Source of the DNA: Squalus acanthias
Taxonomy: Eukaryota
Length of the DNA stretch: 64,000 nucleotides
Assembly (NCBI GenBank): GCA_030390025.1
Contig: CM059432.1
Span: 23,934,001 to 23,998,000, forward strand
Reading direction: 5' to 3'
Part shown: positions 1 through 64,000 of the stretch, piece after piece
Numbering within the stretch: the first letter of the stretch is position 1
Layout of the letters: each line of letters starts with the position of its first letter
Made by a program: the position numbers and the translations under genes
Notes under the pieces: generated by a model
What the model was told of the DNA's origin: nothing
Seen by the model: only the letters and a program-made list of their open reading frames with translations
The model's database searches: none

Positions 1-333
1 ATACAGCAGACAATAATGATCCTGCAAACCTTGGAGGTTCTGTCCATGGCAGCCACAAGAGTGTCATGTGCCAGGACTGAAAATGGTAGAATTGGTGTAG
101 CAGGAGCAATCCTGCCAATCTCTCTTTGCCTTCAAATGAGTGTGGCACAGATGATTGGCACAAAATGGAAGCATAGTGGCAGCTTTCTGGGAAACAGGCA
201 TTGACCTGCATGATACGATGCTGGTGCTCAAAGAACTGCTACACATAGAACATCTTTCTGTTCATGTAGGCTGTTACATTATGGATAGTGGCCCAGATAG
301 GTCACAGGAGTGTCGTCAATCACCTCTGTACTG

Positions 334-1215
334 GTGAGGCCATGAAGAGATTTAAACACAAGAATGAGAATTTAAAATTGGAGAGAGTGGGGGATCAGAA
401 GCCAATGTAGGTCAGCAGGGACTGGTTGAACAGGACATGGTGCGGGATAGGATACAGGCAGAGAGTTTTGGATGGGCTGATGTTTACAGAGGGCGCAGAA
501 GGGAGGCTGGCCAGCAAAGCATTGGAATAGTCGAGTCTGGGGTGACAAAGGCATGAGTGAGGGTTTCAGGGGCAGATGGGCTGAGGCAGGGTCGGAGGCA
601 GGCAATGTCATAGAAGTGGAAGTAGGTGGTCTTTGTGATGGAGAGCATATGTGATTGGAAGCTCAGCTCAGGATTGAATACGATGCCGAACTGGCAAACA
701 GTCTGGTTCAGCCTGAGAAAGTGGGCGTGGGGGGGAGGGCGTGGGGGGGAGGGCGCGGGGTTGGTGGTGGTAGGCATGGAATCGGTGGCGAGGGTATGGA
801 GCTTATGGTGGGGCATAAGGCTTCAATCTTCTCAATGTTTAACTGAAGGAAATTGCGGCTCATCCAAGGATAGATATTGGACAAACAGTCGAATAACACA
901 GAGACAGTGGAGCGGTCGCGAGAGATGGTGCAGAGGTAGAATTGGGTGTTGTCAGCGTACATGTGGAATCTGACCCCATATCTGTGGATAATGTCACCAA
1001 GGAAGGTGCATTTCAATGCTGCGGCAGGGACTGAAACTTGATTAGAGAGATTCAAACATGGAGTTGCAGGAAAGATGAACATGGATTTGGGAGGCGGGAA
1101 CACATTCAAAAACTTTGGAGAAAAAACGGAGGTTGGAGATGGGGCATAGTTTGCAAGGACAGAGAGGTTGAGGGTGGGTTTCTGAGGAAGCCTCCAAATC
1201 TTCATCCTCTAGACG
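334..1215 (-). mobile_element. L2 LINE ORF2 fragment, decayed and internally deleted
   Basis: Minus-strand frames give PISNLRFFSKVFE, LGDIIHRYGVRFHMYADNTQFY (YADD-like) and ELSFQSHMLSITKTTYFH...ETLTHAFVT, typical of L2 RT/C-terminus. It is homologous to 35961-36640. Confidence 0.85.
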
Positions 1216-2252
1216 CAGACCCGATGGATGGCATAGGCTGAGTATGGACAGTAATCCTTTAGTGCCACCTGGCATCTCTAGCAGCTCTTTAGTTGTGTAA
1301 TCAAGTGTTAGGACAATATTAAAAGCAATCCCTATTGTGGTGAACTTTCTTCCAACATAGACTGAGTGAAACAGTATTTCTTTCACAATCCCATTGAGTG
1401 GGAACCTGGCTAAGGTGCAACTCGATTCACATAAGCTGTAGGAATGCATTACATGGGCAAAGTGTAAAACCTATAATTTTGTATGTTTCTGCCTTAACTT
1501 ATGCAGACAAAAACTTGCACAATTAGGCTAATGCACACATTAAACACATGCCAATCTCAACATTTCCTCAGAAATTTGACAACTGTTAGAAAAGGATCCA
1601 GAAGCAGGTACAGATGCACATTCCAGAAGTTACTTGACAACATCTGACATTTGCAGTCAGCCTAACTAATATGACTGACTGTAGGCTGTAGGCCACAGTC
1701 CACCAATGTGCATCATCCAGGCTCATACATGAAGAATGTGGGAGAGCTGCTAATGGAACTGTACCCAACCACGAGTCAGCTGCTTCAGGAGCAGAAATAA
1801 AATGTAGGCAAGTGGTGTGAGACCATCCCCAGGAGATACTCCAACATGGAACAAAAGAACAGAGTAGATAAAAAAATTATTTTTTGATAATACCAAAACA
1901 GTTTACAAACTCAACAATTTCAAGTCAATTTACCAAGGAAACAAAGCGAACATTGGTTCAGTCAGTGTTGTGCAGACACTATTGGACCATTGATTGAGCG
2001 TAAGTTTTAAACTTGACGTTCCTTTGCTGCAGGGGCTGAATCTGAAATGGAGTCAGAGTATCGCCTGAAAGGTGGTCCGACACCTCTCGCCTAAATTAAG
2101 CTTGAGCGACTTCACACCTGAATTACATTACACAGTTTGCATTGATGTGAAGCATAAACACGTTACATTGATTCAAACTGTTTGATATAATTAATTAATC
2201 CTGACTTAAATTTGACTTTGCTGTTACTTTATGCTGCCATAGTAATTGTAGA

Positions 2253-2390
2253 TTGTTTGGAAACTGCTGTCATGCATTGGATGTATGAAGTGACATATGG
2301 CACATTCACTGGTTCTTAAGTATGTGGCCCTGAAGACGCACTATTATAACATTCCTTGATGTCCCAGCCCATCTGGGCATGTATGTGTAC
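2253..2390. repeat. Direct repeat copy 1 (about 135 bp), unclassified
   Basis: ttgtttggaaactgctgtcatgcattgga...cattccttgatgtcccagcccatctgggcatg aligns by eye with 3226-3359. Confidence 0.85.
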
Positions 2391-3225
2391 AGATGACAAC
2401 GATTATAACTGCACCAGCTCATCTGCATGACTGACATTTGGTGAAATGTCAGAGCAACAGAAATTTAAAAAATAGCTTCTAATTTCGGAGAAAGCCAAGC
2501 AAAATAATCAAAATAAAATGTTTACTCACAGGACACTTGCAGTGTATCCAGCATAAACTGCTATAATTATAGCATCTATTAAGTGTTAGAACTGTGACAC
2601 ATTCAAACAGGGGAGCCATTATAACCCTGCCTCATTGGCAACAAAGCCCATTAGGATATAATGGTACATTTTGTGAAGCTGTGCGGCAGCAGAAATTAGG
2701 AGGTAAAGTAGATTTTGTGTGTTTCTTTTCTTCCATTTTCCCCTCTCTGAAGTCTTTAGGCATTATGATACTTCTGTGCATGTGAGAACCAGTAAAGGAC
2801 CTGCACCCTGACTTCCAGCAATTATGTTCTTTAGCCGACAACTGGAGAGTGGTCAGGAGTGGGTAAATCTCCATCTAATTTTGCCTTTTCTTTGTGTGAC
2901 ACCTCTTTCTGCTCAGCAGCATGGTCACAAATGGGAACCCAGCTTGTGGGGCAGCACCTCGAAGCTGCAGGTTGGTTTAATGAAGATGTGGCAAATTAGA
3001 TTCTTTCATAAAATGGGGCCTTGGCTTACTCCAGATATTGTCCCTGTAGAATGATGCTGAACCAGCTTTTCTGGTCTCATAAAGGTATTGTGGTTCGTTT
3101 GGAATCAGGTCTACTGATGGATCACTTCCTAGTATCAATTTTAAATGAAATGAAAAAATATATAACCTTTCTTGATAATTCTACCATTAAAGCAATAGAA
3201 ATGCTTGGAGCTATAACATCAAAGT

Positions 3226-3359
3226 TTGTTTGGAACCTGCTGTCATGCATTGGATATATTAAGTGACATATCACTTTTACTGGTTCTAAAGTATGTAACA
3301 CTGAAGATTCAATATTACAACATTCCTTGATGTCACAGGCCATCTGAGCATGTGTATAC
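3226..3359. repeat. Direct repeat copy 2 (about 135 bp), unclassified
   Basis: ttgtttggaacctgctgtcatgcattgga...cattccttgatgtcacaggccatctgagcatg. Confidence 0.85.
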
Positions 3360-3394
3360 TTTTTAAGTGCAGTGACCATCATTATGTAGGCAAA

Positions 3395-3710
3395 TGTGAT
3401 CACTGTCTTGCAACAGTAAATCCCACAAACATCCATAAAATGAATGAATAACCAATTAATCTGTTTTTAGTGGTGGGAAAACTCCCTGCTCATCTTCAAA
3501 TAGGTCCATGTGATCTTTAATACGCATCTGAAGCAAGGGTGCAGTCAAATGGAGCCTTGGTTTAACATCTCATCTGAAATAGTGCAACAGTGTGGCACTC
3601 CCTAAATACTGTACTGGAGGATCAGGCAGATTATATGTTCTGGTGTGGGGCTTGAACCCCGAATTTTCTTATTCAGAGACAAGAGTACTGCCAACTGAGC
3701 CAAGCTGACC
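3395..3710 (-). mobile_element. Old DeuSINE (SacSINE1-like) copy
   Basis: Reverse tRNA-like head (gggcttgaacccc...actgagccaagctgac) and diverged body matching 4764-5257. Confidence 0.75.
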
Positions 3711-4019
3711 CATTAAGCATTTGAAAAGACCTCCTTGTTACAACTTATACCTAAATCCTACCCATCAGTTTTAATCGCTTCACTATAAAAGACGAGTACT
3801 TCGTTCTCATGATTAAAACATATCAAAATGTTCTAGTTCCGTGAACAGCTACAGCTAGTGTGCCACAGGGGCTTCTAAAATAATCTAGCCTTTGAGCACA
3901 GACAAAATCTAATAATTACTTCTGGCCGGTGACCAATTAATCAATGCGGCACAGTCCTACACTCACCACGGCAGTGACAGTGAGGATTTTTATTTTACAT
4001 TGGATTCATTGTAATCATG

Positions 4020-4250
4020 CTGTCTTTGTACTGAGTTCGCTGATCTCAGAGGGAGTGACAACAGGGCCTGCTAAAATTGGCTCTTTCACCTCCGGGCATG
4101 GCAAAATAAATTAGTCAGAGTTTGTATTCTTGATCATTACATAGTGCCCCAGCGAGCAAGTGCCTGTGTATGGACATTGGGTGAAGGCAGGTTCAGGCTT
4201 AGCTGCAATGCCTCATGTAATCATTTCTTCAGCCCATTCACACAGCCACA
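4020..4250 (+). mobile_element. AmnSINE2-like ancient SINE fragment
   Basis: ctgagttcgctgatctcag...ctaaaattggc...gtgtatggacattgggtgaaggcagg. The same motif series recurs at several other positions in the window. Family name is from a recalled consensus. Confidence 0.55.
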
Positions 4251-4763
4251 CTCAAGAGCACTGTCCTGGAAATGTATTCTACAAATCTATTTGTTCCTGC
4301 TTTAAAAAGTGTTATCCAAATCCCTCTTCCAACTGAGAAACCCAAGTGAAGGGCCAAGACCCATAGTACAGCATGTGCTCAAGGTCAAAAAGAGTAGGGA
4401 ATTTTCGAAAGAAAAATACCAAATTGTTTTAACTTGCTAAATTCAGTTGGAAAATGAAGAAATACCCTTTTCTCCTTAAGGTATTGTAGAATGATGCCTT
4501 AGAAAGCCTTTAATTAGGAACTAACAACTGAGGAGATATGTCATATCATGCAAGTCATTGTCTGCCAAAAAGTGAGGCCAAGGATTAACAAAATCACTGG
4601 TGAGCTACAGCATTCATTGCTACAATTAGTTCCCATTTTCTGAGTGTTTGAATATAGTTGTACAAACAACACATAAGATCCCATTGTTCTCAGGGACAGT
4701 AACAGGCAGGGATTCACCACCTCATATTGTATTTTTTTTTTAACCCTCTCTTTACTCTTTAGG

Positions 4764-5257
4764 GTAATCAGCGGTGGCTCAGTAATCAGAGGTGGCTCAG
4801 TTGGTAGCACTCTCGCCTCTGAGTCAGAAGGTTGCGGGTTCAAGTCTCACTCCAGAGACTTCAGCACAAAAATCTAGGCTGTCACTCCAGTGCTCTACTG
4901 AGGGAGTGCTGCACTGTCGGAGGTGCCGTCTTTCGGATGAGACGTTAAAGCGAGACCCCGTCTTCTCTCTCCAGTGGACGTAAAAGATCAAATGGCACTA
5001 TTTCGAAGAAGAGCAGGGGGGTTATCCCCGGTGTCCTGGAAAATATTTATTCCTCAACCAACATCACTAAAAAAAATGATTATCTGGTCATTATCACGTT
5101 GCTGCTTGTGGGAGCTTGCTGTGTGCAAATTGGCTGCCACGTTTACTACATTACAACAGTGACTACTCTTCAAAAAGTACTTCATTGGCTGTAAAGCGCT
5201 TTGGGATGTCCAGTGGTCGTGAAAGGCGCTATATAAATACAAGTCTTTCTTTTTTTT
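4764..5257 (+). mobile_element. Full-length tRNA-derived DeuSINE (SacSINE1-like)
   Basis: A box tggctcagttgg, B box ggttcaagtctc, Deu domain (ggatgagacgttaaa...atggcactatttcgaagaagagcagggg...ccccggtgtcctgg) and L2-type tail aaaggcgctatataaatacaagtctttc. The 5' end has an 18-bp tandem duplication. Confidence 0.9.
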
Positions 5258-5904
5258 AACAATTGGTTTTATTAATATTCAAACACAACAGGTTTACAAA
5301 TAGAAATGCAGACAACCTTAAGTCAGTAGTACAACTCGAAACACAAAATGATCAAATTCCTCTGGTTCAGGAGACTGAGAGGTTAATTCTCCGTTGACAT
5401 CATTCTTGGTGTTCTTCCAGTCTGTCTCGTGGACTGTCTCCTCCTTTCACTTTAGAATGGCCGCTCTTATACGATTCTCGCTGGCAAAATCAAGCTGCTG
5501 GTACTTTCCCCTCTCTCTCTTTCCCATGATTCAAACAAGCTGATGCTACAGCAATCTGATGATTACGACAGTTTCCTACAGACTTTCGGGGCCGAGACAG
5601 GCAGCTGTCTTATCTTTAACCTTGCCCCTTATCTCTGCGAAAGTACATCGTCTCAGTTAGCTTTCTAAACAGTCTGAAGCAATAATAATACCTTTCGAGC
5701 TTGGTCAACCTTCCCAGAATGCTGTCTTGAAGAGTCAAGTGCAACATTTCTGTGTTCCATCCTTTGTTGAAACAAATCCTGCTCCTTTAGCAAGTTAAAA
5801 TTCCATATTGAAAAGTCCAAACTCCTTCAATATTCACACTGATTACAGTGAATTCTTTTTGTTCATTAACTGTCCTGATGCCTCTGTTCATAAATGCACT
5901 GCCA

Positions 5905-6120
5905 AGTGTTGAACTGAGGCTCGTGGACCAGGAAGATCAAGGAGGGCTGCTAAAATTGGCCTCAGTGCCCCAGGACTCTGAAGATGCAAACATTAGCCGG
6001 TAACTCCTTGCAGGAGCGTGTTCCTATGTGAATACCAGGTGAGAATGTGATGGGCTGAGCTGTGCTGAACTGCCTTGCCCACCACCCTCTCCTCCCAATG
6101 ACCTTGATGATCGCACATAA
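5905..6120 (+). mobile_element. AmnSINE2-like SINE fragment
   Basis: gctgctaaaattggcctcagtgcccc...gtgagaatgtgatgggctgagctgtg. Confidence 0.5.
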
Positions 6121-7181
6121 AGGGGGGAACTTTAACCTAAAAAAACAGGTGGGTTGGAGGCGTGGGGGCAGTTAATGTATTAAAAATCTGAACCGACCTG
6201 AACCTGACTCTAATACAAAAAGAAAATACTGCAGATGCTGGAAATCCGAAATAAAAACAGAAAATGCTGGTGATACTCAGCAGGTCAGGCAGCATCTGTG
6301 AAGAGAGAAACAGAGTTAACGTGACTCGAACCCGGCCACTTCCGGTTCTAACGGAGGCGGGATGGGGGCGGGCAGCCAATCCGCTGCCAGGAGGTGGGTC
6401 ATCTATTTAAATATTATAATGAGGCTGGAAGCCTCTGATGTAACCTCCAATTTGAATTTAACTTTAGCTGGTTAGGTTTTGCACACCTCGTGAAACCCGT
6501 CAGCTAAAGCAAGGCGAGGACTGCCGGATCCAGGAGGTAAGTGCCTTTACACTAACCTCCGGGATCCAGGGCCACTACCTAACCCACTCCCCGTGATCAG
6601 AGACCCCCCCCATGAGGCCTCCAATCCCTCTCCAGGCCTATCATCCCCTCCCAGACCTCCGATCCCCTCCCAGGTCTCTGATCCCACCCACGAGGTCTCC
6701 CCACCCCCCGCCATGCACCTCCTGCCCCCGATCCTCAGGATCCCCCTTGCTGCTATCCCCAATCGATCTTCAGACCCACCCCGCACGCTTCTCCAGGCTG
6801 CCGATCTTCAGACCCACCCCCACCCCCTGCTCCTCCACGCCATTGGCCGATCTTCAGACCACCCCCTGCTCCTCCACACCGCCGATTGATCTTCAGACTC
6901 CCTCACATGCTTTTCCACACCACCGACCTTCAGAAACCCTCTGCCCCCCGCCCCCCCTCCTCACTGCTCCTCCAGGCCGACCCTCACGCGATCCCTCCCT
7001 CCCTTCTCTGTGTGGCCTAGTGCCGCAGGCCTACCCGCCCGGAGCCAGCCAGATTCTCATTCAAGTCAGGCCCTGCCGTTAAATTCGGCAGAGCCTGTGG
7101 GTAACCCGTTCTCCCGGGTTTCCGGACCGCCTTGGAGCCCCTCCCCGCCCCCAACCCGCCTTCGCCATTAAAATTCAGCCC
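6121..7181. mobile_element. Harbinger-type non-autonomous element (MITE) with internal C-rich minisatellite
   Basis: Degenerate inverted ends (aggggggaactttaa ... ttaaaattcagccc followed by taa), GC-rich subterminal motifs and an internal ag|gtaagt. The architecture resembles 45156-47496. Confidence 0.55.
6211..6321. mobile_element. Short Penelope-like terminal-repeat fragment inserted in the MITE
   Basis: aatactgcagatgctggaaatccgaaataaaaacagaaaatgctgg...gagttaacg, flanked by direct repeat tgactc (6205-6210, 6322-6327). Same family as 48085-48216. Confidence 0.55.
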
Positions 7182-7832
7182 TAAGAGTGGAGATTTGGAC
7201 AAGGTGTTGTAAGGAAGGTGGCACATATGGAACCACACAAAATAATCACGGGAGGAGGAAAATGGCTTTCATAGATTTCCAGTAGCAGTGGAAAGTACAG
7301 TGCACTGTAAAGCTGGGAATTGTTTTGTCTGCATTTGTCTAAGGCACTCATATAGTCTCTGAAAGGGGAAGTCAACCTTAAGGCAAATACAAATTCTGAA
7401 AGGAGAAAGGTCAGAACACAATCTAAATCTGCACAACCTTCTACAGCACTGGTTACAATAGTTATCCTAGCTCATTGGAGATGAATAACTACTGGATGAA
7501 ATTTAGCAAGCTCCCTGAGTGGATCTATGTGGATTCCTTCACAAAGTAAGGCTCAGGCTAACTGTCTGTAATAGTTCTACGACTCATGTAGTGCGATACC
7601 TAGCTTGATATTCTCGAGTGGTTATTTTTCCCTCTGCTACTTTCTCTGTTGTTAGTTAAAGCAAATTGCTAAAAGCAGCATCAGATGTTGCAGTGCAACA
7701 TGTATCTGAGCAACTGAAAGCACATTAACAGTGGCAAGATCCCTTTAATTTGCCATTTTATATCAAAGGTAGTTAAAACATTAATATTGCCTTTTGATTC
7801 CCATATGAGTGGCACTGAGGCTAATTGTAGTT

Positions 7833-8595
7833 ACATAAGAACATAAGAAATAGGAGCAGGAGTTGGCCATTTGGCCCTTCGAGCCTGCTCCGCCATTCAA
7901 TAAGATCATGGCTGATCTTCTACCTCATCTCCACTTTCCTGCACTATCCCCATATCCCTTGATTCCCTTAATATTCAAAAATCTATCGATCTCTGTCTTG
8001 AATATACTCAACGACTGAGCCTCCACAGCCCTCTGGGGTAGAGAATTCCAAAGATTCACCACCCTCAGTGAAGAAATTTCTCCTCATCTCAGTCCTAAAT
8101 GGCCGACCCCTTATTCTGAGACTGTGACCCCTAGTTCTAGACTCCCCAGCCAGTGGAAACATCCTCCCTGCATCTACCCTGTCAAGCCCTGTAAGAATTT
8201 TTTATGTTTCAATGAAATCACCTCTCATTCTTCTAAATTCTAGAGAATATAGGCCTAATCTACTCAATCTGTCCTCATAGGACAACCCCCCATCCCAGGA
8301 ACCAGTCTGGTGCACGTTTGTTGCACTTCCTCTATGAGAAGTATATCCTTCCTTAGGTAAGGAGACCAAAACTGTACACAATACTCCAGATGTGGTCTCA
8401 CCAGGGCCCTATATAATTGCAGTAAGATGTCTTTACTCTTATACTCAAATCCTCTTGTAGTAAAGGCCAACATATCATTTGATTTCCTAATTGCTTGCTG
8501 TACCTGCATGTTAACTTTCAGTGATTCGTGTACAAGGACACACAAGTCCCTCTGAACACCAACATTTCCCAATCTCTCACCATTTAAAAATGCTA
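7833..8595 (-). mobile_element. CR1 LINE 3' fragment
   Basis: ORF 8264-8614 LYRALVRPHLEYCVQFWSPYLRKD, with CR1 3' stem-loop and (acataaga)n tail. Confidence 0.95.
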
Positions 8596-9221
8596 CTGCC
8601 GTCTTGCCTGACATCAGTTAACTCAGCACACATATTCCTAGTCTGTATGGCTCGTCAGATGGTGCAGTTACACATTAAGTTATTCACAAGGGGCTCTGCA
8701 GTTATGCACAATTTTCCTTTATATCTGGTTACGTGGAGTTAGCTCCTGTTTAAATCACATACATGTTAGCCCAGGGTCATCATTGCCAACAAGTAACTAT
8801 TGGTCACAAGTAAGTCAGAATCAAAGAAGAAACCAATATGGGTGCACTTTAGTTTTCATATCAAATCTATTGGCGTGCAATTAACATTATGCATTTGGAA
8901 AAAGCAATCTCGGGTTATTTTAATATCATTATTAACAAAGTACCAAGCTGTTGGTTTAGTTCTTCCTTTCTTTCCATTTTGTGATATTGGGCTTCATTTT
9001 ATTCGTGCAGTAATTTTCTTTGACAAGTTTACCTGTTCGTGCCTCTATAGCTTTTGACAGCAAAGCCTAAGGAAATACTACTATACGCTGAATAATTTAG
9101 GAGATGATAATCCTGCACCTTCTTAGTGACCTGAAATGTCTTCATGTATCCTGGAGACAGGAATTGCTATGTTGGGATTTTCAGTGGCAATCTGTTCTAT
9201 CAAGATTCAACCCAGCCTATA

Positions 9222-9460
9222 GAAAATGGCACAGTGTGTGTTAAAACACTGTCCTTTTTACCTCAAGGACCTGGGTTCAAATCCAGTCATGACAAAAGGG
9301 ATAATCGTCTTCTCTTTCTGACAGCTGTTAAGGATCCGAAGTGAATGGTTTCTTGGCAGCTCAGTCCAGCTCTCAGTGCAGATGTGAGACCACAAGAAAA
9401 AGCTGCATCAAAATTCATTATTAATCGCCACTAATTTGGCAATGCACACCAGCAGAATAG
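9222..9460 (+). mobile_element. LF-SINE-like tRNA SINE, diverged
   Basis: ccttttacctcaaggacctgggttcaaatccag (B box), ctgacagctgtt, ctcagtccagctctcagtg and gccactaatttggca follow the motif order of the recalled LF-SINE consensus. Confidence 0.6.
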
Positions 9461-9785
9461 AGTGTTGAGGGGATATATATATATATGAGATGAGGATGTT
9501 GAGGGATTTTATCAGGGCAATGTTCATTCCAAAAGTACTAAAAGCAAATAGAGTTTCAAGTAATTATTGTTTTTTCAATTGAGGAACCCGGTTGAAGGAC
9601 ACCGCCAAGGTTGAATCAAAGTAAGTGCAAAGATGTAAGAAAGAGTGATCAATTGTTGAGAAGCTTGGGCTTTGCAAACCTATGAATTAGAGCAGGAAGG
9701 GAATACTGAGGGAGGTTATGAGTTTCATAGTTTTGAGGTCCTGGGAAAGAGTGAGTTCGTGTAACAGAGAATTGAATGATTCTAG

Positions 9786-10190
9786 CATAGAATTACATGG
9801 AATGTACAGCACAGAAACAGGCCATTCGGCCCAACTGGTCCATGCCGGTGTTTATGCTCCATATGAGCCTCCTCCCACCATACTTCATCTAACCCTATCA
9901 AAGTAACCTTCTATTCCTTTCTCCCTCATGTGCTTATCTAGCTTCCCCTTAAATGTATCTATGCTATTCGCTTTAACGACTCCTTGTGGTAGCGAGTTCC
10001 ACATTGTAACCACTCTCTGGGTAAAGAAATTTCTCCCGAATTCCCTATTGGATTCACCCACAAATTTTGAAATTGTACTTTTGATTTCCAAGTCCAAATT
10101 GTTTGTGTAAATAACGAACAACAGTAGTCCCAGCACCAATCCTCGTGGGGCACCACTTCCCATTTTTTACCAGTAACTACCCTTAACCCC
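9786..10190 (-). mobile_element. CR1 fragments (3' end joined to RT segment); continues at 11708-11835
   Basis: ORF 9885-10163: GLVLGLLLFVIYTNNLD...NFFTQRVVTMWNSLP. The RT segment resumes after the Zenon-like LINE and MITE insertions. Confidence 0.85.
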
Positions 10191-10828
10191 AACCACATAA
10201 ATACTGTGGCAACAAGAGCAGGTCAGAGGCTAGGTATTCTGCGGCGAGTGTCTCACCTCCTGACTCCCCAAAGCCTTTCCACCATCTACAAGGCACAAGT
10301 CAGGAGTGTGATGGAATACTCTCCACTTGCTTGGATGATTGCAGCTCCAACAACACTTATGAAGCTCGACATCATCCAGGACAAAGCAGCCCGCTTGATT
10401 GGCAATCCCATCTCCTAGCTTAAACATTCATTCCCTCCACCACCAGCATACCGTGGCTGCAGTGTGTTCCATCTACAAGATGCACTGCAGCAATTCGACA
10501 AGGCTTCTTCGGCAGCACCTCTCAAACTCGCGACCTCTACCACCTAGAAGGACAAGGGCAGCAGGCGCATGGGAACACCACCACCTCCAAATTCCCCTCC
10601 AAGTCACACACCATCCTGACTTGGAAGTGTATCGCCGTTCCTTCGTCGTTGCTGGGTCAAAATCCTGGAACTCCCTCCCTAACAGCACTGTGGGAGTACC
10701 CTCACCACATGGACTGCAGCGGTTCAAGAAGGCGGCTCACCACCACCTTCTCGAGGGCAACTAGGGATGGGCAATAAATGCTGGCATTGCCAGCGATGCC
10801 CACATCCCATGAATGAATTTTAAAAAAC
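10191..10828 (+). mobile_element. Zenon-like CR1-group LINE, 3' fragment
   Basis: RAGQRLGILRRVSHLLTPQSLSTIYKAQVRSVMEYSPLAW...HGLQRFKKAAHHHLL, and 3' UTR gggatgggcaataaatgctgg...cccacatcccatgaatgaa. Confidence 0.85.
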
Positions 10829-10831
10829 TCT

Positions 10832-11704
10832 GGGGGAAAAATTCAGTCGCGCCCCGTTTGGGGCGCAAATATCGGCCGGGCGCAAAAATTAGCGCCTGGC
10901 GCTAATTATCGCCACTGACTGGAAACTTCACTTTTATCGACCCCTGAGGTGATTGGAGCGCTAAATCAGGCGCTTCACACCTGTCTTAAGGCGCAAAGGC
11001 CGAGGAGCGAGGCGCTAACTCAGAGCGCTGGCGAAGCTCATGTGATGTTAGGCAGCAATGGAACACACACTCAATGGCACCGGCCAGTTCTTAAAGGGGA
11101 TGGTTGATCTTGCTTTCCATCCACATCCTGCTCATTGCAGCCTTGAATCCCGGCCTGGAGAGACCTGCACATCAAATCTGCTGGAAAGAACAATGGAGAG
11201 TACCAGGGAAGGAGCTTAGAGTGCAGCCCCAACAGTCTCTTCTAAATCGATACAAGGAATGGCAAATCAAAATGAACCTGCAAAGTGCTGCTCAGTACCC
11301 AAAACTCCTTCACACAATGTTGAATCTCTCCAGATGTCTCTCTCTCTCTCTCTCAGAATGCGTAGTTCAAAAATGGCACCAACACCCTTTAAATAGCGCT
11401 CCCCCAGTCCCTTCATGACTGCAGAACGCTCCCCTCAACCTGTCGTTGCTAGCGTCAGGCGGTAAGGCAGGGGGCGCCACTCAATATCCGCTCCGGGGCG
11501 ATACCGGGGCGTTGCACACTCGACTGACGTCACGATCTGCCGGCGCAGGAGGTCGTGGCGGTAGTGTTTAGCACCGCCGCAAAATGTCTAGTTAATTTCG
11601 CGAGCGGCGCAAACATCGCTGCGCCCGGGCGCTAGCAGCTTTGCGCCCCATTAGCGCCCTCTTAAGGCGCTAACGGGAGGCGCAACCAACTGAATTTTTC
11701 CCCC
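10832..11704. mobile_element. Young CpG-rich MITE (873 bp), probable PIF/Harbinger non-autonomous element
   Basis: Perfect 16-bp TIRs gggggaaaaattcagt / actgaatttttccccc and TSD tct (10829-31, 11705-07). Near-identical copies lie at 21031 and 21541. Confidence 0.92.
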
Positions 11705-11914
11705 TCTTGTGTTTTGTAGCCAGCTTGCTATGCATTCTGCTACCCTGACTTCACATGTTCTGACCTTAGTCATGAGTCTACTATGTGGTGCCTTAGCGAA
11801 GGCCTTTTGAAGATCCAAATATATTACATCTATACTACATAATTCTTTATTTCAATACAGTGATCATGCAGGGAGGAAGAACATTATGAAAGATGGTGAA
11901 TATGCAGTTAGGAA

Positions 11915-12250
11915 AGAAAGAACTTGTAGTTACATAACATCTTATCAGATCTCTCTGAGATGCTTCAAATACAATTAATTATTTTGAAATTTAGCATTTA
12001 GGACAATGTGGCTGCCATTTTACATGTGGCAATGACATGAATGGCCAGTTAATCTATTTTTGATGATGTTGATTGAGAGAAGAATGTTGAGCAGTGAGAC
12101 AGACTCACTGTTCACTTTCCAATACTGTCCAAAACTTTTACATCCACTCGAATTGGCAGCCAGTTTAATGTCTCATCCAAAAGATGGCATCTCCAACATT
12201 ACTGTGTTAGCCTAGATTATGTCCTGGAGTAAGGCAACTATTCTCCAACT
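11915..12250 (-). mobile_element. Old DeuSINE copy
   Basis: aaagaaagaacttg tail and tttaatgtctcatccaaaagatggcatctccaaca (reverse Deu domain). Confidence 0.65.
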
Positions 12251-12653
12251 TGCAATGGAGTAAGTTTGGACAGTAATCTTCAATCATCCTGCATGTTAAA
12301 TAAAAGCCACAGCTATTTTAAACATATTTTAAGGTGATACAAGGGAGAAAAATTCAGAGGAGAAATAACTGCAATAATATTGATGAGATGGAGAGGCAAT
12401 AAAATGCTGTGATGGATAATAGAGGTTGGAGGATAGAGGTAAAAGAAAGATAGCTGGTTAGAAGACAAACATTTTCTTGTATCTTGTCCAAGTACACCAG
12501 AGGTGTTACAGCCTTCCAGATATGGGTGTAACATAAATCTTGGATTGATGTGGGCTATAAAGAGAGTTAATAAAACTTAAAAATACAGTTTATTTTGATA
12601 TAAGAGAACATGTCATCTTCCAGCATGAAATCTGATAGCTTACAAATCATATT

Positions 12654-14480
12654 GAGAACGGCAGCATAGTGGTTATGTTACTGGACTAGTAATCCAGAGG
12701 TCTGGACTAATGATCAAAGCACTGCAGTCCTGCCACATCCAGTCGTGATTGGTGGTGGAGGCTCTATGAACATTCCCATCCTCATTGATGGCAGAGCCCA
12801 GCACATGAGTGCAAAAGACAAGGCTGACGCATTTGCAAATATCTTCAGCCATAAGTGTCGAGTGGCTGATCCATCTCGGCCTACTCCTGAGGTCCCCACC
12901 AGTCTACAGCCAATTTGATTCACTCTACGTGATATCAAGAAACGGCTGAGCGGCTGAACGCACTGGACACAGCAAAGGCTATGGGCCCCGACAACATCCC
13001 GGCTGCAGCGCTGAAGACTTGTGCTCCAGAACTAGTTGCGCCTCCAGTACAGCTACAACACTGGCATCTACCCGGCAAAGTGGAAAATTGCCCAGGTATG
13101 TCCTGTCCACAAAAAGCAGGACAAATCCAATCCAGCCATATACCGCCCCATCAGCCTACTCTCAATCATCAGTAAAGTGATAGAAGGGGCCGTTGACTGA
13201 GCCATCAAGCAGCAATTACTCACCAATATCCTGCTCACCAATGCTAAGTTTGGGTTCCGCCAGGACCACTTGGCTCCAGACCTCATTACAGCCTTGGTCC
13301 AAATATGGACAAATGAGCTGAATTCCACAGGTGAGCTGAGAGTGACTGCACTTGACATCAAGGCAGCATTTGACTGAGTGTGGCTTCAAGGAGCCCTAGT
13401 AAAATTGAAGTCAATGGGAATCAGGGGGAAAATGCTCCACTGGCTGAAGTCATGTGGTTGTTGGAGGCCAATCATCTCAGCCCCAGGACATAGCTGCAGG
13501 AGTTCCTCAGGTCAGTGTCGCAAGCCCAACCATCTTCAGTTGCTTCATCAATGACCTTTCCTCCATCATAAAATCAGAAGTGGGGATGTTCGCTGATGAT
13601 TACACAGTGTTCAGTTCCATTAGCAACTCCTCAGATAATGAAGCAATCCGTACCTGCATGCAGGAAGACCTGGACAACTTTCAGACTTGGGCTGATAAGT
13701 GGCAAGTAACATTCGCACCATACAAGTGTCAGGCAATGACTATCTCCAACTGGAGAGAGTCTAACCACTTCCCCTTGACATTCAACAGCATTACCATTGT
13801 CGAATATCCCACCATCAACATCCTGGGAGTCACCATTGACCAGAAACTTAACTGGACCAGCCACATAAATACCGTGGCAACAAGAGCAGGTCAGAAGCTG
13901 GGCATTCTGCGGTGAGTGACTCCACAAAGCCTTTCCACCATCTGCAAGTCACAAATCTGAAGTCTGACGGAATACTCTCCATTTGCCTGGATGAGTGCAG
14001 CTCCAACAACACTCAAGAAGCTCGCCATCATCCAGGACAATGCAGCCCACTTGATTGGCACCTCACTCACCACCATAAGCATTCACTTCCTCCACCACTG
14101 ACGCATCGTGGCTGCAGTGTGTACCATCTACAAGATGCACTGCAGCAACTCGCCAAAGCTCCTTCGACAGCACCTCTCAAACCCGCGACCTCTACCACCT
14201 AGAAGGACAAGGGCAGCAGGTGCATGGGAACACCACCACCTCCAATTTCCCCTCCAAGTCACACACCATCCTGACTTGGAAATATATTGCCATTCCTTCG
14301 TCGCTGGGTCAAAATCCTGGAACTCGCTCCCTAACAGCACTGTGGGAGTACCTTCACCACACGGACTGCAGCGGTTCAAGAAGGCTGCTCACCACCACCT
14401 TCTCAAGGGCAGTTAGGGATGGGCAATAAATGCTGGCCTTGCCAGCAACTCCACATCCCATGAATGAATTAAATAAAAAT
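12654..14480 (+). mobile_element. Zenon-like LINE with tRNA-like 5' head and internal deletion
   Basis: Head gagaacggcagcatagtggttatgttactggactagtaatccagagg matches the 5' end of 49605-52870. It then jumps at gatc into ORF2. RT motifs are GPDNIP, GVPQ and MFADD, and the family 3' tail is present. Confidence 0.88.
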
Positions 14481-15282
14481 AAATCGCAAATATATACATC
14501 GACATATAAATGTACTGTCAAGGTCCAAGTGTACCCAAGGTCATACTTGGTCACCTCAAGCATATAAATGATTTTTTAGAGTTACTTTCTGCTTAACAGC
14601 TCTTGTCTCTTTCAGTCTCACACACACACACACTCACATATGCCGCACAAACCTTGGGTATTGCAGATACAGCAGTTGGGGCTGTTTTATAGAGATTTGA
14701 ATCAATATGACAGGTATTGTGTGCTTGGAAATGGCTGATTCCACACTGTGACAGTCAGGTGCTGGGCCTGAAATGCTGATTTCCATAAAGAGATGAATCT
14801 CACCAATAAATGTGCCTCCCTGACTGTATGTATGGCAGACCCCGCCCCCCTGCGTCCTGCCTGGAATCATTCATGCAGTTTGATAATAATAATAATACAA
14901 TAATAAAATATGTAGGAAGGCAGCTTGAGAGAAAATGTTTTCTTTACTGTCGCTTGCTATTTGTCACAGTTCATATCACCTCTGTGGAGAAGGCATGCTC
15001 TACAGTGACTTCTCACGTCTAAGTGCATACATTTTGTATAAATTATTAGCAAAGCTGATATCTTTTGTTTTTGCTGTCAGTGCTGTAGATGCACTAGCCC
15101 CAGCAATAATCCCTGTGGCTCGCTGTAAACTCCTGACTCTTGTCACATTGATGACAGCATAGCCATAAGTGCATTGCTTTTTTAACACTTAACAGCAATC
15201 CCCTTATGGCGATGCTGATGACTAAACTCAAATTTCCACTGCTAATTTATATGAAAGGCTGCTCTGTTAACTGTTTGATAAC

Positions 15283-16320
15283 ATAACACATAGGATTACA
15301 TAGGATATACGGCACAGAAACAGGCTATTCGGCCCAACCAGTCCATGCCGGCGTTTATGCTCCACTCGAGCCTCCTCCCGTCTTTCCTCATCTAAATCTA
15401 TCAGTGTAACCCTCTATTCCCTTTTCCCTCATATGCTTGTCTAGCCTCCCCTTAAATGCATCTATACTATTCACTTCAACCACTTCCTGTGGTAGCGAGT
15501 TCCACATTCTCACCACTCCTTGGGTAAAGAAGTTTCTTCTGAATTCCCTATTGGATTTCTTGGTGACTATCTTATATTGATGGCCTCTAGTTATGCTCTT
15601 CCCCACAAGTGGAAACATTCTCTCTGTATCCATTCTATCAAAACCTTTCATAATTTTAAAGACCTATATTAGGTCACCCCTTAGCCTTTTTTTTTCAAGA
15701 GAAAAGAGACCCAGCCTGTTCATCCTTTCCTGATATTTATACCCTCGCATTTCTGGTATCATCCTTGTAAATCTTCTCTGCACCCTCTCCAGTGTCTCTA
15801 TATCCTTTTTATAATATGGTGGCCAGAACTGTATGCTGTGGTCTAACCAAGGTTTGATACAGGTTTAGCATAACTTCCCTACTTTTCAATTCTATCCCTC
15901 TAAAAATAAATCCTAGTGCTTGGTTTGCCTTTTTTATGGTCTTGCTAACCTATGTCGCAACTTTTAGTGATTTGTGTATTGGTACTCTGAGATCCCTTTC
16001 TTCCTCTACCCCACCTAGACTCGCACCCTCCAAGTAATAAGTGACCTCCCTATTCTTCCTACCAAAATGTAATACCTTACATTTATCTGTGTTGAGCTTC
16101 ATTTGCCAATTATATGCCCATTCTGCAAGTTTATTAATGTCCTGTAATTTGTTGCAGTCCTCCTGCAACAACAGTGGTCTCAGCACTGATCCTTGTGGAA
16201 CACCACAACCAGCCTTCTGCCACTGTGAATAGTTACCCTTTACCTCTACTCTCTGCTTTCTGTCTTGAAGCCAGCTAGCTATCCATTCTGCTACTTGTCC
16301 CCTGACTCCGCATTCAATCC
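15283..16320 (-). mobile_element. CR1 LINE 3' fragment with internal deletion
   Basis: GVPQGSVLRPLL joined directly to LQEDCNKLQ, NFFTQGVVRMWNSLP, and a CR1 3' tail. Confidence 0.92.
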
Positions 16321-16714
16321 GTAGATGTTTTTGTTTGCCCAGACAGAAACGCCCAGGTAGTGCTTCCGCCATCTTTAGTATGACCTGTTCATAGTTCTCT
16401 TCATGTGCTTTCTCACAGCTTACTATTGCTAATGAGAGAGAGGGAGGGGGAGAGTGAGACACACACACACAAAGAGCCCTATTTTCCAGTTGTTGGTACC
16501 CTTATCACCTGAGTTTCAGATGGCAATACCCAGCTTCTGTCCAGTGTAATATTATCGTTGAGCCCCCACACGAGAGTAATGGCTTACAGTCTCTTGTGGC
16601 TGTTTTTGTCAGGTGACAGTAAATGGCACCCACTTCTGATTCCCTTGATATCAGACATGGAGCAGAGATAGAATGAGCCATGATCTGGTCTCTATGATCT
16701 TAGGGTATAGAGAA

Positions 16715-16950
16715 TAGAATAAACCAGAGTTTAAGCCCTGATCGTTACCCGGTAACTTGAAAACTTACTTGAAAGTGCATATGTGTAGGTGTTTTGGATG
16801 TGATGCTTCCCTCAGTTAAATATCCTGTTGACACTCACTGACAAGGCCCACACATGAATAGTAGCTACTTGAGTAAGGTAGCCAGAGCTGCTGGCACCCT
16901 TAGATCTACGCATGAGTCATTGCCTTCAGGACAGGAGGGGAGAAAATTGG
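16715..16950 (+). mobile_element. AmnSINE2-like SINE 3' part
   Basis: ccctgatcgttacccgg...acactcactgacaaggcccacacatgaa...gagtcattgccttcaggacaggaggggagaaaa. Confidence 0.55.
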
Positions 16951-16964
16951 AAAATATATTAAGT

Positions 16965-17440
16965 AGAACTTGCATTATCGTTTCCTCAGGATGTCCCAAA
17001 ACAACAAATTACTTTTTTAAGTGAGGTCACTGTTATTGTGTCAGCAAATGCAGGAATCATTTTGTTCGCAACAGGGTTCTACAAACAGAAAATCGGTGAA
17101 TGACTAATCGATCCATTATTGGTGGTTTTGGTTGAGGGAGGAATGTTGGACAGGACACAGGGAGAACTCTCTGCTCTTCTTCAAATAGTCCCATAGGATC
17201 ATTTATAGCCACCTAAACTGGCAGATGGAGCATTGGTTTAATGTCGCATCCAAAAAATGGCACCTCCAACAATGCAGCATGTATTCAGTACTGTTCTGCA
17301 GTGGTTCAAGAAGAAGGCCCACCACCACCTTTGTGAGGGCAACTAGGGATGGGCAATAAATTCCACCCTTGCCCTTGACGCCCATATCCCAAGAATGAAT
17401 TTTTAAAAAGCTGTGTCAGCCTAGATGTGGACAGTACCTT
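16965..17440 (-). mobile_element. Old DeuSINE interrupted by a Zenon-like LINE 3' tail (about 17294-17408, plus)
   Basis: Reverse Deu domain at 17160-17280, with insert ctgcagtggttcaagaagaaggcccaccaccacc...gggatgggcaataaa. Confidence 0.7.
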
Positions 17441-18279
17441 CCCAGAAATAGTTGGGATCCCATCCTCGTTGATGACTGAAATCATTTGAACATCGAAAAA
17501 GGCAAACTTTTCACCACAGAAATCGCGAGATCTCTGTGGGCAGCTTTCTCCAGGGCCAGTGGCGAGCGCCTTTGCTTCGCCACTGACTGCAAATTCCAGG
17601 CCAACGAGTGTGAGGCAAGTCACTTTCACTGCCGCCACTCTGAACTGGCCTGAGGGAGGTACATGAAAACCTCACTTCATGTTTTCCATTTAGTACCTCA
17701 TCATAGCAACTTGGCAGAGTAGGGGTGTGGGGAGAGGGGTGGGGAGATCAGTGAAGAGGTTGATATAGACGCGCATTTCTCACAAAACTGTCTGTCAATT
17801 CCTCCATATCTTGCTTAATTTGTTCGAACTTTTTGAGTATAATATATTTTATCCTATTCTGAATATCTGGTTTTTTTTAATTTTCTTTGAACACTGTGTC
17901 ATGAATAAATTATATTAAAACTGCAATGTATCAAAGCAAAACAACACAATGCCTCCATTATTCATTGGGACTGGGATGCTATCATCAAAACAAGCAGAAA
18001 GCCAATATGAAACAAGGCAGAAATACAATGCTGAGAGAAACACAATGCAAAAATTTCCCTGGCCTTTGCCTTTCCTTTAATGTCAAGCACAGCATGTCAC
18101 TGCATTCTGCTGCAGTACACAGTTCTGTTTATGCACCTGTAATGTTTCATTGATTGCAAATTTATATCAGATTTGTCTCTTTGATCTCTTCTACAAATAT
18201 GATGGAGCAATGAGTCGAATGCTTATCTTAGTTTTTTTTATTTTAACTTGACTCATTTAAAGGGGAAGTGTGCAACCAG

Positions 18280-18480
18280 CATTTGGTGAATGTGCTGCCT
18301 AACTTGGAACTGAGCTTAGGAAAGTCCCAGGTTTGATCCCCAGTCTGTGTTGAGTTAGCTGGTTTCATTTGGGGACCATGGTGCTACAGATGGCCTCAGC
18401 TCTGCTGGGCAAAGGAGAGGGAAAGAAATCAACCAGTCATCTATGGAACTGCATCCTACCTTCAGGAGAGAAGGGGAGAT
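18280..18480 (+). mobile_element. AmnSINE2-like SINE with tRNA-like head, internally deleted
   Basis: gtcccaggtttgatccccagtctgtgttgagttagctg...tggcctcag...ccttcaggagagaaggggaga. Confidence 0.55.
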
Positions 18481-19754
18481 ATTTATTGGCATATCCCAGT
18501 TGCCCTTGTTGTTGTGTTTTGTGCTTTAAAATTGACGGAAGCAGCAGAACCTGGGAATGAGACATTTAGACTTTGTAATGATATATTATTAACATTTATA
18601 GTAGTTTGTTTAATATCGGTTTAGAAATAATTCCTAAGTAACAATAGGGAAGTGTTCATTTGTTCACAATTCATAGTGCAATCAAAAGAAACTTCCTTCA
18701 GAATGTTTTAACGATTTAGTTAGGAATAACAAACATAGGAAGTCCTGCCGCTATGATGTTGTTAACATAACGCAACCAGAGGAACTCTTCCCTAACCGTT
18801 TCGGAGGCAGAACCAACTAGAGCAAGACGAAAGCAGACTGAGCGCACATTCCTAATCCACAAGTTTAGATCAGTGTGAAGCCAACCATTGCTAAACTTGG
18901 GGTCTAAATTGAGCTCCAAGGCCCAAATCGACTCTGAAGGAAAACGGAGTGAGAATACTGCCTCCAGGGTGTCTCACTCAGCTACAGTCCCATAGCAGGT
19001 CAGGCCATGACGTTGGATTCAGGTGCATTGACACTGAAACAGCCAAACCCCTTCACGCCAACCCTATTGTATGGAGATTGTAAACTGGAAGCTACTGAAG
19101 ACTGTATCAATGTGAAGTTGTTAGAAACTGTAATGAATCGAATCATTGATCACCCAGTTGGACTATAATAATCCGGAAAACAATTTCAACATCAGAACAA
19201 CGTGGGATTCCCCATGATGCCTCAGCTCTAGTAACATCATTAATATGGAGGGCTGACCCCAGCCGATCTTCATCATTCATAATGTTCAAGACAGCTCTAC
19301 GTGGCATCTGCCCTTACTCTAGCCAGCAATTTTAAGTTTTATTACAAAATTGGTAAATTGAGAGACACAAATCTTCTAATATTTCCTCTTACAACATTTA
19401 AGATAATATGGCAATTCAATGGACTACACTCCCCCTTTAATTGTTATCCCTATATCTCACTAATATTGCTGTAAACTGAAGCTTGGCTGATGTGTTATTG
19501 ATGTCAAATGCCAGAATTGATACATGGGGGAATGTATCACTAAAATCCCGAGTACACAGACAGTCTATCATATTCACAAAGGATTGGAACATCAACACTG
19601 ATACACTTCCATCAATAATAAGCAATTACAAACAGTAGAGAAGTTGATTCATTGTTGGGATATTGTTTTGTCAAGTAGTCATAAACATAGGTGAAAAATA
19701 ATGTGATGATATCATCGGATCGTGTCTGCTGTAAAATAAATGGGTGAGCTTGCT

Positions 19755-19874
19755 TCTTCACCACCTGGGCGGTAATCTGATTTCAATTGAATGAAAATTG
19801 GGCTTGTCCTACCATGGCTGGGTGATTCGCAACACCAAATTACCACCCAGGCGGTGAAGACAAAAATTGACCCC
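19755..19874. repeat. Inverted repeat, probable small MITE remnant
   Basis: tcttcaccacctgggcggtaat ... attaccacccaggcggtgaaga (22 bp, 2 mismatches), ending in TIR-like aaaaattgacccc. Confidence 0.6.
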
Positions 19875-20445
19875 AAAGGCTCTTAAACATTGTTCAGTTC
19901 AGCTTCCCCAATGATCTACTGGGTAAAGGAACCACCTGGAGAGTTAATTAACCGCACAGACCTGAGATCAGCTAACTCAGGACAGATCCCGGTCCGATCT
20001 CGGATCTGTGCTGTGTCAGCTGATCTCAAGGAGGACAGCTGTTAGGATGCCCCTGAGCTCGGAAGGGAAATAAATCAGCTCCAGCTCCTGATTGCTAGTC
20101 AAGCACCCTTTATGGAAAGTTCATGTGTGTGGTAGATGATTGGATAAAGCTCAACCACGATACCTTCCACAGTTGACTAGCCTATTGCTAGTCACTGTCT
20201 GTTTCCACGGAGATGCTCACTCTAATTTCCCAAATATATGTCAAAATACACTGTTACAAATGCTATACACAAATGTCACAATAAAGATTGCTGGAACCAT
20301 CATTGAAGTTTTAGTGGCTGCAAAAGCAGAATGAGGTATGAGAGTTCTATACAGTAAACCTTGTCTTCACAAGATCAAAATATACATTTGGATGAGGCAG
20401 GTTCTTTGGCCCATCTTGACTTATTAATCTAGAAAACATCTTGTT

Positions 20446-20751
20446 AACCCTGGGGGCCCAGCTGGGCTCCGGTTCGCGCTGCGCAGGGTCCCTCCCCTTT
20501 AAGAAGGGGAGGAAGGCCTGCAATACCGCGGCGCGACGTGCCGCAGCGCGTGGCGCTGCGGCATGTAGCGCCAGGATATTCACTCGCAGCGCCCCAAGAG
20601 GGATGCGGGGTGCTTCCAGTTGCGCCCCGCTTCCCTCTTGGGGCGCAACCACTGAAGTTCCGGCGCGGGGCCACTAATTTTTTCGGGTCGCTAAAAGTCG
20701 TGCCATGGCGAGGTTAGCGCCCCAAATGGGGCGCGACTCAATTTTTACCCC
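20446..20751. mobile_element. Truncated CpG-rich MITE related to the 10832 family, opposite orientation
   Basis: The right end gcgccccaaatggggcgcgactcaatttttacccc is a reverse-complement variant of the family left end ggggaaaaattcagtcgcgccccgtttggggcgc. Confidence 0.75.
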
Positions 20752-21030
20752 TAAGGCTTTGGTTTTCATTAATAGAGAGGGTTGATGAGGGTAGTACGGT
20801 TGATGTTGTGTACATGGACTTTCAAAAAGCTTTTGATAAAGTACCACTTAATAGACTTGATAGCAAAATTGAAGCCCATGGGATTAACGGGCTAGTGGCA
20901 GCGTGGATACAAAATTGGCTAAGGGACACAAAACAGAGAGTAGTGGTGAACGGGTGTTTTTCAGACTTGAGGGAAGTATACAGTGGTGTACCCTAGTGGT
21001 ATTAGTACCACTGCCCTTTTTAGAGTCATA

Positions 21031-22821
21031 GGGGGAAAAATTCAGTATCGCCCCGTTTGGGGCGCAATTATCGGCCGGGCGCAAAGATTAGCGCCTGGCG
21101 CTAATTATCGCCTCCGACTGCAAACTTGACTTTTATCGCCCCTGGAGGTGATTGGAGCACTAAATCAGGCGCTACACATCTGTCTTAAGGCGCAAAGGCC
21201 GAGGAGCGAGGCGCTAACTCAGAGCGCTGGCAAAGCTCATGTGATGTCAGTCAGCAATGGAACACACACACAATGGCCCTGGCCAGTTCTTAAAGGGGAG
21301 GGTTGATCTTGCTTTCCATCCACATCCTGCTCATTGCAGCCTTGAATCTCTGCCTGGAGAGACCTGCACATCAAATCTGCTGGAAAGAACAATGGAGAGT
21401 ACCAGGGAAAGAGCTCAGAGTGCAGCCCCCACAGACTCTTCTAAATCGATACAAGGAAGGGCAAATCAAAATGAACCTGCAAAGTGCTGCTCAGTACCCA
21501 AAACTCCTTCACACAGCGTTGAATCTCTCCAGAAGTCTCTGGGGGAAAAATTCAGTCGCGCCCCGTTTGGGGCGCAAATATCGGCCGGGCGCAAAGATTA
21601 GCGCCTGGCGCTAATTATCGCCACCTGACTGCAAACTTGACTTTTATCGCCCCTGGAGGTGATTGCAGCGCTAAATCAGGTGCTTCACACCTGTCTTAAG
21701 GCGCAAAGGCCGAGGAGCGAGGCGCTACCTCAGAGCGCTGGCGAAGCTCATGTAATGTCAGTCAGCAATGGAGCACACACACAATGGCACGGGCCAGTTC
21801 TTAAAGGGGATGGTTAATCTTGCTTTCCATCCACATCCTGCTCATTGCAGCCTTGAATCTCGGCCTAGAGAGACCTGCACATCAAATCTGCTGAAAGAAC
21901 AATGGAGAGTACCAGGCCAAGAGCTCAGAGTGCAGCCCCCACAGTCTCTGCTAAATCGATACAAGGAATGGCAAATCAAAATGAACCTGCAAAGTGCTGC
22001 TCAGTACCCAAAACTCCTTCACACAACGTTGAATCTCTCCAGAAGTCTCTCTCTCTCTCTCTCAGAATGCGTAGTTCAAAAATGGCACCAACAATAAAAG
22101 GCAGGAAGCGGTCACCTTTAAATAGCGCTCCCCCTTTCCCTTCATGACTGCAGAACGCTCCCCTCAACCTGTCGTTGCTAGCGTCAGGCGGTAAGGCAGG
22201 GGGCGCCACTCAATATCCGCTCCGGGGCGATACCGGGGCGTTGCACACTCGAGTGACGTCATGATCTGCCGGCACAGGAGATCGTGGCGGTAGTGTTTAG
22301 TGCCGCCGCAAAATGTCTAGTTAATTTCGCGAGCGGCGCAAACTTCGCCGCGCCCGGGCGCTAGCTGCTTTGCGCCCCATTAGCGCCCTCTTAAGGCGCT
22401 AACGGGAGGCGCAAACAACTGAATTTTTCCCCATCTCTCTCTCTCTCTCTCAGAATGCGTGGTTCAAAAATGTCACCAACAATAAAAGGCAGGAAGCGGT
22501 CGCCTTTAAATAGTGCTCCCCCAGTCCCTTCCTGACTGCAAAACGCTCCCCTCAACCTGTCGTTGCTAGCGGCAGGCGGTAAGGCAGGGGGCGCCACTCA
22601 ATATCCGCTCCGGGGCGCTACCGGGGCATTGTGCACTCAACTGACGTCACGATCTGCCGGTGCAGGAGATCGTGGCGGTAGTGTTTAGCGCTGCCGCAAA
22701 ATGTCTAGTTAATTTCGCGAGCGGCGCAATCATCGCCGCGCCTGGGCGCTAGTTGCTTTGCGCCCCATTAGCGCCCTCTTAAGGTGCTAACGGGAGGTGC
22801 AACCAACTGAATTTTTCCCCC
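21031..22821. mobile_element. CpG-rich MITE copy A (host of copy B)
   Basis: TIRs at 21031 and 22821 with TSD ata (21028-30, 22822-24). Confidence 0.92.
21541..22433. mobile_element. CpG-rich MITE copy B inserted into the (ct)n tract of copy A
   Basis: TIR gggggaaaaattcagt ... actgaatttttcccca and TSD tct (21538-40, 22434-36). Confidence 0.92.
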
Positions 22822-22893
22822 ATAGAGTTATACAGCACAGAAAGAGGCCCTTCGGCCCATCATATCCACACCGGCCATCAAGCCCAGTCTATT

Positions 22894-24390
22894 CTAATCC
22901 CATTTTCCAGCACTTAGTCCGTAGCCTTGTATGCTATGGCGTTTCAAGTGCTCATCTAAATGCTTCTTGAATGTTGTTAGGGTTCCTGCCTCTGCCACCC
23001 TTTCAGGCAGTGAGTTCCAGATTCCAACCACCCTCTGGGTGAAAAAGTTTTCCCTCAAATCCCCTCTAAACCTCCTGCCCCTTACCTTGAAACTATGCCC
23101 CCTGGTTATTGACCCCTCTACTAAGGGGAAAAGTTCCTTTCTATCTACCCTATCTATGCCCCTCATAATTTTGTACACCTCAATCAGGGCCCCCCTCAGC
23201 CTTCTCTGCTCCAAGGAAAACAACCCCAGCCTGTCCAGTCTCTCTTCATAGCTGATGGGCTGCAGCCCAGGTAACATCCTGGTGAATCTCCTCTGCACCC
23301 TCTCCAATGCAATCACATCCTTCCTATAGTGTGGCGACCAGAACTGCACACAGTATTCCAGCTGTGGCCTAACTAGCATTTTGTACAGCTCCATCATAAC
23401 CTCCCTGCTCTTATATTCTATGCCTCGGCTAATGAAGGCAAGTATCCCATATGCCTTTTTAACCACCTTATCTACCTGTCCTGCTGCCTTCAGGGATCTA
23501 TGTACATGCACACCAAGGTCCCTCTGATACTCTGTCCGTCCTAGGGTCCTACCATTCATTGTGTATTCCCTTGCCTTGTTAGTCCTCCCAAAATGCATCA
23601 CCTCACACTTTTCAGGGTTAAATTCCATTTGCCACTGTTCTGCCCATCTAACCAACCCATCTATATCGTCCTGTAGCCTGAGGCTTCCCTCCTCGCTATT
23701 TACCACCCCACCAATTTTCGTGTCATCTGTGAACTTACTGATCATACCTCCTACATTCATATCTAAATCATTAATGTACACTACAAACAGCAAAGGACTC
23801 AGCACTGATCCCTGCGATACACCACTGGACACAGGCTTCCAGTCACAAAAACAACCTTCGACCATCACCATCTGCCTCCTGCCACTAAGCCAATTTTGGA
23901 TCCAATGTGCCAAGTTGCCCTGGATCCCATGGGCTCTTACCTTCTTGACCAGTCTCCCATGTGGGACTTTGTCAAAAGCCTTACTGAAGTCCATGTAGAC
24001 CACATCAACTACACTACCCTCATCCACACACCTAGTCACCCCCTCGAAAAATTCAATCAAATTGGTCAGACATGATCTCCCCCTGACAAAGCCATGCTGA
24101 CTATCCTTGATTAATCCTTGCCTCTCCAAGTGGAGTCTAATTCTGTCCCTCAGAATGTTTTCCAATAATTTCCCTACCACTGATGTTAGGCTCACTAGCC
24201 TGTAATTCCCTGGTTTATTCCTACTACCCTTCTTGAATAATGGTACTACGTTAGCTGTTCTCCAGTCCTCTGGCACCTCCCCTGTGGCCAGAGAGGTTCT
24301 GAAAATTTGTGTTAGAGCCCCTGCAATCTCTTCCCTTGCCTCACACAGCAGCCTGGGATACATCACATCTAGGCTTGGGGATTTATCCAC
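22894..24390 (-). CDS. CR1 ORF2 reverse transcriptase portion (498 aa open; upstream part frameshifted; catalytic motif reads FTDD)
   Basis: NYRLVSLTSV, QHGF, DFSKAFDKVPH, GVSQGSVLSP, KFTDDTK, LEYCVQFWSP. Confidence 0.9.
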   Translation of the reverse strand: MDKSPSLDVMYPRLLCEAREEIAGALTQIFRTSLATGEVPEDWRTANVVPLFKKGSRNKPGNYRLVSLTSVVGKLLENILRDRIRLHLERQGLIKDSQHGFVRGRSCLTNLIEFFEGVTRCVDEGSVVDVVYMDFSKAFDKVPHGRLVKKVRAHGIQGNLAHWIQNWLSGRRQMVMVEGCFCDWKPVSSGVSQGSVLSPLLFVVYINDLDMNVGGMISKFTDDTKIGGVVNSEEGSLRLQDDIDGLVRWAEQWQMEFNPEKCEVMHFGRTNKAREYTMNGRTLGRTEYQRDLGVHVHRSLKAAGQVDKVVKKAYGILAFISRGIEYKSREVMMELYKMLVRPQLEYCVQFWSPHYRKDVIALERVQRRFTRMLPGLQPISYEERLDRLGLFSLEQRRLRGALIEVYKIMRGIDRVDRKELFPLVEGSITRGHSFKVRGRRFRGDLRENFFTQRVVGIWNSLPERVAEAGTLTTFKKHLDEHLKRHSIQGYGLSAGKWD

Positions 24391-24961
24391 TTTTAAGCCC
24401 GCTAAAACCGCTAGTACCTCCTCCCTCTCAATACTAATTTGTTCAAGTATATCGCAATCCTGATTTCTATGCCTACATCGTCCTTCTCCATAGTGAACAC
24501 AGATGCAAAATATTCATTTAAAACCTCACCTACATCTTCTGGCTCTACACACAGATTGCCACTTTTGTCCCTAATGGGCCCTACTCTTTCCCTGGTTATC
24601 CTCTTGCCCTTAATATACTTATAAAACACCTTGGGATTTTCCTTTATTTTGCCCGCCAGTGTTTTTTCATGCCCCCTCTTTGCTCTCCTAATTTCTTTTT
24701 TAAGTACCCCCCTGCACTTTTTATACTCCTCTAGGGCTTCCACTGTTTTTAGTCCTTTGTATCTGCCAAAAGCCTCCCTTTTTTTCCTAATCCATTCTCG
24801 TATATCCCTTGACATCCAGGGTTCCCTGGGGTTGTTGGTCCCACCCTTGATCTTTACGGGAACATGTTGCCGTTGTACTCTCTCTATTTCCTTTCTTAAA
24901 GACTCCCACTGCTCTGATGTGGATTTTCCTACAAGTAGCTGATCCCAGTCCACTTTGGCCA

Positions 24962-25399
24962 GATAGAAACATAGAAACATAGAATCTAGGAGCAGGAGTA
25001 GGCCATTCGGCCCGTCGAGCCTGCTCCACCATTCAATACGATCATGGCTGATCATCCAAATCCAGTACCCTGTCCCCTGCTTTAATCCCCACAGTACACA
25101 TATCCCACCCTACCCCCGTAACCCCAAGTATTTAATTCCCCCTAACATATCCCATCCTATCCCCATAACCCCACATATTTAATCCCCCCCTAACACTAAG
25201 GGTCAATTTATCATAGCCAAATCAACCTAACCCGCACATTTTTGGACTGTGGGAGGAAACCGGAGCACCCGGAGGAAACCCACGCAGACACGGGGAGAAT
25301 GTGCAAACTCCACACAGACAGTCACCCGAGGTCAGATTCGAACCCGGGTCCCTGGCGCTGTGAAGCACCAGTGCTAACCACTATGCCACCGTGTTGCCC
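24962..25399 (-). mobile_element. HE1/V-SINE body fused to a CR1 3' end
   Basis: tRNA head gggcaacacggtggcatagtggttagcac and V domain gtgtggagtttgcacattctccccgtgtctgcgtgggtttcctccggg. The last about 120 bp match the CR1 3' end at 42360-42472. Confidence 0.9.
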
Positions 25400-26250
25400 T
25401 TAAATCCTGCCTTATCATATTACAATCGGCTTTCCCCCAATTTCAAACCTTTATTTCTGGTCCATCTTTGTCGTTTTCCATGACTACCTTAAATCTCACT
25501 GAATTATGGTCACTGTCACCAAAATGCTCTCCTGCTAACGCTTCTATCACTTGCCCGGCTACATTCCCTAGAATTAGGTCCAGTACCGCCCCCTCTCTTG
25601 TAGGACTTTCTACATGCTGGCTCAAAAAGCTCTCCTGGATGCACTTTAAGAATTCCGCACCCTTTCACACTCTGACTATCCCAGTTAATATTGGGGAAGT
25701 TGAAATCCCCTACTATTATTACCCTATTATTTCTACACTTCTCTGAGATTTGCCTACATATCTGTTCCTCTATCTCCCCCTGACTGTTTGGGGGCCTATA
25801 GTACACTCCCAACAAGTGCTTGCCCCCTTTTTGTTTTTAAGTTCTACCCATATGGCCTCATTAGAGGAACATGCTAAGATATCATCCCTCCTTACAGCAG
25901 TAATTGACTCCTTGATTAATATTGCGACACCCCCTCCTCTTTTACACTCCCCTCTGTCTTGCCTGAAGATTCTATACCCCGGAATATTCAGCTGCCAGTC
26001 CTGCCCCTCCCTCAACCATGTCTCTGTGATAGCAACAATATCATACTCCATGTGTTCATCAACACCTTCAATTCATGTGCCTTACTCGCAAGACTCCTTG
26101 CATTAAAATAAATGCCATCCAGCCTTGCCATATTCCCTTGTGCCGTTACATATTTGCTCTGCCTTCCAGGCTGACTTGTTTTTTCCTCTATATTTGGCTG
26201 TGCATCACCCCCTACTATAGCTCCACTCAGTATCCCATCCCCCTGCCAAG

Positions 26251-27204
26251 TTAGTTTAAACCACCCCCCCCAACAGTACTAGCAAACCTCCCCGCAAGGA
26301 TGTTGGTCCCGTTCCGGTTCAGGTGCAACCCGTCCGACTTGTACAGGTCCCACCTTCCCCAGAAGCAGACCCAGTGATCCAGGAAACTAAAGCCCTCCCT
26401 CCTGCACCAACTCATAAGCCACGCATTCATCTGCTCTATCCTCCTATTCCTATACACACTAGCATGTGGCACCGGGAGTAATCCAGAGATTACAACCTTT
26501 GAGGTCCTGCTTTGTAATCTGCTGCCTAGCTCCCTAAATTCTTGTTGCAGGACCTCATCCCTCTTTCTACCCATGTCATTGGTACCAATGTGAACCACGA
26601 CCTCTGACTGTTCGCCCTCCCCCTTCAGAATGCCCTGCAGCCGTTCAGTGACATCCTTGACCCTGGCACCAGGGAGGCAACATACCATCCTGGAGTCACG
26701 TCTGCGGCCACAGAAACGTCTATCTGTTCCCCTTACGATAGAATCCCCTATCACTATTGCTCTCCCACTCTTTTTCCTCCCCTCCTGTGCAGCTGAGCCA
26801 CTCGTAGTGCCACGGACTTGGCTCTTGCTGCATTCCCCTGAGAAACCATCTCCCCCATCAGTATCCAAAACGGAAAATCTGTCGGAGAGGGAGATGGACC
26901 CAGGGAACTCGTGCACTACCTTGCTAGTTCTTTTATGCTGTCTGGCGGTCACCCATTCCCTGTCTGCCTGTGCACTCTTTACCTGCGGTGTGAGCACCTT
27001 GTTAAACGTGCTATCTACGAAGATCTCAGCTTCGCAGATGCTCCACAGTGACTCCAGCTGCAGCTCCAGCTCCAAAACGCGGATTTCGAGTAGCTGCAGC
27101 TGGAGACACTTCCTGCACATGTGTTCGCCCTGGACACCTAAAGTGTCCCTGACTTCCAACATAGCACAGGAGGAGCACTCCACGCTGCCGAGCTGCCCTG
27201 CCAT
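26251..27204 (-). CDS. CR1 ORF1 protein (zinc finger/leucine zipper plus SGNH esterase), intact 317 aa
   Basis: CSSC...CRKC, leucine-rich heptads, IVIGDSIVRG, LPGARVKD, HIGTND, DGLHLN. Confidence 0.92.
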   Translation of the reverse strand: MAGQLGSVECSSCAMLEVRDTLGVQGEHMCRKCLQLQLLEIRVLELELQLESLWSICEAEIFVDSTFNKVLTPQVKSAQADREWVTARQHKRTSKVVHEFPGSISLSDRFSVLDTDGGDGFSGECSKSQVRGTTSGSAAQEGRKKSGRAIVIGDSIVRGTDRRFCGRRRDSRMVCCLPGARVKDVTERLQGILKGEGEQSEVVVHIGTNDMGRKRDEVLQQEFRELGSRLQSRTSKVVISGLLPVPHASVYRNRRIEQMNAWLMSWCRREGFSFLDHWVCFWGRWDLYKSDGLHLNRNGTNILAGRFASTVGGGGLN

Positions 27205-28320
27205 GTCCTACACTTAATTTACTCCCTTTAAATTAAAGAATATTAAATACACTAGGGACCTTACTTCCCTTTAAACACTACTTCTAAACTAGAGACCTTA
27301 CTTTTACTTTAATGACTGGAATGTAGAAATACTGTAGAAATACTCACCGCTGGTTCTCTGTCCCCTCTTGTGCAGCTTTTTAGCTCCTGCTGTCCTGGAA
27401 GCTGACAAAGATGGAAAAAGAAAGTAACACCTCCCTCCCCGAACTCCCTCACTCACCAAACTCGCAGCTTAACACTCTGTTCCGATCTGCACTCCGTGAC
27501 AAACTGCACTCTAGCCTGATATTGATATATATTAATGACCTGGGCTTGGTATACAGGGCATAATTTCAAAGTTTGCAGATGACACAAAGCTTGAAACTGT
27601 AGTAAACAGTAAGGATGCTCGCAACAGACTTCAGGAGGACATTAGTGAAATTGGCAAACACATGGCAGATGCAATTCAACGCAGAGAAGTGTGAAGTCAT
27701 GCATTTTGGTAGGAAGGATGAGGAGAGGCAATATAAATTAAATGGTACAATTTTAAAGGAGATGCGGGAACAGAGAGACCTGGGGGTGTATGTACACAAA
27801 TGATTGAAGGTGGCAGGACAAGTTGAGAAGGCAGTTAAAAAACATACTGGATCTTTGGCTTTATAAACAGAGGCATATAAGCAATGAAGTTATGCTAAAC
27901 CTTTACAAACCACTGGTTAGTCCCCAGCTGGAGTATTTTGTTCAATTCTGGGCACCACACTTTAGGAAAGATGTAACAAGGCCTTTTTAGCAAGGCCTTG
28001 TAGAGGGGGCAAAGGAAATTTATTAGAATAGTACCAGGGATGCGGGGCTTCAGTTACATGGATAGAAGCTGGGGTTGTTCTTCTGAGAACAAAGAAGGTT
28101 AAGGGAAGAATTAATAGAGATGTTCAAAATCATGAAGGGGTTTGATAGAGTAAATAAGGAGAAACTGTTTCCAGTGACAGAAGAGTCAGTAACCAAAGGA
28201 CACAGATTTAAAATAACTAGCAAAACAACCAGAGGCGAAAGAGGAGAATTTTTTTTTATGCAGCGAGTTGTTATGATCTGGATGGCACTACCTGAAAGGG
28301 TGGTGGAAGCAGATTCAATA

Positions 28321-29113
28321 ATAATGCATTTGGGGAGTGCTAACAAGAAAGGGAATACACATTAAATGGTAGGACACTGAGTAGTGTAGAGGAACAAAGG
28401 GACCTTGGAGTGCATGTCCACAAATCCCTGAAGGTAGCAGGCCAGGCAGATAAGGTGGTTAAGAAGGCATACGGAATGCTTGCCTTTATTAGCCGTGGCA
28501 TAGAATACAAGAGCAGGGGCGGTTATGCTTCAACTGTATAAAGCACTAGTTAGGCCTCAGCTAGAGTACTGCATGCAGTTCTGGTCACCACATTACAGGA
28601 AAGATGTGATTGCACTAGAGAGGGTACAGAGGAGATTTACAAGGATGTTGCCGGGAGTAGAGAATTTTAGCTGTGAGGTAAAACTGGATAGGCTGGGTTT
28701 GTTTTCCTTGAAACAGAGGAGGCTGAGGGGAGACCTTATTGAGGTGTATAAAATTATGAGGGGCCTAGATAAAGTGGATAGAAAGGACCTATTTCCCTTA
28801 GCAGAGGGGTCAAAAACCAGGGGCACAGATTTAAAGTAATTGGTGGAAGGTTTAGAGGGGATTTGAGGGGAAATTTCTTCACCCAGAGGGTTGTGGGGGT
28901 CTGGAACTCACTGCCTCAAAGGGTGGTAGAGGCAGAAAACCTAACCACATTTAAAAAGTACTTGGACGTGCACTTGGGATGCTGTAACCTGCAGGGCTAC
29001 GGACCAAGAGCTGGGAAGTGGGATTAGGCTGGATAGCTCTTTGTTGGCCGGCGCGGACACAATGGGCCGAAATGGCCTCCTTCCGTGCTGTAACTTTCTA
29101 TGATTCTATGATT
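28321..29113 (+). mobile_element. CR1 3' fragment nested in the host CR1
   Basis: ORF 28525-28839 LYKALVRPQLEYCMQFWSPHY, (tatgattc)n tail, and taataa at both junctions. Confidence 0.9.
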
Positions 29114-31524
29114 CTAATAACTATCAAAAGAGAATTGGATAAATACTTGAAGGGAAAATATTTGCATGGCTATGGGGAAAGGGTAACAGACTGAGGCTAA
29201 TTGACTAGCTCCTTCAAAGAGCCAGCACAGGCACGATGGGCTGCATGGCCTCTTTCTGTTCTGTATCATTTGATGATTCTATGAATACTCTCTGGAAGCC
29301 AAATCGGAATTTTGATCACTATTTGTGTGAAGCTCTCAATTCTAACTTTTCCATTCACCAGTTGAACTGTGCCCCTTTTGTCCTACTTTCATAGTATACC
29401 TTGACATAAAGGGCGTAATTTAACTGCTTTGCACTTCTGATGGGGAGCCTCACCTGCTGGGAGTGCATATCAGAAATTTGGGCCTGCACTGCCCACAATT
29501 TCTGATCGTTAAAATGGTCAATATGTGCTACCAGCAGGCAAGGCTCCTTGTCTGGTGCACAGGCTAGTAAAATTTTCTCATAGTACATAAAGAAGTACAG
29601 GATCAGAAAAGTCTCTTGTGGTCTATCGAGTGTCTAAGCAGCATCATATCCTATGATACCTCTCGTACCCCTCTATCAAATTATCCACCAGCTACTTGCT
29701 TATCTCTCTTGTATCTCTTGAATTTGCTGACACAACAGTGTTTTGAACTTATCTTTTCCATACTATTTAATCTTTATCTTTAGTTAAAATTTGCATTTGT
29801 GCGATCTTTATCAACATTTTTACATAAATCTTCTTCTTCAAAAAGTGCATGTTAATCGACAGCCTAGGAGCAGCACTGTATCTTATAAACCTCTACGCAG
29901 TTCCCTTTCTAAACCAGGGAATGCTGGAACGACTCACCATATTGCTCAACAGATTTTTTGAGACACCAGAATATATATTACACTTGGCCTCAGGAATTAT
30001 GTGAATATATTTCAGTGTTCTGCAACTCAGATGCTAAGTAAAATGATTCATATGCTCTGTCACTTCTAGTGTAGTGATTTTATTACCTTTATTACTAATA
30101 AAACCCTCACGCACTGACAGGCTTCATTTTCAGTCAGATGAAAGTTTAAACTGCATCAAAGTGCAAGCTGTAGCTTTTTGGTTCTGTTACAGTAATGGTT
30201 TCCAGCCGGCAGTGAGCACGATATCAGTTAGGTTTCCACGCTGGCAAAAAATGAATCTGTTCAGCAATTTGTAGCAATGCCTTTAATGATTTCAACAACA
30301 CCATTTTTGGTGTATCCTCACAAGTTGTTTGTAATTAATAGAGAACAGCAAAGTACTACATCCTTTTGGTCATTCTATTTTTACCCTGAGCTGGTTGTTA
30401 AGAATCATATTATAAAAAAACATTTATGTAAATCATTGACATGCCAAAACCGTGTTTTTTTTTAAATCTCATGAAACTTTAGATAGCATTTTTCTTTCTA
30501 AACACCTATAAGAATCGAAGGGCCAGTGTGAATCTCTTTAGAGTGATCTTTGTCGGCAAACTAAGTATTTTCATACAAAATATATTTACTATCATACATG
30601 AAATATGTTCTATATCTTTAAATTGTTGCTTAGATTTTGTGCCTCGGGAGAAAGGCCGCAGGGTTGCCCAGGAGCACCACAGGGTGAGAATGATTGGAGG
30701 CTTTAAGCCTTGAGGAGAATTGGTTCAGATAATTATAGCCTGCTATCTCCAGCCCAGCTTCTCTGTTTCATCGTGCCACCTTCAAAAATATAACTTGTCG
30801 GCCTGTTAAATGACACGACTTATCTTTAAGAACTGCCTTTGCTCTTAGCTCGGTTGCACAATGTGGGTGGGTGGAGGGATGGGAGGGAGGTAATGGGAAT
30901 ACGTCAGAAGCATTAATAAAAAAGAGATTATCAGAAGTGAAAATATGCAGAAATATATTCTGGATCTCTTCGTATTCAAGAGAACATTTTATTTCCGTAT
31001 CTGTAAAAATATAATTTTTTTAAAAATAACGCAGTTTCAATAATTCACCAGTAATAAGAAAGTGACATCTGGTTTCATGACTCTCACTTTGCTATGTAAT
31101 CTGTCATTTATTTTAAGTATCTCTGCACTGACGATACTTCAAAATCTTCTCATCAGTTGAGTGCTTTATAAAAGGTTATTGAGAAAAGGCAGGGAAATGG
31201 CTCTTTCAGAGGCTCAGTGCAGACAAATGTTGGGCTGAATGGCCTCCATCCGACACTAAGGTCAACTCTGACTCACTGTTTCCTCATGTCAAGCCTTAAA
31301 CAGTTTTTTTCCCCCTCTCTTTTTGTAATATTTGCTGAAATCTACAGAACCGCGCTAAACATAGATAAATAGTAATGTAACACTTTCTGCTGGTACGACA
31401 CTGCTGTTTACTCAGCGCTACCTTTTCACTAAAATTAATAGACAGAGGGAATTAGAGCCCCAAAAATCTAATCTTTTGTGTAGAAGCAGCTTGTAACAAG
31501 GTAACAATGCCTGTTCCGGTAATG

Positions 31525-31995
31525 CAGGTGGACATTCAAGTACCTATGGCATTATTCAAAAAAGAGCAGGGAGTTATATAGGACCAAGAGTAGGCCATTC
31601 ACCCCTCGAGCCTGATCTGGCATTTAATTAGATCATGGCTGATCTGTACCTCAACTCCACTTACTCACCTTTGTTCCATCTCCCTTGATACCCTTAACTA
31701 ACAAAAATCTATCAATCTCAGTCTTGAAAATTTGAACTGACCCAGCATCCACAGGCTTTTGGAGGAGAGTTCCAGATTTCTACTACCCTTTGTGTGAATA
31801 AGTGCTTCCTGATCTCACTCCTGCATCCTGGCCAACATTCTTCCCTCAACCAACACTATCTAAAAACCAGACCAGCTGGTCATTCTTGCTTATGGGAGCT
31901 ATCTGCGTGCCAAAATGATTGCCTCCTATTGCCTAAACAACAACAGTCACTGCACTTAAAAATAATTTATTGTAGGTGAAGCGCTTTGAGAAATA
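31525..31995 (+). mobile_element. Old DeuSINE interrupted by a CR1 3' end (about 31580-31825, minus)
   Basis: atggcattattcaaaaaagagcagggagtt, then a CR1 tail, then cctggccaacattcttccctcaacc. Confidence 0.75.
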
Positions 31996-32276
31996 TAGTC
32001 CATAATATTCCCCCTCTTTCTTGCGCTGGCATGGGACAGGTGGAGTGCAGAGTTATCCCCAAGCAGAGCCTTGTTCTGGGAACTGGAGATGGAATCAGGA
32101 GCACAGATACAGGCTTGGCCTGACCACTGGCCTCAGGCCCACTGGTTGTCGTTGGAGAAAAGAAGCCAGAAGGCACCAAGGCCTGAACATCCACTGAGTT
32201 CCTGTAAAGAAAAGTCAAAACTTACCTTTAGAATTCTCTTCTCGTTCACCTAGGAAAATAAGGCAAAATAACCCAT

Positions 32277-32725
32277 AAGGTTGAGCAGGTTGGGCCTATA
32301 CTCATTGGAGTTTAGAAGAATGAGAGGTGATCTTATTCAAACATATAAGATTCTGAGGGAGCTTGATAGGGTAGATGCAGGGAGGATGTTTCCCCTCATG
32401 GGGGAATCTAGAACTAGGGGGCATAGTTTCAGAATAAGTGGTCGCCCATTTAAAACAGAGATGAGGAGGAATTTCTTCTTTCAGAGGGTCGTGAATCTTT
32501 GGAATTCTCTACCCCAGAGAGCTGTGGAGGCTGGGTCATTGAATATATTCAAGGCGGAGAAAGACAGCTATTTGAGCAAAAGGGGAGTCAAGGGTTATGG
32601 GGAGCGGGCGGGAAAATGGAGTTGAGGCCAAGATCAGATCAGCCATGACCTTATTGAATGGCGGAGCAGGTTCGAGGGGTCAAATTGCCTACTCCTGCTC
32701 CTATTTCTTATGTTCTTATGTTCTT
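32277..32725 (+). mobile_element. CR1 3' fragment
   Basis: LGLYSLEFRRMRGDLI...RVVNLWNSLP and a (ttcttatg)n tail. Confidence 0.95.
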
Positions 32726-33139
32726 ATAACACCATGCCCCCCGCATCCCTCCCCGCTCCACCAATTCCTGCCTTATTACTCTTGCTATGCTGGGTCTGTG
32801 TCTAATATTGATGCATGCCACACTCTGCCCATTTTAGGGAACCCCTGGAAATCCAAGGGGCAGCGTAAAGGGGAGGACACTTAAAAATTGAATGACTTGA
32901 AGTATTAGTATCAGAAATTGATCCTCTTTGTACTCCATTTACATGGTCTAGAACATTATTTAGAAGACCTAGTTATACATACATACATACATACTGGCAT
33001 ATCTGTATGTGCGTGTATCTCTGTAATGGAGGGAGGCTTCCCAAAATCCTTCTCTACCAAATTTATAAACTATAGGAGAAAATGGTAATGCCAACACAAG
33101 ATAGAGTTTATTTTAAATATATACACAAGGATGTAGTCT

Positions 33140-33850
33140 GTACCAAGTTAGTTGATTTCAGTCAGAGCAACAGTTGAGGTACTACAATTAGCTTCAGTAA
33201 CCTTAGTCTGGTTTGGAGCAAATACCAACAAGGCTCCTGCTGCTGTTGATACTGTTGACCCAGTGCAAAATGTGCACAAGTATGTCAGGTGAGAGCAAGT
33301 CTGGGCCCAGCTGTGGTGCTTCTCATCATCTTTTAGATGAGACTTTAGACCGAGGCCCTGTCTGCTCTCTCAGGTGAACGTAGAAGATCCCATGGCACTA
33401 TCTTGAAGAAGAGCAGGGGGAGTCCTGGTCAATATTTATCCCTCAATCAACATCACTAAAAAAAACAGATTATCTAGTCACTAACTTCTCAAGGGCAACT
33501 AGGGATGGGCAATAAATGCTGGCCTTGCCAGCGACGCCCACATCCCATAAACAAATTAAAAAAAAATTATCACATTGCTGTTTGTGGGAGCTTGCAGTGT
33601 GCAAATTGGCTGCCGTGTTTCCTACATTTCAACAGTGACTACACTTCAAAAGTACTTCATTGGCTGTAAAGTGCTTTGGGATGTCCTGAGGTTGCGAAAG
33701 GCGCTATTTCTTTCTAGGCTGCTGACACACATTGTTTAGACGCATACATTAAGAATGTTCACTTCAGCCTGTACGTGACAGCAACCTGTTCTTTTGACAC
33801 AAACCTGAGTCACTGCCTTCAGGGGAGAGAGAAATTGGAGAGGGAAAAAA
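33140..33850 (+). mobile_element. AmnSINE2-like SINE interrupted by a DeuSINE (about 33330-33715), itself interrupted by a Zenon-like tail (about 33485-33568)
   Basis: Motifs of each family resume correctly after each insert. Confidence 0.65.
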
Positions 33851-33999
33851 CATCAAGTAATGCAGCACATTCATTTGATGTACAGATCCATCCATATGCT
33901 ATGCTGCCAACTATTCAAATCTATGGCCGAGAAAGTCCTTGGAATTGCTACTGCTCCATCGGCGTTACTTCACCAGATGTGCAGCAGAATCAAAGATTG

Positions 34000-34270
34000 A
34001 TAGAATGATACTGCACAGCAGGAAGCCATTCAGCCCATCGTGCCTGTGCCGTCTCTTTGAAAGAGCTATCCAATTAGTTCCACTCCTCTGCTCTTCCCCT
34101 GAATTTTTTTTTTTACATCTTCAAGTATTTATCCAATTCCCTTTTGAAAGTTACTATTGAATCTGCTTCCACCACCCTTTCAGGCAGTGCATTCCAGATC
34201 ATAACAAGTCGCTGCATAAAACAAATCCTCCTCATCTCCCTTCTGGTTATTTTGCCAATTACCTTAAAAA
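34000..34270 (-). mobile_element. CR1 3' end
   Basis: ORF 34113-34346 FMQRLVMIWNALPERVVEADS. Confidence 0.85.
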
Positions 34271-35687
34271 TTGCGCGCCCCAAACGGGAAGTTAAGCTGG
34301 CAGATTGGGAGCAGACCTGAGGAATTTCCTGCTCTATCATTTTCACTTCCCTTCCCTTCAGTTTTCTCCCCTCTTTACTTGAAGGTGTTGACTCATGCTA
34401 GGGTAGGCGTTGGGCTACAAAAGGGGAAAAACCTACCTAAAATACTCCACCCACCTCCTAAAAAATGAAACAAAAATCGTGTTGCCAGCATGGAGCTGAT
34501 TGCAAGGGAAGAGAAGTTGGATGCTTAACAGTTCAGCATAACACTACTTTGCTGAACGCAATTAGAAAATGTTGCACCGCAAAGGCAGTCCCAGCTGTAG
34601 AATCAGAATTAAAAAATCACCAATTTGATGAGTAGCTAAAAACCAGAAGACAAATTTACGTATGATTTGACATTAAGCTTAATCTGTTTGTAATTTATTT
34701 TTAGAACATATTAGGAAAAGGCAATTTGGCTCAATAACCCCCACCCTTTCTTTGGTTGCGCTCAAACCCATATTTCAGCCATCTCATGTTATCCCTTAAT
34801 CAATGTCCAGACATATATCCAGTTAGTTCCTGATTTGTTTCAGTGGTCTACCCTGGTAATTTATATCATATATTTAAGACGTTTTATGTAAAATAGCTCT
34901 ATCACATAACCCTTAGTTCTTGAATAATTCATTAGTGCAAACTGTTACATGATGTATTTTGATTTTTTTCTTTTTATGCTTTCTGGCAGAAATCAAATAA
35001 AATTTGAACATTTGATCTCGGCCTATAAGGTAGAATAACCTCACTGAAATGGAAAAAACAGGGTTTTGTTAATTTATTTCTGAGTAGGTAATAATGAGCT
35101 AACTAATTAACAGCACATTATCACCAGCTCTGAAAAGCTATAGGAAAGGATTTGCAGAATCAAAGATTACCGGATAGATTTAATTTACCAATTAATAGCA
35201 TAAGATCTCTGACCCAGAATATTACTTCGTTGCAAACAAGCCGAACAGCTCTGTTTAATCTTGTCAATTAGTGTATATCATTATCGATGGAGCAGCGCAG
35301 TTAAAATGCTCACAAATGAAGTATCACTAAAGGAAATTAGGTGTCCCATGGGCTACAAACCATTTTGTGATGGAAAGGACAGGCTAGTTCCCAGATTTTT
35401 GTTAATCCTAATTCTTGAGCTATCCAGTAGAAACTGACCTCCAATTTTGCTTCTCTCCTTGTGGTGAAAAGTGTGGCCTCTGCTTGATACTTTCAAATGA
35501 AACACCCTAGGTAAAATCGTGGAACAATATATTGGGAATGAGCTTTCAAGAAGGTCTAAGAAGCGAAAAGTTGAGGGAACCTCACTGAGGTACATAATGT
35601 ATTAAATGGTATAGCTAAGGGTACCCATAACAATACTTTACAGTAAGTCATGGCAGAAGGATAGACAATTTAAATTAAAACAGATAT

Positions 35688-35960
35688 TGGGCTGGAATTT
35701 CCTTAGAACTGCTCCAGCTCTATTGCCACAACTTCATCGGAAGTGGAAACAGGATTGCCATCACACTTCCGACAAAGTTACGACAGCAGAGCAGGAGTCA
35801 TTATCTACTAATAAAGTCATGTGCCTAGACATTCTGAGGGGCACCTCCCAATTCACCACCGTAACCCTGGCAGAAGCCCCAGAAATGATTTATGCCATGT
35901 CCCTGGGGCCTCCGCTGAAATTACAGTGTGCATTCGGGAGAACCCTATGGAAATTCTAAT
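35688..35960. mobile_element. Old Harbinger-type MITE remnant
   Basis: Ends gggctggaattttcc ... ggaaattctaatc resemble degenerate TIRs. Confidence 0.4.
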
Positions 35961-36640
35961 CAACAATAATAACAACTTGCATTTATATAGCACCTTTAAC
36001 GTAGTAAAATATCCCAAGATGCTTCACATGAACGTTATCAAACAAAAATTTGACACCAAACCACAAAAGGAGATATTAGGACAGGTGACCGAAAGCTTTG
36101 TCACAGAGATAGGCTTTAAGGAGCGTCTTAAAGGAGGAGAGAGAGTTATAGAGGTGGAGAGGCTTAGGGAGGGAATTCCAGAGCCAAGGGCCCAAGCAGC
36201 TGAAGGCATGACCGCCAATGGTGGAGTGATAAAAAACCGGTGATTCGCAAATGGGTAGAATTGGAGTAGTGCAGAAATCTCGGCGGGTTGTAAGGCTAGA
36301 GATAGGGAGGGGTGAGGCCATGGAGGGATTTGAAGACAAGAATGAGAATTTTAAAATCGAGACGTTGCTGGACTGGGAGCCAATGTAGGTCATCAAGCAC
36401 AGGGGTGATGGGTGATTGGGACTTGGTGCGAGTTAGAACACGGGCAACAGAGTTTTGGATGAGTTCAAGTTTATGGAGGGTGGAAGATGGGAAGCTGGCC
36501 AGGAGAGCATTGGAATAGTCAAGTCTAGAGGTCACAAAGGCATGGATGAGGCTTTTAGTAGCAGATGAGCTGATGCAGGGGCAGAGATGGGCCATGTTAC
36601 GGAGTTGGAAGTAGGCAGTCTTGGTGATGGAATGGATAAA
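35961..36640 (-). mobile_element. L2 LINE 3' fragment
   Basis: LIHAFVTSRLDYSNALL...LELIQNSVARVLT...LHWLPVQQRLDFKIL, with tail acgttaaaggtgctatataaatgcaagttgtt. Confidence 0.92.
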
Positions 36641-36774
36641 GTCAAAGATATTTGGGCAGTTTTAAATGAAGTTGGATGCTATACTGGTTGAGTTAGATTA
36701 CTAAAGGAACAAGTTTTGATAGGTCAAATGGCCTTTTCTCTCCTTAACTTTTTCTTATGAACTGCAGAGAAGAT

Positions 36775-36960
36775 CAGTCAGCATCCAAAAGAGTGAAGAC
36801 AGACTAACTTTCGGGTGGCGATCCTTTGTCAGAACTGTTACGTTGCAAAGTCTTGGCCTGAAATTTTAACTTATATTTTTTTTCTTTCAGATATGGACTG
36901 ACCTGTTGTGTATTTCCAATCTTTCCTGTTTTTATTTCAGATTTTGGGAATGCGAAGTTT
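36775..36960. mobile_element. Old Penelope-like inverted terminal-repeat pair
   Basis: Diverged versions of the 6211/48085 repeat occur in both orientations, with a hammerhead-like core on minus at about 36805-36835. Confidence 0.45.
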
Positions 36961-37736
36961 CTCATTCTATCTTTAAGAAACACCCAAGATAGACGCCAGA
37001 ATATGTGTAATCATTTGCTTAAACCATGCTACCAGTTCTACATTTTGAGTATGTGGGTCTTAGACCAGCATCATTGATAATAGCAACTTGAAAAGAATAT
37101 AACTATAACAGCAATGTCACAAAATCTCTGATAACGAGCACAGCTAATGATGGACAATCAATAATTATGGAGGAGAGCAAGAAATTGAAACGTTATTTGA
37201 GCTTTTTCCAACAGATGAAATTTAAGTTGGAAAACCTGATGCTTGAAGTGGGAAGTGGAGGGAAGCAAAGTGGGGGGAGGGGATGAATAACTGTTTAACA
37301 CTTCATATCATTTGTCCCTGGCCAAAGTATAATACACCACAGAAAGATGCTGCGAATTTGCTTAAATTAATCAATTGATAGTTATTCTTTATTTACCTTT
37401 TTTTCCCCAATTTCTCCTCTCAACCCTTCCTGGGATATATTTCCAAAGGCAACAACCCAGTTGGCATTTCTCATCTGTTAATCTAGACAGTGAGGGAGCG
37501 ATATTGGTATGTGGCGCAGATCGCCCGATGACATCCATAGGAGGACAGATTGACTTTGATAGTGGGGTCTCATTTGCATTGACCAGGCAAGCTGCCAGAG
37601 CTAATCATGCTGCTTATAGGCAGCTCACTGTTTGGGAAATCGGGAAATCCGGCAAGCCACTTAAGGCAGCCTTAAACGGGAGATGCACTTTTCAAAGTTG
37701 GTCAGTGGACAGCGTGTTACTGAGGCAGCAGGTAGC

Positions 37737-37968
37737 ATGATGTCGGTCAGAGCACCCCAATTCTCCAATGCAGCCATAGAGGTGCTGATGGGGAAAGTGA
37801 GGAAGAGAAAGAATGTTCTCTTTCCTTCATCTAGGCAACGGTGCCCTGGAATATTAGTTAGCAGTGGTGGAGAGAAGTGACTGGAGAGAGCAAGGACAAT
37901 AGCATGGTTCCTAGAACCCCTGTCTACAGTGCAGGAAGAAATTTAATGACCTTACCTGGATTACCAAG
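37737..37968 (+). pseudogene. Harbinger Myb/SANT-like DNA-binding gene, exon 1 (frameshifted)
   Basis: RAPQFSNAAIEVLMGKVRKRKNVLFP ... SMVPRT ... QCRKKFNDLTWITK, then donor aag|gtaag. Confidence 0.8.
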
Positions 37969-38209
37969 GTAAGACTCCTCTTCACATCTCACTGAATCTC
38001 TACGCAGCCCTGCAACATCAGACTTTAGCTCCAACATTAGCAATCCTTCCATCCCCGCTTCACAAGTTTCTCTTCCAATCACAACTGGACAATTTACTAC
38101 ACCTCCTTCTGCTTGTACTCAACACACTCAACACCTGCTACTGCTCCCACAATGACTCCCCTCTCTTGCCCACACATGCTGATTTTTCCTTTGAGCATGC
38201 ACACTATGT

Positions 38210-41200
38210 GGCCCTGGGTGGAGACTGAGCGCAGAGACCAAGGATTTAAGGAGCGGGGAGAGAGAGAAGTAAAAAGTAATCGAAGTGTGATGTCACCAGA
38301 AAGCAGGGAAGTGATTGGTTGATGAGTATTTCTCTGGTTGGTGAGTATTTCTCTCTTTCTCACTTTTTTCCAAACTTAAATTTTGTGGTTTATAGTTTCT
38401 AGGGTCTCTGTTGTGTAGCAGGGAGTGCTAGTAAACAAGGGACCTTGAGTATATCATTTCATTGTCGTGTAATTAGTGGTATTGATTTGATTTAATTTAA
38501 TTTGAATTAATTAAAGGGTAAGCACAGCTCAGCCCCGTGGCATGCTCCTCCTGCACTATGTTGGAAATCAGGGTGTCCCTGACGACCATGTGTGCGGGAA
38601 GTGTATCCAGCTGCAGCTACTGGCAGACCGCATTGTGGCGCTGGAGCTGCGAATGGATACATACTGGAGCATTTGTGATGCTCAGGACATCGTGGATAGC
38701 ACATTTAGGGAGTTGGTCACACCGCAGGTAAACGCTGCACAGGTAGGAAGGGAATGGGGTCCCCTGTGGCCATCCCCCTCTCAAACAGATATACCGCTTT
38801 GGATATTGTTGGGGGAGATGGCTTATCGGGGGAAGGCAGCAGTAGCCAACTTCCTGGCACCATGGGCGGTTCTGCTGCACAGGATGGGAGGAAAAAGAGC
38901 GGGAGAGCTATACTGATAGGGGGTTCTATTGTAAGGGGAATAGATAGGCGTTTCTGCGACCGCAAACGAGACTCCAGGATGGTATGTTGCCTCCCTGGTG
39001 CAAGGGTCAAGGATGTCTCAGAGCGGCTGCAGGGCATTCTGGAGGGGGAGGGTGAATAGCCAGCTGTCGTGGTGCATATAGGTATCAACGATATAGGTAA
39101 AAAATGGGATGAGGTCCCAAAAGCTGAATGTAGGGAGTTACGAGGTAAATTAAAAAATAGGACCTCAAAGGTAGTAATCTCAGGATTGCTACCAGTGCCA
39201 CGTGCTAGTCAGAGTAGAAATAGAAGGATATTTCAGATGAATACGTGGCTAGAGGAATGGTGCAAGGGGGAGGGATTCAAATTCCTGGGACATTGGAACC
39301 GGTTCTGGGGGAGGTGGGACCAGTACAAACTGGACGGTTTGCACCTGGGCAGGACCGGGACCGATGTTCTAGGGGGAGTGTTTGCTAGTGCTGTTGGGGA
39401 GGGTTAAACCAAAATGGCAGGGGGTTGGGAACCTGTGCAGGGAGACAGAGGAAAGGGAAGCAAGGATAGAAGCAAAAGACAGGAAGGAGAAAAGCAAAAG
39501 TGGAAGGCAGAGAAATCAAGTGTGTAAATCAAACAGGGCCACAGTAAATAATAATTCTAAAAGGACTAAGAGTGTTAAAAAAACAAGCCTGAAGGCTTTG
39601 TGTCTTTGTAATAAGGTGGATGAATTAGCTGCGCAAATAGATGTAAAAGGATATGATATAATTGGGATTATGGAGACATGGCTCCAGGGAGACCAAGGCT
39701 GGGAATTCAACATCCAGGGGTATTCAATATTCAGGAAGGACAGTCAAAAAGGAAAAGGAGGTGGGGTAGCATTGCTGGTTAAAGAGGAGATTAACACAAT
39801 AGTAAGGAAGGATATTAGCTCTGATGATGTGGAATCTGTATGGGTGGAGCTGAGAAATACCAAGGGGCAGAAAACATTAGTGGAGTGGTATATAGACCCC
39901 CAAACAATAATGCTGAGGTTGGGGATGGCATTAAATGGGTAATTAGAGCCGCGTACAATAAGGGCACAGCAGTTATCATGGGTGACTTTAATCTACATAT
40001 AGATTGGGCTAACCAAATTAGTAACAATACTGTGGAGAAGGAATTCCTAGAGTGTATGCGGGATGGTTTCCTGGACCAATATGTCGAGGAACCAACTAGA
40101 GATCAGGCCATCTTAGGCTGGGTATGATGTAATGATAAAGGATTGATTAGCAATCTTGTTGTGCGAGGCCCCTTGGGGAGGAGCAATCATAATATGATAG
40201 GATTCTTCATTAAGATGGAGAGTGAAGTAGTTGACTCAGAGATTAGGGTCCTGAATTTAAATAAAGGAAACTATGATGGTATGAGGCGCGAGTTGGCGAG
40301 GATGGATTGGGGAACGTTACTTAAAGAGTTGACGGTGGATAGGCAATGGCAAACATTTAAAGATCGCATGGATGAAATACAGAATTTGTTCATCCCTGTC
40401 TGGCATAAAAATAAAACAAAAAAGGTGGTGCAACCGTGGCTAACAAGGGAAATTAGGGATAGCATAAAATCCAAGGAGAGAACATATAAATTGGCCAGAA
40501 AAAGCAGCAAACCTGAAGATTGGGAGCAGTTTAGGATTCAGCAAAGGAGGACAAAGGGATTAATTAAGAGGGGGAAAATAGAGTATGAGAATAAGCTTGC
40601 AGGGAACATAAAAACTGACTGTAAAAGCTTCTATAGGTATGTGAAGAGAAAAAGATTGGTGAAGTCAAGCGTAAATCCCTTGCAGTCAGAATCAGGGGAA
40701 TTTATAATGGGGAACAAAGAAATGGCTGACCAATTAAATACATACTTTGGTTCTGTCTTCACAAAGGAGGACACAAATAACCTCCCAGAGATGTCAAGGA
40801 ACATCGGGTCTAATGAGAGGGAGGAACTGAATGAAATCAGTATTTGCAGGGAAATGGTGTTAGGGAAATTGATGGGATTAAAGGCCGATAAATCCCCAGG
40901 GCCTGATAATCTACATCCTAGGGTACTTAAGGAAGTGGTCCTAGAAATAGTAGATGCATTGCTGGTCATCTCCAAAATTCTATGGACTCTGGCACAGTTC
41001 CCATGGATTGGAGGGTAGCTAATGTAACCCCACTATTTAAAAAGGGTGGTAGAGAGAAAACGGGGAATTATAGACCGGTAAGCCTGACATCGGTAGTGGG
41101 GAAAATGCTAGAGTCCATTATAAAAGATGTAATAGCAGAGCACTTGGAAAACAGTGACAGGATCGGACAAAGTCAACATGGATTTACAAAAGGTAAATCG

Positions 41201-42472
41201 TGCTTGACTAATCTACTGGAATTTTTTGAGGATGTAACTGGTAGAACAGATAAGGGAGAACCAGTGGATGTGGTGTATTTGGACTTTCAGAAGGCTTTCG
41301 ATAAGGTCCCGCATAAGAGATTAGCGTGTAAAGTTAAAGCACATGGGATTGGGGTTAAGGTACTGACTTGGATAGAGAACTAGTTGGCAGACAGGAAGCA
41401 AAGAGTTGGAGTAAACGGATCTTTTTCCAAGTGGCAGGCAGTGACTAGTGGGGTACCGCAGGGATCGGTGCTAGGACCCCAGCTATTCACAATATATATT
41501 AATGATCTAGACGAGGGAACTAGATGTAATATCTCCAAGTTTGCAGACAACACAAAGCTGTGTGGGCATATGTGCTGTGAGGAGGATGCCGAGAAACTCC
41601 AGTATGATTTGGACAGGTTGGGTGATTGGGCAGATGCATGGCAGATGCAGTATAATGTGGATAAATGCGAGGTTATCCACTTTGGTGGCAAAAACAGGAA
41701 GACAGATTATTATCTGAACGGCAATAGATTGGGAGAAGGGGAAGAGCAACGAGACCTGGGTGTCCTTGTGCACCAGTCGCTGAAGGTTAGCATGCAGGTG
41801 CAGCAGGCGGTTTAGAAGGCAAATGGTATGTTGGCCTTCATAGCGAGAGGATTCCAGTACAGGAGCAAGGATGTCTTGCTGCAGTTGTACAGGGCCTTGG
41901 TGAGACCACACCTTGAGTATTGTGTGCAGTTTTGGTCGCCTTATCTGAGGAAGGATGTTCTTGCCATGGAGAGAGTGCAGCGAAGATTCACCAGCCTGAT
42001 ACCTGGGATGGCAGGAATGATGTATGAGGAGCGATTGGGTCGATTGAGCTTATATTCGCTGGAGTTTAGAAGCATGAGAAGGGATCTGATTGAAACTTAT
42101 AAAATTCTAACAGGACTAGACAGACTAGATGCAGGAAGGATGTTCCTGATGGCGGGGCAGTCCAGAACCAGGGGTCACAGTCTAAAGATAAGGGGTAAGC
42201 CATTTAGGACTGAGATGAGGAGGAATTTCTTCACCCAGAGAGTGGTGAACCTTTGGAATTCTCTACCACAGAAGGCAGTTGAGGTCAATTCATTAAATAT
42301 ATTCAAGAAGGAGTTAGATATATTTCTTAAGGCTAAAGGGATCAAGGGATATGGGGAGAAAGCAGGGACAGGGTACTAATTTTGGATGATCAGCCATGAT
42401 CTTATTAAATGGCGGAGCAGGCTCGAGGGGCCGAATGGCCTACTCCTGCTCCTATCTTCTATGTTTCTATGT
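38210..42472 (+). mobile_element. Full-length CR1 LINE (ORF1 and ORF2 broken by stops/frameshifts) in intron 1 of the Myb gene
   Basis: ORF1 CSSC/CGKC, LPGARVKD, DGLHL. APE ETWL, YRPP, GDFN. RT DFQKAFDKV, GVPQGSVLGP. The tail is ttctatgt, and ctatgt also occurs at 38204-38209. Confidence 0.95.
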
Positions 42473-42542
42473 TAAAGTGCCTCACACATTTTCAGAACCC
42501 TTCAACAGGGCACACGCTAACCTATTTCCACTCTTCCCACTG

Positions 42543-42700
42543 GAGAAGCTGACACACAATCAGAACAAGACCTCAAGAACATGAGGAGGCCCTGCTACAT
42601 TGCAACTTTGACTCCAAAGGAGGACGCCACTATCAAAATCATTGGCACAGAGAGGGCACGCAGCACTGGAGATGGTAAAGCTGGAGTCCACGCACAAATG
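42543..42700 (+). pseudogene. Harbinger Myb/SANT-like gene, exon 2
   Basis: Branch point gctaac, pyrimidine tract and mutated acceptor (ctg). Translation EKLTHNQNKTSRT*GGPA...LTPKEDATIKIIG matches the TGGG motif that follows Harbinger Myb domains. Confidence 0.7.
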
Positions 42701-43484
42701 GCTGTTGGGAATTATCCCTTCCTTTTCTCCTACCACTTCACTCTGTCTCACAGACACACACACACACATATACACACACAAAACAACCTGATGCAGCATT
42801 GCACTACCTACATCTGCTACTACTTACCCTTGATCTTATGTTCTAACCCTTGTCCCTCTGCTATATTTTTTAGGTCCTTCAGATGACGTGGGGAGGCCTG
42901 CAACCATACAGACAGAGGTAGACAACCCTCCCAAAGATACACCATCACTAACTGTTACCCTTCCATGCACCAGCACAGAAATTGCCAACCAGTGTGTTAT
43001 GGATACTGAATAAGAGGGGTAATTCACAAACCTAAATGAGCAGGAGCAGGTACAGGTAGAAAGGGCAGCCCAGGAAATAGATCGCTGGAGGGAAAGTTTG
43101 CATCCTAGCCCTACTGAAGAGGACAGAGATATAGATGTTTAGGGGCCCAGCCTTTAAAAGAAAAGTATGTTCCCTGTACCAGCAATTGTTGAATATATTA
43201 GACTAACTACTAGAGAGCTACTGCAACATAACAAAAATTGGAGAGGAGTCCACTACTAACTTGAGTGGGGTTCTGGCGCATGGCATTGATACTCTACAGT
43301 CAACCACGGACTGTGTTGTCACCTAAATGGACGCTACAGCTGGGCCTTTCTTGCGCAAGTAGTAACAATCTCTCAGGGATGATCATACGGGGCCATACAG
43401 GCTTTGGTTTCAACCATCTCCTCCGTCTTGGACAGGCTGGGAGAATGAGTGAATAGGGGCTTCAGTCAGCTCACAGATCTCCTA

Positions 43485-44368
43485 CCGAGAAACTCCAGGA
43501 TGATCTGGACAGGTTGGGTGAGTGGGCAGAAGCGTGGCAGATGTAAATATAACGTGGATAAATGCGAGGTTGTCCACTTTGGTGTCAAAAACAGGAAGGC
43601 AGATTATTATCTGAATGGCAATAGATTGGGAGAAGGGGAAGTGCAACGAGACCTGGGTGTCCTTGTGCACCAGTCGCTGAAGGTAAGCATGCAGGTGCAG
43701 CAGGCAGTGAAGAAGGCAAATGGTATGTTGGCCTTCATAGCGAAAGGGTTTGAGTATAGGAACAGGGATGTCCTGCTGCAGTTGTACAGGGCCTTGGTGA
43801 GACCACACCTTGAATACTGTGTGCAGTTTTGGTCGCCTTATCTGAGGAAGGATGTTCTTGCCATGGAAGGAGTTCAGCGAAGATTCACAAGGCTGATACC
43901 TGGGATGGCAGGAATGACATATGAGGAGAGATTGGGTTGATTGGGCTTATACTCGCTGGAGTATAGAAGAATGAGAGGGGATCTCATCGAAACATATAAA
44001 ATTCTGACAGGTCTGGACAAACTAGATGCAGGAAGAATGTTTCCGATGGTCGGAGAGTCCAGAACCAGGGGTCATAATCTAAGGATAAGGGGTGAGCCAT
44101 TTAGGACAGAAATGAGGAAGAATTTCTTCACCCAGAGAGTGGTGAACCTGTGGAATTCTCTACCACAGAAGGTAGTTGAGGCCAAGTCATTAAATATATT
44201 CAAGAATGAGTTAGATATATTTCTTAAAGCTAAAGGTATCAAGGGATATGGGGAGAAGGCAGGTACAGGTACTGAGTTTGGATGATCAGCCATGATCTCA
44301 TCGAATGGCGGAGCAGGCTCGAGGGGCCGAATGGCCTCCTCCTGCTCCTATCTTCTACGTTTCTATGT
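43485..44368 (+). mobile_element. CR1 3' fragment (same family as 38210-42472) within the Myb gene
   Basis: ORFs 43449-43940 and 43941-44285. cagtcagctc is repeated on both flanks. Confidence 0.95.
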
Positions 44369-44959
44369 TACAGTCAGCTCTCACACGGATCAGTGGGAGT
44401 GCTGAGCTGCAGCCCAATAGCAGAGGCAGTCGTGCAATGAGAGTGGAACATATGCCCTCTTTCAGGATGACAACGTGTCTGCATGCTCGCCACTCGCTCA
44501 ACCAACGTTCACCTTAATACCAGAAAGCTGTCTGGGCTAGACTGCCCCGGCAGTCACCAAGTTTCTGCAATCTGCAGCCAGGCCCTCACAGACTTGAGAT
44601 CTTAGAAACCACTTACTATAATCAGATCTCTTACCTGGGTCACAGCAACCTACCGTCCATGCTGAAGCCACTGGGGGAACACCTCATAAAAGCACTAAAG
44701 TAAGTAAAAGTGCCCATAAGACAGGCACTATGGGTTCAAACCAGAGTGAACATTAGCGTGTAAGTGTTTGTGATAACCAGAAAAATGATAAACCACTTTG
44801 AAATATTTGTGTGCAGAGTGTTCTTGCTGTGGCTCGTGATCATGCAATGTCAGGTGACATGAATATCAGTGTTGGTCTTTGGGCAGATGTAGTTTATTGG
44901 AAATAGAAGCATTCAGATAGATGTTAAGATATATGTTAATGCAGGGCAGCAGGGATCGT

Positions 44960-45155
44960 TCAGTAGTCTTCAATAAGCTGCTGCCAAATAGCTGTGATTG
45001 ATGGCAGGTTTTGGAGCCCTCCCATTGCGTCACCATCCTATGTCATCGACCTCATCTTACTGAAGCTCCTCATCCAATGGTGGCTCCATGTGTAGTCTCT
45101 TTTGCAGAGCAATGTTAATTAGCATACAGCAAACCACTATCATAAGCAAAACTCT
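44960..45155 (-). pseudogene. Harbinger DDE transposase, C-terminal part
   Basis: Minus strand reads RVLLMIVVCCMLINIALQKR, matching the Harbinger/HARBI1-type I..CC.LHN motif. Confidence 0.75.
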
Positions 45156-45844
45156 GGGCCCGATTTTAACTGCCCCCGCCCGGCAGAAATCGGGCAGAGG
45201 GGCAGTTAAAATCAGGCCAGTCACTTACCCTCTCTGATCCCGCTGCCTTCCCACCATGTCCCGATCTTCACCTGCTCTTTTGAGCAGGTGATCGAGACAC
45301 CCACAGGAAGGAAGAGGGGTCCTTCTTTAAATATATAGATCGGGTATGGTAATGTCATCGCGACCCGACTGCAATATTAGTTGAAGGCCTGAGTGGGGGG
45401 AGCAGTGACGGCTTACCCATCAGGCCAAACCTGTCAGGAGGGGGATCATGGACTAGAAAAGGCCCAGCAGGTAAGTGTGAAAAATATTATTTTAGATTTC
45501 CATGTGGGCCAGGATGGGCAAGAATGCTCCTCCAGGCCTCACAAGGAAGCCTTGGGCCTCGTTTGCTCCGGGCTTCCGCCCCCCCCCACCCCCAACGATG
45601 GCGACCAGAGACCCCCCCTCAACTAACTGCCGCGGGCTGTTACCATGGGACCCCGACTGCGGCCTCCTGCTGCCGAATTCCCGCTCACGCTTGCCAGCCA
45701 GGTAGTGGATCTGGCCAGGTTTGGGCAGAACTCTGGGAAAATTTATTGAAATGAAGCCAAAATGAAAAGGCATAGGCATGGCAGATTGAGTTCAATGCGG
45801 AGAAGTGTGAAGTGGTGCACTTTGGGAGGACTAATATGGAAAAG

Positions 45845-46315
45845 AAGAAAAGAAAGACTTGCATTTATATAGCGCCTTTCATGACCACCGGACGTCTCAA
45901 AGCGCTTTTCAGCCAATGCAGTACTTTTGGAGTGTAGTCACTGTTGCAATGTGGGAAACGCGGCAGCCAATTTGCGCGCAGCAAGTTCCCACAAACAACA
46001 ATGTGATAATGACCAGATAATTTCTGTTTTTGTTATGTTGGTTGAGGGAGAAATATTGGCCAGGACACCGGGGATATCTCCCCTGCTCTTCTTCAAAATA
46101 GTGCCACGGGATCTTTTACGTCCACCTAAGAGGGCAGACGGGGCCTCGGTTTGACATCTCATCCGAAAGACGGCACCTCTGACAGTGCAGTGCTCCCTCA
46201 GCACTGCACTGGAGTGTCAGCCTAGATTTATGTGCTCAAGTCTCTGGAGTGGGACTTGAACCCACAACCTTCTAGACTCAGAGGTGAGTGTGCTACCAGC
46301 TGAGTCACAGCTGAC
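45845..46315 (-). mobile_element. Full-length DeuSINE (SacSINE1-like)
   Basis: Close reverse complement of 4782-5257. Confidence 0.92.
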
Positions 46316-46807
46316 AAAAAAAAGACAGTATACTATAAATGGCACGATTTTGAGAAGCGTAGACGAGCAGAGAGACCTTGGTGTCCAAATACACAAATCC
46401 TTAAAGGCAGTTGATAAGGTGGTTAAAAAAGCATATGTTTTACTTGGGTTTATAATAGTGGCATAGAATATAACAGCGAAGAGATCATGTTAGAACTTTA
46501 TATATCATTGGTTACGCCTCAAAAGAAAAAGAAAAAAAGAAAAGCTTCAGCTGGAATATCGTGGACAATTCTGGGCACCACACTTCAGCAAAGATGGGAA
46601 GGCCTTACAAAGGGTACAAAGGAGGTTTACCAGGATGTTACCAGGGATGAGGGACCTCAGTTGGAAGGAGAGGCTGGAAACGTTAGGACTGTTCTCCTTG
46701 GAACAGAGAAGGTTAAGAGGTGACCTAATAGAGGTTTTCAAGATGATGAGAGGTTTTGATAGAGGAGAGAGAGAAAAACTATTCCCTCTGGCGAGTGGAT
46801 CAATAAC

Positions 46808-47123
46808 CAGAATCACAGAATCCCCACAGTGCAGATAGAGGCCATTTCGGCCCATCGAGCCTGCACCGACACATATCCCACCCTATCCCCGTAACCCCAC
46901 GTATTTAATCCCCCTAACACTAAGGGTCAATTTATCATAGCCAAATCAATCTAACCCGCACATCTTTGGACTGTGGGAGGAAATCGGAGCACCCGGAGGA
47001 AACCCACGCAGACACGGGGAGAATGTGCAAACTCCACACAGACAGTCACCTGAGGCCGGCTTCGAATCCGGGTCCCTGGCGCTGTGAGGCAACAGTGCTA
47101 ACCACTATGCCACCGTGTTGCCC
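46808..47123 (-). mobile_element. HE1/V-SINE
   Basis: tRNA head, V domain and CR1-type tail gattctgtgattctg. Confidence 0.92.
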
Positions 47124-47496
47124 AGAGGTCATAGATTTAAAATCATTGGCAAAAGATCTAGAGGGGAGATAAGGAGAATCTTTTTCACTCAGAGAATTGT
47201 CGGGATCTGGAATTCTCTATCTGTAAAGGTGGTGGAAACTGATTCCATAAATCATTTTAAAAGGGAGTTGGACAGGTACTTGAGGATGAGGGAAAAGCGG
47301 GGGTGTGGGAATAAGCATGACTGCCCTTTCAAAGGGCCAGCTCAGGCACAATGGGCCGAATGGCCTCCTTCTGTACTGTAAGTTTCTATGATTCTATGAA
47401 GATCGGCTGGGGCTCCACATCCCCGAACTTCCTGGGTGCGCCACCATTTTTGGGGCTCGCAGGTACCTTAACCGACCCCGCTTTAAAATTGAAGTC

Positions 47497-48320
47497 TCTT
47501 TGTGGCTGTACTGATTGATGCCACCAGGCCTGTCCTGGCAGCGAAATCAGTGTTTGAGGACTGTTTGATGAGGGTTCTAGTTCAGGCATGGATCTGATTG
47601 GAGCGCAGTTCGGCTGCCAAGCGTATATTGCTGAGAAGGAAAGGAGTCATGAACCAAGTGTGCAAGGGATAGCCCTTGTCGACAAGCAGCCGACCCCTCA
47701 CTTGTGATGTAGGGCAAAGAGTGGGGAGATGGAAGATTGCCACAATGTCAAACCATCATGACAGATGCCAGGAAAGTGGGCGCATGATGTGCTGCTGGTG
47801 ATTTCACACCAGTTGCGCTTTAATGAGGCGATGAAGTCGAATCTATTCATGAAAGCAGTGGGCACGTCTGAGGGAGCCTGTAGTGTAACATGGACGCCGT
47901 CAATAAGACCCTGAAATTTGGGGAAGCCAAATTTGGGGAATTGACGCAAAAATGGCATTGGGAGTCCTGGCAATATCAGTTGACGCCTGTTTGAATATTT
48001 TAATTGGGCTCCTTCCTGTTTCCAGTGGAAGTGCTGGCTGGCTAAATCGAGGCTCCAGCAGTAAGTCAACAGTGTATTTCTTTTACCAAAGCAAAATACT
48101 GCGGATGCTGGAAATCTGAAATAAAAACAGAAAATGCTGGAAATACTCAGCAGGTCAGGCAGCATCAAATGCTGCCTGACCTGCTGAGTATTTCCAGCAT
48201 TTTCTGTTCTTATTTTAGTGTATTTCTTTTTCCCGATTGGCATCTCACTACCATGCCCTGTACAGGTGTAAACGAGGCTGCAGTGAGACGAAAATCGAGT
48301 ATCCACAGGCTATTTGACCA
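47497..48320 (-). pseudogene. Harbinger DDE transposase (DDE_Tnp_4-like), catalytic core, decayed
   Basis: GFPKFQGLIDGVHV, CAHFPGICHD, GRLLVDKGYPLHTWFMTP, and FRCQDRPGGINQYS. Confidence 0.88.
48085..48216. mobile_element. Palindromic Penelope-like insertion
   Basis: Arms 48116-48165 / 48169-48218 with loop caa. Flanking 14-bp direct repeat agtgtatttctttt (48071-84, 48217-30). Confidence 0.65.
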
Positions 48321-49604
48321 TGGTGGGAGGTGCAGAGGCTTGTTCTGTTCTCACCCAACATCCACATACTCGCACTTGCCACAAGAAATGAATTGTTTGT
48401 GATCAAAAGTGAGAACGCTGGCTGATTTTTCCCTTTCTTAGTATGAAAGCGATAGTGTTACTGTGACTGAAAACAGCGAACTCACCACAGACAGGACGTC
48501 AAAACTGATCTCTACAGCCTTGTTCTATAGCCTAGACTTACCATCTGCTCTATTGGGGGACAAAAGGCATTCATACAATGACAGACGTCTCTAATTAACA
48601 TTGGCAAATAAGCAAATGTTAGGGATGTAGTTCTACAATGAATACTGGCGTGGATGGCATAACAAGATGGAGTTTGATTGGGAAAACATCATTCAGTTCC
48701 TACTTGAGACTTGAAATTAGCAAACCAAATAAGCAAAACCTCATTGTCCAGCAACTGAAATGTCACTATAAGAAGTTAATCTTGAAAGTTGTGGTCTTAT
48801 CTTTTATTTTGTTTGAGAAGGTATTAACATTTAAAAACTGCTGAATTGCCAGGAATCTGTATATAGCAGACTATTTTTTATAAAGCCTGTGATAAGGTTA
48901 ATTTATCAGCTTCAAAATGTCTCTGAAAAAAATGGAATCATGTTAAAACATAACAATGTCAGGATTTTTAGGAATAGGAAAAGGCTGATAGGTCCAACAA
49001 GCCTGTCCCTTGTTGCTGGATCAGTTTTAATGGCTGGTACATCATTGTGGGGATATTGGGGACCCAGCTGAATTCTTGACATGTGCTCCTGGTGGGCACG
49101 GCTCCTCATTGTACAGATGAGTACAAATTCAAAATATTACCCCTTGTGCCTCTCAATCTCTCTCTCTTCAGAAGCCGACTTAATCTTCTCTTGAATGCAT
49201 TTGTACTGTCTACATCATTGCTCTTCTCTGCTATCTTATTCCACAAGCCTGTGACCCTTTAGTTTTAAATTTATGAAAATTAGTTTAAAGCCATCAAATT
49301 CACAAAATAAATTGTCAAATTTAATAAGAGGTTACAGTTATGCCATAGTAGTTCAGCATTAACCGACTTGCTGATTATAAATTTACAGTTGAGATCAGTG
49401 TCTGAGATTGATCTAATCTGATTAATTTAGAATTAGACTCCTTAGATATCTGACAAGTTAATAGCATTAGATAGCCAACTTATTGGATAGATTAAAGTCT
49501 CTGCGCTCGTAGCTAGCAATGTTTTCAGAACTTAGATGACCTCATCCTTATGAGTTTGCATAGTTTAGCTGGTTGCCTTGCCTTCCACTGGAATAAATGT
49601 TTTT

Positions 49605-52600
49605 TTTATATTTGTTCATGGGATGTTGGGCATCGCTGGCAAGGCCAGCATTTTATGCCCATCCCTAATTGCCCTTGAGAAGGTGGTGGTGAGCCGCTTT
49701 CTTGAACCGCTGCAGTCCGTGTGGTGAAGGTATTCCCACAGTGCTGTTAGGGAGGGAGTTCCAGGATTTTGACCCAGCGACGATGAAGGAATGGCGATAT
49801 ACTTCCAAGTCAGGATGGTGTGTGACTTGGAGGGGAACTTGGAGGTGGTGGTGTTCCCATGCATCTGCTGCCCTTGTCCTTCTAGGTGGTAGAGGTCGCG
49901 GGTTTGGGAGGTGCTGCCGAAGAAGCCTTGGTGAATTGCTGCAATGCATCTTGTAGATGGTACACACTGCAGCCACGGTACGCCGGTGGTGGAGGGAGTG
50001 AATGTTTAAGGTGGTGGATAGGGTGCCAATCAAGCGGGCTGCTTTATCTTGGATGGTGTTGAGCTTCTTGAGTGTTGTTGGAGCTACACTCATCCAGGCA
50101 AGTGGAGAGTATTCCATCACACTCCTGACTTGTGCCTTGTAGATGGTGGAAAGGCTTTGGGGAGTCAAGAGGTGAGACACTCGCTACAGAATACCCAGCC
50201 TCTGACATGCTGTTTTTGCCACGGTATTTATGTGGCTGGTCCAGTTAAGTTTCTGGTCAATGGTGACCACTCTGGATATTGATGGTGGGGGATTCGGCGA
50301 TGGTAATGCCATGAATGTCAAGGGACAGTGGTTAGACACTTGCTTGTTGGTGATAGTCATTGTCTGGCACTTGTGTAGCGCGAATGTTACCTGCCACTTA
50401 TCAGCCCAAGCCTGAATGTCGTCCAGGTCTTGCTGCATGCGGGCATGGACTGCTTCATTATCTGAGGAGTTGCGAATGGCACCGAACACTGTGCAGTCAT
50501 CAGCGAACATCCCCACTTCTGACGTTATGATGGCGGGAAGGTCATTGATGAAGCAGATGAAGATGGTTGGGCCTAGGACACTGCCCTGAGGAACTCCTGC
50601 AGCAATGTCCTAGGGCTGTGATGATTGACCTTCAACCACCACAACCATCTCCTTTGTGCTAGGTACGGCTCCAGCCAGTGGAGAGTTTTCTCCCCGATTC
50701 CCATTGACTTCAGTTTTACTAGGGCTCCTTGATGCCAGACTCGGTCAAATGATGTTCTTGATGTCAAGGGCAGTCACTCTCACCTCACCTCTGGAATTCA
50801 TCTCTTTTGTCCATGTTTGGACCAAGGCTGTAATAAGGTCGGGAGCCGAGTTGTCCTGGCGGAACCCAAACTGGTCATCAGTGAGCAGGTTATTGGTGAG
50901 TACGTGCTGCTTGATAGCACTGTCGACGGCACCTTCCATCACTTTGCTGTTGATTGAGAGTAGACTGATGTGGCGGTAATTGGCCAATTGGATTTGTCCT
51001 GCTTTTTGTGGACAGGACATACTTGGGCATTTTTCCACATTATCGGATAGATGCCAGTGTTATAGCTGTACTGGAACAGCTTGACTAGAGGTGTGGCTAG
51101 TTCTGGAGCACAAGTCTTCAGCACGACAGCCGGGATGTTGTCGGGGCCCACAGCCTTTGCCGTATCCAGTGCGCTCAGCCGTTTCTTGATATCACGTGGA
51201 GTGAATTGAATTGGCTGGCTTCTGTGCTGGTGGAGACCTCAGAAGGAGGCCGATATGGATCATCCACTCAGCACTTCTGGCTGAAGATCGTTGCAAATGC
51301 TTCAGCTTTGTCTTTTACACTCACGTGCTAGGCTCCACCATCATTGAGGATGGGGATATTCATGGAGCCTCCTCCTCCCGTTAGTTGTTTAATGATCCAC
51401 CAACATTCACGACTGGATGTGGCAGGACTGCAGAGCTTTGATCTGACCCACTGATTGTGGGATCGCTTAGCTCTGTCTATAGCATGCTGCGTCCAATTTT
51501 AAGCATGTATGTAGTCCTGTGTTGCAGCTTCCCCAGGTTGGCATTGCATTTTTAGGTACACCTGGTGCTGCTCCTGGCATGCTCTTCTACACTCCTTATT
51601 GAACCAGGGTTAATCTCCTGACTTGATGGTAATGGTAGAGTGAGGGATATGCCGGGCTATGAGATTACAGATTGTGGTGGAATACAATTCTGCTGCTGCT
51701 GATGGCCCACAACACCTCATGGATGCCCAGTTTTGAGCTGCTAGATCTGTTCTGAATCTATCCCATTTAGCACGGTGGTAGTGCCACACAACACGATGGA
51801 GAGTGTCCTCAGTGTGAAGACGGGACTTCGTCTCCACAATGACTGTGTGGTGGTCACTGCTACCAATGCTGTCATGGACAGATGCATCTGCGACAGGGAG
51901 ATTGGTGAGGACGAGGTCAAGTCGGTTTTTCCCTCGTGTTGGTTCTCTCACCACCTGTCGCAGGCCCAAACTGGCAGCTATGTCCTTCAGGACTCGGCCA
52001 GCTTGGTCAGTAGTGGTGCTACCGAGCCACTCTAGGTGATGGACATTGAAGTTCCCCAACCAGAGTAAATTCTGTGCCCTTGCTACTCTCAGTGCTACTT
52101 CCAAGTGGTCTTCAACATGGAGGAGTACTGATTCATCAGCTGAGGGAGGCTTAGGTGGTAATCAGCAGGAGGTTTCCTTGCCCATGCTTGGCCTGAAGCC
52201 ATGAAACTTGGGGTCCGGAGTCAATGTTGAGGACTCTCAGGGTCACTCCTTCGCAACTGTATACCACTGTGTCACCACCCCTGGTGGGTCTGCCCGGCCG
52301 GTGGGACAGGACATACCCAGGGATGGTGATGGAGGAGTTTGGGACATTGGCTGAAAGGTTTTGATTCTGTCAGGCTGTTGCTTGACTAGTCTGTGGGACA
52401 GCTCTCCCAATTTTGGCAAAAGTCCCCAGATGTTGGTGAGGAGGACTTTGCAGGGTCGACTGGGCTGGGTGTGCCGTTGTCGTGTCCGTAGCCGGTGCCG
52501 GGTGGTCCGTCCAGTTTTATTCTTATTGTTTTTCGTAGCGTTTTCTTTACAATTGAGTGGCTTGCTAGGCCATTTCAGAGGGCAGTTAAGAGTCAACCAC

Positions 52601-52870
52601 ATTGCTGTGTGTCTGGAGTCACATAGGCTAGACCAGGTAAGGTTGGCAGATTTCCTTCCCTAAAGGACATTGGTGAACTAGATGGGTTTTTACAACAATC
52701 CGATAGTTTCATGGTCACCATTACTGATACTAGCTTTTTATTCCCGATTTATTTAATTGAATTTAAATTCCCCAGCTGTCTTGGTGAGATTTGAACTCAC
52801 ATCTCCAGATCATTAATGCAGGTCTCTGGATTACTAGTACCAGTAACATGACCACAATGCTACTGTTCCC
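49605..52870 (-). mobile_element. Apparently full-length Zenon-like LINE: tRNA-like head plus single frameshifted APE-RT ORF
   Basis: Head gggaacagtagcattgtggtcatgttactgg...gagttcaaatctcacc. APE: VLLTNIWGLLPKL, GNFNVHH, LDLVLTN, SDH. RT: GPDNIP, QFGFRQ, MFADD. Family 3' tail present. Confidence 0.9.
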
Positions 52871-53743
52871 GTTTGATAGGCTTCTGAGATGTTAGTGTGA
52901 TGAACTTCCGTCTTTAGCGGTGCTATCCATTCTTCTTGGAACCTCTGCTCCTATCTTCCACACTTGGACCCGTATCTGGACTATCTGGCTTAATTCTCAG
53001 CTCCCTTGTTCTCAGGGAAACTTGTATATTTAAGTGACGCACTTATATCAGTCTGTATCTGGCTGGTACAGCCCTACAATGTAATTTCTGCAACCTCTCT
53101 CTGTCTGTTGGAGCTGCACTTTCATCTTATTACATATACTAAACAAAGAACTACTACCAAACTATGACAATGAGTACTGCAAGAACTACTAAGAGAACAA
53201 GAAACAAGAACAAACTTTTTGTGTCCAAACTACTATCTTATATATCCTTGATTTTCAAAGTAACCGCAGTTTAATTGACAAATCTGAGTGACACATGTGT
53301 TAGGAGCGTTCACCCCTTTTGGTGTCAATTACCTGAAATAGCCATGTTTACTACCCCTGATGATCTCAGGTGAATGCCGCATCAGAACCTAGACATGCCA
53401 GGTGAGAATTTCACTCACGTAACTTATCAGCTTCTTTTCAACAAAGTGGTTTGCACTCTTTCAGATAAGAAGTGACATATTTATACCTCTTAATAGGTCT
53501 AAGAACATACATAAGAACATAAGAAATAGGAGCAGGAGTAGGCCAATCGGCCCCTCGAGCCTGCTCCGCCATTCAATAAGATCATGGCTGATCTGATCCT
53601 AACCGCCAATCTACTATCTACTATCACAGAACCATCTCCTGCATCTAACAGAATTGCACACATGAAATAGGAGCAGAATCAGGCTACACGGTCCCTGGGC
53701 CCGCTCCACTACCCACAGGGCCATGACCGATCCGAACCTAGAC

Positions 53744-56695
53744 TCATGTCCAAATTCCTGCCCGCTCCCCGTAACCCTTAATGCCCTTTACTTCTAGGAA
53801 ACTGTCTATTTCTGTTTTAAATTTATTTAATGATGTAGCTTCTACAGCTTTTTGTGGCAGCATATTCCATGGGCCTACCACCCTCTGAGTGAAGTAGTTC
53901 CTCCTCATCTCAGTTTTGAAAGAGCAGCCCTTTATTCTAAGACTATGTCCCCTAGTTCTAGTCTCACCCGTCATCGGGAACATCCTCCCCGCATCCACCC
54001 GATCCAACCCCTTCATAATCTTATATGTTTCAATAAGATCGCCTCTCATTCTTCTGAACTCCAATGAGTAGAGTCCCAATCTACACAACCTCTCCTCATA
54101 TGACCACCCCCTCATCCCCGGGATTAACCGAGTGAACCTTTTTTGCACTGCCTCGAGAGCAAGGATGTCTTTCCTTAAGTAAGGACACCAAAACTGTATG
54201 CAGTATTCCAGGTGCGGTCTCACCAATACCTTGTACAACTGAAGCAATACCTCCCTATTTTTATATTCTATCCCCCTAGCAATGAAAGCCAACATTCCAT
54301 TTGCCTTCTTAATCACTTGCTGCACCTGCATACTAACCTTTTGAGTTTTGTGCACCAGGACCCCCAGATCCCTTTGCACTTCAGTACTCTCCAGTTTCTT
54401 GCCATTAAGATAATAAATTGCTCTAGGATTTTTCCTGCCAAAGTGCATCACCTCACACTTTCCAGTGTTGTATTCCATCTGCCAAATCTCTGCCCACTTA
54501 CTTAGCCTGTCTATGTCCCCTTGCAGGTTTTTTATGTCCTCCTCACTCACTACTTTCCCTCCCATCTTAGTATCATCTGCAAATTTTGATATGTTACACT
54601 TGGTCCCTTCCTCCAAATCGTTAATATAGATTGTAAAGAGTTGGGGACCCAGCACTGACCCCTGTGGAACACCACTAGTTACTGATTGCCAGTCTGAGAA
54701 TGAACCATTTATCACAACTCTTTGCTTTCTGTTAGATAGCCAATCCTCTATCCATGCCAGAATATTACCCCCAATCCCGTGATTTTTTACCTTAAGCAAT
54801 AATCTTTTGTGTGGCACCTTGTCAAATGCCTTTTGGAAGTCTAAATACACTACGTCCACTGGTTCCCCTTTATCCACTCTATATGTTACTTCCTCAAAGA
54901 ACTCCAGCAAATTTGTCAAACATGACTTCCCCTTCGTAAAACCATGCTGACTTTGTCCTATTAAATTATGATTATCCAAATGTCCTGTTACTGTTTCCTT
55001 AATAATGGACTCCAAAATTTTACCTACCACAGATGTTAGGCTAACCGGTCTATAGTTACCAGCCTTCTGTCTACTGCCCTTTTTAAATAAGGGTGTTACA
55101 TTAGCAGTTTTCCAGTCTGCCGGGACCTTAGCGGAATCCAGGGAGTTTTGAAAAATTATTACCAATGCATCTACAATCCCTACCGCCACTTCCTTCAAGA
55201 CTCTAGGATGTAAGCCATCAGGTCCAGGTGATTTATCTGCCTTGAGTCCCATTATTTTACCGAGTACCACTTCCTTAGTGATTTTGATCGTGTTTAGCTC
55301 CTCTCCCCCTATAGCCCCCTGTTTGTCCAGTGTTGGGATATTCTTAGTGTCCTCTCCTGTAAAGACTGATACAAAATATTCATTCAGTGTTTTTGCCATC
55401 TCCATATTTCCCACCATTAATTTCCCGGTCTCATCCTCTAAGGGACCAACATTTACTTTAGCCACCCTTTTTCTTTTTATATAACTATAAAAACTCTTAC
55501 TATCTGTTTTTATATTTTTTGCTAATTTACTTTCATAATCTATCTTCCCTTTCTTAATCAATCTTTTTGTTATTTTTTGCTGACTTTTAAAGTTTTCCCA
55601 ATCCTCTGTCCTCCCACTAGATTTCGCTACCTTATATGCCCTTGTTTTTAGTCGAATACTATCCTTACTTTCTTTACTTAGCCACGGATGACTGTCCTTT
55701 CTTTTACACCCTTTTCTTTTCAGTGGAATATATATTTTTTGGAAGTTGTAAAATAACTCCTTGAATGTACACCACTGATCATGTATCGTCTTACCCTTTA
55801 ATCTATTTTCCCAATCCACTCTACTCAATTCCGCTCGCATACCTTCATAGTCTCCTTTATTCAAGCTTAGCACGCTTGTTTGAGATCCAAACTTCTCACC
55901 CTCTAATTGAATATGGAATTCAACCATGTTATGGTCACTCATTCCAAGGGGATCCTTTACTAGGACATTTTTAATTAATCCTGTCTCGTTACACAGGACC
56001 AGATCTAAGGTTGCTTGCCCCCTGGTCAGTTCAGTTACATACTGCTCAAGAAACCCATCCCTAATACACTCAATGAACTCATCCTCAAGGCAGCCCTGCC
56101 CCATTTGATTTGTCCAATTAATATGATAGTTAAAATCCCCCATAATTATAGATGTTCCCTTATTACATGCCTCAACTATTTCCTGATTGATACTCCGTCC
56201 AACAGAGTTGCAACTGTTCGGAGGCCTATAGACTACGCCCACTAGTGTTTTTTTCCCCTTATTATTCCTTATGTCCACCCAAACTGTTTCATTATCATGA
56301 TTTTTTGACCCAATATCATTACTCTGTATTACAGTGATTCCTTCCTTTATTAACATAGCCACCCCACCTCCCCTTCCTTCCTGCCTGTCCTTCCTGATCG
56401 TTAAATAACCTGGTATGTTTAATTCCCAGGCATTGTCACCCTGCAGCCATGTTTCTGTAATGGCCACAATATCATAACCATATGTAGTTATTTGTGCCAT
56501 TAACTCATCTATTTTGTTACGAATGCTACGTGCATTCAGATAGAGAACTTTCAAATATGCTTTGTGGCACTTGGTTCCTGCTTTTTCACTTTTTACCACT
56601 TTACCTTTTACTCCACACACTCTGTCCCTTCCTGCCACGCTCTGATCTGTGATTCCCCTACTGCTACCTATGTCTATGACCCTCTCTGTTGTCAT
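53744..56695 (-). CDS. CR1 ORF2 endonuclease/reverse transcriptase, uninterrupted 983 aa
   Basis: APE: YLNARSI, ITETWL, YRPP, GDFN, LDLVL, SDH. RT: PGPDG, NYRPVSLTS, QHGF, DFQKAFDKV, GVPQGSVLGP, FADDTK. Confidence 0.96.
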   Translation of the reverse strand: MTTERVIDIGSSRGITDQSVAGRDRVCGVKGKVVKSEKAGTKCHKAYLKVLYLNARSIRNKIDELMAQITTYGYDIVAITETWLQGDNAWELNIPGYLTIRKDRQEGRGGGVAMLIKEGITVIQSNDIGSKNHDNETVWVDIRNNKGKKTLVGVVYRPPNSCNSVGRSINQEIVEACNKGTSIIMGDFNYHINWTNQMGQGCLEDEFIECIRDGFLEQYVTELTRGQATLDLVLCNETGLIKNVLVKDPLGMSDHNMVEFHIQLEGEKFGSQTSVLSLNKGDYEGMRAELSRVDWENRLKGKTIHDQWCTFKELFYNFQKIYIPLKRKGCKRKDSHPWLSKESKDSIRLKTRAYKVAKSSGRTEDWENFKSQQKITKRLIKKGKIDYESKLAKNIKTDSKSFYSYIKRKRVAKVNVGPLEDETGKLMVGNMEMAKTLNEYFVSVFTGEDTKNIPTLDKQGAIGGEELNTIKITKEVVLGKIMGLKADKSPGPDGLHPRVLKEVAVGIVDALVIIFQNSLDSAKVPADWKTANVTPLFKKGSRQKAGNYRPVSLTSVVGKILESIIKETVTGHLDNHNLIGQSQHGFTKGKSCLTNLLEFFEEVTYRVDKGEPVDVVYLDFQKAFDKVPHKRLLLKVKNHGIGGNILAWIEDWLSNRKQRVVINGSFSDWQSVTSGVPQGSVLGPQLFTIYINDLEEGTKCNISKFADDTKMGGKVVSEEDIKNLQGDIDRLSKWAEIWQMEYNTGKCEVMHFGRKNPRAIYYLNGKKLESTEVQRDLGVLVHKTQKVSMQVQQVIKKANGMLAFIARGIEYKNREVLLQLYKVLVRPHLEYCIQFWCPYLRKDILALEAVQKRFTRLIPGMRGWSYEERLCRLGLYSLEFRRMRGDLIETYKIMKGLDRVDAGRMFPMTGETRTRGHSLRIKGCSFKTEMRRNYFTQRVVGPWNMLPQKAVEATSLNKFKTEIDSFLEVKGIKGYGERAGIWT

Positions 56696-56733
56696 TTTTA
56701 TTTTTTGCTCTCTTGAAACCTCCCCCCCACTAA

Positions 56734-57261
56734 TTAGTTTAAAGCCCTCTCTACAGCCCTAGTTATTCGATTCGCCAGGACACTAGTCCCAGCACTGGCC
56801 AAGTGAAGTCCGTCCCAACGGAACAGCTCTCTCCTGCCCCAGGACTGGTGCCAGTGTCCCAAGAAGCAAAATCCATTTTTCCCACACCAGTCTTTGAGCC
56901 ACGCATTCAACTCCCTGATTTTATTTACCCTAGCCAAATTTGCTCTTGGCTCAGGTAGTAATCCAGAGATTATTACCCTCGAGGTTCTGCTTTTTAATTT
57001 GGCCCCTAGCTGCTCAAACTCCCTCAGCAGAACCTCTTTCCTTGTCCTATCTATGTCATTGGTACCAATATAGACCACGACAACTGGATCCTCCCCCTCC
57101 CACTCCAAGTTTCTCTCCAGCCCAGAGGAGATGTCGTTAACCCTGGCACCGGGCAGGCAACACAGCCTTCGGGACTCTCGCTCTTGGCTGCAAAGAACCC
57201 TATCTATCCCCCTAATGATACTATCCCCTACCACTACAACATTTCTTTTTACTCCCCCCAC
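56734..57261 (-). CDS. CR1 ORF1 SGNH-esterase domain (5'-truncated)
   Basis: VVVGDSIIRG, LPGARVND, IGTND, DGLHL. Confidence 0.88.
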   Translation of the reverse strand: MGGVKRNVVVVGDSIIRGIDRVLCSQERESRRLCCLPGARVNDISSGLERNLEWEGEDPVVVVYIGTNDIDRTRKEVLLREFEQLGAKLKSRTSRVIISGLLPEPRANLARVNKIRELNAWLKDWCGKNGFCFLGHWHQSWGRRELFRWDGLHLASAGTSVLANRITRAVERALN

Positions 57262-57707
57262 TTGAATGGCCCCCTTACCACGGTGCTGTGGCCAGGTTGC
57301 TCATCCTCCCTGCAGTCCCCGCTCCTATCCACACAGGGAGTAAGAGCCTTGAACCTGCGGCCTTGATGAATAATGCTTCCCCAATTTCTGTATAATTTCA
57401 CATAAGCCCGGTGGTTGATGTTAGTATTAGCCTTTTTGGTTTCCCAGTGTGTAGTCTGACTACTGACTCCATTTTGAGGAAGCATTTAAGGCAATTCTTA
57501 GGGCATTTCTCCTACAGTTAGAAACAGGTGAGTTTGGGTAGCGTCACCCCACTTTTACATAACTATGGGCCAATAGTACGAAACTCCCATTCACACAACA
57601 TTAATTAAGATTTTGTATTAATTAAGATTGTCTCATTCAGCACAAACAGGGTATTGAACCTAGAAAATTCTCATCTGTGTGGCTTTACATCACACCTTGC
57701 AGTGTCT

Positions 57708-58008
57708 GGGAACACGGTGGCATAGTGGTTAGCACTGTTGCCTCACAGCGCCAGGGACCCGGATTCAAATCCGGCCTCGGGTGACTGTCTGTGTGGAGTT
57801 TGCACATTCTCCCCGTGTCTGCGTGGGTTTCCTCCGGGTGCTCCGGTTTCCTCCCACAGTCCAAAGATGTGTGGGTTAGGTTGATTTGGCTATGATAAAT
57901 TGACCCTTAGTGTTAGGGGGGATTAAATAGGTTGGGATATGTGTCGGTGCAGGCTCGATGGGCCGAAATGGCCTCTATCTGCACTGTGGGGATTCTGTGA
58001 TTCTGTGA
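57708..58008 (+). mobile_element. HE1/V-SINE
   Basis: A box tggcatagtgg, B box ggattcaaatcc, V domain and tail gattctgtgattctgtg. Confidence 0.93.
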
Positions 58009-58876
58009 AGGAGAGGAAATGGGGAAGGTATGATATGAAGAACTGCATGAAATGGGATTGAATTAGTAGTCACACACAGAGATGCCACAAGGATGGCTGT
58101 TCTGCGGAATGAACAATGCACTGAAGTAGAGATCTCTTCTGAGTTGTTGGATCATAGTAGAGTAGAGAGTGTTGCCTTACACTTGGCCAGTGCTGTGGCT
58201 GATTTTGGAGTATTCCTACCCGAGGTGCAAAAAAGAAAATGCCCAGCACAGCATCCATCATGGTGATGTTGTAAGGAAAGCGTTAACCAGACTGTACTGA
58301 GGTCTGCTAATGTTATACTGCTATTGATTTCTCTTTATATTGTAGTAATAGTAACCTTTAGCTTTTGTCTTGTTAAGCGAGGAAATATAAGTCAATTTAG
58401 ATGCAGTAATCACTGAACTGTTGAATTAAAACTGACCTTAAAGCAATGGTCAGTTTACTACCTAATTAACAGACATTCCAAAGCATACCTGATGCATATA
58501 CTTCAGAGAAGTTTAATTAGCTGCTAACAAGTTCTGCAGAAGGAAACATCTGCGACTACATCATCCTTTTTAGAAGAAGGAGATTGGTATGAAATGGTAC
58601 AGACTTATAATTAAACATTTCAAATGGTAGAATAGCAACAAGAGTGAAACTGTCGATAAGATCATGAAGTAGGGGAGTTGTACCGCTCCACGGAAAAAGA
58701 ACTTGTTAAACTAAAGTTATTGACAATGGACAAGCTCATTAAAATTGACCTCATAGAGTTGTATTATGTAATGCAGAAATGTGTGGATTGTCACGTAGAA
58801 GGGGTAAGGAGAAGATAGAAAAAGTGAGTGTTGGAACAGATACTTAAGATTTATAAAGGTCTGAGATACTGAACTT

Positions 58877-59341
58877 AAAACTGTAGCCCGTGTCCTAACT
58901 CGCACCAATCCCGCTCACACATCACCCCTGTGCTCGCCGACCTACATTGACTCCCAGTTAAGCAACGCCTGGATTTTAAAATTCTCACCCTTGTTTTCAA
59001 ATCCCCCCATGGCCTCACCCCTCCCTATCTCTGTAATCTCCTCCAGCCCTACAACCCCCTGAGATCACTGCACTTCGCCAACTCTGGCCACTTGAGCATT
59101 CCCGATTTTAATTGCTCCACTTCAGCTGCCTAGGTCTTAAGCTTTGGAATTCCTTCCGTAAACCTTTCCGTCACTTCACTTCTCTTTGCTCCTTAAAACC
59201 CACCTCTTTGACCAAGCTTTTGGTCATCTGCCCTACAAACTCCTTGGTGTCAATTTTTTTTGTTTTTGATAACGCTCCTGTGAAGCGCCTTGTGATGTTT
59301 TACTACATTAAAGGTGATACAAAAATATAAGTTGTTGTTGT
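58877..59341 (+). mobile_element. L2 LINE 3' end
   Basis: Reverse complement of 35961-36450, with tail acattaaaggtgatacaaaaatataagttgttgttg. Confidence 0.88.
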
Positions 59342-59524
59342 AACACATTTGAGTCCTCCAACTAAACGCGTAAGGTTTTGTCATAACTACTGCTTTTTAA
59401 GTGTATGTTTAATTACCGTATACTTCATAAATCTGTGACATCTGACACTCAATTCTTATGCACCCTATTGATTTGAGGAATAAATTATAAGCAAGAACAC
59501 CCTTATCCTCTCTAACAATGACAC

Positions 59525-59815
59525 TGATGAGTTAGTTGATTTCAGCTGAGGCAGAGGTTGGGCGACCTCCATATCCTGGGCTAGGGAGAAATCGGTCCGC
59601 GTTCCTACTCCCAAATGCTATCTGGTGATCTGTGCGGGAAAGCACTGGTGTGTGGATAGGATCCGGCTTAGCTCTGATGCTCCCACAATTGCAAAGCATG
59701 GGGCCCACTCGCTGTCTCGGATTGTACATAAATAAAGGCCACTTAGGCGATGTACAATGCACCCCTGAGGTGGCACTCCAACAGCAATTGAAGGAGGAGG
59801 AAAATCAGGAACAAA
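59525..59815 (+). mobile_element. AmnSINE2-like SINE
   Basis: tgagttagttgatttcagctgagg...cctgggctagggaga...ggccacttaggcga. Confidence 0.55.
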
Positions 59816-60309
59816 AAGGAGCCGTGGGCAGCTCAACTGATCGCAAGACTGCTAGAAATCAAAAGGAGTAAAGTACACAGATAACAGTTTATACTAAACC
59901 TACAGAAACAATTATGGACATAGGATGAGATTGGTATTTAGTCGTGCATGAAGAGACCATGTTTGTTTGAGCTATTAGGTAGGTGGACTTAAAGGGTCAA
60001 TTTAAAGGACAGAAACAGCCTACAGGCAAAGTACCAGACACAGAGTCATTTCGAGGCTCCACATAGTACAAAATTCTTTTCAAACTCAACAACGCAGACA
60101 GTAAAGAATGATCCATTAGTACTGGAAATGAATTCTACGGATGGTTTCACTGCTATTATACAATGTAAGGGGCAAAGTCTTCAGGATGTCTAAATAACTA
60201 AGTGGTTATTGCCTCCAACAGCATACAGATTAACTAGAAGCACAGAGTGCAATGCATTTATAGATGGGCTTTAGTTTTTAAGGGGTGATCATCTTTTTCT
60301 TTTTCACTG

Positions 60310-60640
60310 ATTTCCTCTTTTCCCCTCCTCTCCTCTCCTGATGATGCTGACTGTTGCTGTGGTATGCACCCTTGGGTGCTGCTTGCTCTCTGGCACTTAC
60401 CCAAGTGGGCATTCTTCACGCATTAGCTTTGGTAGTGAGTCTTGGCAGGCTTTTCAACCATGTGGAGCATCACAACGGAGCCCAGTTATCCAGTTAACCC
60501 TTATGGAATGGGTTAACTGGATAAGCGATCAGGCTGATCTTTCCTTCCTTAACCCATGGATGCTTAGACAAATTATGGATTCCCTGTTAGTGATAGATGC
60601 AGGGACATTATAGGATGTTCGGCATTATGGCACAGAATGT
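60310..60640 (-). mobile_element. AmnSINE2-like SINE
   Basis: Reverse motifs cccctcctctcctctcctg...cccaagtgggcattcttcac...ctggataagcgatcagg. Confidence 0.5.
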
Positions 60641-61204
60641 CCCATTTGTTCCATGGCACTTGTGCCAATGCTAACTCTTCAAATTCAGCTCTCTGCCAAA
60701 TCTCTAATTCCGTTTCCCTCCTTATACTTTTATATTGTTTCTTTCTATTCAAATACTAATTTTTTTTAAAATGATATAGTGACTACCTGAATAGCCATTG
60801 ACAGTAAATCATTCCACATTCTCATGTGAACCTTTGGCGCTGATCTCATCAGAGTATGCAGAAGTCAAATTTAACAGAGTGGGAATAATCTCCAATCGCA
60901 ATTGATTATACAAAGATTATGCGTAGCTCCAAATCCGTTATTTGGTCCTTCTTGTCTTGGGCATTCCGTTGGTTCATCCTTGTCCCATTTAGCTTCATTA
61001 CATATGGGATCTTGCCTTTTTGCCAAAGTCTGTGGACCAGAGAGTACTTCGAATGACAGCTGGGCCCATTCCCCATGAAGATTCTGTGAAGCCTTTTAAT
61101 ATCTCATTCGTGGAGCAATTGGATCAGTTCTGCAATATATGAAAATATATGCTGGTGCCCTGAGTACACCTCCTTTATATTACATCTGCAATTTTTGCAT
61201 TTCT

Positions 61205-61533
61205 GATAACGGATCTTCTCTGGTGGGGGAGTCCAGGACAAGGAAACATAACCTTAAAATCAGAGCCAGGCCATTCAGGAGAGAAGTTAAGAAACACTTC
61301 TTCACGCAAAGGGTGGTAGAACTGTGGAACTCTCTCCCACAAAAAGCAGTAGATGCTCGCTCAATTAATAAGTTTAACTTTGAGATCGATAGATTTTTGC
61401 TAGCCAAGGGTATTAAGGGATATGGAGCCAAGACAGGTGGATGGAGTTCGGACACAGATCAGCCATGATCTCATTGAATAGTGGAACAGGCTCGAGGGGC
61501 TGAATGGCCTACTCCTGTTCCTATGTTCCTATG
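61205..61533 (+). mobile_element. CR1 3' end
   Basis: VGESRTRKHNLKIR...FFTQRVVELWNSLP and an (ttcctatg)n tail. Confidence 0.92.
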
Positions 61534-61588
61534 AAGGGGTTGTCAGTGCATGCCGACACCGACAATACAAACATTTGACCTGTGCATG

Positions 61589-61935
61589 TTTTTTTAAATT
61601 CAATCCGGGATATGGGCGTCGCTGACAAGGCCAGCATTTATTGCCCATCCCTAATTGCCCTTGAGAAGGTGGTGGTGAGCCACCTTCTTGAACCGCTGCA
61701 ATCCGTGTGGTGAAGGTACTCCCACAGTGCTTTTAGGGAGGAAGTTCCAGGAGTTTGACCCAGCGATGATGAAGGATCGGCGATATATTTCTAAGTCAGG
61801 ATGGTGTGTGGCTTGGAGGGGAACTTGGAGGTGGTGGTGTTCCCATGAGCCTGCTGCCCTTGTCCTTCTAGGTGGAAGAAGCTGCGGGTTTGTGAGCTGA
61901 GAACTCATTCTGCATGCAGCCACAGCACAATGGTG
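61589..61935 (-). mobile_element. Zenon-like LINE 3' fragment
   Basis: HGLQRFKKVAHHHLLKGN and family 3' UTR. Confidence 0.88.
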
Positions 61936-63634
61936 ACTAGTTCCATGCACCATTGAAAACCATGGCCGCCAGGAGTGTTATGCCTCGAGAGAGAGAGAGA
62001 GAGGGAGCAAGACCACCTTGTGAAGCGTTATTCTATGCCCTGGATGCACACCACCTTGTCAATATCGCAGCGCTTCCTCTGCAAGGTAATGCGGAGCTGA
62101 AGTCAGTCTGCGGTGTAAATGGAGTGTTTATCATTCCTTCAGATGAGATTAATTTACATGACAGTAACAACGGAAACAAAATAAAAGACGCTAACCATCA
62201 GAAAGAAATTAAATGGGAACGACAATACTTATAAAGCAAAGGCACTTTAACAAAGCAAAAACTCATACAATCTAAATTCAGACTTAATGCCTTGTGGAAT
62301 GGACAAAATTTAATTTCCCCTTTACATGACAGAAACCATACTCTGTGAGTGTGGAGATTGCTCAGAGAATCTATTAACCTGGCAATTTAAAAAAACACAA
62401 GCAGCGGTCAAGTTAATTGTATGCATGGAAAGAACTGAGAGAAACCATGAAATTGACACAATAGAAATTAATCAACTTTACTGAGCCCTTGGGTCAGGCT
62501 GAGGATGATCAGAAATTCTTTGATCTACCTACTTCCAAATTCATTATCTCAGGGGAAAACTAAAAGGATAAATTACAGCTGTACAAACTGCAGGTGTGAT
62601 AAAGACTTCAAGCTTAACACCCAAGGAGTTTTGAACTAGGCAGTTTGGTTTCTGAGGGAACTCTGCTGATATTTCAAAAATGTAGTAAAAAAAAAGTCTG
62701 CTTCTTAAAATAACAGTTCATTTTTTCCGCTTACGCTTACAATGATAACATTTTTCAATGTATTTTCACCATCAGCAAAGCCAGACCTATGTCCCACCCT
62801 TGTCCTGATTCCTGACCCTATCCTGACCTTTCTTGTTTTGGAGGCGACAAAAGCTGGCAACCTTACATTACATTTGAGTAACTACAAAAGGGCCTTCTTG
62901 ACACTACAGAGTGGCAAAGGAGAAAACTACTTCACAGGTTAATATGATGGAAGACAAGCTATAGACGTGGGAGTATTTTCTGCCGACATTGGCTGCCCAA
63001 GGTGGAAGACCGCTCAGTTCTTCAGAATTGGCATCTTCACCAGCACAGAATTCACAAAATATATAAAGAACACAAATTCCAACATATATTTAATGATTGA
63101 TAGCTATAGTCATTGAGGGTGCAAGCTCTGTGCTCATAGTGAATGCTTCAGGCTGTGTTATTCTGTAATAACAGGCACCTTTCTTCTGTAATGCCATGAA
63201 GGAACTTTTGTAGTGCAGTCAAAGGAAACGTAGGGTTGCCACCTCCAAAACAAGGTAAGGTCAGGATAGGGGTGGGTCGTGGCTTGGGTTCTTGCTTTGC
63301 TGCTGCTGAAAATTCATTGGAAATTTTAATCAGCTCAGTGTCTCCTATTCTAACATAACCCACATTCGGATCGTCACCATGAAATAGATACGGCAAAAAT
63401 GTCAATTTAATAACTCTTATTGCACAATTTTGGATTTAGTGAACTCCTTTTGTGAAAGCTTTTACCACATACTAATGCTGACTGGAGCATTCCCTATGAC
63501 TATTAGTGAATAGGTCACCATGTAGCTGCTGAGCCGTGATGGTTGAGCTTCTCCTGAGTATGCATGTTGTTCTAGGCATCAGTGTGCTCTCCATCAACCA
63601 AAAGGACCAGCACGATTCAGTAACTTATCTAACC

Positions 63635-64000
63635 AAAAGAAAAACTTGCATTTGTATAGCGCCTTTCACAACCTTGGGATGTCCAAAGCGCTTTACAGCC
63701 AATGAAGTACTTTTGAAGTGTAGTCAAATGTAGGAAACGCGGCAGCCAATTTGTGCACAGCTGGCTCCCACAAACTGCAATGAAATAAATGATCAGATCA
63801 TCTGTTTTAGCTGTTGGTTGAGGGATAAATGTTAGCCAAGAAACTGGGAGAACTCCCCTGCTCTTCTTCGAATAGTGCCGCATGATCTTTTACATCCACC
63901 TGAGAGGGCAAACGAGACATCGGTTTAATGTCTGATTTGACAGTGCAGCACTCCCTCAGTACTGCACAGAAGTGCCAGCCAAGATTTTGTGTGCAAGTCT
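63635..64000 (-). mobile_element. DeuSINE, runs off the window end
   Basis: Matches 45845-46240. Confidence 0.9.

What the first reader, a model, noticed from the sequence alone, without database searches (positions are those of the whole stretch)
52440..52870. LINE family with a tRNA-derived (Pol III-type) 5' head and no ORF1
Seen: the 3.3-kb minus-strand element begins with a tRNA-like head (A-box-like tagcattgtgg, B-box gagttcaaatc). About 200 bp of SINE-like body follows, then sequence running directly into the APE domain (VLLTNIWGL), with no room for an ORF1. An independent copy at 12654 starts with the same head, so the head is not a chance neighbouring SINE. Known: CR1-group LINEs normally use internal Pol II promoters and most carry an ORF1, while tRNA heads define SINEs. 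Inference: this is a SINE-LINE hybrid, an autonomous retroelement that captured a Pol III promoter or a whole SINE as its 5' end. It could also be the direct parent of head+tail SINEs formed by internal deletion. I cannot tell whether it is already described.
Basis: partly seen in the sequence, partly recalled or inferred. Interest (0 to 1): 0.72.

Follow-up and report, generated by a model that had tools for sequence, protein, structure and literature searches.

The report
tRNA-headed Zenon LINE of sharks
This is a decayed copy of a known shark and ray jumping gene that encodes its own copying enzyme, yet its full-length form starts with the tRNA-type promoter normally seen only on short non-coding SINEs, so it may be a protein-coding retrotransposon read by RNA polymerase III, which nobody has yet tested.

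Summary
Observation confirmed. The 3,270-nt element (52870→49601, minus strand) is a decayed copy of the elasmobranch Zenon LINE (CR1 group). Having no ORF1 and a poly(A) tail is already published for all Zenon (PMC13343379), so that part is not new.

The head is family-wide. All 7 published elasmobranch Zenon consensuses (five shark and ray species, extended from RT seeds) start at this head with an exact A box, and 6 of 7 have a canonical B box. The 3 hagfish and coelacanth Zenon do not, and six B-box variants hit no other of 1,003 CR1-group 5' ends. The paper never mentions tRNA or promoter.

Contigs from four organisms show a recurrent head+body|tail short form. The coding strand almost lacks TTTT, but significance depends on the null (P 0.04 to 0.49).

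Best reading: an autonomous LINE that captured a SINE-type Pol III promoter and uses it (about 0.55; untested). One partial precedent exists (RTE-1_DAn). This scan flagged the same family at four other places in this genome.

The parts
49601..52870 (-). Copy A: near-full-length, decayed elasmobranch Zenon LINE (3,270 nt; stops, frameshifts and small deletions)
   Evidence: First base coincides with the first base of the published SquAca_Zenon-1 consensus (by eye). Contig cover falls from 1e5-1e6 to about 1e2 beyond 52887.
52777..52870 (-). tRNA-like head with internal type-2 Pol III promoter boxes; long A-B spacing with an extra hairpin, as in tRNAs with a long variable arm (that likeness is recalled, not tested)
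   Evidence: Rfam tRNA 18.6 bits, E 0.34, below threshold; box scan; same head in 7 of 7 elasmobranch consensuses
52852..52862 (-). A box (TAGCATTGTGG, 1 mismatch in this copy; exact in 7 of 7 consensuses, starting at nt 6-11)
52788..52796 (-). B box (GTTCAAATC; canonical in 6 of 7 consensuses)
52550..52776 (-). Conserved 5'-UTR body; its last about 150 nt look nearly invariant across five species, more so than the head; shared with the short form
   Evidence: By eye; exact motif hits; a Heterodontus gene model (P0002) reads from this body into the APE
52512..52549 (-). A-rich linker of variable length; its phase to the APE frame differs between consensuses, so it is not coding
   Evidence: Loose ends at 52548 in run X8 and joint 52480-52548 in run X4; codon counting by eye
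51841..52521 (-). Arg-rich lead-in and APE endonuclease domain (first motif at 52446; frameshifts and a deletion near 52359 in this copy)
   Evidence: loose end at 52359
52418..52421 (-). Only TTTT run on the coding strand of copy A; private to this copy
   Evidence: at 52419, 97-99% of laid depth reads another base in 4 of 4 runs (table 3)
49665..51840 (-). Linker, reverse transcriptase and C-terminal region of the single ORF, ending at TAG 49667-49665
   Evidence: RVT_1 on 50600-50343
49601..49667 (-). 3' stem-loop and A tail (RT recognition signal by analogy); shared with the short form
   Evidence: Fold z = -2.56, 2 of 200 shuffles as good; six window copies aligned
12654..14478 (+). Copy B: first about 60 nt of the head joined by GATC microhomology to the 3' 1.77 kb of the LINE (internal deletion or template switch)
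10189..10827 (+). Copy C, 5'-truncated
   Evidence: 91%
61589..61899 (-). Copy D, 5'-truncated
   Evidence: 89%
33479..33565 (+). Copy E, tail only
   Evidence: 90%
17296..17409 (+). Copy F, tail only, diverged
   Evidence: 76%

Best explanation
It is the elasmobranch lineage of the single-ORF, poly(A)-tailed Zenon LINE. Before sharks and rays split, its own 5' end was replaced by a tRNA-derived SINE-type head, probably by RT template switching or by fusion with a SINE. The head has since been kept as the element's internal promoter. Proposed cycle: TFIIIC binds the A and B boxes, and Pol III starts a few bases before the A box, which is the element's first base. It reads through a coding strand that is nearly free of TTTT and makes one 3.3-kb RNA. 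The uncapped RNA is translated by a non-standard start helped by the conserved body, and the APE-RT protein binds the 3' stem-loop for target-primed reverse transcription. Deleting the middle yields a roughly 400-nt head+body+tail element that is in effect a SINE. SHOWN: family identity, head as family-wide terminus, conserved boxes, uniqueness among the CR1-group consensuses searched, short form, near-absence of TTTT. INFERRED: Pol III use, translation mode, origin and direction of the LINE-SINE relation.
For: (1) 7 of 7 elasmobranch Zenon consensuses (2,886-3,314 nt; white shark, whale shark, catshark, dogfish x3, stingray) begin at this head, with the A box at nt 6-11. They were extended from RT seeds with an extra 5' extension round, so the head was reached from the coding side in five genomes. 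(2) 3 of 3 non-elasmobranch vertebrate Zenon have unrelated 5' ends with TTTT runs, while 0 of 7 elasmobranch ones have TTTT in their visible 400 nt (by eye). The lepidopteran Zenon-derived SIDE, which includes the Zenon 5' end, lacks tRNA homology and a Pol III promoter (PMC6740152). (3) Six B-box 10-mers hit only 6 rows of 1,003, all elasmobranch Zenon. (4) The boxes are exact while the acceptor stem does not pair (by eye) and the head does not fold better than shuffles (z -0.14); this favours a DNA promoter over a tRNA fold. (5) TTTT runs: 1 in 5,985 nt of four Zenon copies, and that one private, against 8 in 2,767 nt of an open-frame CR1 in the same window. Phe TTT:TTC is 2:15 against 64:97 for other two-fold codons (Fisher P 0.032; CR1 19:14 vs 110:57, P 0.43); TT odds are 0.79-0.86 vs 1.06. 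(6) Five of the 15 displayed joints link 52548-52571 to 49676-49697, each in 4 of 4 runs; no other displayed joint occurs in more than one run. (7) Cover is continuous from head to tail and stops at the head in 4 of 4 runs.
Against: No transcript evidence at all; all runs found were contigs and no RNA run was laid. The TTTT deficit is not significant against dinucleotide shuffles (P 0.25 and 0.10) or synonymous-codon shuffles (P 0.49; 0.26 with Phe reset). It is P about 0.04 only against mononucleotide shuffles, and CCCC runs are also scarce in copy A (6 vs 15.9), so low T content and general run avoidance can explain part of it. One CR1 copy also had fewer TTTT than shuffles (3 vs 7.75, P 0.035). 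Pol III elements are stated to be short (SINEs 100-700 bp), and non-LTR elements to be Pol II-transcribed (PMC10886601 passages). No in-frame AUG is conserved ahead of the APE (by eye). The stingray consensus B box is one base short. No internal terminator marks the 3' end in most copies (loose ends at 49627).
Confidence: 0.55

Rival explanations
1. The captured head is the element's 5' end, but the full-length mRNA is made by Pol II (from a promoter in the conserved body, or with TFIIIC only keeping chromatin open). The boxes persist because they serve the short SINE form or give accessory transcription.
For: LINEs are generally Pol II units. The body looks more conserved than the head (by eye). 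The T-run deficit is weak under the stricter nulls. Capped RNA would ease translation. An AATAAA lies about 40 nt before the tail in 5 of 6 copies.
Against: A promoter downstream of the head must still start at the head's first base to regenerate it, and that base sits at the SINE-like distance from the A box in 7 of 7 consensuses. Boxes are exact in the LINE consensuses themselves, not only in the short form. AATAAA-dependent polyadenylation also occurs on Pol III SINE RNA (PMC8466645 abstract).
Confidence: 0.25
2. Split labour: Pol III RNA is only the retrotransposition template, while the protein is translated from capped host read-through transcripts that contain a copy, and acts partly in trans.
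For: No conserved in-frame AUG; the only conserved AUG after the linker is one base out of the APE frame (by eye). Intact ORFs are rare (0/2313, 3/612, 1/1419, 1/294, 0/59, 0/396). 39% of whale-shark CR1-Zenon-like sequence is intronic (bioRxiv 10.1101/443036 passage).
Against: Long retention of an APE-RT frame in the headed form implies selection in cis (inference). Intronic copies are normally spliced out. Rare intact ORFs are expected of an old family.
Confidence: 0.1
3. The tRNA-like head is an RNA processing signal (RNase P-type cleavage of a host read-through transcript) that makes the exact 5' end, as HDV-like ribozymes do in R2, RTE and Ingi.
For: ORF1-less LINEs often carry 5' processing signals (PMC5786205). 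Anticodon-arm and variable-arm hairpins are kept, with stem changes between dogfish and the other sharks (by eye).
Against: The acceptor stem does not pair and the T stem is partial, while the boxes are exact (by eye). The head folds no better than shuffles. Rfam gave no ribozyme hit at E up to 10.
Confidence: 0.07
4. The head is a neighbouring SINE or an artefact of two chimeric copies or of consensus building.
For: Copy B alone could be a chimera. No displayed contig piece spans head to APE (table 8). A SINE with the same head and tail exists.
Against: Same junction in five independently curated genomes, in a sixth species' gene model (P0002) and in copy A; run X4 contigs bridge the linker (joint 52480-52548).
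Confidence: 0.03

Closest known systems
Elasmobranch Zenon LINEs (CarCar, HypSab, RhiTyp, ScyCan, SquAca_Zenon-1/2/3; Stuart et al. 2026, PMC13343379)
   Same: Same family: same first base, head, body and lead-in (closest by eye to the SquAca type), about 3.3 kb, no ORF1, poly(A) tail, APE+RT.
   Different: The paper gives the consensuses but its main text has 0 hits for tRNA, promoter or polymerase (same for the preprint). The head, its boxes, the T-run scarcity and the short form are not discussed.
Lepidopteran Zenon and its SIDE Persaeus (Wang et al. 2019, PMC6740152)
   Same: Zenon lineage; repeatedly yields short 5'+3' derivatives by internal deletion at microhomologies.
   Different: Persaeus has no tRNA/5S/7SL homology and no Pol III promoter; the shark short form has both boxes and so qualifies as a SINE.
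RTE-1_DAn and relatives (one sentence in Kojima 2018, PMC5786205)
   Same: Autonomous LINEs reported to hold a tRNA-like sequence that matches many SINE2 elements.
   Different: RTE clade; position, boxes and function are not described in the text read. The name occurs in only this one paper of the library. It shows the feature may not be unique.
Bipartite-LINE SINEs (Bov-tA, AfroSINE, SINE2-1_ACar, CoeSINE4; PMC5786205)
   Same: tRNA head + LINE 5' part + LINE 3' part, like the short form here.
   Different: There the head is added to an already deleted, non-coding LINE, and only RTE and Vingi were found to contribute; here the head sits on the full-length coding element.
Shark SINEs HE1 (V-SINE) and SacSINE1 (Deu-SINE), CmiSINEs (PMC5499810, PMC3747384)
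   Same: tRNA heads with A/B boxes in the same hosts.
   Different: Their reported partners are HER1/CR1 and L2. The Zenon head and body match no other SINE copy in the window (self-BLAST); their consensuses could not be compared directly.
TRIMp3 (Cassandra, Helenus, Ajax; PMC10886601) and R2
   Same: Retroelements using a Pol III-type internal promoter (TRIMp3); a single-ORF LINE made outside Pol II with uncapped RNA (R2; the translation detail is recalled).
   Different: TRIMp3 are short, non-coding LTR elements; R2 rides on rDNA transcription and cuts itself out with a ribozyme.

Membership tests
Zenon (CR1 group) | Single ORF with APE and RT, no ORF1 | tested here: met
   424 nt from first base to first APE motif
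Zenon (CR1 group) | Poly(A) tail (unique among CR1-group elements per PMC13343379) | tested here: met
   Six window copies end in A-rich tails; loose ends at 49627
Zenon (CR1 group) | Sequence identity with published elasmobranch Zenon consensus | tested here: met
   Four window motifs gave 11 hits in 5 rows, all elasmobranch Zenon; by-eye match over the visible 400 nt. Only the first 400 nt of each cell are readable.
Zenon (CR1 group) | RT phylogeny inside the Zenon clade | not tested
Canonical vertebrate CR1 | Esterase ORF1 or clustering with ORF1-bearing relatives; no poly(A) tail | tested here: not met
   No ORF1; A tail; RT only 36-39% identical to the window's CR1 copies
tRNA-derived SINE (SINE2) | tRNA-related 5' head with A and B boxes at the terminus | tested here: met
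   (weak)
tRNA-derived SINE (SINE2) | Short and non-coding | tested here: not met
   3.27 kb with APE-RT. Met only by the roughly 400-nt short form inferred from joints.
tRNA-derived SINE (SINE2) | No internal Pol III terminator on the sense strand | tested here: inconclusive
   No shared TTTT seen in window copies, but significance depends on the null; full consensus not readable
tRNA-derived SINE (SINE2) | Transcribed by RNA polymerase III | not testable with these tools
   Only contigs were available; needs 5'-end chemistry, inhibitors or ChIP
tRNA gene | Cloverleaf scoring as tRNA | tested here: not met
   ARAGORN 0 genes; Rfam 18.6 bits against a threshold of 29
LINEs with 5' HDV-like ribozyme (R2, RTE, Ingi) | [quoted passage not shown] | tested here: inconclusive
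   No Rfam ribozyme hit at E up to 10 on 52500-53000 of a decayed copy

The most novel reading that the evidence does not exclude
[quoted passage not shown] It has been stable since before sharks and rays split, and gives rise to true SINEs by simple internal deletion, with no head-capture step.
Probability: 0.45. Interest if true: 0.88.

Novelty: new variant of a known kind. Interest (0 to 1): 0.68.

Why it matters
The working split 'LINEs are Pol II and coding, SINEs are Pol III and non-coding' is stated flatly in current reviews. A long-lived vertebrate LINE with a SINE promoter would break it. It would also give a natural 3.3-kb coding Pol III unit, raising the question of how uncapped RNA is translated, and a direct route from LINE to SINE that could explain where some SINE bodies come from. 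The consensuses are already public, so promoter and 5'-end tests are cheap. If Pol III use fails, what remains is an unremarked but real structural feature of an abundant shark and ray LINE.

Tried and rejected
No whole genome is held, so no genome-wide copy census was possible. Collection searches gave nothing useful: metagenome scan, 1 locus of bacterial polysaccharide-type genes, a chance hit; genome contigs and viral contigs patterns, 0 hits; viral RT scan, 0 confirmed of 20. A protein search with the 79-aa lead-in found nothing among 4 candidates. The organism look-up for distant protein hits could not be made. Contig depth (table 2) was not used to rank head, ORF and tail, because the tool says it cannot; only cover, boundary and joints were used. 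Only 40 of 490 variant rows and 15 of 10,233 joints were shown. No RNA run was laid (one call only; 4 of 24 runs laid). A second family of repeat ends (53508, 7830, 24968 and others) was checked as possible heads and rejected: they are 3' tails of ordinary CR1. An upstream ORF starting at 52602 is in frame with the APE in copy A but not in the consensuses, so it was rejected as the start. Folding of head, body and lead-in was no better than shuffles (z -0.14, +1.44, -0.11). Two CR1 control regions (22831-24308, 27569-29092) have mixed or unchecked orientation and are not relied on. T-run counts left out the last 12-20 nt (tail). Literature searches for a prior description found none beyond the RTE-1_DAn sentence; Repbase, Dfam, SINEBase and most subscription papers are not searchable here. 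A search of earlier scan notes by sequence found nothing.

Full report
Observation. The minus-strand element runs from 52870 to an A tail at about 49601. It starts with an A-box-like 11-mer at 52862 and a B box at 52796. A scan with recalled box patterns finds 5 such pairs in the window, against 2 in total in 8 shuffled windows. Rfam's tRNA model matches 52852-52777 below threshold (18.6 bits, E 0.34) and ARAGORN finds nothing. The first APE motif is at 52446; Pfam confirms APE and RT, and the frame is broken by stops and shifts. Five more copies lie in the window. B (12654) has the first about 60 nt of the head joined at a GATC microhomology to position 51443; C-F are 5'-truncated. B shares the start point but cannot by itself prove a family-wide head.

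Identity. The closest proteins come from the sharks Heptranchias and Heterodontus. The Heterodontus gene model P0002 reads from the body peptide (WLTL..PLKW) into the APE, an independent body-to-ORF link. More distant relatives at 35-40% carry short, mostly basic leaders before the same first motif. Stuart et al. 2026 (PMC13343379; read: parts 1-4 of 8, passages, and the supplement with cells cut at 400 characters) describe Zenon elements in sharks and rays that universally lack ORF1 and have poly(A) tails. Four window motifs gave 11 hits in 5 rows of their table, all elasmobranch Zenon, and the window's first base is the first base of SquAca_Zenon-1 (by eye). So the family and its lack of ORF1 are known.

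The head is family-wide. All 7 elasmobranch consensuses, from four sharks and a stingray, begin with this head: exact A box at nt 6-11, canonical B box in 6 of 7, then the same body and lead-in. They were extended from RT seeds, with a further 5' round. The 3 hagfish and coelacanth Zenon have unrelated 5' ends. Six B-box 10-mers hit no other row among the first 400 nt of 1,003 consensuses; other variants and 5'-incomplete consensuses could hide cases. The main text and the preprint have 0 hits for tRNA, promoter or polymerase. The lepidopteran Zenon-derived SIDE lacks a Pol III promoter (PMC6740152; part 2 of 5 and passages). The head therefore looks like an elasmobranch acquisition (inference), older than the shark-ray split (roughly 270-300 My, recalled).

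Run contigs. Four DNA-type runs of four coded organisms were laid (4 of 24 listed). Cover is unbroken from head to tail and drops about a hundredfold or more beyond 52887 in all four. Five of the 15 displayed joints link 52548-52571 to 49676-49697, each in all four runs, with up to 50 letters on the short side; no other displayed joint recurs across runs. This indicates a head+body+tail element of about 400 nt, possibly several. Two contigs of run X4 bridge the A-rich linker. No displayed piece spans head to APE, and most rows were hidden. Whether the short form is parent or child is not determined.

Pol III compatibility. Copy A has one TTTT on its coding strand, and at that place 97-99% of laid depth reads another base in 4 of 4 runs. 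Copies B-D have none outside their tails. An open-frame CR1 in the same window has 8 in 2.77 kb. Phe codons are 2 TTT to 15 TTC, against 64:97 for other two-fold codons (P 0.032), with no such skew in CR1 (P 0.43); TT odds are 0.79-0.86 against 1.06. Against this, the deficit is P about 0.04 under mononucleotide shuffles only. It is P 0.10-0.25 under dinucleotide shuffles and 0.26-0.49 under codon shuffles, CCCC runs are scarce too, and one CR1 copy was also low. The sequence is compatible with Pol III read-through; selection for it is suggested, not proven. By eye the boxes are exact while the acceptor stem does not pair, and the head folds no better than shuffles, which fits a promoter better than an RNase P substrate. 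The 3' stem-loop is the only significant fold (z -2.56).

Translation. Counting codons by eye, the A-rich linker puts the APE frame in three different phases, so it is not coding. In three species the APE frame runs back to AUG-GCC-UAG; in the others it has no upstream AUG nearby. A conserved AUG just after the linker lies about 28 codons before the first APE motif, where relative P0007 starts, but one base out of frame in the row where both are visible. The start is unresolved and probably non-standard, as an uncapped RNA would need (inference).

Mechanism and rivals. Best reading (0.55): Pol III transcribes the whole element from the captured head, the single protein acts in cis on the 3' stem-loop, and internal deletion gives SINE-type progeny. 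Rivals: Pol II transcription with a retained head (0.25); Pol III template with protein from host read-through RNA (0.10); an RNA processing signal (0.07); artefact (0.03). No transcript data bear on the choice.

Comparison. [quoted passage not shown] Kojima 2024 (PMC10886601; passages) states that non-LTR elements are Pol II, SINEs are Pol III and Pol III elements are short. Vassetzky 2021 (PMC8466645; abstract only) shows AATAAA-dependent polyadenylation of Pol III SINE RNA. Other papers seen: PMC5499810 (parts 1-3 of 6), and passages of PMC7245038, PMC4824008, PMC3747384, PMC4494074, PMC1845163, PMC2746220 and bioRxiv 10.1101/443036; none of the text seen describes this head. Nine searches found no description. 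Repeat databases, the unread parts, cut supplement cells and bioRxiv supplements may hold one.

Earlier scan notes. Four notes on other places in this genome reach the same reading. I saw them; they are unchecked AI notes and were not counted as evidence.

Verdict. A real feature: a known LINE family with an unremarked, lineage-wide SINE-type promoter head and a SINE-sized derivative. New variant of a known kind; interest 0.68, rising to about 0.88 if Pol III transcription of the full-length coding RNA is shown.

Noticed in passing
window 53747-56758 (minus strand): A canonical CR1-type copy with a stop-free frame of 1,004 codons, so a young or intact ORF2; sequence upstream to about 57350 may be its ORF1 region. 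Used as the control.
   Followed up: partly
3' ends of copies A-F (e.g. 10815-10827, 17398-17409): A T run of 1-5 bases precedes the A tail (A 1, B 2, C 4, D 3, E 2, F 5) and AATAAA lies about 40 nt upstream in 5 of 6 copies. This recalls polyadenylated Pol III SINEs, but most run contigs show a single T, so it may be tail decay.
   Followed up: partly
window 4793, 9227 (plus); 25388, 3702 (minus): Four other A/B-box heads, apparently ordinary tRNA-derived SINEs of at least three kinds; none matches the Zenon head by BLAST.
   Followed up: no
window 33329-33707: A Zenon tail (33479-33565) sits inside a copy of another short repeat, whose two halves flank it: this Zenon insertion is younger than that repeat copy.
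   Followed up: no
window 10828-11707 and 21031-22821: An unclassified repeat of about 510-nt period, 91-95% identical, in tandem at 21031-22821 and directly after Zenon copy C.
   Followed up: no
window 52816-52838 region of the head: In the dogfish-type head the anticodon-like hairpin appears twice in tandem (by eye), whereas the white shark, whale shark and catshark have a different second hairpin; stem changes look compensatory.
   Followed up: no
protein P0002 (Heterodontus gene model): Immunoglobulin V-type domains are fused by the gene model to this element's body and APE; probably a prediction artefact.
   Followed up: no
window 48084-48215, 6214-6298, 36898-36944: Short 50-85-nt matches at 87-92%, including an inverted one, possibly a palindromic or simple repeat.
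   Followed up: no
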